From Eledone cirrhosa (lineage: Eukaryota), in NCBI GenBank assembly GCA_964016885.1, contig OZ024747.1, positions 78,430,001-78,494,000 on the forward strand: a stretch of DNA of 64,000 nucleotides, in the 5' to 3' direction. A program made the position numbers and the translations under genes. Under the pieces are notes generated by a model. That model ran no database searches. It was not told where the DNA came from and was given only the letters and a program-made list of their open reading frames with translations. Shown here in pieces: positions 1-64,000 of the stretch (its first letter is position 1; each line of letters starts with the position of its first letter).

Positions 1-8
1 ATCGGAAA

Positions 9-118
9 CAGTTTCCGATGATCTAGTAGAGTTAACATAGTATTTAAAATTGACTGGCACTGTTTTTAGTGTTCAGCAATTTTTAGACAACTCTATCAGT
101 GAAACAATTGTTAAACTG
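9..118 (+). ncRNA. Degenerate minimal hammerhead-like motif, fourth family
   Basis: CAGTTT-CCGATGA-...TAGAGTT...AACTCTA...-GAAA-CAATTG-TT^-AAACTG. The core has one substitution; stem III is palindromic. Confidence 0.5.
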
Positions 119-363
119 CAAATAAATCCCCTTTTTTGTACTGTTGACCATGTTATTCTCCACTTCTTCAATTTTATTACTCCAAGATAAACTTACATAG
201 GAATACAAGTGAAATCATAAAATCGTCATCTACGTAAACCTTGTTGAGTCAAGCAACGCCGTACGCTAAAACTATGCATAATAAGAAGTATTCCCAACCT
301 TTAATTGAATTACCTATAACGTTATCCTTTATATATATATATATGTATGTATGCATGTATATA

Positions 364-395
<32 letters not shown>

Positions 396-515
396 CAGTA
401 TGTACACATGCACACAGACACATATGTATGTATATATATATATATACACACATATATATATGCATATACAAATGGAAAAGGGAAGAAAAGTTATTTGTTT
501 GATACATAAATAAAA

Positions 516-548
<33 letters not shown>

Positions 549-744
549 GGCGGAGAGAGAGAGAGAGAGAGAGAGAGAGCGGAGAGAGAGGGAGAGAGAA
601 GGAGAGAGAGGAAGAGAGAGAGAAAATAATTGATAGAAAATATTCCAAAGAGATAATATCGAATAATAATCATTTATTGAATATGTAATCTAAGAAAGTC
701 ACAAAAAAAATGGATAGATAAGTAAATAGAAAGAAATGAAGATA

Positions 745-813
<69 letters not shown>

Positions 814-862
814 AAGAGTGAAGAATAACATGGTCGGCTGTACAAAAAGGGTTTTATTTACA

Positions 863-972
863 GTATTAACAATTATTTCATTGATCAGGTGAGTCTAAAG
901 GCCGTGATCACTCGAAATTGTGTCACTCGACCTTAAATACAGTGTGTCTCTCTGATCAAATCATAGGAATAC
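863..972 (-). ncRNA. Degenerate hammerhead-like motif, same family as 9-118
   Basis: Minus strand: GTATT-CCTATGA-tTTGATCAG...CTGATCAAt-GAAA-TAATTG-TT-AATAC, within element 810-1130 that is homologous to 1-330 and 39527-39600. The core is mutated. Confidence 0.4.
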
Positions 973-1406
973 ATTCTCCAAGAATAACCTGCATGGGAAT
1001 TCTTGCAAACTCGCTACCTATCTAAGGAAACCTCTTCTTGAGTCAAACAACACCGTACGTTAAAACTATCCATAGTACAGAGTACTCACAACCTCTAACT
1101 GGATTACCTAAAACGATAACTTGTTACCCCCCACCATATATATATATATATATATACAAATATTGGTAGGAAAATGGAAACACTCGGCGTAAGGGGAAGC
1201 TGCTAAAACAGAATGCTGTCGAAAAGGCAGAAATCAGCTGCTAGAAGTGAGTTGAAGAATTGATAGGAAGGAAGAAATAGAACACTTTGATGGCATTTTG
1301 CTGTTTTAATAGCTTCCTTACGGCCAGTTTTACCATTTTCCTACGAATTCTAATACACTCGCGTTTCAAAACTCGATATTCGAGTTAATTTTGTTTATAT
1401 ATATAC

Positions 1407-1534
<128 letters not shown>

Positions 1535-1974
1535 ATATATATAAAATTAAGTATGTGTATGTGTGTCTGTGTATTACCTATAGGGGCCTACATCTTACGA
1601 CCGATTTTCATGAAACTTTACAGGCTCATAGATTAGTCATCGGGGAGTGTTTTCTATATATAAGCGTATCGTTTTTTTAATTTTTATTCCGGAGTCATTC
1701 TGCAGATAAAAATAAGATTTTTGGCTCTAGCTCACATTTTGCCACCGATTTCGTTCAAATTTAAAGCAAAATAGAATTTATCATTGCATATCCTGTAATA
1801 GCTTTATATTTTGCATTTGTTGTTCAGGGACGGCGTGGCAGCCGCTTAAATATTCAAAAATACCACTTTTAGACTCAAATTTCAACTTTTTCGGCTCTAG
1901 TTCCCACATTAATCAACCTACTTTATTCAAATTTTACACTACGCTAGATCTGATTATTTCACGTCTTAAACTGG

Positions 1975-2500
1975 CTTTACATTTTGGATTGCGCAAGTTT
2001 GCGCCTCCCCAACCAAATCCCCGACGACAAGCGCCAACCTCTTCGCTAACACCCAGGCCAAAATCTTAAACTCTGTGTTGAGCAGAGTTATGGGCCTCAA
2101 ATTGTCTAATGTGTCCTCTCTGGCCGTTCTGGTCACTTCTATAGGGACTGTATTCGTCCCCTCCACAATCACACATCCCAGAAGCCACCACATGTCAAGT
2201 CCTGGTGGGATTCTGGGAATGCGGAGACGGGCCGTTCTTTTTCCCATGTGGGAGGGGCACATTATGACCTTGCTGGTTTTGCAAGGAGTCATAGCGTGTT
2301 TCATAGCGAGGGCTTCTGACTTGAACAACACCGAAATGGTGCCGTACTGTCTGCCCCTCTCTATGTACTGGGTGTCTTCTCTGATGCACCTCAGCGCGAC
2401 TTCGACATCTTCTTGTGGGATTAAAGCTGCCCTTTTGGTTTGTACTGAGATGCATCTATAATGCACCGTTTTGCGCTCCACTGCCTCAATAACTTCTACC
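1975..2500 (-). pseudogene. Internally deleted L1/Tx1-like LINE fragment (ORF1-like part fused to RT start)
   Basis: The ORF ends in LDNLRPITLLNTEFKILAWVLAKRL...EAQTCAI, the non-LTR RT domain 1-2 motif. The upstream part resembles ORF1 sequence. Confidence 0.7.
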
Positions 2501-2729
2501 GGGACAGTTAAGTTGGTTCAGCCATTTTTTTTTTCTCCGTAAATGTTTTAACATGTAAAAAAATTTCAAATATTTGGGCCAAAAGGCCCAAATATTATAC
2601 TTTCCCCTTCACAGGGCAAAGTCTAACGGCTTATATCCCTTACACAACAAGAAATATTTAACAACAAATAATTTTAACAGGCAAATAAAGCGACTTACTG
2701 GGAGCGAGCAAAATACGTCCGCTTAGACC

Positions 2730-2784
<55 letters not shown>

Positions 2785-2826
2785 GTAATGATAGTAATAA
2801 TAATAATAATAATAGTAATAATAATA

Positions 2827-3716
2827 AGACAAGGGGATGTCCAAGGAGGAAATAACAACAAGGAGAAAGAGCAACCTTCATGCAAAATCCCTTCATAGTA
2901 CCTTCTTTGAGAAAACTGAATTCAGAGATCCACAGACATGGAACTGGTTGAAAAGAGGAGACCTTAAAAAGGCTACAGAAGGAATGCTGATGGCTGCGCA
3001 AGAGCAGGCCCTCAAAACGAAGTGGCTGAAACACCATATTTACAAGGAGGAGGCTAGCCCACTGTGTAGGATCTGTGGAGAGAGAGAGGAGACTGTGGCT
3101 CACATTGTATCCGAGTGTAAACACCTAGCCCAGACTCACTATAAAGGCTGGAGACATGATGTGATAGTCAGGATGATCCACTGGCACCCATGCAAAGTAA
3201 ACAATTTACCACATTCTGAGAAGTGGTATGAGCATAAGCCAGAAAACGATCAGGTGAAGGTGCTGTGGGATTTTAGGATACAGACGGACAAGAAACTGGA
3301 ACACAATAGACCTGATCTGGTGATTTTGGACAAGGAAAAAAGATCGTGCCTAATTGTGGATGTAGCCTGCCCATTCGACACAAGAGTGCAAGAGAAGGAG
3401 AGGGAGAAAATTAACCGATACCAGGACTTAAAATAGGAGGTAAAAAGGATTTGGAACTGCCATGAAGTCAAAGTGGTCCCGATTGTCATAGGCGCACTAG
3501 ATACTATCTCAAAGAGTTTCCAAGGATGGTTAAAGAAAATTAGTCCAGCCCCGCTTTTTGGAACACTTCAAAAGCATGCTTGCTGGGAACAGCAAGAACC
3601 CTCCTATACGTCCTGAATATCTGAGGCTGCAGGTAGTGGCTTGATATTTATTTCAACAAACTTTCCAGTTAACTAACATCAATGACTGAGACTCAAAGAA
3701 CAATAATAATAATAAT
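2827..3716 (+). mobile_element. 5'-truncated R4/Dong-like non-LTR retrotransposon (restriction-like endonuclease end)
   Basis: AAQEQAL, CRICGEREETVAHIVSEC zinc knuckle, RHD, HNRPDLVILDK...IVDVACPFD. Premature stop at 3434-3436. Starts after (AAT)n and ends in (AAT)n. Confidence 0.88.
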
Positions 3717-4764
3717 GCTTTCTTTATTAACCACAAGGGTTTACATAAAGTAGACATTAAGGACAGTACAGGACAATACAGGACGGTACAAATGGGCATT
3801 TCTGCGTGTAAAAAAACTAAAAAAACTGAGGATGTAATAAAAGAACAATTTCTCCGAGGGCCATCGTGGAGAAAGCCCATTAAAAAAAGCCACGGTGACC
3901 CTGACCACCAGGGCAATTGTCCTCTCCCAGTTTTCCACCTTCAATTTACAGGCATATATTCAGAGTAGGTCCATTCACTCGGGCCATTCTTGCCTCTCTC
4001 ACCCATCTTTCAACAAAATGCTGGGAAGAGAGCACTTCCCTCTCTACCCTGATTTTCATTTTCAAATGAAATTGGAAAAAGTTAATCAGGGCATCACCGA
4101 AGAGGTAAGTGCTCGTCTTCAGCCCTTTCAAACGTGTCCACCATACTATCTCTTTCGCCATGGCCACCAGACAGATAAAAACTGCCTGCCCTTCCCAGCT
4201 AAAGTAAGAGGGCGGGGCAATCCTCACGATGGACTCAGCTGATAGTTGGATCCGTTCTACACGCGACAGCAGGTGTTCGACATAAACCCACAAGTAAGCA
4301 ATGCTTGGACACTGGACGAGTGCATGCAGGACGGTTTCGTCGCCCTGCGTGCATCTCGGACATGCCCGGCTAACGGCACCTCCATGCCTGTAGAGTTTAT
4401 CCCGAACTGGCAAAGCTCCTCGGTAGCACTGCCAGGCCAGGGGTTTCTGGAAGTTGTCCATAGGCCCCGGCCCGAAAGTTCTTCCAAAGAGATTGGCTAG
4501 TTGATTTTCGTCGACGCCTAGAGTTTCCCCAAGTACGTCGTCGCTCTTCCCCTCCACTAATCCTCTATAGAACGCCAAGGTGGAGTTTCCACCGATCACA
4601 TTGCCCGATTGGTCGAGGGCTGTGAGTGCCTGAAGACATTCCAGTCTCCAAGCGCTCCCTCTCGGTCTTCGCTTGACCCAGGACTGTAGCTCCGTCAAGG
4701 AGATGAGCTGGGGAAAGACGCGTCTAGCAAACGGCGACCACACCTGATCACCGTCGAGGAAGAG
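3717..4764 (-). mobile_element. 5'-truncated L1/Tx1-like LINE 3' end
   Basis: WQCYRGALPVRDKL...CPRCTQGDETVLHALVQC zinc finger, stop at 3946, then a 3' UTR ending AATAAAGAAAGCA(TTA)n. Confidence 0.85.
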
Positions 4765-4785
4765 TATATAATAAATAATAATAAA

Positions 4786-5070
4786 GTGGGAGGTAAAAAG
4801 GATTTGGAACTGCCATGAAGTCAAAGTGGTCCCGATTGTCATAGGCGCACTAAGTACTATCTCAAAGAGTTTCCAAGGATGGTTAAAGAAAATTAGTCCA
4901 GCCCCGCTTTTTAGAACACTTCAAAAGGCATGCTTGCTGGGAACAGCAAGAACCCTCCGATACGTCCTGAATATCTGAGGCTGCAGGTAGTGGCTTGATA
5001 TTCATTTCAACAAACTTTCCAGTTAAATAACATCAATGACCGAGACTCAAAGAACAATAATAATAATAAT
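4786..5070 (+). mobile_element. Second short 3' copy of the R4/Dong-like element
   Basis: Near-identical to 3432-3716; bounded by (AAT)n. Confidence 0.88.
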
Positions 5071-6079
5071 TGTTTCTACTTTTGGCTCAAGGCCTGCAAT
5101 TACCCCAGTGCATTACTGGTACTTTATTTTATCGACCCCGTAAGGATTAAAAGCAAAGTTAACCTCGGCGGGATTTGAACTCAGAACGTAATGCCGTCCG
5201 TTCTTTTGCCATTCCCTTTAAGTAAAATATGCAGAGGCTTAGGGAATGTTAGGAAGAGGGATATCATTTTATTGAACTGTTAAATGATATCTGAATGGCT
5301 GCTGGAAGATACAGTAACAGCAATTCCTCACAGACACAGGAAGCCCTTGAAATTACAAGCCTATGTCTTGCTTGCTAACAATATATAAGTTTGTGTGTGT
5401 GTGTGTGTGTGTATGTGTGTTGTGTGTGTATATGTGCTTATGTGTGTGTATGTGCGTGTGTGTGTGTGTGTGCACATACACACACACACATCTGTGATTG
5501 AGTGTGTGTGTGTGCGTGTGTGTGTCTCTGTGCACATTCAACATTTTTTTATTTCAGCCATTTAAAAACACAGTAAGCGGGTAAACAGAAGCAATAAAAA
5601 AGAAAATATCACACATACACACATACAAAAATACATACACACACACACATAGAACCCCCCCCCCCTACAGATACACTTCCACACATCAACACATCCGCAC
5701 ACACACACACGAACTTACACACACATACTTCCACACATCCACACCCACACCTCACACACACACATCCACACCCACAGAGAGACGCAGGTGGACGAGATAG
5801 GACAGGACACTATAAAATCTGTAGTAATATAGGTGTGGTAATAACAATATGTCTGCCAAAGTTGTGAGAAGTTGTTAATGTCACCTTCCTTACAACAACT
5901 AGTTTAAAACAACAATATGGCCGACTTTAATGAGGAGTTCAGTTGTTTCAACCTGTTTAATGTCACGTTGCTTTCTTAATAAAACTATACAAACGATGAC
6001 GGTAGTAACAACATAACTACTACTACTACTACTGCTGCTGCTGCTACTACTGCTGCTTCTGCTACTGCTGCTGCTACTG

Positions 6080-6123
<44 letters not shown>

Positions 6124-6885
6124 GGTGAAGTATTTTACTCGTAATTAAAAATATTGCATTGTACATTTTAGCATACATACACCCACATATATACAGATAA
6201 ACATATAACAGCATACATGCACATATATATGCACACACATGTATATATATACATAAATATATGCACAAATATATACATTAATATATATGTATGTGTGTAC
6301 GTGTGTGTGTGAGTGTTTGTGTGTATACACAAGAATATGCACGTGCGTGCACTCATGGAAATATCTAGACTTATACCCATATTTGTATGACAACTTTTGC
6401 ATACACTCACACACACACACACACACATATATATGATGAGCATATCGGTGTGTGTGTGTATGTGTATACTTGGAAGCATGTATGTAGTTATAACAAACCA
6501 CATATTAACCTTACATGGCGTCACTTTGATCATTTCATTAAACTGTCATATTATTAAACAAGCTATGTTAACAGATTAATTACCTCCCTTCTCTTCCCAC
6601 TATCAACTACGATCAAAGTAAGATGTTGTCAAGACCGCAATATGTATGTATGTATGTATGTTCTTCTGGTTTTATAATTTCACAAAGTTTTACCAATAGA
6701 GAGAGAGTCGGTTTCTAACATAGACACAAGACTCTCTCATTGGAATTTACACATCAACTAGGTAGATATGTATGTATGCATGCATGTGTAGATATAGATG
6801 TTATTGTATGTGTGGATGTGGATGTTTTGAGTTGTATGTGTGCATGTGTATATGCTTTGTATCTGTACATGTGTATATGCAGTTA

Positions 6886-7307
6886 TTAGATGCAAAATTT
6901 TTGGAATGTTTTACATAGTTTTACTGTTCCATTAATGGATTGTACTTGTAATTTCCTAACTAGTTGTGTTCTTTCTGTTCCTGTGAAGCCTTGCTTCTCA
7001 AGATTTGTATTGAGGCAGTTACTAACATATCCCAGTGCCCCAATAATCACAGGCATAAATCTGAAGGTGTAATCAGGGTGGAGTATCTGCAGATTTCTCA
7101 TCAGTTCTGCATAAACATTCTCCTTTTCACTAATCTTTGATATTATATTGGCATCTGCTGGGCAGCTAATTTCCACTACTGTGCATGTTTTCTTCTCCCT
7201 GTTCCATATCATAATATCTGGTCTGTTATGCCTGCATTTTATTGGGGTTTTTACTGGAACATTCCACCAGTACTCTTTCATATTATGTACATGGATGTCT
7301 TCCACAT
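6886..7307 (-). pseudogene. Divergent R4/Dong-like endonuclease 3' fragment
   Basis: WWNVPVKT...HNRPDIMIWNREKKTCTVVEISCPAD...PVIIGALG; abuts a (TACA)n tract. Confidence 0.8.
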
Positions 7308-7444
7308 TGTATGTATGTATGTATGTATGTATGTATGTATGTATGTATGTATGTATGTATGTATGTATGTATGTATGTCCCTCACACACTCTCATACACA
7401 TATACACACATATGAACAAGACCAGGAAAAAATATATATATATG

Positions 7445-7505
<61 letters not shown>

Positions 7506-8621
7506 CATATAGAAATTACTTCTACAGGACTAGAGCTGTTTCATTCGTTTGAATACGAATCAATGTAATGAGTGCCTTATTAAAGTGTAGTCCTTTCGCT
7601 TCCTCTCAAGAAAACCACTCTTAGTCACACTCTCTCTCACACACACAATAAACACACAGATGGTCACACACACACACACACACTCACTCACTCACACAGA
7701 CACACAATATACACACACATACGATTCTATTATAACGTGTGTGTAACGTGTTTCTGTGATGATTGGCTCAGTGACCAGACATACTAAAAAAGTGTCATAG
7801 AAAAGGAAAAATAAAAAAAAGTACTCCAACCTAAACAAATACCTAACGTCCCACTTGACCACTTGCACAAACTATATGAAAGAGTAATGAGTAAAGACCC
7901 CCTTTTGGTCACTTACAAAATTTCCCTCCTAGGAACAAGCCCGGGAAAGGTTGTTTTGTGGAAGCAGTCACCCATGCAGTCACCCATGAATACTAGTCCC
8001 CCATTTCCACGCCGCCGAAGTTGTCCAAGGGAAAGGCAAAGACCGATACATCTTGGCACTAGTGTCACCGCAACTCTAGTGAACTGGAGTAACATGAAAT
8101 AAAGTGTTTTGCTCAAGGACACAAGACACCACCCGGTCAGAGAATCGAACTCACAATCTCACGATTGTCCGTCCATCGCCCTAACCATTAAGCCACGGTT
8201 CTTCACATATTATACATACCTTCACGTGTTTTATAGTGTGCAAAAATATCTGTGCCCTATTCACCAGTATTTATGTATTTATATATTTATTTTGTTATTT
8301 TAATTCCACCCCCACCGTTTTTCATTCCATGTTTTTCATGTTATCCAATAGCAATGTTTCAGTGCCAAATCATAGTCTTCACAGTTTTTCTGCCAAAATG
8401 CTGGAACTGGCAGATTCTGGAATGTACACTCTCTATGAAAGAAAACAAGAAAAGATATGTTAGGATGTAGTTTATATAAGAGAGGAAGAAGGGGGGGAGG
8501 TGTATAATAGAGAGGGGGCGTATTATATGGATAGAACGAGGAGAATGAACGGAGAAGAGTTGGAAAACGGGGGGGGATAGATAGATATAGAGATAATAGA
8601 GGAGAGAGAGAGAGAGTGAGT

Positions 8622-8663
<42 letters not shown>

Positions 8664-8736
8664 CGATCCAGTACTAGACTGATATATTTTTTATCAACCT
8701 TGAGAGAGAGAGAGAGAGAGAGAGAGAGTGTGTGTG

Positions 8737-8810
<74 letters not shown>

Positions 8811-9398
8811 GGAGTCGAAAAGGCAGAACTAGGACAGTGACAATTGGCAGTATCACTAGAGAGTCGGACACCATGCTTAGCAGCAAAGAGTTACCGCCCT
8901 TTATTTGTCTGAGTTCAAATCCCACCGAGGTTAACTTTGCCTTTCATCCTTACGAGGTCGATAAAATAAAGTGCCAGTAATGTACTGGGTAATTGCTGGC
9001 CTTGTGCCAAAAGTAGAAACAATTATATAAGAACGTATTTGAGATACAAAAAAAAACAATGAAATATTGGGAGAGAAAGGAAGTTGGCAAAAATCGATGT
9101 AAGACAGAGTGAGATTTTTAGAATAATGATAGGTCAGTGGCAGAATCAGAGGAAACTGAAGAATATCTGATTGTTGGTCGTTCCAGAACGCTGAGCAAAT
9201 GTCAGAAATATTGTTTTAGTTATGTATTTTCTGTTAAGTGTTCAGCAACTCGGCAAAGTTGTTAGAATGTTGAATTGAATCCTTTGTGGTGTTTGTTCTA
9301 GCTCTCTCAGTTCAAACCCACCCAAGTCCATTTCAATAAAAAAAAGTACCAGTCCAATACTAGGCCGATCCTTCCTCAATATAACTCTTTTTTTGCAC

Positions 9399-9478
<80 letters not shown>

Positions 9479-10738
9479 AATCTGTAAAGTATAATAGAAG
9501 TCTAAGTTGTATTTAAATATTTTGTAGATGAAGTAATTATGGACATTTGACAAATATCTGATTGTAAATTAATTTTATAGCTTATAATCAGTATGGCCGC
9601 CTTTGACTGATAAAATAGCTCCAACTCTCTTTGGAATGATAAGCTGTCATTTGGCATTATAATCTAGTTTAATATTATAGCAGGCTCCCTAAACGACTTT
9701 CTATAGAACTTCTTTAGGTTTTGGCGACATTGTGGCTTCTCTTTTATCTAAATAGTTCCATAACAGTTCAGTAATATTCTGACATGGATTTCGAGTATTC
9801 CTTATCAAAGATGGATATGTAGGCGTGTGGCTTTGTGGTTACAGTGCTTGATTCACGATCGTAAAGCGGTGAGTTCGACTTATTTTACATTGCTCTTTCG
9901 AACTGGGGGAATTGGAAATATATGTATAATAGATATAAATAGAAGTTGTAGCCGCAGCAGAGGAGATACCAATAGAATATACCAATATATATATGTACGT
10001 ATGTGAGTGTGTGTGTGCGTTTAAAGACCCACTTCAGTGATGGTTGGGCATAGGTTTTCATCTGGAAAGTTCCTCTCGCACACGTAAGGTACATTTTGTG
10101 GACGACCAACAGTCCCCCATGCATTCATGTCGCCTTGTTCAACGCCATCAATGTTGTGAAAGGGAAAATAAAAATGGCGATATAGCTTGACGCCATTGAT
10201 GTCGTAGGTAAACCGGAGCCACGTGAAATAAATTGTGCCCCCCCCCCCCCGTCTGGAAATTGAAAACCCGACCTTATGATCGTGAGCCCAACACCCTAAT
10301 CACTAGGCCAAGATATCTACCAATGCTACTTATAGAAACCAAGAATCGAACTACCAATCTATCGCTTGCTGAGCGATCGATCAGCCGCTGACACCAAGTG
10401 ATCGCAAAGAAAAGTATATGTAATTGTGAATGGATGTGTGGGTGTTCGTACTTGTATCGAATCAATCGAAAGCAGATAGTGAAACACTTCATGGAGGAGT
10501 AGGGAGAGAAACTAGGGTTTTTTTAAATATTGGAATTGAAGTAGTGTATAATGGAACACGACAGAGTAGGAGAGAACAGTAAGAAGTGGGAATAGAAGGC
10601 AGAGAGAGAATAATTGTTTCTACTTTAGGCACAAGGCCAGCAATTACCCAGTACATTACTGGTACTTTATTTTACCGACCCCGTAAGTTAACCTCGGCGG
10701 GATTTGAGCAGAGAGAGAATAATATAGAGAGAACAGTG

Positions 10739-10883
<145 letters not shown>

Positions 10884-11162
10884 TATACTGTGTAGTGGCA
10901 ACCGAGTCTTTAAATTAAGTTGGGAGCTAAGCTTTATATGTGTAAAGATATATATATTTTTCAATCACATATTTTTTTATTTGTTTGACCCGAATTACTT
11001 GGTCGTTTCTATGGCTATGCGGATGACGGTTTAACCATCGTCTCAGTGTGTTTGGCCTTTAACGTATGTTGTAGCTCTGGTTCGTCAGAATTATTGAGCG
11101 CTTGCCACACATCTCGGTAGATGTTTTTCGCTAATTCCAAAGCCGAAATACGATTCTCGCTA

Positions 11163-11197
<35 letters not shown>

Positions 11198-11201
11198 GGA
11201 A

Positions 11202-11250
<49 letters not shown>

Positions 11251-11296
11251 TATGAAATACTGTTGGCTTTTCGCTACAATGTTTTCTATACCTTTC

Positions 11297-11408
<112 letters not shown>

Positions 11409-12315
11409 GTATATTTGGAGAGAGAGATCAGTATGAATGGGTTTAGGGAATGTAGAAGAAGGAAAGAAAAATCTTTATGGAGTCAGAGTAAAAAAAAAAA
11501 AAGAATACGTAGCAGTAAGTGATGGTGGGAGTAAGGAAAGTAAAAAAAATCTCTCAAGTTAGATTGAAATAAGAGATGTAGTAAGAGAAAGACTGAAGTA
11601 TATACAGGAGTGGGGATATTTCACCAACGACGACACAAGTGAAGCGGGGAAGGTAGAGATATTGTGATTGAAGAAACAGCCTAAGTAAGAGTAAAAAAGA
11701 AACAAAAGTATGTGAAAACGAAGTCTGAGTAGAAGACCAGTGAACAGTCGGTGAAAGAGAAATCGAGAGTGGAAGTGTGTCTGTGTGCTTGTGTGAAAAC
11801 GGATAATGGAGTTGTTTCATTCATCGATGTTGTATAGTTAAACGGCAGCCAGCCACATTAAGCTACTGGGGTGTGTTTTCTCTATATTATATATCTATAT
11901 ACGCACACAATCACTATTGTAAGCAGACACAAACTTTCGCATCCGAATGCGCACACACATATATATGTGTATTCGCCTTAGAATGTGTGTTATGTGTAAA
12001 ACTTTAGTATTTAGCTGCATACTATAATAACTTCGGTCTCTCAGCATACATAGATAACTGCAAACACTTATATATATATATATAACATATAGAAAGGTTG
12101 TTTGGTAGTTTAGGGGTCCTAAATACATCTCCATTATTACGAACAACTTGTACCTGGCGTCTTGTACCAAAATACGGAGGAACAAAAACAGATATTCTAA
12201 TCCACAGACTCGAGTTAACGGACTTACATTCCCGGCACTGGACAACTATGGTAAGTTTGTTGTTATCACCCTCTACCCCCTTCCCTCTCGACCTCTCTCT
12301 CTACCTCTCTCTCTA

Positions 12316-12366
<51 letters not shown>

Positions 12367-12845
12367 TTATCTATGTCCCCTTCTTTTGTGCCCCTGTGGC
12401 TAATAAAGAAATATATCTATCTATCTATCTATCTATCCATCCATCTATCTTCGAAGTTTTCTTTATCGTCCATTCTCGTTGTAAAAACTGTTGTCGATCA
12501 TCATCACCACCACCACCACCACCACCACTACCACCACCACCTTCTTCTTCTTCTTCTTCTTCTTCTTCTTCTTCTTCTTCTTCTTCTTCTTCTTCTTCTT
12601 CTTCTTCTTCTTCTTCTTCTTCTTCTTCTTCTTCTTCTTCTTTTCCAAGGGACTTGATGACTATGCAGGTGGCGGTGGAGATGATGTTTTTATTACTGTC
12701 CGATCGGTAATTTGAGTGAGACCTAGCTACTATCTCTAACTGAAAAAGGGGACCGTATAGAGGGTGGTGTGTTGGATGGGGGTGTTATTGCTATTTTTTT
12801 AGCCCCACACCAGGCCAGATTGTCCAGTCAAAGTCACTGGTCTCC

Positions 12846-12927
<82 letters not shown>

Positions 12928-12932
<5 letters not shown>

Positions 12933-13251
12933 TTCTATTTAAATTGTTGGGATACAACAAGCAAATATTTTTATAACTGATATAAAGCACTCAACAAATA
13001 TTTGGAGTAAAAATACGATATTAACAAATGGAAACTATATTTATAAAACCATATTTATTTCATTATATATATTTCAAGGACACCAAGTTAAATTATGGTG
13101 TGCTTTCATCGTATGTCAATATTTATTTATAAAACTGATCTATATTATATTTTATCTGATGAAAGCACACCATAATTTAACTTGGTGTCCTTGAAATATA
13201 TATAATGAAATAAATATGGTTTTATAAATATAGTTTCCATTTGTTAATATC

Positions 13252-13255
<4 letters not shown>
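12928..13255. mobile_element. Fold-back terminal fragment of a Penelope-like element related to the array element
   Basis: Aligns by eye with 25134-25346 of the array (ttgttggg.tacaac, ataactgatataaa.gcactc.acaaata, aaatggaaa.ctatatttataaaaccatatttatttcattatatatatttc). Perfect inverted arms at 13013-13110 and 13158-13255. (TA)n on both sides. Confidence 0.85.
13148..13212 (+). ncRNA. Minimal type I hammerhead ribozyme
   Basis: TATTTTAT-CTGATGA-AAGcACACCAtaatttaactTGGTGTcCTT-GAAA-TATATA-TA^-ATGAAATA. Stem II has a different sequence from the array copy but still pairs. Confidence 0.85.
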
Positions 13256-13311
<56 letters not shown>

Positions 13312-13521
13312 GTTATTCCGGGTTGAATCGGAGGTAACCACAGTAAGTAAGGTACTCAATACATTGCAGAGTATAAAAGTTTTAATATAGATGAGATTCT
13401 ACAGGACTAGAACTGTTTCATTCTTTAGAAATCATCAGGAATCTGGGATACCCAGATTCCTGATGATTTCTAAAGAATGAAACAGTTCTAGTCCTGTAGA
13501 ATCTCATCTATATTAAAACTT
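13312..13521. mobile_element. Fold-back hammerhead-bearing terminal fragment, second family
   Basis: Perfect 71-bp inverted arms 13377-13447 and 13451-13521 with an ATA loop, inside (TA)n. Related fragments at about 7510-7555 and 38920-39016. Confidence 0.75.
13454..13504 (+). ncRNA. Type I hammerhead ribozyme (mirror copy on the minus strand in the left arm)
   Basis: AGATTC-CTGATGA-tTTCtaaaGAAt-GAAA-CAGttctagtcCTG-TA^-GAATCT. Stems I and III pair fully; stem II is short. Confidence 0.8.
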
Positions 13522-13533
13522 ATATATATATAT

Positions 13534-13564
<31 letters not shown>

Positions 13565-13610
13565 TTAAAGGGAACAATGAATCAGTGTTGCATCATTTAC
13601 ATATTTAATT

Positions 13611-13702
13611 ACATATTACATATGTTTCACTGTCGATCAGCTCGAGGAACGATCGATTAATGTTCGATCCTGAATCTGGAATCGGAAGCTCATCAGATAT
13701 GT
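13611..13702 (-). ncRNA. Minimal hammerhead ribozyme, third family
   Basis: Minus strand: ACATAT-CTGATGA-(about 60-nt stem II region)-GAAA-CATATG-TA^-ATATGT, with a palindromic stem III. Lies in an insert of about 220 bp (13565-13780) between (TA)n and (TG)n. Confidence 0.7.
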
Positions 13703-13779
13703 GTTCTCACATGTAGACGCATCGAGTGCTCATCTTGGCATACCGCCTGCGAACGCAATTAATTTGCACCTTTAATACC

Positions 13780-13836
<57 letters not shown>

Positions 13837-14367
13837 ACACGCAAATGCCTGTTGAGTGTAGAAAGATTTTGTTGCTATTTCTAGCATGCCATGCAACTAC
13901 ATAGGTTTATTTATTGGTTCGTGGTTTCCCCGTGTAATATATTGTTTCTACTTTTGGCACAAGGCCAGCAATTACCCCAGTACATTACTGGTACTTTATT
14001 TTATCGACTCCGTAAGGATGAAAGACAAAGTGTAATATATTGCGGTATATTTGGTGTTAACACCTGTAGTGGTTGTTTCAGTAACCACTGTTGTTGTTGT
14101 TGTTGTTGACTTCCTGACATTATTATGTTGTTGTTTAATCTGTTGGTCAACCGTAATCAATGAGGTTCCAGCTATGACCATCACGTTCTATTTTGGACAC
14201 TGTATATCTAGGACTACATCATCAACTGTGTCCTCTAGACAGACACACACAATATCATTCACTTATATAAACACGACTTTCATTCACACAGATATCTCTC
14301 AGTCACATCGTTTCATTCACACACATACATACACAGAGACAGACACGCACACACAGACACACACACA

Positions 14368-14417
<50 letters not shown>

Positions 14418-14449
14418 GACAGACAGACACACACACATACACAGAGACA

Positions 14450-14539
<90 letters not shown>

Positions 14540-15209
14540 GACAGACAGACACAGACACCCGCACAGACACACACACACACACGCAGGCACACACGCAGGC
14601 ACACACACATAGACACACACACACAGACACATACAGACACAGACATACATGCACAGAGACAGACACACACAGACACGCACAGACACACACTCAGACACAC
14701 ACACACACAGACACATAGATACATACACAGACATACACACACAGACACACACAGACACATACACAGACACACACAGACACAGACACATACACACAGACAC
14801 ACACTCTCCCATTCTCTCCCTCTCTCTCACCCCCTCTCTCTCCCCCTATCTCTCTCTTCAATTGTTCCACTAAAGTTCTTAATTTAAATGCCACCAGTTT
14901 TTAATTTGTCCGTTCATATTGTATTTTCATAAACAACAGTCATATGCTTGGTTAATTCAATTACATGAGCCCCTTATATATAATATGTCGCCTTCTGTCA
15001 ATTTAACTCTTAACATCCTGTACCACATGAAACCACATTAGCAAGACATTCTTGAAAAGTACAAAACAATACTATTACTGTATTACGTTAAAATTACATT
15101 CTTGACTGTAAATTTTCACAACAATCTGTCAACTAGCAAAGTTAGCTTGTTCAGAAATGAATTCAGGTTTATAAACATTAACTTTAAAACGACAAATCTC
15201 AGTCCAGAA

Positions 15210-16620
15210 TAAACTGTATTGATCAAAATAAAAACCATTGGAATCTTCACATTTTTGCCAACAAGATACAAGTTTATTTATTCTGGTAACATAGAATTCT
15301 GAAGTTCTGGAGGCGATGAATTCTTCGAAAGTATTTCTGAAAGATTTTCAGTGCAAGAGTAGTGTGGTAGTCAGTTGGTAAAATATCCGTGATGAGGCAG
15401 AATTTCGTAGCCCAATTGGTTCAACTTTTGGAAGGTTGGTTGTACGATGAGTGATCAAGCACTGACATGCAAGGAGATTGGAACTTTTCTACTGACCAAT
15501 GCTGGACACATACAACTGCAATATTTGAAGCCTTTCATCAATTTCATGACAATACTTCTCTGCTGTGATTGTTTCACCAGGTTTCAGAAAGCTGTAGTGG
15601 ATTAATCTGGCTGCGGACCACCAACGAATCACCATGACCTTCTCTTGGGGCAACTTCGTATTTGGTAAGGGTTTAGGAGGAGTTCCACTCGTGCTGAATA
15701 TCATTGATTGTTGTATAGGGTCTACTTTGCATTTCATGTCACAATGCGATCAAGAAAAAGGTAAATTTTTTTCCGCAAAAGAAGCAAAGAGCAGACTTCA
15801 TAACCGCGATTTGTTTTTGGCTTTCGTTCAATTTATGTGGTACCCATTTTTCAATCTTTGACTTTCCAATTTGGTTCAAATGTTCAGAAACTGCTCCATT
15901 GTTTGCATCTAGCTTTCTTGCATCTCTCGAGCAGTTTTGTAAGGTTCTGTGGTAAATCTTTATAATTACCGTGTTGGAGTTGAAAATTACGTTTTTGCTA
16001 TCGTTTTTAGTGTATTTTGAACTTCAAAGACATCGGAAATTATTCCTCTTTTAATAAATTTGTTGTGGACCTTCTGAGTTTTTTTTCAGCCGACTCACTA
16101 TAAATATTGAAATTTATTTTTCCTATAGCTTCTGTGTTTTGAACGAATCTGGCCAACCCCTCCCAGCTAACTAAAAAACGAATAATTTCCGAAGGTTTTA
16201 AAGACCAGGTTTTCCTCCAAAGCAAGACAGATCTAACTGCCGCCACCAGTTAACTAAAAAAAAAAAAATGAATACTTTCCCACGGCTTTGAGATTTATTG
16301 AAAACTTCAAAGAATATAGGAAAAACAAATTTCAGCTCCAACGTGAGGTGGGTGTAATTGTAAAACTTTACCAGATTTTCTTCCACCAAAACCTTCAAAT
16401 TATCGTCGTTACTGACAGAAGGGTGACTGCCACCTTCCTTATCTTCAACAGTGAATTAACCACGACAAAATGTTTGAAACCAACCTTACATTGTGTTTTC
16501 ATTAACACATTTTGGGCCTCAAACTTCATTTATGTTTCTAGTATGTTTTGCAATCTGACAAAAATGCAATTTACATTCAAAATGAATTACATGGAAAGAA
16601 AGAGCATAAAATAAGCCTTA
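15210..16620 (-). pseudogene. Decayed mariner-type transposase remnant, apparently interrupted near 15955-16365
   Basis: PKPLPNTKLPQEKVMVIRWWSAARLIHYSFLKPGETITAEKYCHEIDE matches the mariner DD34D region. Many stops and frameshifts; boundaries approximate. Confidence 0.75.
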
Positions 16621-19279
16621 AAATCATACATAATTCTTCAAAAAATATTTTCTTAAATATATTTTGCTAAATCATTACATGTTGAAAGTTAAACCAATAT
16701 TTCTGTTGTTGTTGTTGTTATTATTGTTGTTCATCTCTAGTCAACTCATGACGTATGACATGTAATGGGTTGAAGGACTTGATACTATCTATAGATTCAT
16801 CACCTCAGATATACGCAGAGGCACACACACAAATACACACACACACATACAAACACAACCACACACACACACAAACACACACACACACCAGCATGTAGTG
16901 GTTTATTGTAGGGTTGTCAGTAAACCACAACCCACAGCTTCATTCCACCCTACCCTCCAACTTCACTCAATATATGACATTACACACAAAAGATTCTTTG
17001 TTTTCCTTATCATTTTTTTTAGTTAGTGAATAACAAAATTCAACATAAAAAAGTCTCATTCTTGCAGGTGTCTCAGATAAATCAAAGGCGGCGAGTTGGC
17101 AGCCATTATAACATCGAATAAAATGCTTCGTATAATTCATTCCGGCTTTCTCAGCACTGAGCTCAAATCTCGCCGAGGTCAACTTTGCCTTTTATCTTTT
17201 TGAGGTCGATAAATAACGTACCAGTCTAGTGCTAGGGTAGATTATTCCCCTATATCCTTTTCTCACTTCCTTTCTCACGTTATCTCTCTTTCTCTTTCGT
17301 TTGAAGAAATCGGTTGTGTTCAGACCTTGACAGGAGATAGACTCCGCCATGTTTAAATCTCTAAGACACGCTGTATATCACTACGGCGTTCCTGCCACTC
17401 AATCAGGAGTTAAGGTCCCATGACAGGGCAAAGGAATCAATGTTTTATATCAGTAATTCCCAAAGTGGGAACTAGGAAACTCAAGAATGGTACTGAAAGG
17501 GAAAAGGATGATGTCGAGGGGCAGGCGTGTTGGTTTTAGTGGTGTTCGTGGGGTTGGTTGTGGTGATGGTGGTGGGGTTGGTTGTGGTGATGGTGGTGGG
17601 GTTGGTTGTTTTGATGGTAGTGGGTTGCTATTAGGTAAGGAATGGTATGGGAGACAAGGGCCAAAGAATACAAATTAGTAGCAGCTCGTAAAACTGTCAC
17701 CTGCAGTCAATAAATGTGTTATTAAAATTTAATTTTTGATGTGTAATTTAAAGTGGAGAACACTGATGAAATATATTATTTTTAAAAGTAGGGAGTAGTT
17801 AAACATTTTCAGAAGCTCTGTTTTATATTAACTCTTAACATCCTATAAGGATTTTGCATAAAATGTCTTTAAAGAAAAAACCAGGTCAGTTTAAATAAGA
17901 TTTTTGCTAGTAGACATCGAACGTCTGCAGTATTAGAGGAAATAATTTAATATTTAATATGATAGTGTCATAGTGCAAAGGGAAATCTCTTCCACTTGGA
18001 AAAACATGAAAGTTTTCCCAGATGTTTTCATGTTAATGAAAGACATTTTATTGCCAAACGTTTTAAATAAAACCATTGAAGTAATTAAAAAAAAATGTTT
18101 CCTTAGCCTTGACGCAGCATGTTTGGATGGTTAAGTTCACTTCGAAAACATAAGGTTCCAAGGTTCGATCCCACTGTATGGAATCTTGAGCAAGTGTCAT
18201 TTACCATAGTTTCGAATTGACCCATGCCATATGAGGGAAATTGGGTAGGCAGAGAGTGTTTGGAAGCGCGTACGATGAACTGAACCTGCAATTGAAACAG
18301 TCAGTCTTATGACACACTTCGTCAGGCTTAATCTCCCCGAGAATTACATTAAAGGTACACGTGTCTATGGAATACTCAGCCACTTACATGTTAATTTCAG
18401 GAGCTGGCCATTCCGTGGCTCGAAGTTGACGATGGTATATTCAATGATCGTGGTTTCGTCTTTTATTCGCTTTGGCCTACAAGACGTAAACTTATTCCCA
18501 ATCCGCCCCCTATATAACCCCAGGTATATTGTCTAGGGTGCAGTGTGACAGTCTGAACATGTTGCAGTCTGGACATGTTGCAGTCTGGACATGTTGCAGT
18601 CTGGACATGTTTCCTAGATCAGCAGTGAATTGCAAATGCATAATAGTATGTGGAGATTTTACATAATGAAAGCTATACCCATTTTCACAAGAGAAGACAT
18701 CTCTCACCCACCCCAAAGTGTGTGGGAGATCTCCCAAGGGGACGGGGAGAATTGACAAGTCTGGAACAAATACTGCAAAGCATTCTATCCGACGTTCTAA
18801 CAACTCATTCGCAAGTATATCTGTTATAGAAACACGTGTCTATAAATTCCTTTCAACTAAACTGTATCCATTCAAATCTTTCTATATATATATATATATA
18901 TGTATGTATATATATACAAACTCTTGAGTGGCCATTATACGCCAGGTCACTCTGAGAGCTACTGGTAATATGCGACCTTTGAAGGATATATGTTTGAACA
19001 TCTGCAAGAGTAGAAACACTATACACATGAATAAATAAATAAATACAAGTAACTTCTCATATCCATTCCTACATACGTGCACATAACACGTGTATACTTA
19101 TGTATATTAATTTATTATTTTTTTCCTTTAAACAGCTCGTTGTCGTTGCTTGTTAATATTAAACATATGTTTGTATTTGAAGTCACGTCAGTGCAGAACG
19201 TAGTTGAAGTGTAGAAACATACATACATATGGATGCATATACATACATACATACATACATACATACATACATACATACA

Positions 19280-19315
<36 letters not shown>

Positions 19316-19705
19316 TGCATGCATTCACACACACACACGTGTATATACACATACACTCACGGCTGCTTGTAGAAACGTGTAACATAGTTCTCATTTTAAC
19401 TACAGAAATATAAATACACTTAGATGTACGCGCGTTCGTACAGTCGCGCTTACACAAATACACGCATGCGCACGATTAAATGATATATGCGGGTGTACGC
19501 AAGCTCATACATTCACACATGCGTGTGTATGTGTTTGTATGCAGTAACCAGTACACACTTGTACCCAAGAGCTTCGTGCAGTTAGCTTTGTTGAAATACT
19601 ATTGCTAGCAAGTTGAACATCCGCGTACAATTCGCAGCCTCCAATATGGCTGACACTGTCTTCATTAAACTTATCTTGTTCACCATATTGTATTGTTGCA
19701 AATGT

Positions 19706-20045
19706 GGGCGCAACAGGGGCTAATGATTAACAAGTTTCCTTCGTAACCATAACGTCCTGGGTTCAATCCCACTGCTTGGCATCTTGGACAAGTGTCATTT
19801 ATTATAGCCTCGGGTCGACCCAAACTTTGTGAATGAAATTGGGTAGAGGGAGACTATCTGGAAGCCCATCGGATGGATTGTACCTGTAATTCAAAGGGCC
19901 AGCCTTTGTCACGCTGAATCTCCCTGTGAATTACGTTAAGGGTACACGTGCCTGTGGAATGCTCAGCCACTTGCAATTAATTCCAGTGTAGGCTGTTCCG
20001 GTGTTCGAACAACTGGAAGAGTGATCGTTGAAATAGACGGAGGTC
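19706..20045 (+). mobile_element. tRNA-derived SINE family B, representative copy
   Basis: B-box GGTTCAATCCC, then CTTGGACAAGTGTCATTT...TACGTTAAGGGTACACGTG.CTGTGGAAT.CTCAGCCACTT. Homologous copies at about 18105-18470(+), 50280-50535(-) and 57860-58410 (split by a microsatellite). Confidence 0.75.
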
Positions 20046-20600
20046 CATTACATAGGTCCCAAGTGATTGTTGTTTACATTGATCCATCTTATTTCCAGCA
20101 AGACTCTCCCCAGAGAAAGTCGCTTTTACTGTTCTGTCTCTCACAAGATGGAAATCTTTGCTGGATTTCTTCCAGTTGACGTTCCGTCAAAAGACATGTC
20201 GTTAAACATATAAGCATGTAGCCCCCATGTGGTAAAATCTTCTGCATTGTTTCCTTTTCTACAACATTTATATTTCTTTTGTTCTTTGTGTCATAGTTTC
20301 ATTCCTTCTTCTTCCGTCGTTTATTAACATTTCTCCTCTTCTCTTCAACAATGTTGTATTTATATTCCCCCTCCTCTCTCTCTCCTCCTCTCTCTTCCCA
20401 TCTCCTCCGCTCTCTTCCCATCTCTCTCTCCCTATCTCTCCCCATCTCCCCCCTCTCCTCATTACTGTATCTTGTTCTTTCGATATATTTTGCATTTTAT
20501 TTTCCCTTCCTTTTCTAATGAATGATTTTCTCTTTCTTATTCTTTTTTTCAAAACACATATATATATAAACATACCCCCCCCCCTTCTCTCTCTCTCTCG

Positions 20601-20634
<34 letters not shown>

Positions 20635-20849
20635 GTTTTTATTTTTGGCACAAGGTCAGCAATTACGAAGTACATTACTGGTACTTTATTTTATCTGACC
20701 CCGTAAAGGCAAAGTTAACCTCGGCGGGATTTGAACTCAGATCATAAAGGGACGTAACTCTATGCTTCAAAGCATGGTGTCCGACTCTCTACCGATACTG
20801 CCAATCCCCCTCCTCTCTCTCTCTCTATATCTATCTATCTATCTATCTA

Positions 20850-21193
<344 letters not shown>

Positions 21194-21231
21194 ATTACAT
21201 AAATGGAAAACTATATTTATAAAACCATATT

Positions 21232-21297
21232 TATTTCATTATATATATTTCGGGGATATCATATTAACAATATGCTATGCCTTCATCAGACAAAATA
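21232..21297 (-). ncRNA. Minimal type I hammerhead ribozyme, array copy 1
   Basis: Minus strand reads TATTTTGT-CTGATGA-aggcatagcatattgttaatatgatatcccc-GAAA-TATATA-TA^-ATGAAATA. Stem I is 8 bp with two G-U pairs, stem II is CATATT/AATATG plus ATA/TAT and GG/CC, stem III is the palindrome TATATA. Predicted cleavage between 21240 and 21239. Confidence 0.8.
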
Positions 21298-21663
21298 CAA
21301 TATAAACAGTTTTATAGATAAATATATTCGACATACCGTAATAAACATCAACTTCATTTGAAGAGGTTCACTCTAGCAGTGAAAATACAGAGAGAAAGAA
21401 AGAGAGAGAGAAAAGAGGGAAATAAGAAAGAAAGAAAGACGAAACGAAGAAAAGGAAGAAAAAGAAGAAAAAGAAGAAATGCATGGGACAAAATAGAGAG
21501 ATGGAAAAAATAGATAAAGCGAAGAGCTTCATGTAAAGAGACCGAAAGAGATATATATATATATAGAGAGAGAGAGGAAATAGAGATAGATACATATATA
21601 AATATAGATATAGAAAAATTAGGTAGTGGGAGGTCATTTTGAGTAAGTGTATCAATGATGCAT

Positions 21664-21698
<35 letters not shown>

Positions 21699-22848
21699 GC
21701 TCAAGTATTAATGTAAGGGAGATATAGAGAGATATAGAGAGATATAGAGAGAGAAAAATTTAAAAATAGCCAGACATATTCGAGGCGTAGAAAACCCTAT
21801 GTTTTAATGTATTAGTATTTATAAAACTTACACTATATTGTAAATATCAGTATTCCTGAATGAAACAAGTATTCACAATGCGTGAAAATTCATTATCTTA
21901 TGTTTAGTTTTTAAAAAAAAAATTCATATGTCTATGTGAATCCAACTGATTCACTCCGCAAATTCAAAGTTACCGGAAAACATTCTCAATGTGGTATAAA
22001 CATTTGAGCGTATTATTATTCTTGCGATTACTCTACAAGATTATCTATCAAGCAGAAATAGAGAGCAGATTTCAATATACTAATCGAAAATATATATTAT
22101 ATTATAAGCAGAGATAACAATAATAATGATAATAAGTAAAAATATATAAAAATATATAAAAATATAAAAATATAGAATAGAAAACTAAAAAAGAATATTA
22201 CGAAAGAATATTACATAATAAAAATATTGCATATTAAAAATACTACGTATTAAAAATATTACGTATTAAAACTTTACATATAAAAATATTAAAAATAAAA
22301 ATAAAATAAAATAAAAAATAAAATAAAAATATAAAAATATTATAGAATACTACAATACTAAAAGAATAAAAATAAAAATAAAAATAAAAATAAAAATAAA
22401 AATAAAAATAAAAATAAAAATAAAAATGAAAATAAAAAATAAAAAATAAAAAATAAAAAAGAAAATAAAAAATAAACCACAAAGAACAACCCTTCAAGGT
22501 TAATTGACAATATATTGCCAAGTTCACTACAAGACAAAGCCAAAAATTATCTATCAAATCACACCTAGCAAGGAATATCGCAAAAAAAAAGATTATGATG
22601 TCCAATAATGTCTACATATGTTCCTATATTTAATATATAAGTTTATCAAGTGTAAGGTTAATTCATAAAATTTGGAGCATCGGCTTTTAGGGTAGCTTAA
22701 TTTTTCATGAGGAATGTTTAGATAAAAAAAATAAATAAAAATAAAAATAAATACAATAAAATAAACAGTAAAAAGAGGGAATCAAAGATTTAGGAATCAA
22801 AAGATTTATCGGCTAGTTCTCATATAAATATAAATCAAACTAAATATA

Positions 22849-25062
22849 CTACATTTTAAATTTAAATTTATATTTAAACGTTGAGTTTAATCTATGTTTG
22901 CAACAACTGAATAAATTTGTCCGTAGGTTAAGGGAATTTTTAGATTTTAGTATAAAGAATATCTCCTCTGCGCAGAGGTCACATGTCTCAGAGGATGAAT
23001 TAAAAGGAATCCCTCTTGAGACTATATTCCAAGCCGTCGAATATCTAACGTTATCTAGCTTAAGTTGCCAGAGTACACCTGATAGTGCCGTTGAAGATTT
23101 TTTATTTGGATCTGTGAAAGAATTCTTGTGGTTATTATAGCGAAGTTTAAATTCCGTCGATGTGGAACCGACGTAGTTAAAAGAATTAGAGTCAGTATTA
23201 ACATTACAATTGTATACTATATTTTTAACTAAGCAGTTGTTATTTAACGGACATTTAGATCTATCTCTACAGTTACATTTGTTAACTTGTATATTATTTA
23301 TGCTATTATCAGTAGGTTTTAAGTTCCTATTATTTATTCTATTAATATTTTGTGCTAAATTTTTGGTGGATGAATAGGTTAATTTAATTGTATGCCTATT
23401 GAAGATTGAGTGGTACCTATGTGTTCTAGGGAAGCGATTATCAAGAGCTTTGAAAAATAATTTAGCGATGTGGGTTTTAATGTTTAGTGAGAAAGGGGGG
23501 GCAAACCAAATTATGTTCCTAGTTCTATTTCTTTTTTGTCCTTTGGAATTATTGTAATGCTTTCTATTATAGTTGTTAATGTTGTTGCCATAATTAAAAA
23601 AGTTGTTACTTTGTTTAGTTTGTTTATCATTATCTATGTACACAATCTTATCAGCATACCCTGCCCTAGCTAGTGCATCATTATAGTATTGGGCCTTTTC
23701 GTCAAAAATCTTTCTATTCGACGAGATCCTAGAGACACGCTTTTGGACTGAGTTTACTATAGTGTTTTTGACAGATCTGGGGTGGTTAGAGTTAAAGTTG
23801 ACATAGTTTAAGTTCTCATTCAACTTGTGAAAAGGATAGTGGAGACATGTGTTGAGATTTAATGTTATATCTAGGAAATTGACTATTCTATGGTTGTTCT
23901 CAATTTCTATTTTAAGGTTAAAGTAATTAAAAAATTTTGTAATTTGTTTACATTTTCTATTTAGTTCAGGGTTATTATTATTAATGAGTAAAAGCATGTC
24001 ATCCCTATATAAACCTCCGGTAGTACCAGGTATTTTCCTATGTAGCGAATTGATTAAAAATAAGCCCACAAGGTCAGTTACTTGAGCTGAGTCGGAAGAT
24101 CCCATAGTTATGTCAAAATTGCTATCTCTATCTGCTCTGGTCCATAATTTGTCATCAAATTCTATCAAAGTTTTCCTAGCCGATAATATAATATGCATTT
24201 CTTTGCTAGTTAGGTCCGTATGTTTGAATGCGTAATTTAGTGCCTTATTTAGTAGACTAGGGGTAATAGAAGAATAATAGTTAGCTATATCAAGTTGAAT
24301 AAACCTATTATTATTGTCATATTTAATTTGCCTAAACCACTCAACAACCTCTCCAGTTCCCTTCCACAAGCTCAGGTTAGATACATAATCCAAGTTCTTA
24401 ATTTGCAGTATCACCCTGTCAAGAATGTTTTTGCTTAATTTGCCCAGGTCCGATTTTGAAGGTGCGATTAATCTAACTGGCAGGTCAATCTCAAAATTCC
24501 TCTTGTGGTCCTTCATATTGATCTTCGGTTTCCTGGGCACGAAAGGTTGTGTTCTGTTCTCAATTTCCAACTCATGCATTATACAAGATGCGTCAACATT
24601 CATTTTCACAAGTTCGGTCTTATCTGCTACCTTGTATTTTTTCCTCAGCTCTTTCAGTATGAGGCCATTATACATGTCTTTCTGCACTCCATAGAGGTTG
24701 TTGGTCTTGTCAGATTTCACCAAGATCTTCTCAGTTTTCTCTAAGCTCTCGATGTTATCCTTAATGCCTTTCAGATATTCCTGGCCTTTAAAGTTTCTCT
24801 TGAATTTGACCCCTTGTATGATAGAAATTATATCGTTTTCAAAGTCAGATAAAAGTTTGTTAGGGGGTGGATTTCTTTTAGATTTGAAAACTTTGTTTAA
24901 GTCCGAGATATTTTCGTCTGCATTAAATTTATCAAAGTGGAATGCACGCCACCTGATTCTCCTTATAAAAGAGTCAGATTTATCTATTAGTTGTTTTACA
25001 AAGTCTTTGTTTCTAGGTAGAGGTATGTCTTTTAGAGAGGAAGTAATCTTAAAGAATTCCAT
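22849..25062 (-). CDS. Penelope-like element polyprotein: reverse transcriptase + C-terminal GIY-YIG endonuclease (Naiad-like), copy 1
   Basis: Uninterrupted 737-aa ORF. RT motifs FIQLDIANYYSSI, MGSSDSAQVTDLVG, GLYRDD, VNFLDITL. Cys linker KCNCRDRSKCPLNNNCL. GIY-YIG-type IVY...YVGSTSTEFKLRYNNH, then CDLCAEE and LN...CCKH. N-terminal SLKDIPLP...FIRRIRWRAFHF resembles the Naiad clade as I recall it. Confidence 0.93.
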   Translation of the reverse strand: MEFFKITSSLKDIPLPRNKDFVKQLIDKSDSFIRRIRWRAFHFDKFNADENISDLNKVFKSKRNPPPNKLLSDFENDIISIIQGVKFKRNFKGQEYLKGIKDNIESLEKTEKILVKSDKTNNLYGVQKDMYNGLILKELRKKYKVADKTELVKMNVDASCIMHELEIENRTQPFVPRKPKINMKDHKRNFEIDLPVRLIAPSKSDLGKLSKNILDRVILQIKNLDYVSNLSLWKGTGEVVEWFRQIKYDNNNRFIQLDIANYYSSITPSLLNKALNYAFKHTDLTSKEMHIILSARKTLIEFDDKLWTRADRDSNFDITMGSSDSAQVTDLVGLFLINSLHRKIPGTTGGLYRDDMLLLINNNNPELNRKCKQITKFFNYFNLKIEIENNHRIVNFLDITLNLNTCLHYPFHKLNENLNYVNFNSNHPRSVKNTIVNSVQKRVSRISSNRKIFDEKAQYYNDALARAGYADKIVYIDNDKQTKQSNNFFNYGNNINNYNRKHYNNSKGQKRNRTRNIIWFAPPFSLNIKTHIAKLFFKALDNRFPRTHRYHSIFNRHTIKLTYSSTKNLAQNINRINNRNLKPTDNSINNIQVNKCNCRDRSKCPLNNNCLVKNIVYNCNVNTDSNSFNYVGSTSTEFKLRYNNHKNSFTDPNKKSSTALSGVLWQLKLDNVRYSTAWNIVSRGIPFNSSSETCDLCAEEIFFILKSKNSLNLRTNLFSCCKHRLNSTFKYKFKFKM

Positions 25063-25241
25063 TTTTCAGTTATAATATAAAGCGCTCAACAGTATTGGAG
25101 CAAGATACATGTAAAGTTATATTTAAAATTGTTGGGTTACAACTAGTAAATATTTATAACTGATATAAAAGCACTCGACAAATACTTGGAGTATATTTAC
25201 AATATTACATAAATGGAAAACTATATTTATAAAACCATATT

Positions 25242-25307
25242 TATTTCATTATATATATTTCGGGGATATCATATTAACAATATGCTATGCCTTCATCAGA
25301 CAAAATA
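25242..25307 (-). ncRNA. Minimal hammerhead ribozyme, array copy 2
   Basis: Identical to 21232-21297; predicted cleavage site about 190 nt upstream of the ATG at 25062. Confidence 0.8.
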
Positions 25308-25673
25308 CAATATAAACAGTTTTATAGATAAATATATTCGACATACCGTAATAAACATCAACTTCATTTGAAGAGGTTCACTCTAGCAGTGAAAATACAG
25401 AGAGAAAGAAAGAGAGAGAGAAAAGAGGGAAATAAGAAAGAAAGAAAGACGAAACGAAGAAAAGGAAGAAAAAGAAGAAAAAGAAGAAATGCATGGGACA
25501 AAATAGAGAGATGGAAAAAATAGATAAAGCGAAGAGCTTCATGTAAAGAGACCGAAAGAGATATATATATATATAGAGAGAGAGAGGAAATAGAGATAGA
25601 TACATATATAAATATAGATATAGAAAAATTAGGTAGTGGGAGGTCATTTTGAGTAAGTGTATCAATGATGCAT

Positions 25674-25708
<35 letters not shown>

Positions 25709-26859
25709 GCTCAAGTATTAATGTAAGGGAGATATAGAGAGATATAGAGAGATATAGAGAGAGAAAAATTTAAAAATAGCCAGACATATTCGAGGCGTAG
25801 AAAACCCTATGTTTTAATGTATTAGTATTTATAAAACTTACACTATATTGTAAATATCAGTATTCCTGAATGAAACAAGTATTCACAATGCGTGAAAATT
25901 CATTATCTTATGTTTAGTTTTTAAAAAAAAAAATTCATATGTCTATGTGAATCCAACTGATTCACTCCGCAAATTCAAAGTTACCGGAAAACATTCTCAA
26001 TGTGGTATAAACATTTGAGCGTATTATTATTCTTGCGATTACTCTACAAGATTATCTATCAAGCAGAAATAGAGAGCAGATTTCAATATACTAATCGAAA
26101 ATATATATTATATTATAAGCAGAGATAACAATAATAATGATAATAAGTAAAAATATATAAAAATATATAAAAATATAAAAATATAGAATAGAAAACTAAA
26201 AAAGAATATTACGAAAGAATATTACATAATAAAAATATTGCATATTAAAAATACTACGTATTAAAAATATTACGTATTAAAACTTTACATATAAAAATAT
26301 TAAAAATAAAAATAAAATAAAATAAAAAATAAAATAAAAATATAAAAATATTATAGAATACTACAATACTAAAAGAATAAAAATAAAAATAAAAATAAAA
26401 ATAAAAATAAAAATAAAAATAAAAATAAAAATAAAAATGAAAATAAAAAATAAAAAATAAAAAATAAAAAAGAAAATAAAAAATAAACCACAAAGAACAA
26501 CCCTTCAAGGTTAATTGACAATATATTGCCAAGTTCACTACAAGACAAAGCCAAAAATTATCTATCAAATCACACCTAGCAAGGAATATCGCAAAAAAAA
26601 AGATTATGATGTCCAATAATGTCTACATATGTTCCTATATTTAATATATAAGTTTATCAAGTGTAAGGTTAATTCATAAAATTTGGAGCATCGGCTTTTA
26701 GGGTAGCTTAATTTTTCATGAGGAATGTTTAGATAAAAAAAATAAATAAAAATAAAAATAAATACAATAAAATAAACAGTAAAAAGAGGGAATCAAAGAT
26801 TTAGGAATCAAAAGATTTATCGGCTAGTTCTCATATAAATATAAATCAAACTAAATATA

Positions 26860-29073
26860 CTACATTTTAAATTTAAATTTATATTTAAACGTTGAGTTTA
26901 ATCTATGTTTGCAACAACTGAATAAATTTGTCCGTAGGTTAAGGGAATTTTTAGATTTTAGTATAAAGAATATCTCCTCTGCGCAGAGGTCACATGTCTC
27001 AGAGGATGAATTAAAAGGAATCCCTCTTGAGACTATATTCCAAGCCGTCGAATATCTAACGTTATCTAGCTTAAGTTGCCAGAGTACACCTGATAGTGCC
27101 GTTGAAGATTTTTTATTTGGATCTGTGAAAGAATTCTTGTGGTTATTATAGCGAAGTTTAAATTCCGTCGATGTGGAACCGACGTAGTTAAAAGAATTAG
27201 AGTCAGTATTAACATTACAATTGTATACTATATTTTTAACTAAGCAGTTGTTATTTAACGGACATTTAGATCTATCTCTACAGTTACATTTGTTAACTTG
27301 TATATTATTTATGCTATTATCAGTAGGTTTTAAGTTCCTATTATTTATTCTATTAATATTTTGTGCTAAATTTTTGGTGGATGAATAGGTTAATTTAATT
27401 GTATGCCTATTGAAGATTGAGTGGTACCTATGTGTTCTAGGGAAGCGATTATCAAGAGCTTTGAAAAATAATTTAGCGATGTGGGTTTTAATGTTTAGTG
27501 AGAAAGGGGGGGCAAACCAAATTATGTTCCTAGTTCTATTTCTTTTTTGTCCTTTGGAATTATTGTAATGCTTTCTATTATAGTTGTTAATGTTGTTGCC
27601 ATAATTAAAAAAGTTGTTACTTTGTTTAGTTTGTTTATCATTATCTATGTACACAATCTTATCAGCATACCCTGCCCTAGCTAGTGCATCATTATAGTAT
27701 TGGGCCTTTTCGTCAAAAATCTTTCTATTCGACGAGATCCTAGAGACACGCTTTTGGACTGAGTTTACTATAGTGTTTTTGACAGATCTGGGGTGGTTAG
27801 AGTTAAAGTTGACATAGTTTAAGTTCTCATTCAACTTGTGAAAAGGATAGTGGAGACATGTGTTGAGATTTAATGTTATATCTAGGAAATTGACTATTCT
27901 ATGGTTGTTCTCAATTTCTATTTTAAGGTTAAAGTAATTAAAAAATTTTGTAATTTGTTTACATTTTCTATTTAGTTCAGGGTTATTATTATTAATGAGT
28001 AAAAGCATGTCATCCCTATATAAACCTCCGGTAGTACCAGGTATTTTCCTATGTAGCGAATTGATTAAAAATAAGCCCACAAGGTCAGTTACTTGAGCTG
28101 AGTCGGAAGATCCCATAGTTATGTCAAAATTGCTATCTCTATCTGCTCTGGTCCATAATTTGTCATCAAATTCTATCAAAGTTTTCCTAGCCGATAATAT
28201 AATATGCATTTCTTTGCTAGTTAGGTCCGTATGTTTGAATGCGTAATTTAGTGCCTTATTTAGTAGACTAGGGGTAATAGAAGAATAATAGTTAGCTATA
28301 TCAAGTTGAATAAACCTATTATTATTGTCATATTTAATTTGCCTAAACCACTCAACAACCTCTCCAGTTCCCTTCCACAAGCTCAGGTTAGATACATAAT
28401 CCAAGTTCTTAATTTGCAGTATCACCCTGTCAAGAATGTTTTTGCTTAATTTGCCCAGGTCCGATTTTGAAGGTGCGATTAATCTAACTGGCAGGTCAAT
28501 CTCAAAATTCCTCTTGTGGTCCTTCATATTGATCTTCGGTTTCCTGGGCACGAAAGGTTGTGTTCTGTTCTCAATTTCCAACTCATGCATTATACAAGAT
28601 GCGTCAACATTCATTTTCACAAGTTCGGTCTTATCTGCTACCTTGTATTTTTTCCTCAGCTCTTTCAGTATGAGGCCATTATACATGTCTTTCTGCACTC
28701 CATAGAGGTTGTTGGTCTTGTCAGATTTCACCAAGATCTTCTCAGTTTTCTCTAAGCTCTCGATGTTATCCTTAATGCCTTTCAGATATTCCTGGCCTTT
28801 AAAGTTTCTCTTGAATTTGACCCCTTGTATGATAGAAATTATATCGTTTTCAAAGTCAGATAAAAGTTTGTTAGGGGGTGGATTTCTTTTAGATTTGAAA
28901 ACTTTGTTTAAGTCCGAGATATTTTCGTCTGCATTAAATTTATCAAAGTGGAATGCACGCCACCTGATTCTCCTTATAAAAGAGTCAGATTTATCTATTA
29001 GTTGTTTTACAAAGTCTTTGTTTCTAGGTAGAGGTATGTCTTTTAGAGAGGAAGTAATCTTAAAGAATTCCAT
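26860..29073 (-). CDS. Penelope-like element RT + GIY-YIG polyprotein, copy 2
   Basis: Translation identical to copy 1 in the ORF track. Confidence 0.93.
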   Translation of the reverse strand: MEFFKITSSLKDIPLPRNKDFVKQLIDKSDSFIRRIRWRAFHFDKFNADENISDLNKVFKSKRNPPPNKLLSDFENDIISIIQGVKFKRNFKGQEYLKGIKDNIESLEKTEKILVKSDKTNNLYGVQKDMYNGLILKELRKKYKVADKTELVKMNVDASCIMHELEIENRTQPFVPRKPKINMKDHKRNFEIDLPVRLIAPSKSDLGKLSKNILDRVILQIKNLDYVSNLSLWKGTGEVVEWFRQIKYDNNNRFIQLDIANYYSSITPSLLNKALNYAFKHTDLTSKEMHIILSARKTLIEFDDKLWTRADRDSNFDITMGSSDSAQVTDLVGLFLINSLHRKIPGTTGGLYRDDMLLLINNNNPELNRKCKQITKFFNYFNLKIEIENNHRIVNFLDITLNLNTCLHYPFHKLNENLNYVNFNSNHPRSVKNTIVNSVQKRVSRISSNRKIFDEKAQYYNDALARAGYADKIVYIDNDKQTKQSNNFFNYGNNINNYNRKHYNNSKGQKRNRTRNIIWFAPPFSLNIKTHIAKLFFKALDNRFPRTHRYHSIFNRHTIKLTYSSTKNLAQNINRINNRNLKPTDNSINNIQVNKCNCRDRSKCPLNNNCLVKNIVYNCNVNTDSNSFNYVGSTSTEFKLRYNNHKNSFTDPNKKSSTALSGVLWQLKLDNVRYSTAWNIVSRGIPFNSSSETCDLCAEEIFFILKSKNSLNLRTNLFSCCKHRLNSTFKYKFKFKM

Positions 29074-29252
29074 TTTTCAGTTATAATATAAAGCGCTCAA
29101 CAGTATTGGAGCAAGATACATGTAAAGTTATATTTAAAATTGTTGGGTTACAACTAGTAAATATTTATAACTGATATAAAAGCACTCGACAAATACTTGG
29201 AGTATATTTACAATATTACATAAATGGAAAACTATATTTATAAAACCATATT

Positions 29253-29318
29253 TATTTCATTATATATATTTCGGGGATATCATATTAACAATATGCTATG
29301 CCTTCATCAGACAAAATA
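29253..29318 (-). ncRNA. Minimal hammerhead ribozyme, array copy 3
   Basis: Identical to 21232-21297. Confidence 0.8.
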
Positions 29319-29684
29319 CAATATAAACAGTTTTATAGATAAATATATTCGACATACCGTAATAAACATCAACTTCATTTGAAGAGGTTCACTCTAGCAG
29401 TGAAAATACAGAGAGAAAGAAAGAGAGAGAGAAAAGAGGGAAATAAGAAAGAAAGAAAGACGAAACGAAGAAAAGGAAGAAAAAGAAGAAAAAGAAGAAA
29501 TGCATGGGACAAAATAGAGAGATGGAAAAAATAGATAAAGCGAAGAGCTTCATGTAAAGAGACCGAAAGAGATATATATATATATAGAGAGAGAGAGGAA
29601 ATAGAGATAGATACATATATAAATATAGATATAGAAAAATTAGGTAGTGGGAGGTCATTTTGAGTAAGTGTATCAATGATGCAT

Positions 29685-29719
<35 letters not shown>

Positions 29720-30870
29720 GCTCAAGTATTAATGTAAGGGAGATATAGAGAGATATAGAGAGATATAGAGAGAGAAAAATTTAAAAATAGCCAGACATAT
29801 TCGAGGCGTAGAAAACCCTATGTTTTAATGTATTAGTATTTATAAAACTTACACTATATTGTAAATATCAGTATTCCTGAATGAAACAAGTATTCACAAT
29901 GCGTGAAAATTCATTATCTTATGTTTAGTTTTTAAAAAAAAAAATTCATATGTCTATGTGAATCCAACTGATTCACTCCGCAAATTCAAAGTTACCGGAA
30001 AACATTCTCAATGTGGTATAAACATTTGAGCGTATTATTATTCTTGCGATTACTCTACAAGATTATCTATCAAGCAGAAATAGAGAGCAGATTTCAATAT
30101 ACTAATCGAAAATATATATTATATTATAAGCAGAGATAACAATAATAATGATAATAAGTAAAAATATATAAAAATATATAAAAATATAAAAATATAGAAT
30201 AGAAAACTAAAAAAGAATATTACGAAAGAATATTACATAATAAAAATATTGCATATTAAAAATACTACGTATTAAAAATATTACGTATTAAAACTTTACA
30301 TATAAAAATATTAAAAATAAAAATAAAATAAAATAAAAAATAAAATAAAAATATAAAAATATTATAGAATACTACAATACTAAAAGAATAAAAATAAAAA
30401 TAAAAATAAAAATAAAAATAAAAATAAAAATAAAAATAAAAATAAAAATGAAAATAAAAAATAAAAAATAAAAAATAAAAAAGAAAATAAAAAATAAACC
30501 ACAAAGAACAACCCTTCAAGGTTAATTGACAATATATTGCCAAGTTCACTACAAGACAAAGCCAAAAATTATCTATCAAATCACACCTAGCAAGGAATAT
30601 CGCAAAAAAAAAGATTATGATGTCCAATAATGTCTACATATGTTCCTATATTTAATATATAAGTTTATCAAGTGTAAGGTTAATTCATAAAATTTGGAGC
30701 ATCGGCTTTTAGGGTAGCTTAATTTTTCATGAGGAATGTTTAGATAAAAAAAATAAATAAAAATAAAAATAAATACAATAAAATAAACAGTAAAAAGAGG
30801 GAATCAAAGATTTAGGAATCAAAAGATTTATCGGCTAGTTCTCATATAAATATAAATCAAACTAAATATA

Positions 30871-33084
30871 CTACATTTTAAATTTAAATTTATATTTAAA
30901 CGTTGAGTTTAATCTATGTTTGCAACAACTGAATAAATTTGTCCGTAGGTTAAGGGAATTTTTAGATTTTAGTATAAAGAATATCTCCTCTGCGCAGAGG
31001 TCACATGTCTCAGAGGATGAATTAAAAGGAATCCCTCTTGAGACTATATTCCAAGCCGTCGAATATCTAACGTTATCTAGCTTAAGTTGCCAGAGTACAC
31101 CTGATAGTGCCGTTGAAGATTTTTTATTTGGATCTGTGAAAGAATTCTTGTGGTTATTATAGCGAAGTTTAAATTCCGTCGATGTGGAACCGACGTAGTT
31201 AAAAGAATTAGAGTCAGTATTAACATTACAATTGTATACTATATTTTTAACTAAGCAGTTGTTATTTAACGGACATTTAGATCTATCTCTACAGTTACAT
31301 TTGTTAACTTGTATATTATTTATGCTATTATCAGTAGGTTTTAAGTTCCTATTATTTATTCTATTAATATTTTGTGCTAAATTTTTGGTGGATGAATAGG
31401 TTAATTTAATTGTATGCCTATTGAAGATTGAGTGGTACCTATGTGTTCTAGGGAAGCGATTATCAAGAGCTTTGAAAAATAATTTAGCGATGTGGGTTTT
31501 AATGTTTAGTGAGAAAGGGGGGGCAAACCAAATTATGTTCCTAGTTCTATTTCTTTTTTGTCCTTTGGAATTATTGTAATGCTTTCTATTATAGTTGTTA
31601 ATGTTGTTGCCATAATTAAAAAAGTTGTTACTTTGTTTAGTTTGTTTATCATTATCTATGTACACAATCTTATCAGCATACCCTGCCCTAGCTAGTGCAT
31701 CATTATAGTATTGGGCCTTTTCGTCAAAAATCTTTCTATTCGACGAGATCCTAGAGACACGCTTTTGGACTGAGTTTACTATAGTGTTTTTGACAGATCT
31801 GGGGTGGTTAGAGTTAAAGTTGACATAGTTTAAGTTCTCATTCAACTTGTGAAAAGGATAGTGGAGACATGTGTTGAGATTTAATGTTATATCTAGGAAA
31901 TTGACTATTCTATGGTTGTTCTCAATTTCTATTTTAAGGTTAAAGTAATTAAAAAATTTTGTAATTTGTTTACATTTTCTATTTAGTTCAGGGTTATTAT
32001 TATTAATGAGTAAAAGCATGTCATCCCTATATAAACCTCCGGTAGTACCAGGTATTTTCCTATGTAGCGAATTGATTAAAAATAAGCCCACAAGGTCAGT
32101 TACTTGAGCTGAGTCGGAAGATCCCATAGTTATGTCAAAATTGCTATCTCTATCTGCTCTGGTCCATAATTTGTCATCAAATTCTATCAAAGTTTTCCTA
32201 GCCGATAATATAATATGCATTTCTTTGCTAGTTAGGTCCGTATGTTTGAATGCGTAATTTAGTGCCTTATTTAGTAGACTAGGGGTAATAGAAGAATAAT
32301 AGTTAGCTATATCAAGTTGAATAAACCTATTATTATTGTCATATTTAATTTGCCTAAACCACTCAACAACCTCTCCAGTTCCCTTCCACAAGCTCAGGTT
32401 AGATACATAATCCAAGTTCTTAATTTGCAGTATCACCCTGTCAAGAATGTTTTTGCTTAATTTGCCCAGGTCCGATTTTGAAGGTGCGATTAATCTAACT
32501 GGCAGGTCAATCTCAAAATTCCTCTTGTGGTCCTTCATATTGATCTTCGGTTTCCTGGGCACGAAAGGTTGTGTTCTGTTCTCAATTTCCAACTCATGCA
32601 TTATACAAGATGCGTCAACATTCATTTTCACAAGTTCGGTCTTATCTGCTACCTTGTATTTTTTCCTCAGCTCTTTCAGTATGAGGCCATTATACATGTC
32701 TTTCTGCACTCCATAGAGGTTGTTGGTCTTGTCAGATTTCACCAAGATCTTCTCAGTTTTCTCTAAGCTCTCGATGTTATCCTTAATGCCTTTCAGATAT
32801 TCCTGGCCTTTAAAGTTTCTCTTGAATTTGACCCCTTGTATGATAGAAATTATATCGTTTTCAAAGTCAGATAAAAGTTTGTTAGGGGGTGGATTTCTTT
32901 TAGATTTGAAAACTTTGTTTAAGTCCGAGATATTTTCGTCTGCATTAAATTTATCAAAGTGGAATGCACGCCACCTGATTCTCCTTATAAAAGAGTCAGA
33001 TTTATCTATTAGTTGTTTTACAAAGTCTTTGTTTCTAGGTAGAGGTATGTCTTTTAGAGAGGAAGTAATCTTAAAGAATTCCAT
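30871..33084 (-). CDS. Penelope-like element RT + GIY-YIG polyprotein, copy 3
   Basis: Translation identical to copy 1 in the ORF track. Confidence 0.93.
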   Translation of the reverse strand: MEFFKITSSLKDIPLPRNKDFVKQLIDKSDSFIRRIRWRAFHFDKFNADENISDLNKVFKSKRNPPPNKLLSDFENDIISIIQGVKFKRNFKGQEYLKGIKDNIESLEKTEKILVKSDKTNNLYGVQKDMYNGLILKELRKKYKVADKTELVKMNVDASCIMHELEIENRTQPFVPRKPKINMKDHKRNFEIDLPVRLIAPSKSDLGKLSKNILDRVILQIKNLDYVSNLSLWKGTGEVVEWFRQIKYDNNNRFIQLDIANYYSSITPSLLNKALNYAFKHTDLTSKEMHIILSARKTLIEFDDKLWTRADRDSNFDITMGSSDSAQVTDLVGLFLINSLHRKIPGTTGGLYRDDMLLLINNNNPELNRKCKQITKFFNYFNLKIEIENNHRIVNFLDITLNLNTCLHYPFHKLNENLNYVNFNSNHPRSVKNTIVNSVQKRVSRISSNRKIFDEKAQYYNDALARAGYADKIVYIDNDKQTKQSNNFFNYGNNINNYNRKHYNNSKGQKRNRTRNIIWFAPPFSLNIKTHIAKLFFKALDNRFPRTHRYHSIFNRHTIKLTYSSTKNLAQNINRINNRNLKPTDNSINNIQVNKCNCRDRSKCPLNNNCLVKNIVYNCNVNTDSNSFNYVGSTSTEFKLRYNNHKNSFTDPNKKSSTALSGVLWQLKLDNVRYSTAWNIVSRGIPFNSSSETCDLCAEEIFFILKSKNSLNLRTNLFSCCKHRLNSTFKYKFKFKM

Positions 33085-33263
33085 TTTTCAGTTATAATAT
33101 AAAGCGCTCAACAGTATTGGAGCAAGATACATGTAAAGTTATATTTAAAATTGTTGGGTTACAACTAGTAAATATTTATAACTGATATAAAAGCACTCGA
33201 CAAATACTTGGAGTATATTTACAATATTACATAAATGGAAAACTATATTTATAAAACCATATT

Positions 33264-33329
33264 TATTTCATTATATATATTTCGGGGATATCATATTAAC
33301 AATATGCTATGCCTTCATCAGACAAAATA
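33264..33329 (-). ncRNA. Minimal hammerhead ribozyme, array copy 4
   Basis: Identical to 21232-21297. Confidence 0.8.
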
Positions 33330-33695
33330 CAATATAAACAGTTTTATAGATAAATATATTCGACATACCGTAATAAACATCAACTTCATTTGAAGAGGTT
33401 CACTCTAGCAGTGAAAATACAGAGAGAAAGAAAGAGAGAGAGAAAAGAGGGAAATAAGAAAGAAAGAAAGACGAAACGAAGAAAAGGAAGAAAAAGAAGA
33501 AAAAGAAGAAATGCATGGGACAAAATAGAGAGATGGAAAAAATAGATAAAGCGAAGAGCTTCATGTAAAGAGACCGAAAGAGATATATATATATATAGAG
33601 AGAGAGAGGAAATAGAGATAGATACATATATAAATATAGATATAGAAAAATTAGGTAGTGGGAGGTCATTTTGAGTAAGTGTATCAATGATGCAT

Positions 33696-33730
<35 letters not shown>

Positions 33731-34618
33731 GCTCAAGTATTAATGTAAGGGAGATATAGAGAGATATAGAGAGATATAGAGAGAGAAAAATTTAAAAATA
33801 GCCAGACATATTCGAGGCGTAGAAAACCCTATGTTTTAATGTATTAGTATTTATAAAACTTACACTATATTGTAAATATCAGTATTCCTGAATGAAACAA
33901 GTATTCACAATGCGTGAAAATTCATTATCTTATGTTTAGTTTTTAAAAAAAAAAAATTCATATGTCTATGTGAATCCAACTGATTCACTCCGCAAATTCA
34001 AAGTTACCGGAAAACATTCTCAATGTGGTATAAACATTTGAGCGTATTATTATTCTTGCGATTACTCTACAAGATTATCTATCAAGCAGAAATAGAGAGC
34101 AGATTTCAATATACTAATCGAAAATATATATTATATTATAAGCAGAGATAACAATAATAATGATAATAAGTAAAAATATATAAAAATATATAAAAATATA
34201 AAAATATAGAATAGAAAACTAAAAAAGAATATTACGAAAGAATATTACATAATAAAAATATTGCATATTAAAAATACTACGTATTAAAAATATTACGTAT
34301 TAAAACTTTACATATAAAAATATTAAAAATAAAAATAAAATAAAATAAAAAATAAAATAAAAATATAAAAATATTATAGAATACTACAATACTAAAAGAA
34401 TAAAAATAAAAATAAAAATAAAAATAAAAATAAAAATAAATATATATATATATATATACTAGTGGACCTGTGTCGTCAATAATTACGGCGATAGTATTGT
34501 ACATCGCATAAGAGAAACTATATAGTTCATGTTGATCACTGCACTGACACGTGGAAGTGAGCCAAGAGAATACAAATCAAAACAACAAAAGATATTTCAA
34601 TAATTTTTATGTCTAGGA

Positions 34619-34785
34619 TATTGGTTCCCAGAGTGGGTTCCACAAAGGAGTTTCTGGGGTTCCATGAAAAAAGATAGCGGAGTATATTTATATTACGACC
34701 ATATAACTGTATTAGATTTTGGAGTTCCCTCAAAGGTTTCTGATCCAAAAAGGGTTGCGCGTCTGAAAAGGTTTGGGAAATCCTG
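34619..34785. mobile_element. hAT-type MITE
   Basis: 8-bp direct repeat GTCTAGGA at 34611-34618 and 34786-34793; degenerate TIRs (tattggttcccaga / tttgggaaatcctg). Confidence 0.65.
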
Positions 34786-35084
34786 GTCTAGGATATAATT
34801 ACATAAATATTCAGCATGTATGTAGAAATGACATACTGGATTAAATGTGTGAGTAATTTCGGAGAAATAACTATTTACAGAGACAAATGTAGGGTTTAAA
34901 CCCAAGACCTTTTGTGGTTGGAAAGTGAACTTATTGTAGTCACAGGACTGAAATAGGAAATGCATTATGTGCGCGCGCGCGCGCGCGTGTGTGTAAATTT
35001 TAAAGGATTACAGATAGAGATATATATAAATATACTTACACACGTGGCGTATTATTATGGTTGGTGTCTGCGTGTATGTATAAA

Positions 35085-35183
35085 TACAGGGTGCCCTGAA
35101 AACTGTATACACACTTTGATTACCTATACAGGCAATATTTATTAGAATGCTGTTGAAGTGTGTATACATTTTTTGAGGACACC
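35085..35183. mobile_element. Tc1/mariner-type MITE remnant
   Basis: TA-CAGGGTGCCCTGAAAACTGTATACACACTT is inverted relative to AAGTGTGTATACATTTTTTGAGGACACC. Confidence 0.55.
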
Positions 35184-36827
35184 AACCATAATAACACACC
35201 ACGTGTGTATATATATACTTTTCTTTTTTTTCCTTCATATCTTGTTTTCTTCTTATCCACTGTCCACCTCTGTTTCTCCCCCTCCTCCCCCTCCTCCTCC
35301 TCTCTTTCTCTCCCTCCACTCCCTTCTCATTCTCTCTGTTCATCTCACTTTCCCACGATCCATTATACTCTCTCCCTCTCTGTCAGTTTATCTCTCTTCT
35401 TCTCAACCTTCCCCCTCTTCAATCACTTCTCTCATCTTCCACACTTCTCTCACCTCAACAACAACAACAACAATACTGTCGCCCCAACATTGTTCTCACA
35501 ACCACCTGGGAACAGGGACGACCACCCTATCTTCCTCACCTACGACACCATCCAATTGTAAACATCAGATTATCTCGATACTGTCCACCTTAGGGCAGTG
35601 GATTGGCAGTATCGGTAGAGAGTCTGACGCCATGCTTTGACGTATAGAGTTACGGCCCTTTACGATCTGAGTTCAAATAGCGCCGAGGTTAATTTTACTT
35701 TTCATCCTTACGGGGTCGATAAAATAAAGTACCAGTAATGTACTGGCCTTGTGCCAAAAGTAGAAACAATTATTAATATACATATGAATGAAAACAGCCT
35801 TCCATATTCAGCGAGATTTATCTTGTAATGGTTTTATTAATACAAACAATATACAAGACACATGTAATCACTGAATTGTGTTATGTGTTATTGACAATGA
35901 TACAACCGTATTATTATGGCGAGTACATTCATAAGACACAACTTATTCAACATATGGATAATACCCACATGAATGAAAACAACCTTTCATAATGAATGAG
36001 TCAACAAAATGTCGTCTGTATTTATATTATAATAACTTTAAATGGAATTATTGTTATCATTTATATAGCTAGTTTTTGTTTTGGAAATGTAACATTATCA
36101 TTGAGAAAAATGAAAAAAGAAAGGAAATGATTCAAGAAGATGAAATTTTATCTAAAGGACAACACACTTAAACAAGTCGTTTTGTTCTGGCCAAATGATT
36201 CCTTATAGATTACTAAGAGTTAAAATGACAACACAATTCTGCAATGACAGCTATTAAAACTGTGTAGATCACTATAGTAAACCAAGTGAATCTGTTATAG
36301 CAGATCACCCAAACTATTATTCTGCTACGGTCTGCATATGTAATGCTTTAACTATGGAATTAAAGCGAAGAAACAATCTGTGATACATATACACCATATA
36401 TACAGAGCTGTCAACTCTCCCCGTCCCACGTGGAGATCTTCCACCCACTTTGGGGTGGGTGAGAGATGTCTTCTCTTGTGAAAATAGGTATAGCTTTCAT
36501 TATGTAAAATCTCCCCATTTTCCCTCATTTCTCCCCGTTTTGTGGAACTTTTTTTCATAGCACTAACCCTGTTTGGGGTTTTTAGAGGTTGGCAGGTCTG
36601 TATATATTATTCTTAAAACAATTGATGGATAAACTATGGAACGAATTCTAGTCATATTATAGAGAAAGCTAATGAAGAGAGTTATATTTGAAGAATCAAG
36701 CGCAGTACTGGGCTGGTACTTCTTCAACGACGGGATTTGAAATTGCAAACCGACACAAACACCGTAAAGCATTCTGTCTGACGATCTAACAACTCAGCCA
36801 ATTCGCCGCCATATATAAATAGTCATG

Positions 36828-37018
36828 GGTGGATTGGCAGTATCGGTAGAGGGTCGGACGCCATGCTTTGACGCATAGAGTTACGGCCCTTGCCATTCTG
36901 AGTTCAAATCCCGCCGAGGTTAACTTTGCCTTTCGTCCTTACGGGGTCGATAAAATAAAGTACCAGTAATACACTGGGTAATTGCTGGCCTTGTGCCTAA
37001 CGTAGAACAATTATTATT
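36828..37018 (+). mobile_element. tRNA-derived SINE family A, representative full copy
   Basis: A-box TGGCAGTATCGG, B-box GAGTTCAAATCC, central GCCTTTC.TCCTTACGGGGTCGATAAAATAAAGTACCAG, tail ACAATTATTATT. Other copies at about 5063-5190(-), 8840-9026(+), 10609-10710(-), 13938-14025(-), 17087-17240(+), 20630-20806(-), 35594-35775(+), 38286-38462(-), 52750-52895(+), 58570-58730(+) and 61930-62095(-). Confidence 0.85.
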
Positions 37019-37919
37019 GTGGTGTTAAGGTATTATTATTTCTTTTTTTCTGAATAGAAATATAATGGAAATTCAAAATTATGAAAATGGTGATCAAATA
37101 CGACTGACTTCAACACCTTTGCGATGTTGGAAGACTTTAGTATCAACAGTTTTAACTAATAACACGGGAATATTATATGCTCGTGTAGTAATTGCGCCCA
37201 ACCTGTAGGTTGTGGCCAAGTTAAGGACCCACCATCAGATGTTTAAAGACATATTGGGCCATGTAGAATGTAGTGAAGGCGTGAATGTAGTGAAGGCTTA
37301 GTGGTGAGAGCATTGGGCTTGCAATCAAAAGGTTGTGAGTTCAATTCTCGAACCGGGTGATGTGTTGTGGGGTCCCTATCATTAAATCACCCAAGACATC
37401 TCCAACGAGATATGCCTTGGAGGAGGCCAGCTAGGAGGTATAGGTGTAAACAGTCTCTCACACACACCAACACACACACACACACATGTAGAATAAAACT
37501 GGGGTATATACTCTCACCTTTTACCAGAGCAAGGCTGACATCGTACTTGCTGTTTACAGATTCTTATTAGTCAGAGTTCGTTTAGCTGGGTTGCGAGAGA
37601 AGAGCAAACAGCTCGTATCTATCGAGACAATACATCTTATCTTTGTTATTGTTAAGTTAATTGGAATTAGACATTTCCATGCAACAACTCAGCGGGAGGA
37701 CTGAAATAGTCAGTGTAGCGAATAATGAAACAAAAATAAATGGCGCGCATACATGCAGGACGCTAACTTCATACGTTATATATATGCAGGTATATGTATA
37801 TATATATTTATATATTTCTGTATATATATATATATATATATATTTCTGCATATATATGTTTTTGTGTATATATGCATACACACACACAGGACGCTAACTT
37901 CATACGTTATATATATATA

Positions 37920-37990
<71 letters not shown>

Positions 37991-38792
37991 TAAAATAAGA
38001 GATTAAAGTTTAAGCAAAGAATCGCTGCTTTCACCCTTAACGGGATCTTCTATATATATATATAGGTTTCTGTGTATATATATATATGCATACACACACA
38101 AACATACGTATATATGTGTATGTATATATCTATGCATATATATGTATGCGTATATATGTATATATCATATATATATATATATCATATATAAATATATATA
38201 TATATATATATACTATATTCTGTACGTGGAGAGAAATCCTTTTTTAGCGAAACGAATTCGCGATTGTCTTTGTCAGTTAACTTCAATAATTGTTTCTACT
38301 TTTGGCACAAGGCCAGCAATTATTCCAGTACATTACTGGTACTTTATTTTATCGACCCCGTAAGGATGAAAGGGAAAGTTTATCTCGGCGGGATTTGAAC
38401 TCAGAATGGTAAGGGCCGTAACTCTATGCATCAAAGCATGGTGTCCGACCCTCTACCAATACTTCAATAATGATAACACGATATTATCTCGCAAGCACAG
38501 GGCAGCTTTCGATTGGTCACTCTTTCCAACGAATCGAGATACAAATTGGATGAAATTAACAAAAAATCGTTTTGGAATTGCTAATCATTTTGTTCCTCAG
38601 ACACGGCTACTGTAAGGTAACTTTCCAGTTGAATTGACTGGGGCAATGTGATATAAGGTGAGTTGTTGAAGAACCCTACGTTTCGCCTGGAATCAAGCTC
38701 ACGACATTATAATCGGGAGCCGTACACTTTAAACACTCAGCCATGCATATACATTCATACATACACACATACATACATGAATACACACACAT

Positions 38793-38855
<63 letters not shown>

Positions 38856-38857
38856 CA

Positions 38858-38888
<31 letters not shown>

Positions 38889-39059
38889 ATAGCAAAATTT
38901 AATAATTTTGATTATTTCATTCAAATGAAACAGTTCTAGTCCTGTAGAAGCCATTTCTATATTAAATGTTGTTGTATACACTCACACTCTACAAATGTAT
39001 TGAGTACCTTACTTACACACACACACACATACACATAGTCTTCAAATTTATTATTATTA

Positions 39060-39111
<52 letters not shown>

Positions 39112-39453
39112 AATATGATAATAATGGAGCTGCGGCGTTGCAAATGGGTTACATATGAAAAAGTAAGTCCTTCATCAGTGGCCATCCAACCGTCATAGGC
39201 ATTTCATCACTTTAAAGGCCATATACCTCAGGTTGGTGCGAACAACGGCTAAAAAAAGTCGTTGGGACACGTAAATAAAGGGGACGCTGGGGTGAACAAA
39301 CAAAATGGTTTAAGCAACAGAAAATATATATATATATATATATAGTAATAATAATAAATTTGAAGACTAAAATCGAAAGAGGGGTCGATAAGGAAAATAT
39401 ATATCAAATATATAAGAACCGTAGAGCAAATATTTATTAAAATAACAGATTAA

Positions 39454-39504
39454 AGTTTAAGCAAAGAATCGCTGCTTTCACCCTTAACGGGATCTTCTGA
39501 AACT
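39454..39504 (-). ncRNA. Hammerhead-like motif with variant core, fifth family
   Basis: Minus strand: AGTTT-CAGAAGA-tCCCgttaaGGGt-GAAA-GCAgcgattcttTGC-TT^-AAACT. A near-identical truncated copy is at 37984-38051. Confidence 0.55.
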
Positions 39505-39600
39505 AGCACTTATATATATATATATCCAGTTAGGGGTAGTGAGTGCTCTGTACTATGGTTAGTTTTGTACAGCCGACCATGTTATTCACTCATTCACTAC

Positions 39601-40241
<641 letters not shown>

Positions 40242-40586
40242 GCGAGTGTATGTGTTATGTCAAACTTTTATAAAGATAGAGAAGTCTGATTAATTGAATC
40301 GATGACATCATTATTGTATAAATTACTAATCAACTCCATAGTGATAAAAAGTTCAAAGTTACCCCGGTAACATTTGAGCTGAGAAGAGTAATGTAATTTA
40401 TATAGGTTCATCTCTGGGCGTTTCAGGTGTATTGTTTAGGGGAAGACAACAGTGAAGATATCACGACCAACATATGTCTGCTATCTTTCTCTCTTTATTA
40501 AAACAAAATAGAATAAAATAAAATAAAAACATACCTGTTACTATACTTTCCTTTGATGTGTATTGTTAGTCAAAAATGTTTATTCG

Positions 40587-40644
<58 letters not shown>

Positions 40645-40665
40645 AGGTAAAAGAAAAAAAAGAGA

Positions 40666-40770
<105 letters not shown>

Positions 40771-40907
40771 CATACATACATACATATATACATATACATA
40801 CATACACATATATATATATATATGTGTGTGTATGTGTGTAAAAGTAATAACAAAAAAAACACCACAGTACTGTACAATACACCTCTCTCTCTCTCTATCT
40901 CTATCTA

Positions 40908-40976
<69 letters not shown>

Positions 40977-41267
40977 TGTTGTGTGTTTGTTATATTGAGA
41001 AGTAATGGCGATACATCCCGCTTAACGAGTCTGATATTTAATTTCACTGCTTTTGTGTTATAAAATATATTAGAAACTAGCGTAAATACCAGTCTCGTTA
41101 ATAAGATTTGTGTTAAATGAAGCTGGTCTCAAATAGAAGAGATGATATTTAACCAAATGCACGCTCACACACATGATACCCCCCCCCCCACTCTCTCTCT
41201 CTCTCTCGCTCACATACACACACTCACACAGGCACGCACTCACTCCCTCGCTCTCTCTCACAAACAC

Positions 41268-41313
<46 letters not shown>

Positions 41314-41329
41314 ACATCCATTATATATA

Positions 41330-41977
41330 GAGGTAGATTGGCAGTATCGGTAGAAAGTCGGACGCCATGCCTTGCAGCAAAGAGTTACGGCCCTTTATGA
41401 TCTGAGTTCAAATCCCGCCGGGGTTAATTTTGCCTTTCATCCTTATGGGGTCAATAAAATAAAGTACCAGTAATGCACTGGGGTTAATTGCCGGCCTTGT
41501 GCCCAAAGTGGAAACAATTATATATAGAGGTGTATATGCCTTCATATACACCTCTATATATAATTGTTTCTACTTTATGCACAACGCCAGCAATTTGAAG
41601 GGGAGGAGAATGTCGATTAAATCTACCCCGTACATTACTGGTGCTTTATTTTATCGACCCGGGGGGGGGGGATGAAAAGCAAAGCTAACCTCGGCAGAAT
41701 TTGAACTCAGAACGTATAGGACCGTCACTCTATGCTGCAAAGCAGGGTGTCCGAGGCTCTACCGATACTGCCAATTTGCCGTAATAATTGTTTCTACTTT
41801 TGGTACTACAAGGCCAGCAATTATGCCAGTGCATTACTGGTACTTTATTTTATCGACCCCGTAAGGATGAAAGGCAAAGTTAACCTCGGCGGGATTTGAA
41901 CTCAGAATGTAAAGAGCCGTAGCTCAATGCTGTAAAGCATGGCGTCCGACCCTCCACCGATACTGCTAACCCACCGT
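41330..41977. mobile_element. Cluster of three SINE family A copies (+, -, -)
   Basis: Copies at about 41330-41520(+), 41561-41781(-) and 41782-41977(-). The first has a probable target duplication TTATATATAGAGGT. Confidence 0.85.
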
Positions 41978-42758
41978 AATAATAAAAGAAAATCAACTTG
42001 TAGAAGAAGGCAGTTAGGCCAGTAGTTTATTAGATATAAGTTTGTAATCATTGAAATATCAAATCTTCTGTGACAGCTACTACCATCAGAAAAGAGGACA
42101 ATATGTTGGTTGTTTAGGGTAAGGGCTGGTATTGAAGGCTGATATACTCAGCTAAACTGTAATATCCGGTAATAATGTTCTACATTACATCTGAGTCTGT
42201 AAATCTCTTTCATTTCCTATTAGTGAATGTGTGTGGTTTTTAAAATGGCGTAGCTTTGATTTATCGTCTTCGGCGATTTTCATTTCTTCTTATTTGTTTG
42301 AAAGTTGCTGAAATGGCGTCTTGTTGGTATTCTATTTTGATGTCCTTCTCATCGAGGTGTTAAAGAAGTCTGTTATACACATACCAGTTGTGGTGTGTGT
42401 AGAATCAGGATTGGTAAAGGGTCGGATAATATGTCATTGTAGTATTTGTTCTGGCTCTTTACATTCTGAGTTCAAATCCCACCGAGGTGTCTCTCACTTT
42501 CTCTCTCTTTCTCTACACACACTTATACACACACATATATACACACACACATATATATCCTGATTGGTTTTTTTCCGTTGCTTTGGTATTATATGGCTAG
42601 GCTCGCCTGCTGCAGTTTTCAATTTGTCAAGCTATCTAACGTATGTTATTACTCTAAGGTGACACAACCTTATTGAGTGCTTTGCTGCACATTCCTAATT
42701 GTATATCGTTAGCTTGGCCACAGCCAAAACTTCGCTTTTACTAAACTTCCATTTGTTT

Positions 42759-42800
<42 letters not shown>

Positions 42801-43224
42801 GTGTGTGTGTGTGAAGCTGGGTCACCAAGAGTTTGTTTCTTGGTCTAATGCTTTCGCTACTTAGTTCTATAAATATTTATGAAGGGGAAGTATCTTTTTC
42901 TCTTAGCCTTGTCTTATCTGCGCGAATATTCAATTTTACTCTTTTTTCATCGTCATAGACTGAGAGGGAAGTACAATAGCCAGGACCCTTATTTAGGTTC
43001 TCCGACATCATGTGAGGAACTTACCTGGTCGAAGACCTGATCTAATTATCTGCAACAAGGTTGACACTTAAGGATCAGGTGACTTGTTAAAGTGGGTGAC
43101 AGATTAAGTCTACAGCATTGTCATACATGACTCAGATATAAGGTAGACAATAATATAAGAAGAAAACAATAAAGAGCCTGGGGTGGACAGGTTTTTTTCT
43201 ATGACATTCGTCAACTATTATAGT

Positions 43225-46200
43225 CTGATATGTCTTACCTTCCCTACATTGATACGTCTTACTTTCCCTACACAGATATGTCTTACCTTCCCTACATTGA
43301 TACGTCTTACTTTCCCTACACAGATATGTCTTACCTTCTCTACACTGATACGTCTTACCTTCCCTACAGTGATATGTCTTACCTTCCCTACACTGATACG
43401 TCTTACCTTCCCTACACTGATACGTCTTACCTTCCCTACACTGATACGTCTTACTTTCCCTACACTGATATGTCTTACCTTCCCTACACTGATATGTCTT
43501 ACCTTCCCTACACTGATATGTCTTACCTTCCCTACACTGATATGTCTTACCTTCCCTACACTGATACGTCTTACCTTCCCTACACTGATACGTCTTACCT
43601 TCCCTACACTGATATGTCTTACCTTCCCTACACTGATATGTCTTACCTTCCCTACACTGATATGTCTTACCTTCCCTACACTGATATGTCTTACCTTCCC
43701 TACACTGATACGTCTTACCTTCCCTACACTGATATGTCTTACCTTCCCTACACTGATATGTCTTACCTTCCCTACACTTGTCTTACCTTCTCTACACTGA
43801 TACGTCTTACCTTCCCTACACTGATACGTCTTACCTTCCCTACACTGATATGTCTTACCTTCCCTACACTGATATGTCTTACCTTCCCTATACTGATACG
43901 TCTTACCTTCCTACACTTATCTTACCTTCTCTACACTTGTCTTACCTTCCCTACACTGATATGTCTTACATTCTCTACACTGATATGTCTTACCTTCTCT
44001 ACACTGATACGTCTTACTTTCCCTACACTTATACGTCTTACCTTCCTACACTTGTCTTACCTTCTCTACACTGATACGTCTTACCTTCTCTACACTGATA
44101 TGTCTTACCTTCCCTACACTGATATGTCTTACCTTCCCTACACTGATATGTCTTACCTTCCCTACACTTGTATTACCTTCCCTACACTGATATGTCTTAC
44201 CTTCCTAACACTGATATGTCTTACCTTCCCTACACTTGTCTTACCTTCCCTACACTGATATGTCTTACCTTCCCTACACTGATACGTCTTACCTTCCCTA
44301 CACTGATATGTCTTACCTTCCCTACACTTGTCTTACCTTCTCTACACTGATACGTCTTACCTTCCCTACACTGATACGTCTTACCTTCCCTACACTGATA
44401 TGTCTTACCTTCCCTACACTGATATGTCTTACCTTCCCTACACTGATATGTCTTACCTTCCCTACACTGATACGTCTTACCTTCCCTACACTGATACGTC
44501 TTACCTTCCCTACACTGATATGTCTTACCTTCCCTACACTGATATGTCTTACCTTCCCTACACTGATATGTCTTACCTTCCCTAACACTGATATGTCTTA
44601 CCTTCCCTACACTGATATGTCTTACCTTCCCTACACTGATACGTCTTACCTTCCCTACACTGATACGTCTTACCTTCCCTACACTGATATGTCTTACCTT
44701 CCCTACACTGATATGTCTTACCTTCCCTACACTTGTCTTACCTTCTCTACACTGATACGTCTTACCTTCCCTACACTGATACGTCTTACCTTCCCTACAC
44801 TGATATGTCTTACCTTCCCTATACTGATACGTCTTACCTTCCTACACTTGTCTTACCTTCTCTACACTTGTCTTACCTTCCCTACACTGATATGTCTTAC
44901 ATTCTCTACACTGATATGTCTTACCTTCTCTACACTGATACGTCTTACTTTCCCTACACTGATACGTCTTACCTTCCTACACTTGTCTTACCTTCTCTAC
45001 ACTGATACGTCTTACCTTCTCTACACTGATATGTCTTACCTTCCCTACACTGATATGTCTTACCTTCCCTACACTGATATGTCTTACCTTCCCTACACTT
45101 GTATTACCTTCCCTACACTGATATGTCTTACCTTCCTAACACTGATATGTCTTACCTTCCCTACACTTGTCTTACCTTCCCTACACTTGTCTTACCTTCC
45201 CTACACTGATATGTCTTACCTTCCCTACACTGATACGTCTTACCTTCCCTACACTGATATGTCTTACCTTCCCTACACTTGTCTTACCTTCCCTACACTG
45301 ATACGTCTTACCTTCCCTACACTGATATGTCTTACCTTCCCTACACTGATACGTCTTACCTTCCCTACACTTGTCTTACCTTCCCTACACTGATATGTCT
45401 TACCTTCCCTACACTGATACGTCTTACCTTCCCTACACTGATACGTCTTACTTTCCCTACACTGATATGTCTTACCTTCTCTACACTGATACGTCTTACC
45501 TTCCCTACACTGATATGTCTTACCTTCTCTACACTTGTCTTACCTTCTCTACACTGATACGTCTTACTTTCCCTACACTGATACGTCTTACCTTCCCTAC
45601 ACTGATATGTCTTACCTTCCCTACACTGATATGTCTTACCTTCCCTACACTTGTCTTACCTTCCCTACACTGATATGTCTTACCTTCCCTACACTTGTCT
45701 TACCTTCCCTACACTGATATGTCTTACCTTCCCTACACTGATATGTCTTACCTTCCCTACACTGATATGTCTTACCTTCCCTACACTTGTCTTACCTTCC
45801 CTACACTGATATGTCTTACCTTTCCTACACTTGTCTTACCTTCTCTACACTGATACGTCTTACCTTCCCTACACTGATACGTCTTACCTTCCCTACACTG
45901 ATATGTCTTACCTTCCCTACACTGATATGTCTTACCTTCCCTACACTGATATGTCTTACCTTCCCTACACTGATACGTCTTACCTTCCCTACACTGATAC
46001 GTCTTACCTTCCCTACACTGATATGTTTTACTTTCCCTACACTGATATGTCTTACCTTCCCTACACTGATATGTCTTACCTTCCCTACACTGATATGTCT
46101 TACCTTCCCTACACTGATATGTCTTACCTTCCCTACACTGATACGTCTTACCTTCCCTACACTGATACGTCTTACCTTCACTACACTGATATGTCTTACC

Positions 46201-49200
46201 TTCCCTACACTGATACGTCTTACATTCTCTACACTGATATGTCTTACCTTCTCTACACTGATACGTCTTACTTTCCCTACTCTGATACGTCTTACCTTCC
46301 TACACTTGTCTTACCTTCTCTACACTGATACGTCTTACCTTCTCTACACTGATATGTCTTACCTTCCCTACACTGATATGTCTTACCTTCCCTACACTGA
46401 TATGTCTTACCTTCCCTACACTTGTATTACCTTCCCTACACTGATATGTCTTACCTTCCTAACACTGATATGTCTTACCTTCCCTACACTTGTCTTACCT
46501 TCCCTACACTTGTCTTACCTTCCCTACACTGATATGTCTTACCTTCCCTACACTGATACGTCTTACCTTCCCTACACTGATATGTCTTACCTTCCCTACA
46601 CTTGTCTTACCTTCCCTACACTGATACGTCTTACCTTCCCTACACTGATATGTCTTACCTTCCCTACACTGATACGTCTTACCTTCCCTACACTTGTCTT
46701 ACCTTCCCTACACTGATATGTCTTACCTTCCCTACACTGATACGTCTTACCTTCCCTACACTGATACGTCTTACTTTCCCTACACTGATATGTCTTACCT
46801 TCTCTACACTGATACGTCTTACCTTCCCTACACTGATATGTCTTACCTTCTCTACACTTGTCTTACCTTCTCTACACTGATACGTCTTACTTTCCCTACA
46901 CTGATACGTCTTACCTTCCCTACACTGATATGTCTTACCTTCCCTACACTGATATGTCTTACCTTCCCTACACTTGTCTTACCTTCCCTACACTGATATG
47001 TCTTACCTTCCCTACACTTGTCTTACCTTCCCTACACTGATATGTCTTACCTTCCCTACACTGATATGTCTTACCTTCCCTACACTGATATGTCTTACCT
47101 TCCCTACACTTGTCTTACCTTCCCTACACTGATATGTCTTACCTTTCCTACACTTGTCTTACCTTCTCTACACTGATACGTCTTACCTTCCCTACACTGA
47201 TACGTCTTACCTTCCCTACACTGATATGTCTTACCTTCCCTACACTGATATGTCTTACCTTCCCTACACTGATATGTCTTACCTTCCCTACACTGATACG
47301 TCTTACCTTCCCTACACTGATACGTCTTACCTTCCCTACACTGATATGTTTTACTTTCCCTACACTGATATGTCTTACCTTCCCTACACTGATATGTCTT
47401 ACCTTCCCTACACTGATATGTCTTACCTTCCCTACACTGATATGTCTTACCTTCCCTACACTGATACGTCTTACCTTCCCTACACTGATACGTCTTACCT
47501 TCACTACACTGATATGTCTTACCTTCCCTACACTGATACGTCTTACATTCTCTACACTGATATGTCTTACCTTCTCTACACTGATACGTCTTACTTTCCC
47601 TACTCTGATACGTCTTACCTTCCTACACTTGTCTTACCTTCCCTACACTGATATGTCTTACATTCTCTACACTGATATGTCTTACCTTCTCTACACTGAT
47701 ACGTCTTACTTTCCCTACACTGATACGTCTTACCTTCCTACACTTGTCTTACCTTCTCTACACTGATACGTCTTACCTTCTCTACACTGATATGTCTTAC
47801 CTTCCCTACACTGATATGTCTTACCCTCCCTACACTGATATGTCTTACCTTCCCTACACTGATACGTCTTACCTTCCCTACACTGATACGTCTTACCTTC
47901 CCTACACTGATATGTCTTACCTTCCCTACACTTGTCTTACCTTCCCTACACTGATACGTCTTACCTTCCCTACACTGATATGTCTTACCTTCCTTACACT
48001 GATACGTCTTACCTTCCCTACACTTGTTTTACCTTCCCTACACTGATATGTCTTACCTTCCCTACACTTGTCTTACCTTCCCTACACTGATATGTCTTAC
48101 CTTCCCTACACTGATACGTCTTACCTTCCCTACACTGATACGTCTTACCTTCCCTACACTGATATGTCTTACCTTCCCTACACTTGTCTTACCTTCCCTA
48201 CACTGATACGTCTTACCTTCCCTACACTGATATGTCTTACCTTCCCTACACTGATACGTCTTACCTTCCCTACACTTGTCTTACCTTCCCTACACTGATA
48301 TGTCTTACCTTCCTTACACTGATGCGTCTTACCTTCCCTACACTTGTCTTATCTTCCCTACACTGATATGTCTTACCTTCCCTACACTTGTCTTACCTTC
48401 CCTACACTGATATGTCTTACCTTCCCTACACTGATATGTCTTACCTTCCCTACACTTGTCTTACCTTCTCTACACTGATATGTCTTACCTTCCCTACACT
48501 TATACGTCTTACTTTCCCTACACTGATACGTCTTACCTTCCCTACACTGATACTTCTTACCTTCCCTACACTGATATGTCTTACCTTCCCTACACTGATA
48601 TGTCTTACCTTCCCTACACTGATATGTCTTACCTTCCCTACACTGATATGTCTTACCTTCCCTACACTTGTCTTACCTTCTCTACACTGATATGTCTTAC
48701 CTTCCCTACACTGATATGTCTTACCTTCCCTACACTGATACGTCTTACCTTTCCTACACTGATATGTCTTACCTTCCCTACACTGATACGTCTTACCTTC
48801 CCTACACTGATATGTCTTACCTTCCCTACACTGATACGTCTTACCTTCCCTACACTGATATGTCTTACCTTCCCTACACTGATATGTCTTACCTTCTCTA
48901 CACTGATATGTCTTACCTTCCCTACACTGATACGTCTTACCTTCCCTACACTGATATGTCTTACCTTCCCTACACTGATATGTTTTACCTTCCCTACACT
49001 GATATGTCTTACCTTCCCTACACTTGTCTTACCTTCTCTACACTGATATGTCTTACCTTCCCTACACTGATATGTCTTACCTTCCCTACACTTGTCTTAC
49101 ATTCTCTACACTGATATGTCTTACCTTCCCTACACTTATACGTCTTACTTTCCCTACACTGATACGTCTTACCTTCCCTACACTGATACGTCTTACCTTC

Positions 49201-50089
49201 CCTACACTGATATGTCTTACCTTCCCTACACTGATATGTCTTACCTTCCCTACACTGATATGTCTTACCTTCCCTACACTGATATGTCTTACCTTCCCTA
49301 CACTTGTCTTACCTTCTCTACACTGATATGTCTTACCTTCCCTACACTGATTTGTCTTACCTTCCCTACACTGATACGTCTTACCTTCCCTACACTGATA
49401 TGTCTTACATTCCCTACACTTGTCTTACCTTCCCTACACTGATATGTCTTACCTTCCCTACACTGATACGTCTTACCTTCCCTACACTGATATGTCTTAC
49501 CTTCCCTACACTTGTCTTACCTTCCCTACACTGATATGTCTTACCTTCTCTACACTGATACGTCTTACCTTCCCTACACTGATACGTCTTACCTTCCCTA
49601 CACTGATATGTCTTACCTTCCCTACACTTGTCTTACCTTCCCTACACTGATATGTCTTACCTTCTCTAAACTGATATGTCTTACTTTCCCTACCCTGATT
49701 CGTCTTACCTTCCCTACACTGATATGTCTTACCTTCCCTACACTTGTCTTATCTTCCCTACACTGATATGTCTTACCTTCTCTACACTGATATGTCTTAC
49801 CTTCTCTACACTGATATGTATTACCTTCCCTACACTTGTCTTACCTTCTCTACACTGATACGTCTTACCTTCCCTACACTGATATGTCTTACCTTCCCTA
49901 CACTGATATGTCTTACCTTTCCTACACTGATATGTCATACCTTCCCTACACTTGTCTTACCTTCCCTACACTTGTCTTACCTTCCCTACACTGATATGTC
50001 TTACCTTCTCTACACTGATACGTCTTACCTTCCCTACACTGATATGTCTTACCTTCACTACACTTGTCTTACCTTCCCTATACGTCTTA
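43225..50089. repeat. 6.9-kb minisatellite, 24-bp unit CTGATAYGTCTTACCTTCCCTACA with 20-bp variants
   Basis: Directly visible; roughly 290 units. A higher-order duplication has offset 1323 (identical ORFs at 45279/46602 and 45825/47148). Confidence 0.97.
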
Positions 50090-50250
50090 GGAAGGAAGGT
50101 TGGCTGGTAAGAGAAGCAGAGGTCGACAGCCAAAACGATGGCTTCATAATGTCAACTTATGGGCTGGACTTCATCTTTGCTCTTTAAACTCTGCTGTTGG
50201 TGATATATATCTCATGCTGATGCGCAGTCTGCAAATGGCGGAGTTTAACG
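50090..50250 (+). pseudogene. RTE-like LINE extreme 3' remnant
   Basis: Translates as GKRSRGRQPKRWLHNV, similar to the RTE-clade C-terminal GxRxRGRPxxRWxDxI motif. Confidence 0.5.
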
Positions 50251-50533
50251 AAAGAGAATGCTGGATCTACGTCGGTTCCGACGAAGAGTATTCCAGTTGT
50301 ACGAGCAACGGAATAAATTACTGGTGAAATCAACGTGAACGTGGCTGAACATTCCACAGACACGTGTACCAATAACGTAATTCTCAGGGAGATTCAGCGT
50401 GATACAGTGAACGATAAGGTTGGTCTATTGAATAACAAGTACAGTTCATACGACGGCTTTCCAAACAGTTTTCTGTCTACCCACCCGCAAGGCATGGGTC
50501 GAAACGAGGCTATGGTAAATGACACTTGCTCAA

Positions 50534-51695
50534 GCTAGGCTGGTTATATACACACATACATCTATGTTATATCACACTTGGTTGAATATATACACACATA
50601 CATCTATGTTATACCATGCTAGGCTGGTTATATACACATATATATCCATGTTATACCCTGCTAGACTGGTTATATACACATATATATCCATGTTATACCG
50701 TGCTAGGCTGGTTATATACACATATATATCCATGTTATACCCTGCTAGACTGGTTATATACACATATATATCCATGTTATACCCTGCTAGGCTGGTTATA
50801 TACACATATATATCCATGTTATACCCTGCTAGACTGGTTATATACACATATATATCCATGTTATACCCTGCTAGGCTGGTTATATACACATATATATCCA
50901 TGTTATACCCTGCTAGACTGGTTATATACACATATATATCCATGTTATACCCTGCTAGACTGGTTATATACACATATATATCCATGTTATACCATGCTAG
51001 GCTGGTTATATACACATATATATCCATGTTATACCCTGCTAGACTGGTTATATACACATATATATCCATGTTATACCCTGCTAGACTGGTTATATACACA
51101 TATATATCCATGTTATACCATGCTAGGCTGGTTATATACACATATATATCCATGTTATACCATGCTAGGCTGGTTATATACACATATATATCCATGTTAT
51201 ACCCTGCTAGGCTGGTTATATACACATATATATCCATGTTATACCATGCTAGGCTGGTTATATTCACATATATATCCATGTTATACCCTGCTAGACTGGT
51301 TATATACACATATATATCCATGTTATACCATGTTAGACTGGTTATATACACATATATATCCATGTTATACCATGCTAGGCTGGTTATATACACATATATA
51401 TCCATGTTATACCCTGCTAGACTGGTTATATACACATATATATCCATGTTATACCATGTTAGGCTGGTTATATACACATATATATCCATGTTATACCATG
51501 CTAGGCTGGTTATATACACATATATATCCATGTTATACCATGCTAGGCTGGTTATATACACACATACATACATGTTATACCATGCTAGGCTGGTTATATA
51601 CACACATACATACATGTTATACCATGCTAGGCTGGTTATATACACACATACATACATGTTATACCATGCTAGGCTGGTTATATACACACATACAT
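50534..51695. repeat. 42-bp minisatellite GCTAGRCTGGTTATATACACATATATATCCATGTTATACCMT
   Basis: About 27 tandem units, giving the 14-aa periodic ORFs. Confidence 0.97.
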
Positions 51696-52450
51696 TCAGA
51701 TTATTTTTCTAAAGTCCACCACTGAAGTTTTATTAAAATACGAGAAAAATCAACAACTTTCAATGAATTGTTATCAGATAAAGACTGAGTATTCACGGTC
51801 AATAAGAAATATGTCAATCCTATTGGGGAGTCGCTGCTGTAGATAAGGACGTATGTAGGATATGACGGGGAGAATATTTATACGTTACTTTTGTGTTTTA
51901 GCTTAGCCTGTATTTTGTTTTTAAAGAAAATAAATGATAGAAAAGAAATTATCTGAGAGATTAACTCTAAAAATTGAAATATTTAAGCTGTTTCTAATGC
52001 TTTCAAAGATATTCTATCTTTTATCAGAGTATTTTTGTATGACTATTTAATACAGTACTTATAAATATCTGAGGTTGAATCAACGGCGTTGGGTGACAGC
52101 AATGCTGAGACAGACTCACTCCTCATACGGGCATGCCCGGGAGTGGGGCACTGGGCTGGGTTAAAAAATCGGCTAAAAAAAATGTTGCTACTAAACTGAA
52201 ATCATAACCGCGGCACAAAGCTTGAAACCAAAATGGAAGCCGTCTTAGCTGAACAGAGCAGCAGTTAGAGTCTGTTAGTCAGTACCACACCTGGACTTAC
52301 GACCTAGTCCGCTTCTGCAGGAACTATATCACTGCTGGACTAAAGTGTATTGCGGTATTTAGTTATATTGCTTGGTGTTCTGTAAGTGTCTTTGTTCAAA
52401 TCCGGCCGTGGTCGACTTTGCCTTTGATCCTCGATAAAATAAGTACTAGC

Positions 52451-52758
52451 AAAACACTCGGGGTAGGCAGTGAAAACACTCGGGGTAGGCAGTGAAAACA
52501 CTCGGGGTTGGCAGTGAAAACACTCGGGGTAGGCAGTGAAAACACTCGGGGTAGGCAGTGAAAACACTCGGGGTAGGCAGTGAAAACACTCGGGGTAGGC
52601 AGTGAAAACACTCGGGGTAGGCAGTGAAAACACTCGGGGTTGGCAGTGAAAACACTCGGGGTAGGCAGTGAAAACACTCGGGGTAGGCAGTGAAAACACT
52701 CGGGGTAGGCAGTGAAAACACTCGGGGTAGGCAGTGAAAACACTCGGGGTAGGCAGTG
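52451..52758. repeat. 22-bp minisatellite AAAACACTCGGGGTAGGCAGTG
   Basis: About 14 tandem units. Confidence 0.97.
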
Positions 52759-53649
52759 AGCTGGCAGAGTTGTTAGAACGTCGGATAAAGTGTTTTACTG
52801 TATTCGTGCCGCCTCACTGCGCTCTGAGTTCAAAACCTGCCAAGGTCAATATGGCTTTTTATCTTTTCGAGGTCGGACGTCCAGTACTAGCACCAATTTT
52901 TCTTTTACTTTTATCCCTCCCCCCTATCTCTCTGGAAGAAATCAACTGTATCCAGAGCCGGAGTGGGGATGGACTCCACCGGGTTTAAAAAGCTCAAGAC
53001 ACTGTATGTCAGTATGACACCCATATCACTCTACATACAATACACGCGGTTATCCACTGTATCCTTCCTCACAATTTATGGCGGTGTTCCAATATCAGGA
53101 ATTATTATTAATATTATTACTAGGACAGTGGAAGTAGATGTAATAACGGCTATATCATGTGTGGAAACTCTGTCAAATATCAGCAGCTAAGCTAAATAAC
53201 ATCAATAACAAAAACAGTGGCGCCATCTACTTGGAAGATCTAGATTGAATATTGATTCCCCAGAAGAGATTGTTGAAAAGAAGTAAAGAAAAAACAGTAA
53301 TTTAACCCTTTTATTACCGTATTTCTAATAAAATATATTGCATATGTGCTTCAACTAACTTTGAAAATAATAAAAAAGAGATAGAAGGAATTCAATAAAA
53401 GAGCCAACTTTCTTATTATTATTAAGTTGATGTTTGGAACATTAGTTAACAGAAAGTTCTTACATATGTTGGAATGTTTTATTATTAGTATAAACACTTG
53501 ATATCAAAAGTGTTAATTACAGAACATAAGAATAAGTTGTATGAACTGAAGTCATCGTGTTTGGCTCTTCATATAAAATATATATTATACAACGTTTTAC
53601 TGAAGTTTGACCCAAAGCTTCTACTGTTATGCCTTCCAATTTTTAATTA

Positions 53650-54285
53650 AAAGCACAAGACCAGTAATTTTCTGGGACTGTGATACGTCGATCCAAATGC
53701 TTGACTAGTAGTTTATTTTATCGATCCAGGAAGGATTCAAAGCAAAATTTGACTTCGATGAACGAACCCAGAACAAATACATTTTTTCCGACGCTTTATC
53801 GATCTCCAAATCCCCAGTCCTAATCTTTTCAAGTCATAATGATTTCTAATTTAGGTATAAGGCGAGGAATTTAGGGGACAGAGGAAAGTTAATTAAATCA
53901 ACCCCAATATTTGATGGTGCTTTATTATAGCAACCTTGAAAGGATGAAACGCAAAATTGACTTCGGCGGGATTTGAACTTAAAACGTGAAGAACCAGATT
54001 AAATGCCACAAAGTATTTTATCTGACGCTCCAGCGGTTCTTCTAATTCACTATCCTTAATCTTTTCCAGTCATAAGGATTTTTAATTTAGGCAAAAGGTC
54101 GACATATTTTGGGAGAGGGGTATATCAATTAAATCGATTTCAGTACTTGACTGGTACTTTATTTTATCGACCTCAGAAGGATGAAAGGTAAAGTTGACAT
54201 CGGTGAGATTTGAACTCAGAACTAAAGAACTGCAATAAATATTGCTAAACATTTGTCCAATGCTCGAATGACTCTGCCAACCCAT
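53650..54285 (-). mobile_element. Three older tandem SINE family A-like copies
   Basis: Three repeats about 200-210 bp apart of ttgactggtactttattttatcgac...aggatgaaag.caaa.ttgac.tcgg...gatttgaact, linked by ccttaatctttt(c)cagtcataa.gattt.taatttagg. Confidence 0.7.
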
Positions 54286-54406
54286 CTCCCTCATCGCTTC
54301 CACTTATAATAAACACATTTCAGTTGCAATAAACACAACTAATGTTTACATGAAACAGAAATGACTTCATTTTTCTTAAAGCATCGCACAGCAAGATTGA
54401 CAGCTC

Positions 54407-54540
<134 letters not shown>

Positions 54541-55020
54541 TATGCGTGTATGGTGTAAACTGATAAAAGTATTATTTATACAAACCAACATAAGAGAGTT
54601 AGATATGAAACGACTATATTTCCTTCTTGACAGTTAGACTTCACCGGACAATTAGTCATACCTACATCAATGGAAATAGGAAATTAGAATTGCGGCATCC
54701 ATACCTTTCTCTGAAGGATATTAAGTGTATAGTTGAAAGGGACAAAACCGGAAGTTTACATAGACGAGACGAGTTTTCCGTTACTAACATGGACATGTTT
54801 ATATCTCAATTAACTTACAGACAAATATATATCTTTATGTTTATATACAGGTTTCTCAATACTTTAAAGTAGACCTAAAATAAAGATTTCTAATATAGAC
54901 ACCTGGCCAGCAATTTGGGGGAGGGGAATGTCGGTTGAATGAAACTGGTACTTTGTTTTATCGACCCCAGAAGGATGAAAGGCAAAGTTGACTTTAGTGG
55001 GACTTGCTTTGAGACTGGAT

Positions 55021-55927
55021 AGACGTAAACTATGTGGAATGATGTATCACACTGATTCGACTTGAGAATGATGTATCACACTGATTAGACGTAAACTATG
55101 TGGAATGATGTATCACACTGATTCGACTTGAGAATGATGTATCACACTGATTAGACATAAACTATGTGGAATGATGTATCACACTGATTCGACTTGAGAA
55201 TGATGTATCACACTGATTCGACTTGAGAATGATGTATCACACTGATTAGACATAAACTATGTGGAATGATGTATCACACTGATTCGACTTGAGAATGATG
55301 TATCACACTGATTAGACATAAACTATGTGGAATGATGTATCACACTGATTCGACTTGAGAATGATGTATCACACTGATTAGACGTAAACTATGTGGAATG
55401 ATGTATCACACTGATTAGACGTAAACTATGTGGAATGATGTATCACACTGATTCGACTTGAGAATGATGTATCACACTGATTAGAGATAAACTATGTGGA
55501 ATGATGTATCATACTGATTCGACTTGAGAATGATGTATCACACTGATTAGACGTAAACTATGTGGAATGATGTATCACACTGATTCGACTTGAGAATGAT
55601 GTATCACACTGATTAGACATAAACTATGTGGAATGATGTATCACACTGATTCGACTTGAGAATGATGTATCACACTGATTAGACGTAAACTATGTGGAAT
55701 GATGTATCACACTGATTCGACTTGAGAATGATGTATCACACTGATTAGACATAAACTATGTGGAATGATGTATCACACTGATTCGACTTGAGAATGATGT
55801 ATCACACTGATTAGACGTAAACTATGTGGAATGATGTATCACACTGATTCGACTTGAGAATGATGTATCACACTGATTAGACGTAAACTATGTGGAATGA
55901 TGTATCACACTGATTCGACTTGAGAAT
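55021..55927. repeat. Composite minisatellite: constant 21-mer GAATGATGTATCACACTGATT with alternating 16-bp and 8-bp linkers
   Basis: Linker A is AGACRTAAACTATGTG and linker B is CGACTTGA. The order is mostly ABAB (66-bp period) with one BB and one AA. Confidence 0.95.
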
Positions 55928-56773
55928 TTCGTTAGCTTTGCCTTTCATACTTATGGAGGCAATAAAATAAAGTACCAGTAATGCACTGAGATCGAATTAA
56001 TTCATTTTCCCCTTTCCCAAGTTCTTGGTCTTGTGTCTGAATCATTACTTTTACACAGAAATGTCTTTTAAATATTGATCTATGATAAATAGATAAAGGA
56101 TTTATAGAACTAGTAAAAAGTGAATTAGTAAGTCCTTTAGAAAATATACTTACCTTAAGAAAGAATAGAAAACCAATTATAACTGATGATGAAAGCTAAA
56201 ATGGTTAGAATGGTGTATAGAACCACCCAGCAGAGATTCAATGTACAAGTTTCATACATATTAAGACTGAATAAACCAACAACAAAGCAACATATGACCT
56301 TTGCATTGATCGAACTGAGTTTTTCCTATGGTAAACATACTTGAATGTGTGTGTTAGCATTGTCACAAACGTACATTTACGTGAGCACACACACTCTCTT
56401 TCTTTCTTTCCCCACTCTCCCCCTCCACTCTCTTCCACTCCTCTCCATTCAACCCCTCTCACCCCTCCCCACTCTATCCTCCTCCACCGTCTCTCACCCC
56501 TCCCCACTCTATCCCCCTCCACTCTCTCTCACTCCCCCCACTCTATCTCCTCCACCCTCTCACTCCCGCCACTCTATCTCCTCCACACTCTCACTCCCTC
56601 CACTCTATCCCTCCTATATATATATATATCCACATGTGTGACATTAAGATGGTTTCTCAGTCAGATATGGCTGTGTCAGGTAAGACGTGGTTCCCAGTTC
56701 CTGGTAAACTCTTGACTAATGTTCCTATCTCTTGCGTGTTTCATTCTGTACCTCTTCAGTGATCATTACATAC

Positions 56774-56812
<39 letters not shown>

Positions 56813-56967
56813 TGAGTGTGAGTGAAAGACAGAGAAAGAGAGGGTGGGAGAGAGAGACAGAGAGTCAAATACAGGGAGAGAGAGACAGAGAGAGAGAGAA
56901 CGGGAGAGAGAGTGAGATAGATAGATAGAGAGATAGGTAGAGAGAGAGGGGGAATAGAGTCAAAGAC

Positions 56968-57012
<45 letters not shown>

Positions 57013-57473
57013 AAAAACAGAGATAGATAGAGAGAGAGAAGTTATGTATATATATAGAATGAGAGTTGTAGTCTGTGTGTGTTTATGATGTTCTGTTTAA
57101 TGTAAGGTTATGTGCGTGTCATGATATCTTATGAGAAGGTTAGACAAACGTTTGTGATTGCTTGACAACAACCCGTGTCTTTGCATGTAATTGTGAGTAT
57201 GTGTGTGTGTGTGAGTAAGTGTGTGTGTGTGCGTGTGCGTGTGTCTGTATGTATGTGAGTGTATGTGCGTGTGTGTGAGTGTGTGTATATGTCTGTGTGT
57301 GTATCTGTGTGGTGTGAATGTGTGTGTGTGTGTGTGGTATGTGTGTCGTATATGTGTGTGGTATATGTGTGTGTGTATGTGCAATCAGGACTATACGTGT
57401 TGTAAGTGAAAGAAGACATTGTTTTCTAAAAACGAACTTCAATTATATTGATCAATGGGAAGCGCGTGCCATT

Positions 57474-57571
<98 letters not shown>

Positions 57572-57693
57572 TATATATATAATTTGTGTGTGTGTGTGTG
57601 TTTGTAGATATATATATATATATATTTGTGTGTGTGTTTGTAGATGTATATATATATATATATACATCTACAAACACACACACACGCACACAC

Positions 57694-57727
<34 letters not shown>

Positions 57728-59970
57728 ACAGGCACACACATAGAGCTACAAGAACCGATCTATGTAGATATTATATATTTCTATATTCGTGTATTAGTTG
57801 GTGGCTCCATCTATAGGCAACTGTTTGATATTTAAAAGATTCAATAGATTATGGCAAAGAATAGCCAATTAGACGTGTCTCGTGTTGCCACAAAACAGGT
57901 TCGATTCCCACTTGCGTGTACGGTTTGGATTTAGTTGAAGATTTCACAAAGAATTGGATTGACACCGCAATGGAGAATTATGTTCATCTTTCCATCTTAC
58001 CTATCTATACACGTGTATGTATGTATGTATGTATGTATGTATGTATGTATGTATGTATGCGTATGTATGTATGTATGTATGTATGTATGTATGTATGTAC
58101 ATACATAAGTACGTACGTACTTATGTATGTATGTATGATGTATGTATGTATGTATGTATGTATGTATGTATGTATGTATGCATGTATGCATGTATGTATG
58201 TATATATGTATATATGTATGTACGTATGCACGCACATACACATAGTTTGGTGGTGAGTACATTCTTGGGTAGTGTGTTATTTTAGGCAAATTGTCGTTTA
58301 CCATAGCTTCAGATTGACACCATATTTATGAGTGAAATTAGACGGGAACTACGTGGAAGCCCCGTCGTACGGACTGCACCTGAAATTCAAAGGTCCGACG
58401 TTGTCACGTGTAAAATGATTTCATTACTTTATTTTATAGCCCCCCTCCTCACTCCAGGAAGAAGAGAAGACAAAGTTGATGTGGGGGGGGGGGGGGTCAA
58501 CTCAGAACAGAATTGTCTGTAACTAAGATAAATACGGCTGGGTTTTTGTCCGCCTTTATATAGTTACCTCCCAGCGTATTGTTCTGAGTTCAAATCCTGC
58601 CGAGATTAGCTTTGCCTTTCATCCTTAAGGGGTCGATAAAATAAAGTACCAGTAATGAACTGGGTCAATTTAATCCACTTTCTCCTTCCCCAAAATTGTT
58701 GGGTCGTGGGCCTAAATCAGAAACCCTTATTGTTGTTGAAGCTGTTGCTCTTCTTCTTGTTGTTGTTGTTGTTATAGCAGTCAAGTCACAGATACATGCA
58801 TTAATACACTGACAGACACAGGCTCGCGCATACACACACATGCTCACACAGACACATACATATACACATACACACACACACACACACACACCCTCACAGA
58901 CAGACACACACATACACACACACACCCTCACAGACAGACACACACATACACACAGACACACACACACAAACACCCTCACATACACCCTCTCAGACAGACA
59001 CACTCATACACACAGACACACACATACACACACACACCCTCACACAGACACACAAACATACACACACACACAGGAGCACAAATCCTGTATCTCAGCGGAC
59101 ATCGTCTCAACAACTCCCCAACCTCCCCACACCTTAGTCCCCCCCCCAACAACTCCCCAACCTCCCCACACCTTAATCCCCCCCCCCAACAACAACTCCC
59201 CAACCTCCCCACACCTTAGTTTCACTACCCCCCTCCCGGAACAATAAACTTCCCTAACACCTTCACCAACATGTCGTATCAATGTTCAGTACTGCTCCTG
59301 GTGTTGTGTATTTTAATCTTTGTCACCTGATATTTCCAGCTTCCTGTTCTCCCGCCACTACCCCCCCCCCCCGGCGTTTCTTACCGGATTATGTGTTGTC
59401 TTCTGTCCAACAGTTTCAGATCTTCTAAAATCAAAACACAAACTTCCGGCTAACACTTTCAGTGTAATCACGTGTGTAGGATTATATGACCCTGTATGTC
59501 TTTATATGACCCTGTATGTCTCTCTCTATGTGTGTGTGTGCTTATGTGTGTTTGTTTATGTTAGTGTGAGTGTATGTATGTGCGTGTTTTATAAGACGGG
59601 GTGTGCGTGTGAATATGAATATGTGTGTATGCATGTGTGTGCGTGTGAATTTGTGAGCGTGTGTATGTGTGTGTGATGTATCAGAAAATATCTAAAGATA
59701 GGCTTGTTAGTTCAAATGTCTATAGAATTTTTACTAGTGAACAGATCATTATGAAAATCCATCCTGATTTATATATTTCCTCTCTTTACGTTGCTTCACC
59801 CTTTGTGTCTGTTTACATGTCCCCCCCCCCCTTTTATCACAATAACTTATTTTAGTTATTGTTCGCCCTAGGCTGAGGTATATTGTCTCTAACGCGAAGA
59901 AATACTTATGATTCCTAACAGACAACTGACAATGAATATTCTCCTCTTTCGCCCGTAACTTTTATTTTTC

Positions 59971-60017
<47 letters not shown>

Positions 60018-60019
<2 letters not shown>

Positions 60020-60196
60020 GGTGTTGGATGCTTAAATCGTCCGTATGCAGTAGGCCGTATGAGCACTCGATCCTTCATAGAGCAGAGTAAGATATCACAG
60101 AAAAAAGAGAATCAGTGTTGCGACGAAAGGAATTTATTGTAATAAGTCCAATAAATTCCTTTCGTCGCAACACTGATTCTCTTTTTTCTGTGATAT
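60018..60196. mobile_element. Fold-back terminal fragment related to the 13565-13780 element
   Basis: Perfect 48-bp arms 60092-60139 and 60149-60196. Shares GAATCAGTGTTGC and GAGCACTCGAT with 13579-13591 and 13721-13731. Flanked by (TA)n. Confidence 0.6.
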
Positions 60197-60207
60197 ATAT
60201 ATATATA

Positions 60208-60510
60208 TACAAGCAGAGGTACCCGGCGTTGCTCGGGTATTAAATAGCAGTTGTGTATAACATTTATGTCAATACTTCAGTGCTGCTTCGAAAACTATAC
60301 TTTTACAAAATCATTTTTCCAAAAGAGGGTTCCTGCCCCCAGGGGTCCCCTACTCAATATGTGCCAATTCTGAGAGTTCACATTCATCTGTAGGACAAAC
60401 GTAGCCCATGTGTCAAGTTTTGTGAAAATCGGTTGCGAACTCCAGAACATAAGTAACCTATGTCTTAAGTTTGGTGAAAACACTATAGAAATGCATAAGG
60501 TTTATACATA
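60208..60510 (+). mobile_element. Probable non-autonomous Helitron/Helentron-like element
   Basis: Terminal hairpin ACCCGGCGTTGCTCGGGT and an AAGTTTTGTGAAAATCGG motif followed by a microsatellite. Similar motifs at 1560-1960 and 61110-61260. Confidence 0.4.
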
Positions 60511-60534
60511 CGCGCGCGTGCGTGCGTGCGTCCG

Positions 60535-60656
<122 letters not shown>

Positions 60657-61258
60657 TGGGTGTGTATGTATTTGTGTGTGCGTATGTATGTGTATGACCG
60701 TCGGGGCATACGTATGTACTGGCCTAAATCTTCACTATTTACTTTTACTATTTTAATAACCTCTGTCATTTTCGTTTTCAATTTTATTTACATCATTCTT
60801 AAACTCTGGGGCTGGAAATCATTCTGTTATGTTAAATAGAATATTAGTCTAACGACTCCATTTATACCATCAACTTGGTCTTGTATTTGCATGAAATTGT
60901 TCTTTGCGCTCCACATAACGGCGTATTATCCTCGCTTTTTTTTCCCGTTCATTGCCAGGGAACGTCTTCACGAACCAAAATATCGTCTTCCTGTTTTCGT
61001 TCGGTTGGAACGTTTCTCGAAATATTTACTTCTGCGTTCACAGATTACTCTCAGTTTAATTTGAATGGGAAATTCCTGTTTCATCGATTTTTTCTGTAAC
61101 CATGGAAGCTTCTACTCTAAAAGTTGACCCAACGCCTCCTCGGGTCATTCTGCATAACTGTGTAAATTTTCGCTGCATTCCACCAAGCCGTTTCGACGTT
61201 TATCCGACTAAACCTACTTACTTAAATATACAACGTCCGATCACTTCCAATTTATATA

Positions 61259-61341
<83 letters not shown>

Positions 61342-61349
61342 TATATATA

Positions 61350-61545
61350 TACAAACATATATATAATCATTAGAACATCTGACTGATAAAATGACAAGTC
61401 AGTCAATAATAGTGGTGGCCTCCCCACAGCACCGGCGGACAGAATGGAGAAGGCGTTTCCCCGGAGGGCGGCAAGGGAGACGCGCTGGCAGAGCCATTCC
61501 AGCTCGCGAGGCTCACATCTGCGGCTGGCTGTGATGTATCTATGG
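61350..61545 (-). pseudogene. CRE-like non-LTR retrotransposon 3' remnant
   Basis: GC-rich island translating as ELEWLCQRVSLAALRGNAFSIL, similar to the CRE C-terminal QRLSxAxQRGNA motif; followed by (TA)n. Confidence 0.65.
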
Positions 61546-63845
61546 ATGGATATGAAAACGTTAGTGTGTAGTATGTGTGTATCTATGTGCATAACTATAT
61601 ATATTAGAACAGAGGACCTTGTGTTTGTCTAAATAGGAATATCCGAGAGGTTAAGAAGTTTGCTTCCATCGGGAGTTACGAGTCCATACATAAAGAGAAA
61701 TGACTTTCAGAGAAAATTGCTTCAGAATCTTGGAAGCATTAGATACCCCTATAGAGATGTTCACGACTACTATACCATTGGTCTTATACCTACTTAATCA
61801 GAGTAGGCCTTCAACTCCTGGTGGAGCAGTAAGGGCATCGCCGAAACATATGGCGTTTCTTGGGTATTTTAAACTAAGTGAAGCCCATTCCTCTCCAGGT
61901 CTGAACATAGCCAATTTCTTCCAGAGAGAGAGAATTGACCCCAGTACTGGACTGGACTGGTATTTTATCAATCTTAAAAGGATGAAAGGCAAAGTTGACC
62001 TCAGTGGGATTTGAACTCAAAGTGCAGTAAGCCAGACTAAATATCAAGACATTTTTAATCCGACTTCCCAACGATTCAGCCAATTCGTCGTCTTAAACCA
62101 GAAGAGACTTGCAACTAAACAACAGCTAGAATAAACACTGTTCGCGTCTTTTTATCACACACCTCTTTTTCTATATTCCTAACCACACATACCTCCTTGA
62201 TGCTGATTCTTACCACGCTTAATTCCCACCGAACTTTCTGCACCCAGCCTTCCTCCACACACAATCATGACACTTCCTAATAAGTATACATACATTTTAC
62301 AATTGAGTTTTAACAATCTAGTTTTTAATTCAACAACACCAAGTCTAACAGTACAAGATATAATCAATAAAACATACTCCACCCTAACTACGCCTGAACA
62401 ATACAGAAGTAAAACCGCAACACTCCTCGCAATCGCTAGAATTTGATTTGTTTAATGTGTACACAGATTTATGTGACTTAACATGTATTTGAGTATAATC
62501 TTTTATGGTACCCTCACATTATAAAGGCTGGGTTTCCTTATTAAGGGCAAACAATCCTTCAGTTTTGATAGTCATAACCTTTCTACCTTAAAAAACGGCT
62601 TCTTCTTCTTCTTCTTCTTCTTCTTCTTCTTCTTCTTCTTCTTCTTCTTCTTCTTCTTCTTCTTCTTCTTCTTCTTCTTCTTCAGAGAGAGCTGTGAGTC
62701 AGAATCCTCGGAAAGAAATGATACGCCGGGATCTCCAAACGAGAACAACCGTGGTTAACGATTTTATTCAACCATCTCGCATGTGGTCTAATCTTTGGGT
62801 CCCCTGCCGGTTGGTTTTGCCCGTAAAATCTATCCTGCGATTCTTTCCATTGACATTCTAACCACATGTCTGTAGTTCGAGAGCTGAGATCTATCCATGC
62901 GGAGAAGTAGCAGCTTTACCTGGGCTATCTACACGAATGATTAAAACTAAATATATAAATAAACTTACTATTACTATCTCAATAATAGTCACATTTAAAA
63001 TAAATGTACATAGAAAAATTATACCGTAAAGCTTAGCAAAGGGTGATTCAACTGTCAAGTAAAAAAAAAAAAAAAAAAAAAAAAAGAAATTGCATTCGAC
63101 AGATACAAATACACTTCTAAAGGAGTGTTTGTTTCATCTTTGATAATCTACTTATAGTTCTCATAAATAACTACTTTTTTCGGTCAATATTCTGTGTACA
63201 AAATGTTTTTTTTATGCCTTTTAGATGGCATCACCATTCTTTTGTTTTGTCTAAGCCGTTCCTCTTTCAGAAGAAGGTGTAGTCTTTCACGTATAAGGTT
63301 TTCTAATCTGCGAAACGTCTCTTGGAGTGTGTCGATGTCCACTTGGAATCTCAACTGTCCGTTGTTAATCCTTGCTGTGTTTCATGTTTTACTGATCCCC
63401 CTAAAGTTATCTGATGTTTCTGCATCTTAGTTTCGATGCTGGCTTCTTCCTTTGTATTCTTGTTGTGCTCCGGGCAGAGTTTACCCTCTGCATTCCAGGC
63501 TACTTGTATTTCTAACCTCAACATAACCATGTGGAGTGAAAGGACTATGGCTGAACCGCACCTACATGGTTGCAACTGTTCAGTTTAAGGCTGGCGGTAG
63601 CTGTCCTGTGAGAAACAATGGCTTCTGTTAACCCTTTAGCATTTACATTACTCTATATATACTATTATATTTTCGCAGTAAACACTTTATGTTACATAAT
63701 TATATCACATAATATTGAATCTATGAGATTTTGATGCTACTTATTTTGAGAACAATATCTTACTTGTATAATAATTGTTTCAGTATGAGTGGCCAGTTAC
63801 GGCTGGTTACAACAGAAAGAGGTGAGAGACTCCTGGTCGGATATG

Positions 63846-64000
63846 TCGTCTGTCATATCAGTACGTTAGTGTCGTCTGCCATATCAGTACGTTAGTGTCG
63901 TCTGTCATATCAGTACGTTAGTGTCGTCTGCCATATCAGTACGTTAGTGTCGTCTGCCATATCAATACGTTAGTGTCGTCTGTCATATCAGTACGTTAGT
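63846..64000. repeat. 26-bp minisatellite GTCGTCTGYCATATCAGTACGTTAGT, running off the window end
   Basis: About 6 tandem units visible. Confidence 0.93.

What the first reader, a model, noticed from the sequence alone, without database searches (positions are those of the whole stretch)
13148..13212. Natural structural covariation supports the hammerhead call
Compared with the array motif (21232-21297), CTGATGA, GAAA, TATATA and the TA cleavage site are unchanged. Stem II is replaced (ACACCA/TGGTGT versus CATATT/AATATG) yet still pairs and keeps a C-C mismatch at the fourth position. A stem I G-U pair becomes A-U. Structure conserved over sequence implies selection on the ribozyme.
Basis: seen in the sequence. 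Interest (0 to 1): 0.7.

Follow-up and report, generated by a model that had tools for sequence, protein, structure and literature searches.

The report
Hammerhead ribozyme of an octopod retroelement
This is a hammerhead-type RNA motif in the end repeat of an animal jumping gene whose class is already known to carry one; paired base changes among its relatives keep the fold intact, so it likely cuts itself as a dimer, but this particular copy is predicted to be locked up by its own mirror-image neighbour, and it is largely ordinary.

Summary
13148-13212 is a standard type I hammerhead in the inverted arm of a 327-bp (TA)n-flanked stub. The stub is a sister subfamily (about 85% identical) of the 4-kb tandem Hydra-clade Penelope-like element at 21191-34456. 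In register it is homologous (20 of 31 identical), with two true compensatory changes (G-C/A-U, U-A/C-G). Two copies alone are marginal (52 of 500 shuffles; P 0.02-0.06). Public reads add the weight: both sides of three stem II pairs change by complementary transitions, and the loop takes transversions and deletions. N7 is the core position that varies across many copies. Stem I pair 2.2-1.2 occurs as A-U, G-U and G-C. 31 of 77 related Hydra loci carry a hammerhead, mostly at the same place. Rfam finds none of them. Hydra hammerheads are published, including one from Octopus. The one oddity is an AUA site with an all-AU (UA)4 palindrome, where 45 of 45 relatives have C-G. Cleavage is untested, and this copy should be trapped in a 98-bp duplex.

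The parts
13142..13217 (+).
13142..13155 (+). Stem I 5' strand: 8 bp + bulge at 13147 + 5 bp
   Evidence: (13 pairs, 100% of cells paired)
13156..13162 (+). Core C3-A9 (CUGAUGA); N7 = 13160
   Evidence: N7 read as U, G, A, C
13163..13192 (+). Stem II (10 rungs, C.C at rung 4) with 10-nt loop 13173-13182
13193..13204 (+). G12-A15.1, self-complementary AUAUAUAU (13196-13203), U16.1-A17; predicted cut after 13204 (AUA triplet)
   Evidence: cut site placed by hammerhead numbering
13205..13217 (+). Stem I 3' strand
13111..13255 (+). Inverted arm of the stub; holds the intact motif
12929..13110 (-). Second arm of the stub (pLTR plus longer tail); its hammerhead is 5'-truncated (C3, U4 and the stem I 5' strand lost); 13013-13110 is a perfect 98-nt inverted repeat of 13158-13255
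12848..12928 (.). (TA)n target tract, left
13253..13310 (.). (TA)n target tract, right
21191..34456 (-). 3.3 head-to-tail units (4010-4011 bp) of the autonomous Hydra-clade Penelope-like element, (TA)n on both sides
22849..25065 (-). RT + C-terminal GIY-YIG ORF (737 aa from Met); identical copies at 26860-29076 and 30871-33087
21240..21289 (-). Array hammerhead core, copy 1; identical copies at 25250-25299, 29261-29310, 33272-33321

Best explanation
This is a type I hammerhead motif in the terminal repeat (pLTR) of a Hydra-clade Penelope-like retroelement, kept by selection that likely acted on the RNA of active master elements, where it would cut slowly after AUA as a double hammerhead, likely with help from the element's own protein. 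Shown: the core, three stems, position 188 nt before the ORF, and structure-keeping variation across the family. Inferred: the 8-nt palindrome is too short for a monomeric stem III, so two copies pair through it, either successive pLTRs of one tandem transcript or two RNAs, and cut the tandem precursor into units. The copy at 13148 is the inverted arm of a young, 5'-truncated insertion into (TA)n. In a read-through transcript it is predicted to be buried in a 98-bp duplex with the other arm, so it is likely an inert record of its subfamily's sequence. Step odds: hammerhead homologue shaped by selection 0.93; cleaves in vitro as a dimer or with protein 0.65; this genomic copy has no function 0.85.
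For: Core and stems beyond chance. ORF carries the Hydra diagnostics (against PMC8557442 section 11). 31 of 77 related loci have a strict type I motif against 0-1 in 20 shuffles. Core-only matches in the sense UTR zones have stems in 42 of 50 cases, against 12 of 46 elsewhere. In RAD reads (X15 first-mate-minus counts) both sides of three rungs change by complementary transitions: 13164 A>G 192 of 1349 with 13191 T>C 318 of 2229; 13167 A>G 833 of 1332 with 13188 T>C 918 of 2092; 13168 C>T 694 of 1330 with 13187 G>A 1130 of 2086. Listed variants are 1 of 10 transversions in the stem against 10 of 15 in the loop (Fisher P 0.012). On the array reference N7 takes all four letters, and X1 shows no other core change at 1% or more. 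Stem I 2.2-1.2 is A-U, G-U and, in organism D, G-C. The palindrome-centre variant keeps a U.G pair. The double-hammerhead fold scores -27.6 kcal/mol against -21.8 for two monomers and -28.1 for the best dimer. Metazoan PLE hammerheads cut weakly as dimers (PMC4209133); an anole PLE hammerhead cuts only with its protein (PMC11167929).
Against: No cleavage data. Two-copy covariation is marginal. The read tables give frequencies, not linked haplotypes; RAD depth is weighted by a few loci; 10 of 50 variant rows were hidden. A C3>G variant (146 of 1511 plus reads in X17, 10 starts) and one core change in a single X7 contig exist. The family is an outlier: a model built from 45 relatives scores it poorly (14 bits, partial; array 8.1 bits, E 8.8). 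All 45 have C15.2-G16.2, and only 1 of 45 has a weaker palindrome duplex than -3.2 kcal/mol (median -7.5). AUA was the slowest of four triplets tested in ELVd (PMC1636495). The monomer's lowest-energy fold is an inactive rod in which the stem I 5' strand pairs with GAAAUAU (-10.9 against -7.5). The array variant's double hammerhead (-17.4) is 8.5 kcal/mol above its best dimer.
Confidence: 0.78

Rival explanations
1. Decayed or non-catalytic relic: the fold is kept as a binding or folding signal for the element's protein, and cleavage is negligible.
For: AUA, A10.1-U11.1 (A.C in the array), weak all-AU stems I and III. The competing rod fold also tolerates the common changes, and G2.2 with C11.1 in the array even pairs in it. 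Conservation runs 19 nt past the ribozyme. Cleavage was dispensable for insertion in vitro in the anole element.
Against: Variation is confined to N7 and the palindrome centre, which is what catalysis and dimer pairing permit. U-G to U-A at 13207 (1497 of 2963 minus reads in X15) and G-C at 2.2-1.2 favour stem I over the rod. AUA occurs in active natural hammerheads.
Confidence: 0.17
2. The paired changes come from DNA-level hairpin correction (template switching in a quasi-palindrome) or chance transitions, not from RNA selection.
For: Stem II is an inverted repeat in DNA. Most stem changes are transitions, which often keep pairs anyway. Two-copy P is 0.05-0.06 when pairing is modelled.
Against: C.C at rung 4 is never corrected in any listed row. 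Stem I strands, about 50 nt apart, also covary. The catalytic core is spared. The same fold sits at the same place in unrelated sequences across the clade.
Confidence: 0.04
3. The 13148 copy has been kept by the host as a working ribozyme.
For: It is the better-folding of the two variants.
Against: Its arms are 98 of 98 identical, so the insertion is young. All hammerhead stems have pairing probability 0.000 in the whole-stub transcript.
Confidence: 0.01

Closest known systems
Hydra-clade PLE hammerheads (Craig et al. 2021, PMC8557442; File S2, including Hydra-1_oBim from Octopus bimaculoides)
   Same: Type I order, CUGANGA/GAAA core, short palindromic stem III, in the pLTR of an RT + C-terminal GIY-YIG element with DKT, CxCX5C, CxxC and CxH motifs; (TA)n targets; tandem and inverted copies.
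   Different: All 26 Hydra rows of File S2 have C15.2-G16.2; this family has U-A and an all-AU palindrome. Its stem II (30-31 nt with a fixed C.C) and stem I (13 bp) are longer. The unit is 4 kb against generally under 3 kb. By eye, a different family from Hydra-1_oBim.
Minimal or palindromic-helix-III hammerheads of metazoan PLEs (Cervera and De la Pena 2014, PMC4209133)
   Same: Long helix II, palindromic 15.2-16.2 and loop 3, dimer-dependent design, high within-genome variability with covariations, pairs on opposite strands 100-700 bp apart.
   Different: Lacks the typical G10.1-C11.1 in the 13148 copy; the array can reach it only by bulging the A after A9.
PAc Poseidon hammerhead of Anolis (PMC11167929)
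   Same: pLTR hammerhead near the ORF start; insertions end at two sites downstream of the cut (here 49-51 and 133 nt).
   Different: Different clade; the PAc cut lies inside the ORF, here 188 nt before it.
Rfam Hammerhead_1 (RF00163, accession recalled)
   Same: Type I topology and core.
   Different: No match at any threshold tried.

Membership tests
Type I hammerhead ribozyme | Core C3UGANGA9 ... G12AAA15.1 ... U16.1 H17 in type I order | tested here: met
Type I hammerhead ribozyme | Stems I and II can form next to the core | tested here: met
   Stem I 8 of 8, stem II 9 of 10 rungs; 0 of 100 shuffles as good
Type I hammerhead ribozyme | Stem III with A15.1-U16.1, stable alone or palindromic for a dimer | tested here: met
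   8-nt palindrome, duplex only -3.2 kcal/mol; dimer fold within 0.5 kcal/mol of the best
Type I hammerhead ribozyme | Purine-pyrimidine pair at 10.1-11.1 | tested here: met
   A-U at 13163/13192; A.C in the window's array, U11.1 in 69% of X1 depth
Type I hammerhead ribozyme | Covariation of stems with core conservation | tested here: inconclusive
   Two copies not significant; read tables supportive but unlinked; clade alignment strong but selected for pairing
Type I hammerhead ribozyme | Self-cleavage after H17 | not testable with these tools
   needs bench assay
Rfam hammerhead models | Score at or above the gathering threshold | tested here: not met
   also 0 hits in 20 relative loci
Hydra-clade Penelope-like element | Single ORF, RT with C-terminal GIY-YIG | tested here: met
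   YRDD at 352-355, Y617/Y630/G632/R641 invariant in 34 aligned proteins; Pfam itself gave 0 families
Hydra-clade Penelope-like element | RWK, DKT, CxCX5C linker, CxxC and CxH around E and N, no CCHH | tested here: met
   RWR (RWK in the consensus), DKT 118-120, C596/C598/C604, C694/C697, E700, N712, C721/H723
Hydra-clade Penelope-like element | (TA)n insertion, tandem and inverted pLTR structure, hammerhead in the pLTR | tested here: met
Hydra-clade Penelope-like element | Placement in the Hydra clade on an RT tree with reference families | not tested
   reference proteins seen only in the paper's supplement; compared by eye
Typical Hydra-PLE hammerhead profile | C15.2-G16.2 (GUH site) and fit to a clade model | tested here: not met
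   U-A here against C-G in 45 of 45 and 26 of 26 rows; model R1 gives 14 and 8.1 bits

The most novel reading that the evidence does not exclude
This lineage rewrote the otherwise fixed C-G stem III of Hydra hammerheads into the element's own target microsatellite, so the cut leaves an RNA ending in (UA)4 that can anneal to nicked (TA)n DNA or to a second copy, coupling ribozyme cleavage to target recognition. Not excluded, but insertion ends lie 49-51 and 133 nt past the cut, and cleavage was not needed for insertion in the anole element.
Probability: 0.07. Interest if true: 0.6.

Novelty: new member of a known kind. Interest (0 to 1): 0.27.

Why it matters
The role of hammerheads in Penelope-like elements is still open. 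This family offers natural variants with graded predicted stability, an intact young ORF in tandem, and an unusual AUA site with a (UA)4 dimer interface, so it is a convenient test system for dimer or protein-assisted cleavage. The existence of the motif itself is expected from published work on the Hydra clade.

Tried and rejected
Rfam: no hammerhead family in the window at gathering score, in 12000-22000 at E up to 10 (38 other hits), or in 13130-13230 (5 weak unrelated hits). Pfam on the ORF: 0 families. No whole genome is held, so no copy-level alignment or R-scape-type test was possible. Family-specific pattern in genome contigs and viral contigs: 0 matches each. The 59 viral matches to a core pattern were chance and served as a control. 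No RNA holder listed. Summed contig depth is far higher over the pLTR than over the ORF, but the tool says this is no copy number, so it is only a hint that short stubs dominate. Naiad/Chlamys assignment rejected: the endonuclease is C-terminal. A scrambled (non-circularly permuted) hammerhead, as noted elsewhere in this genome, rejected for this motif: the strand order is standard. 'Stem II replaced' rejected by alignment. ARAGORN found no tRNA gene. Look-ups of earlier findings near this place, by words and by sequence were empty.

Full report
Setting. The window is microsatellite-rich animal DNA. The best named protein relatives come from Argonauta hians, so the host is likely an octopod. 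No assembly is held. At 21191-34456 lie 3.3 head-to-tail units of 4010-4011 bp, each full unit with a 737-aa ORF on the minus strand. An alignment of this ORF with 33 of the 120 listed relatives shows YRDD, DKT, CxCX5C, a C-terminal GIY-YIG-type core, CxxC and CxH. These are the diagnostics of the Hydra clade of Penelope-like elements (PMC8557442, section 11 read whole). Each unit has a hammerhead core whose predicted cut lies 188 nt before the next ORF start.

What 13148-13212 is. It lies in a 327-bp stub (12929-13255) between two (TA)n tracts. The stub matches the array's terminal repeat at about 85% and has two arms. The minus-strand arm is truncated inside the core. The plus-strand arm is inverted and holds the intact motif. 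The shared 98 nt are identical, so the insertion is young. Inverted 5'-truncated copies are a described PLE structure (PMC8557442 passages). Stem I has 8 bp, a bulge and 5 bp; stem II has 9 of 10 rungs paired; stem III is an 8-nt palindrome; the site is AUA. A stem-demanding scan finds 8 hits in the window against 0.03 in 100 shuffles.

The invariant core, the G-U to A-U change and the C.C rung are correct. 'Replaced' is not. The hexamers cited are rungs 5-10 and 9-14. In register, 20 of 31 columns are identical. Rung 2 goes G-C to A-U and rung 6 U-A to C-G (compensatory). Rung 8 goes G.A to C-G and rung 1 A.C to A-U. With only two haplotypes (three rows aligned) this is marginal: 52 of 500 shuffles reach it. 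P is 0.022 for three double-hit rungs and 0.05-0.06 for two pair-keeping ones. The identical stretch also runs past the ribozyme, to 13236.

Family-wide variation. Of 17 listed runs I laid 7. On the array reference (contigs of organisms A-D), N7 is read as G (32% of X1 depth), A (12%) and C (X7). No other core letter changes at 1% or more in X1; one X7 contig changes A13. U11.1 replaces C in 69% of X1 depth and in 604 of 607 in X4, so the array's mismatch is a minority state. Position 1.2 becomes C opposite an unchanged G2.2 in X7. On the 13148 reference (three RAD runs, 25,166 to 32,835 reads laid, plus X1), both sides of rungs 2, 5 and 6 change by complementary transitions at similar levels (X15 minus reads: 14% and 14%, 63% and 44%, 52% and 54%; X16 and X17 alike). 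Rungs 3, 4, 7, 9 and 10 show no listed change. The loop takes 10 transversions in 15 rows plus deletions, against 1 in 10 for the stem (P 0.012; some loop rows are array-type letters). Limits: no linked haplotypes, uneven RAD depth, 10 of 50 rows hidden, one C3>G cluster in X17, and organism A may not be the window's species.

Clade-wide test. A metagenome scan kept 77 loci (the best of 363 confirmed). 31 of 77 carry a strict type I motif, most on the sense strand just before or after the ORF; shuffles give 0-1. Choosing by core alone, 42 of 50 sense-UTR matches have stems, against 12 of 46 elsewhere. I aligned 45 motifs: 38 of those 42 (4 second motifs from loci already represented dropped) and 7 of those 12. 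12 of 14 pairs change on both sides, score 0.707 against 0.197 in shuffles. This set was chosen for pairing, so the figure is inflated. Rfam misses the window's motif and 20 of 20 relative loci tested.

Results against an efficient ribozyme. A model from those 45 fits the finding poorly (14 bits, partial; array 8.1 bits) while it finds two other motifs next door. All 45, and all 26 Hydra rows of the published File S2 (supplement part 2 read), have C15.2-G16.2; this family has U-A. Its palindrome duplex is among the weakest. AUA is natural but was the slowest of four triplets in ELVd (PMC1636495, abstract and section 12). The monomer prefers an inactive rod. As a dimer the 13148 variant comes within 0.5 kcal/mol of the best fold; the array variant does not.

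Mechanism. Shown: anatomy, position and structure-keeping variation. Inferred: two copies pair through the palindrome, exchange stem I strands and cut after A17, trimming a tandem transcript. Precedent: weak dimer cleavage of metazoan PLE hammerheads (PMC4209133, parts 1-2 of 4 read), and protein-assisted cleavage that is dispensable for insertion in vitro (PMC11167929, passages and second part of the main text). Insertion ends lie 49-51 and 133 nt past the cut, like the two-site tail of that paper, so the cut does not define them. In a transcript of the whole stub all hammerhead stems have probability 0.000, so this copy is likely inert.

Novelty. Hydra hammerheads are in print, including an Octopus bimaculoides family with a different motif. 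In four searches I saw no description of this family or of an all-AU palindrome. The held library lacks most subscription journals. A 2017 paper on dimeric PLE hammerheads is recalled only. Of bioRxiv 10.64898/2026.07.22.740005 I read part 1 of 5, and its supplements were not seen. Verdict: a real, selected motif; a new member of a known kind with one unusual feature; interest 0.27.

Noticed in passing
window 13372-13526: A second inverted-repeat stub with two intact hammerheads of typical Hydra type, at 13394-13444 (-) and 13454-13504 (+), 31.8 bits with model R1; partial relative at 38924-39016.
   Followed up: partly
window 13611-13702 (-): A third hammerhead-like motif with a 61-nt stem II region and a CATATG palindrome (18.9 bits). 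Three unrelated ribozyme-bearing inserts sit within 900 bp of (TA)n tracts.
   Followed up: partly
window 21191-34456: Units 2 and 3 of the array are identical over 4011 bp and unit 1 differs by one base in length: very young, or an assembly effect.
   Followed up: partly
window 13193-13236: 44 nt identical between subfamilies, running 19 nt past stem I; possibly a protein-binding or reverse-transcription start signal.
   Followed up: no
window 5060-5191, 8830-9029, 20626-20812, 35591-35780, 36828-37025, 38285-38463, 41330-41983 and others: A dispersed repeat of about 190 bp in a dozen copies, SINE-like by eye; ARAGORN finds no tRNA.
   Followed up: no
window 1966-4920, 6886-7515: ORF fragments that look by eye like pieces of non-LTR retrotransposons.
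   Followed up: no
window 43225-50080, 50534-51692, 55020-55927: Satellite arrays with periods of 24, 42 and 66 bp.
   Followed up: no
L060-L136: 14 of 42 Hydra-clade hammerheads have U.U at 10.1-11.1 before a short stem II; Rfam detected none in 20 loci tested.
   Followed up: partly
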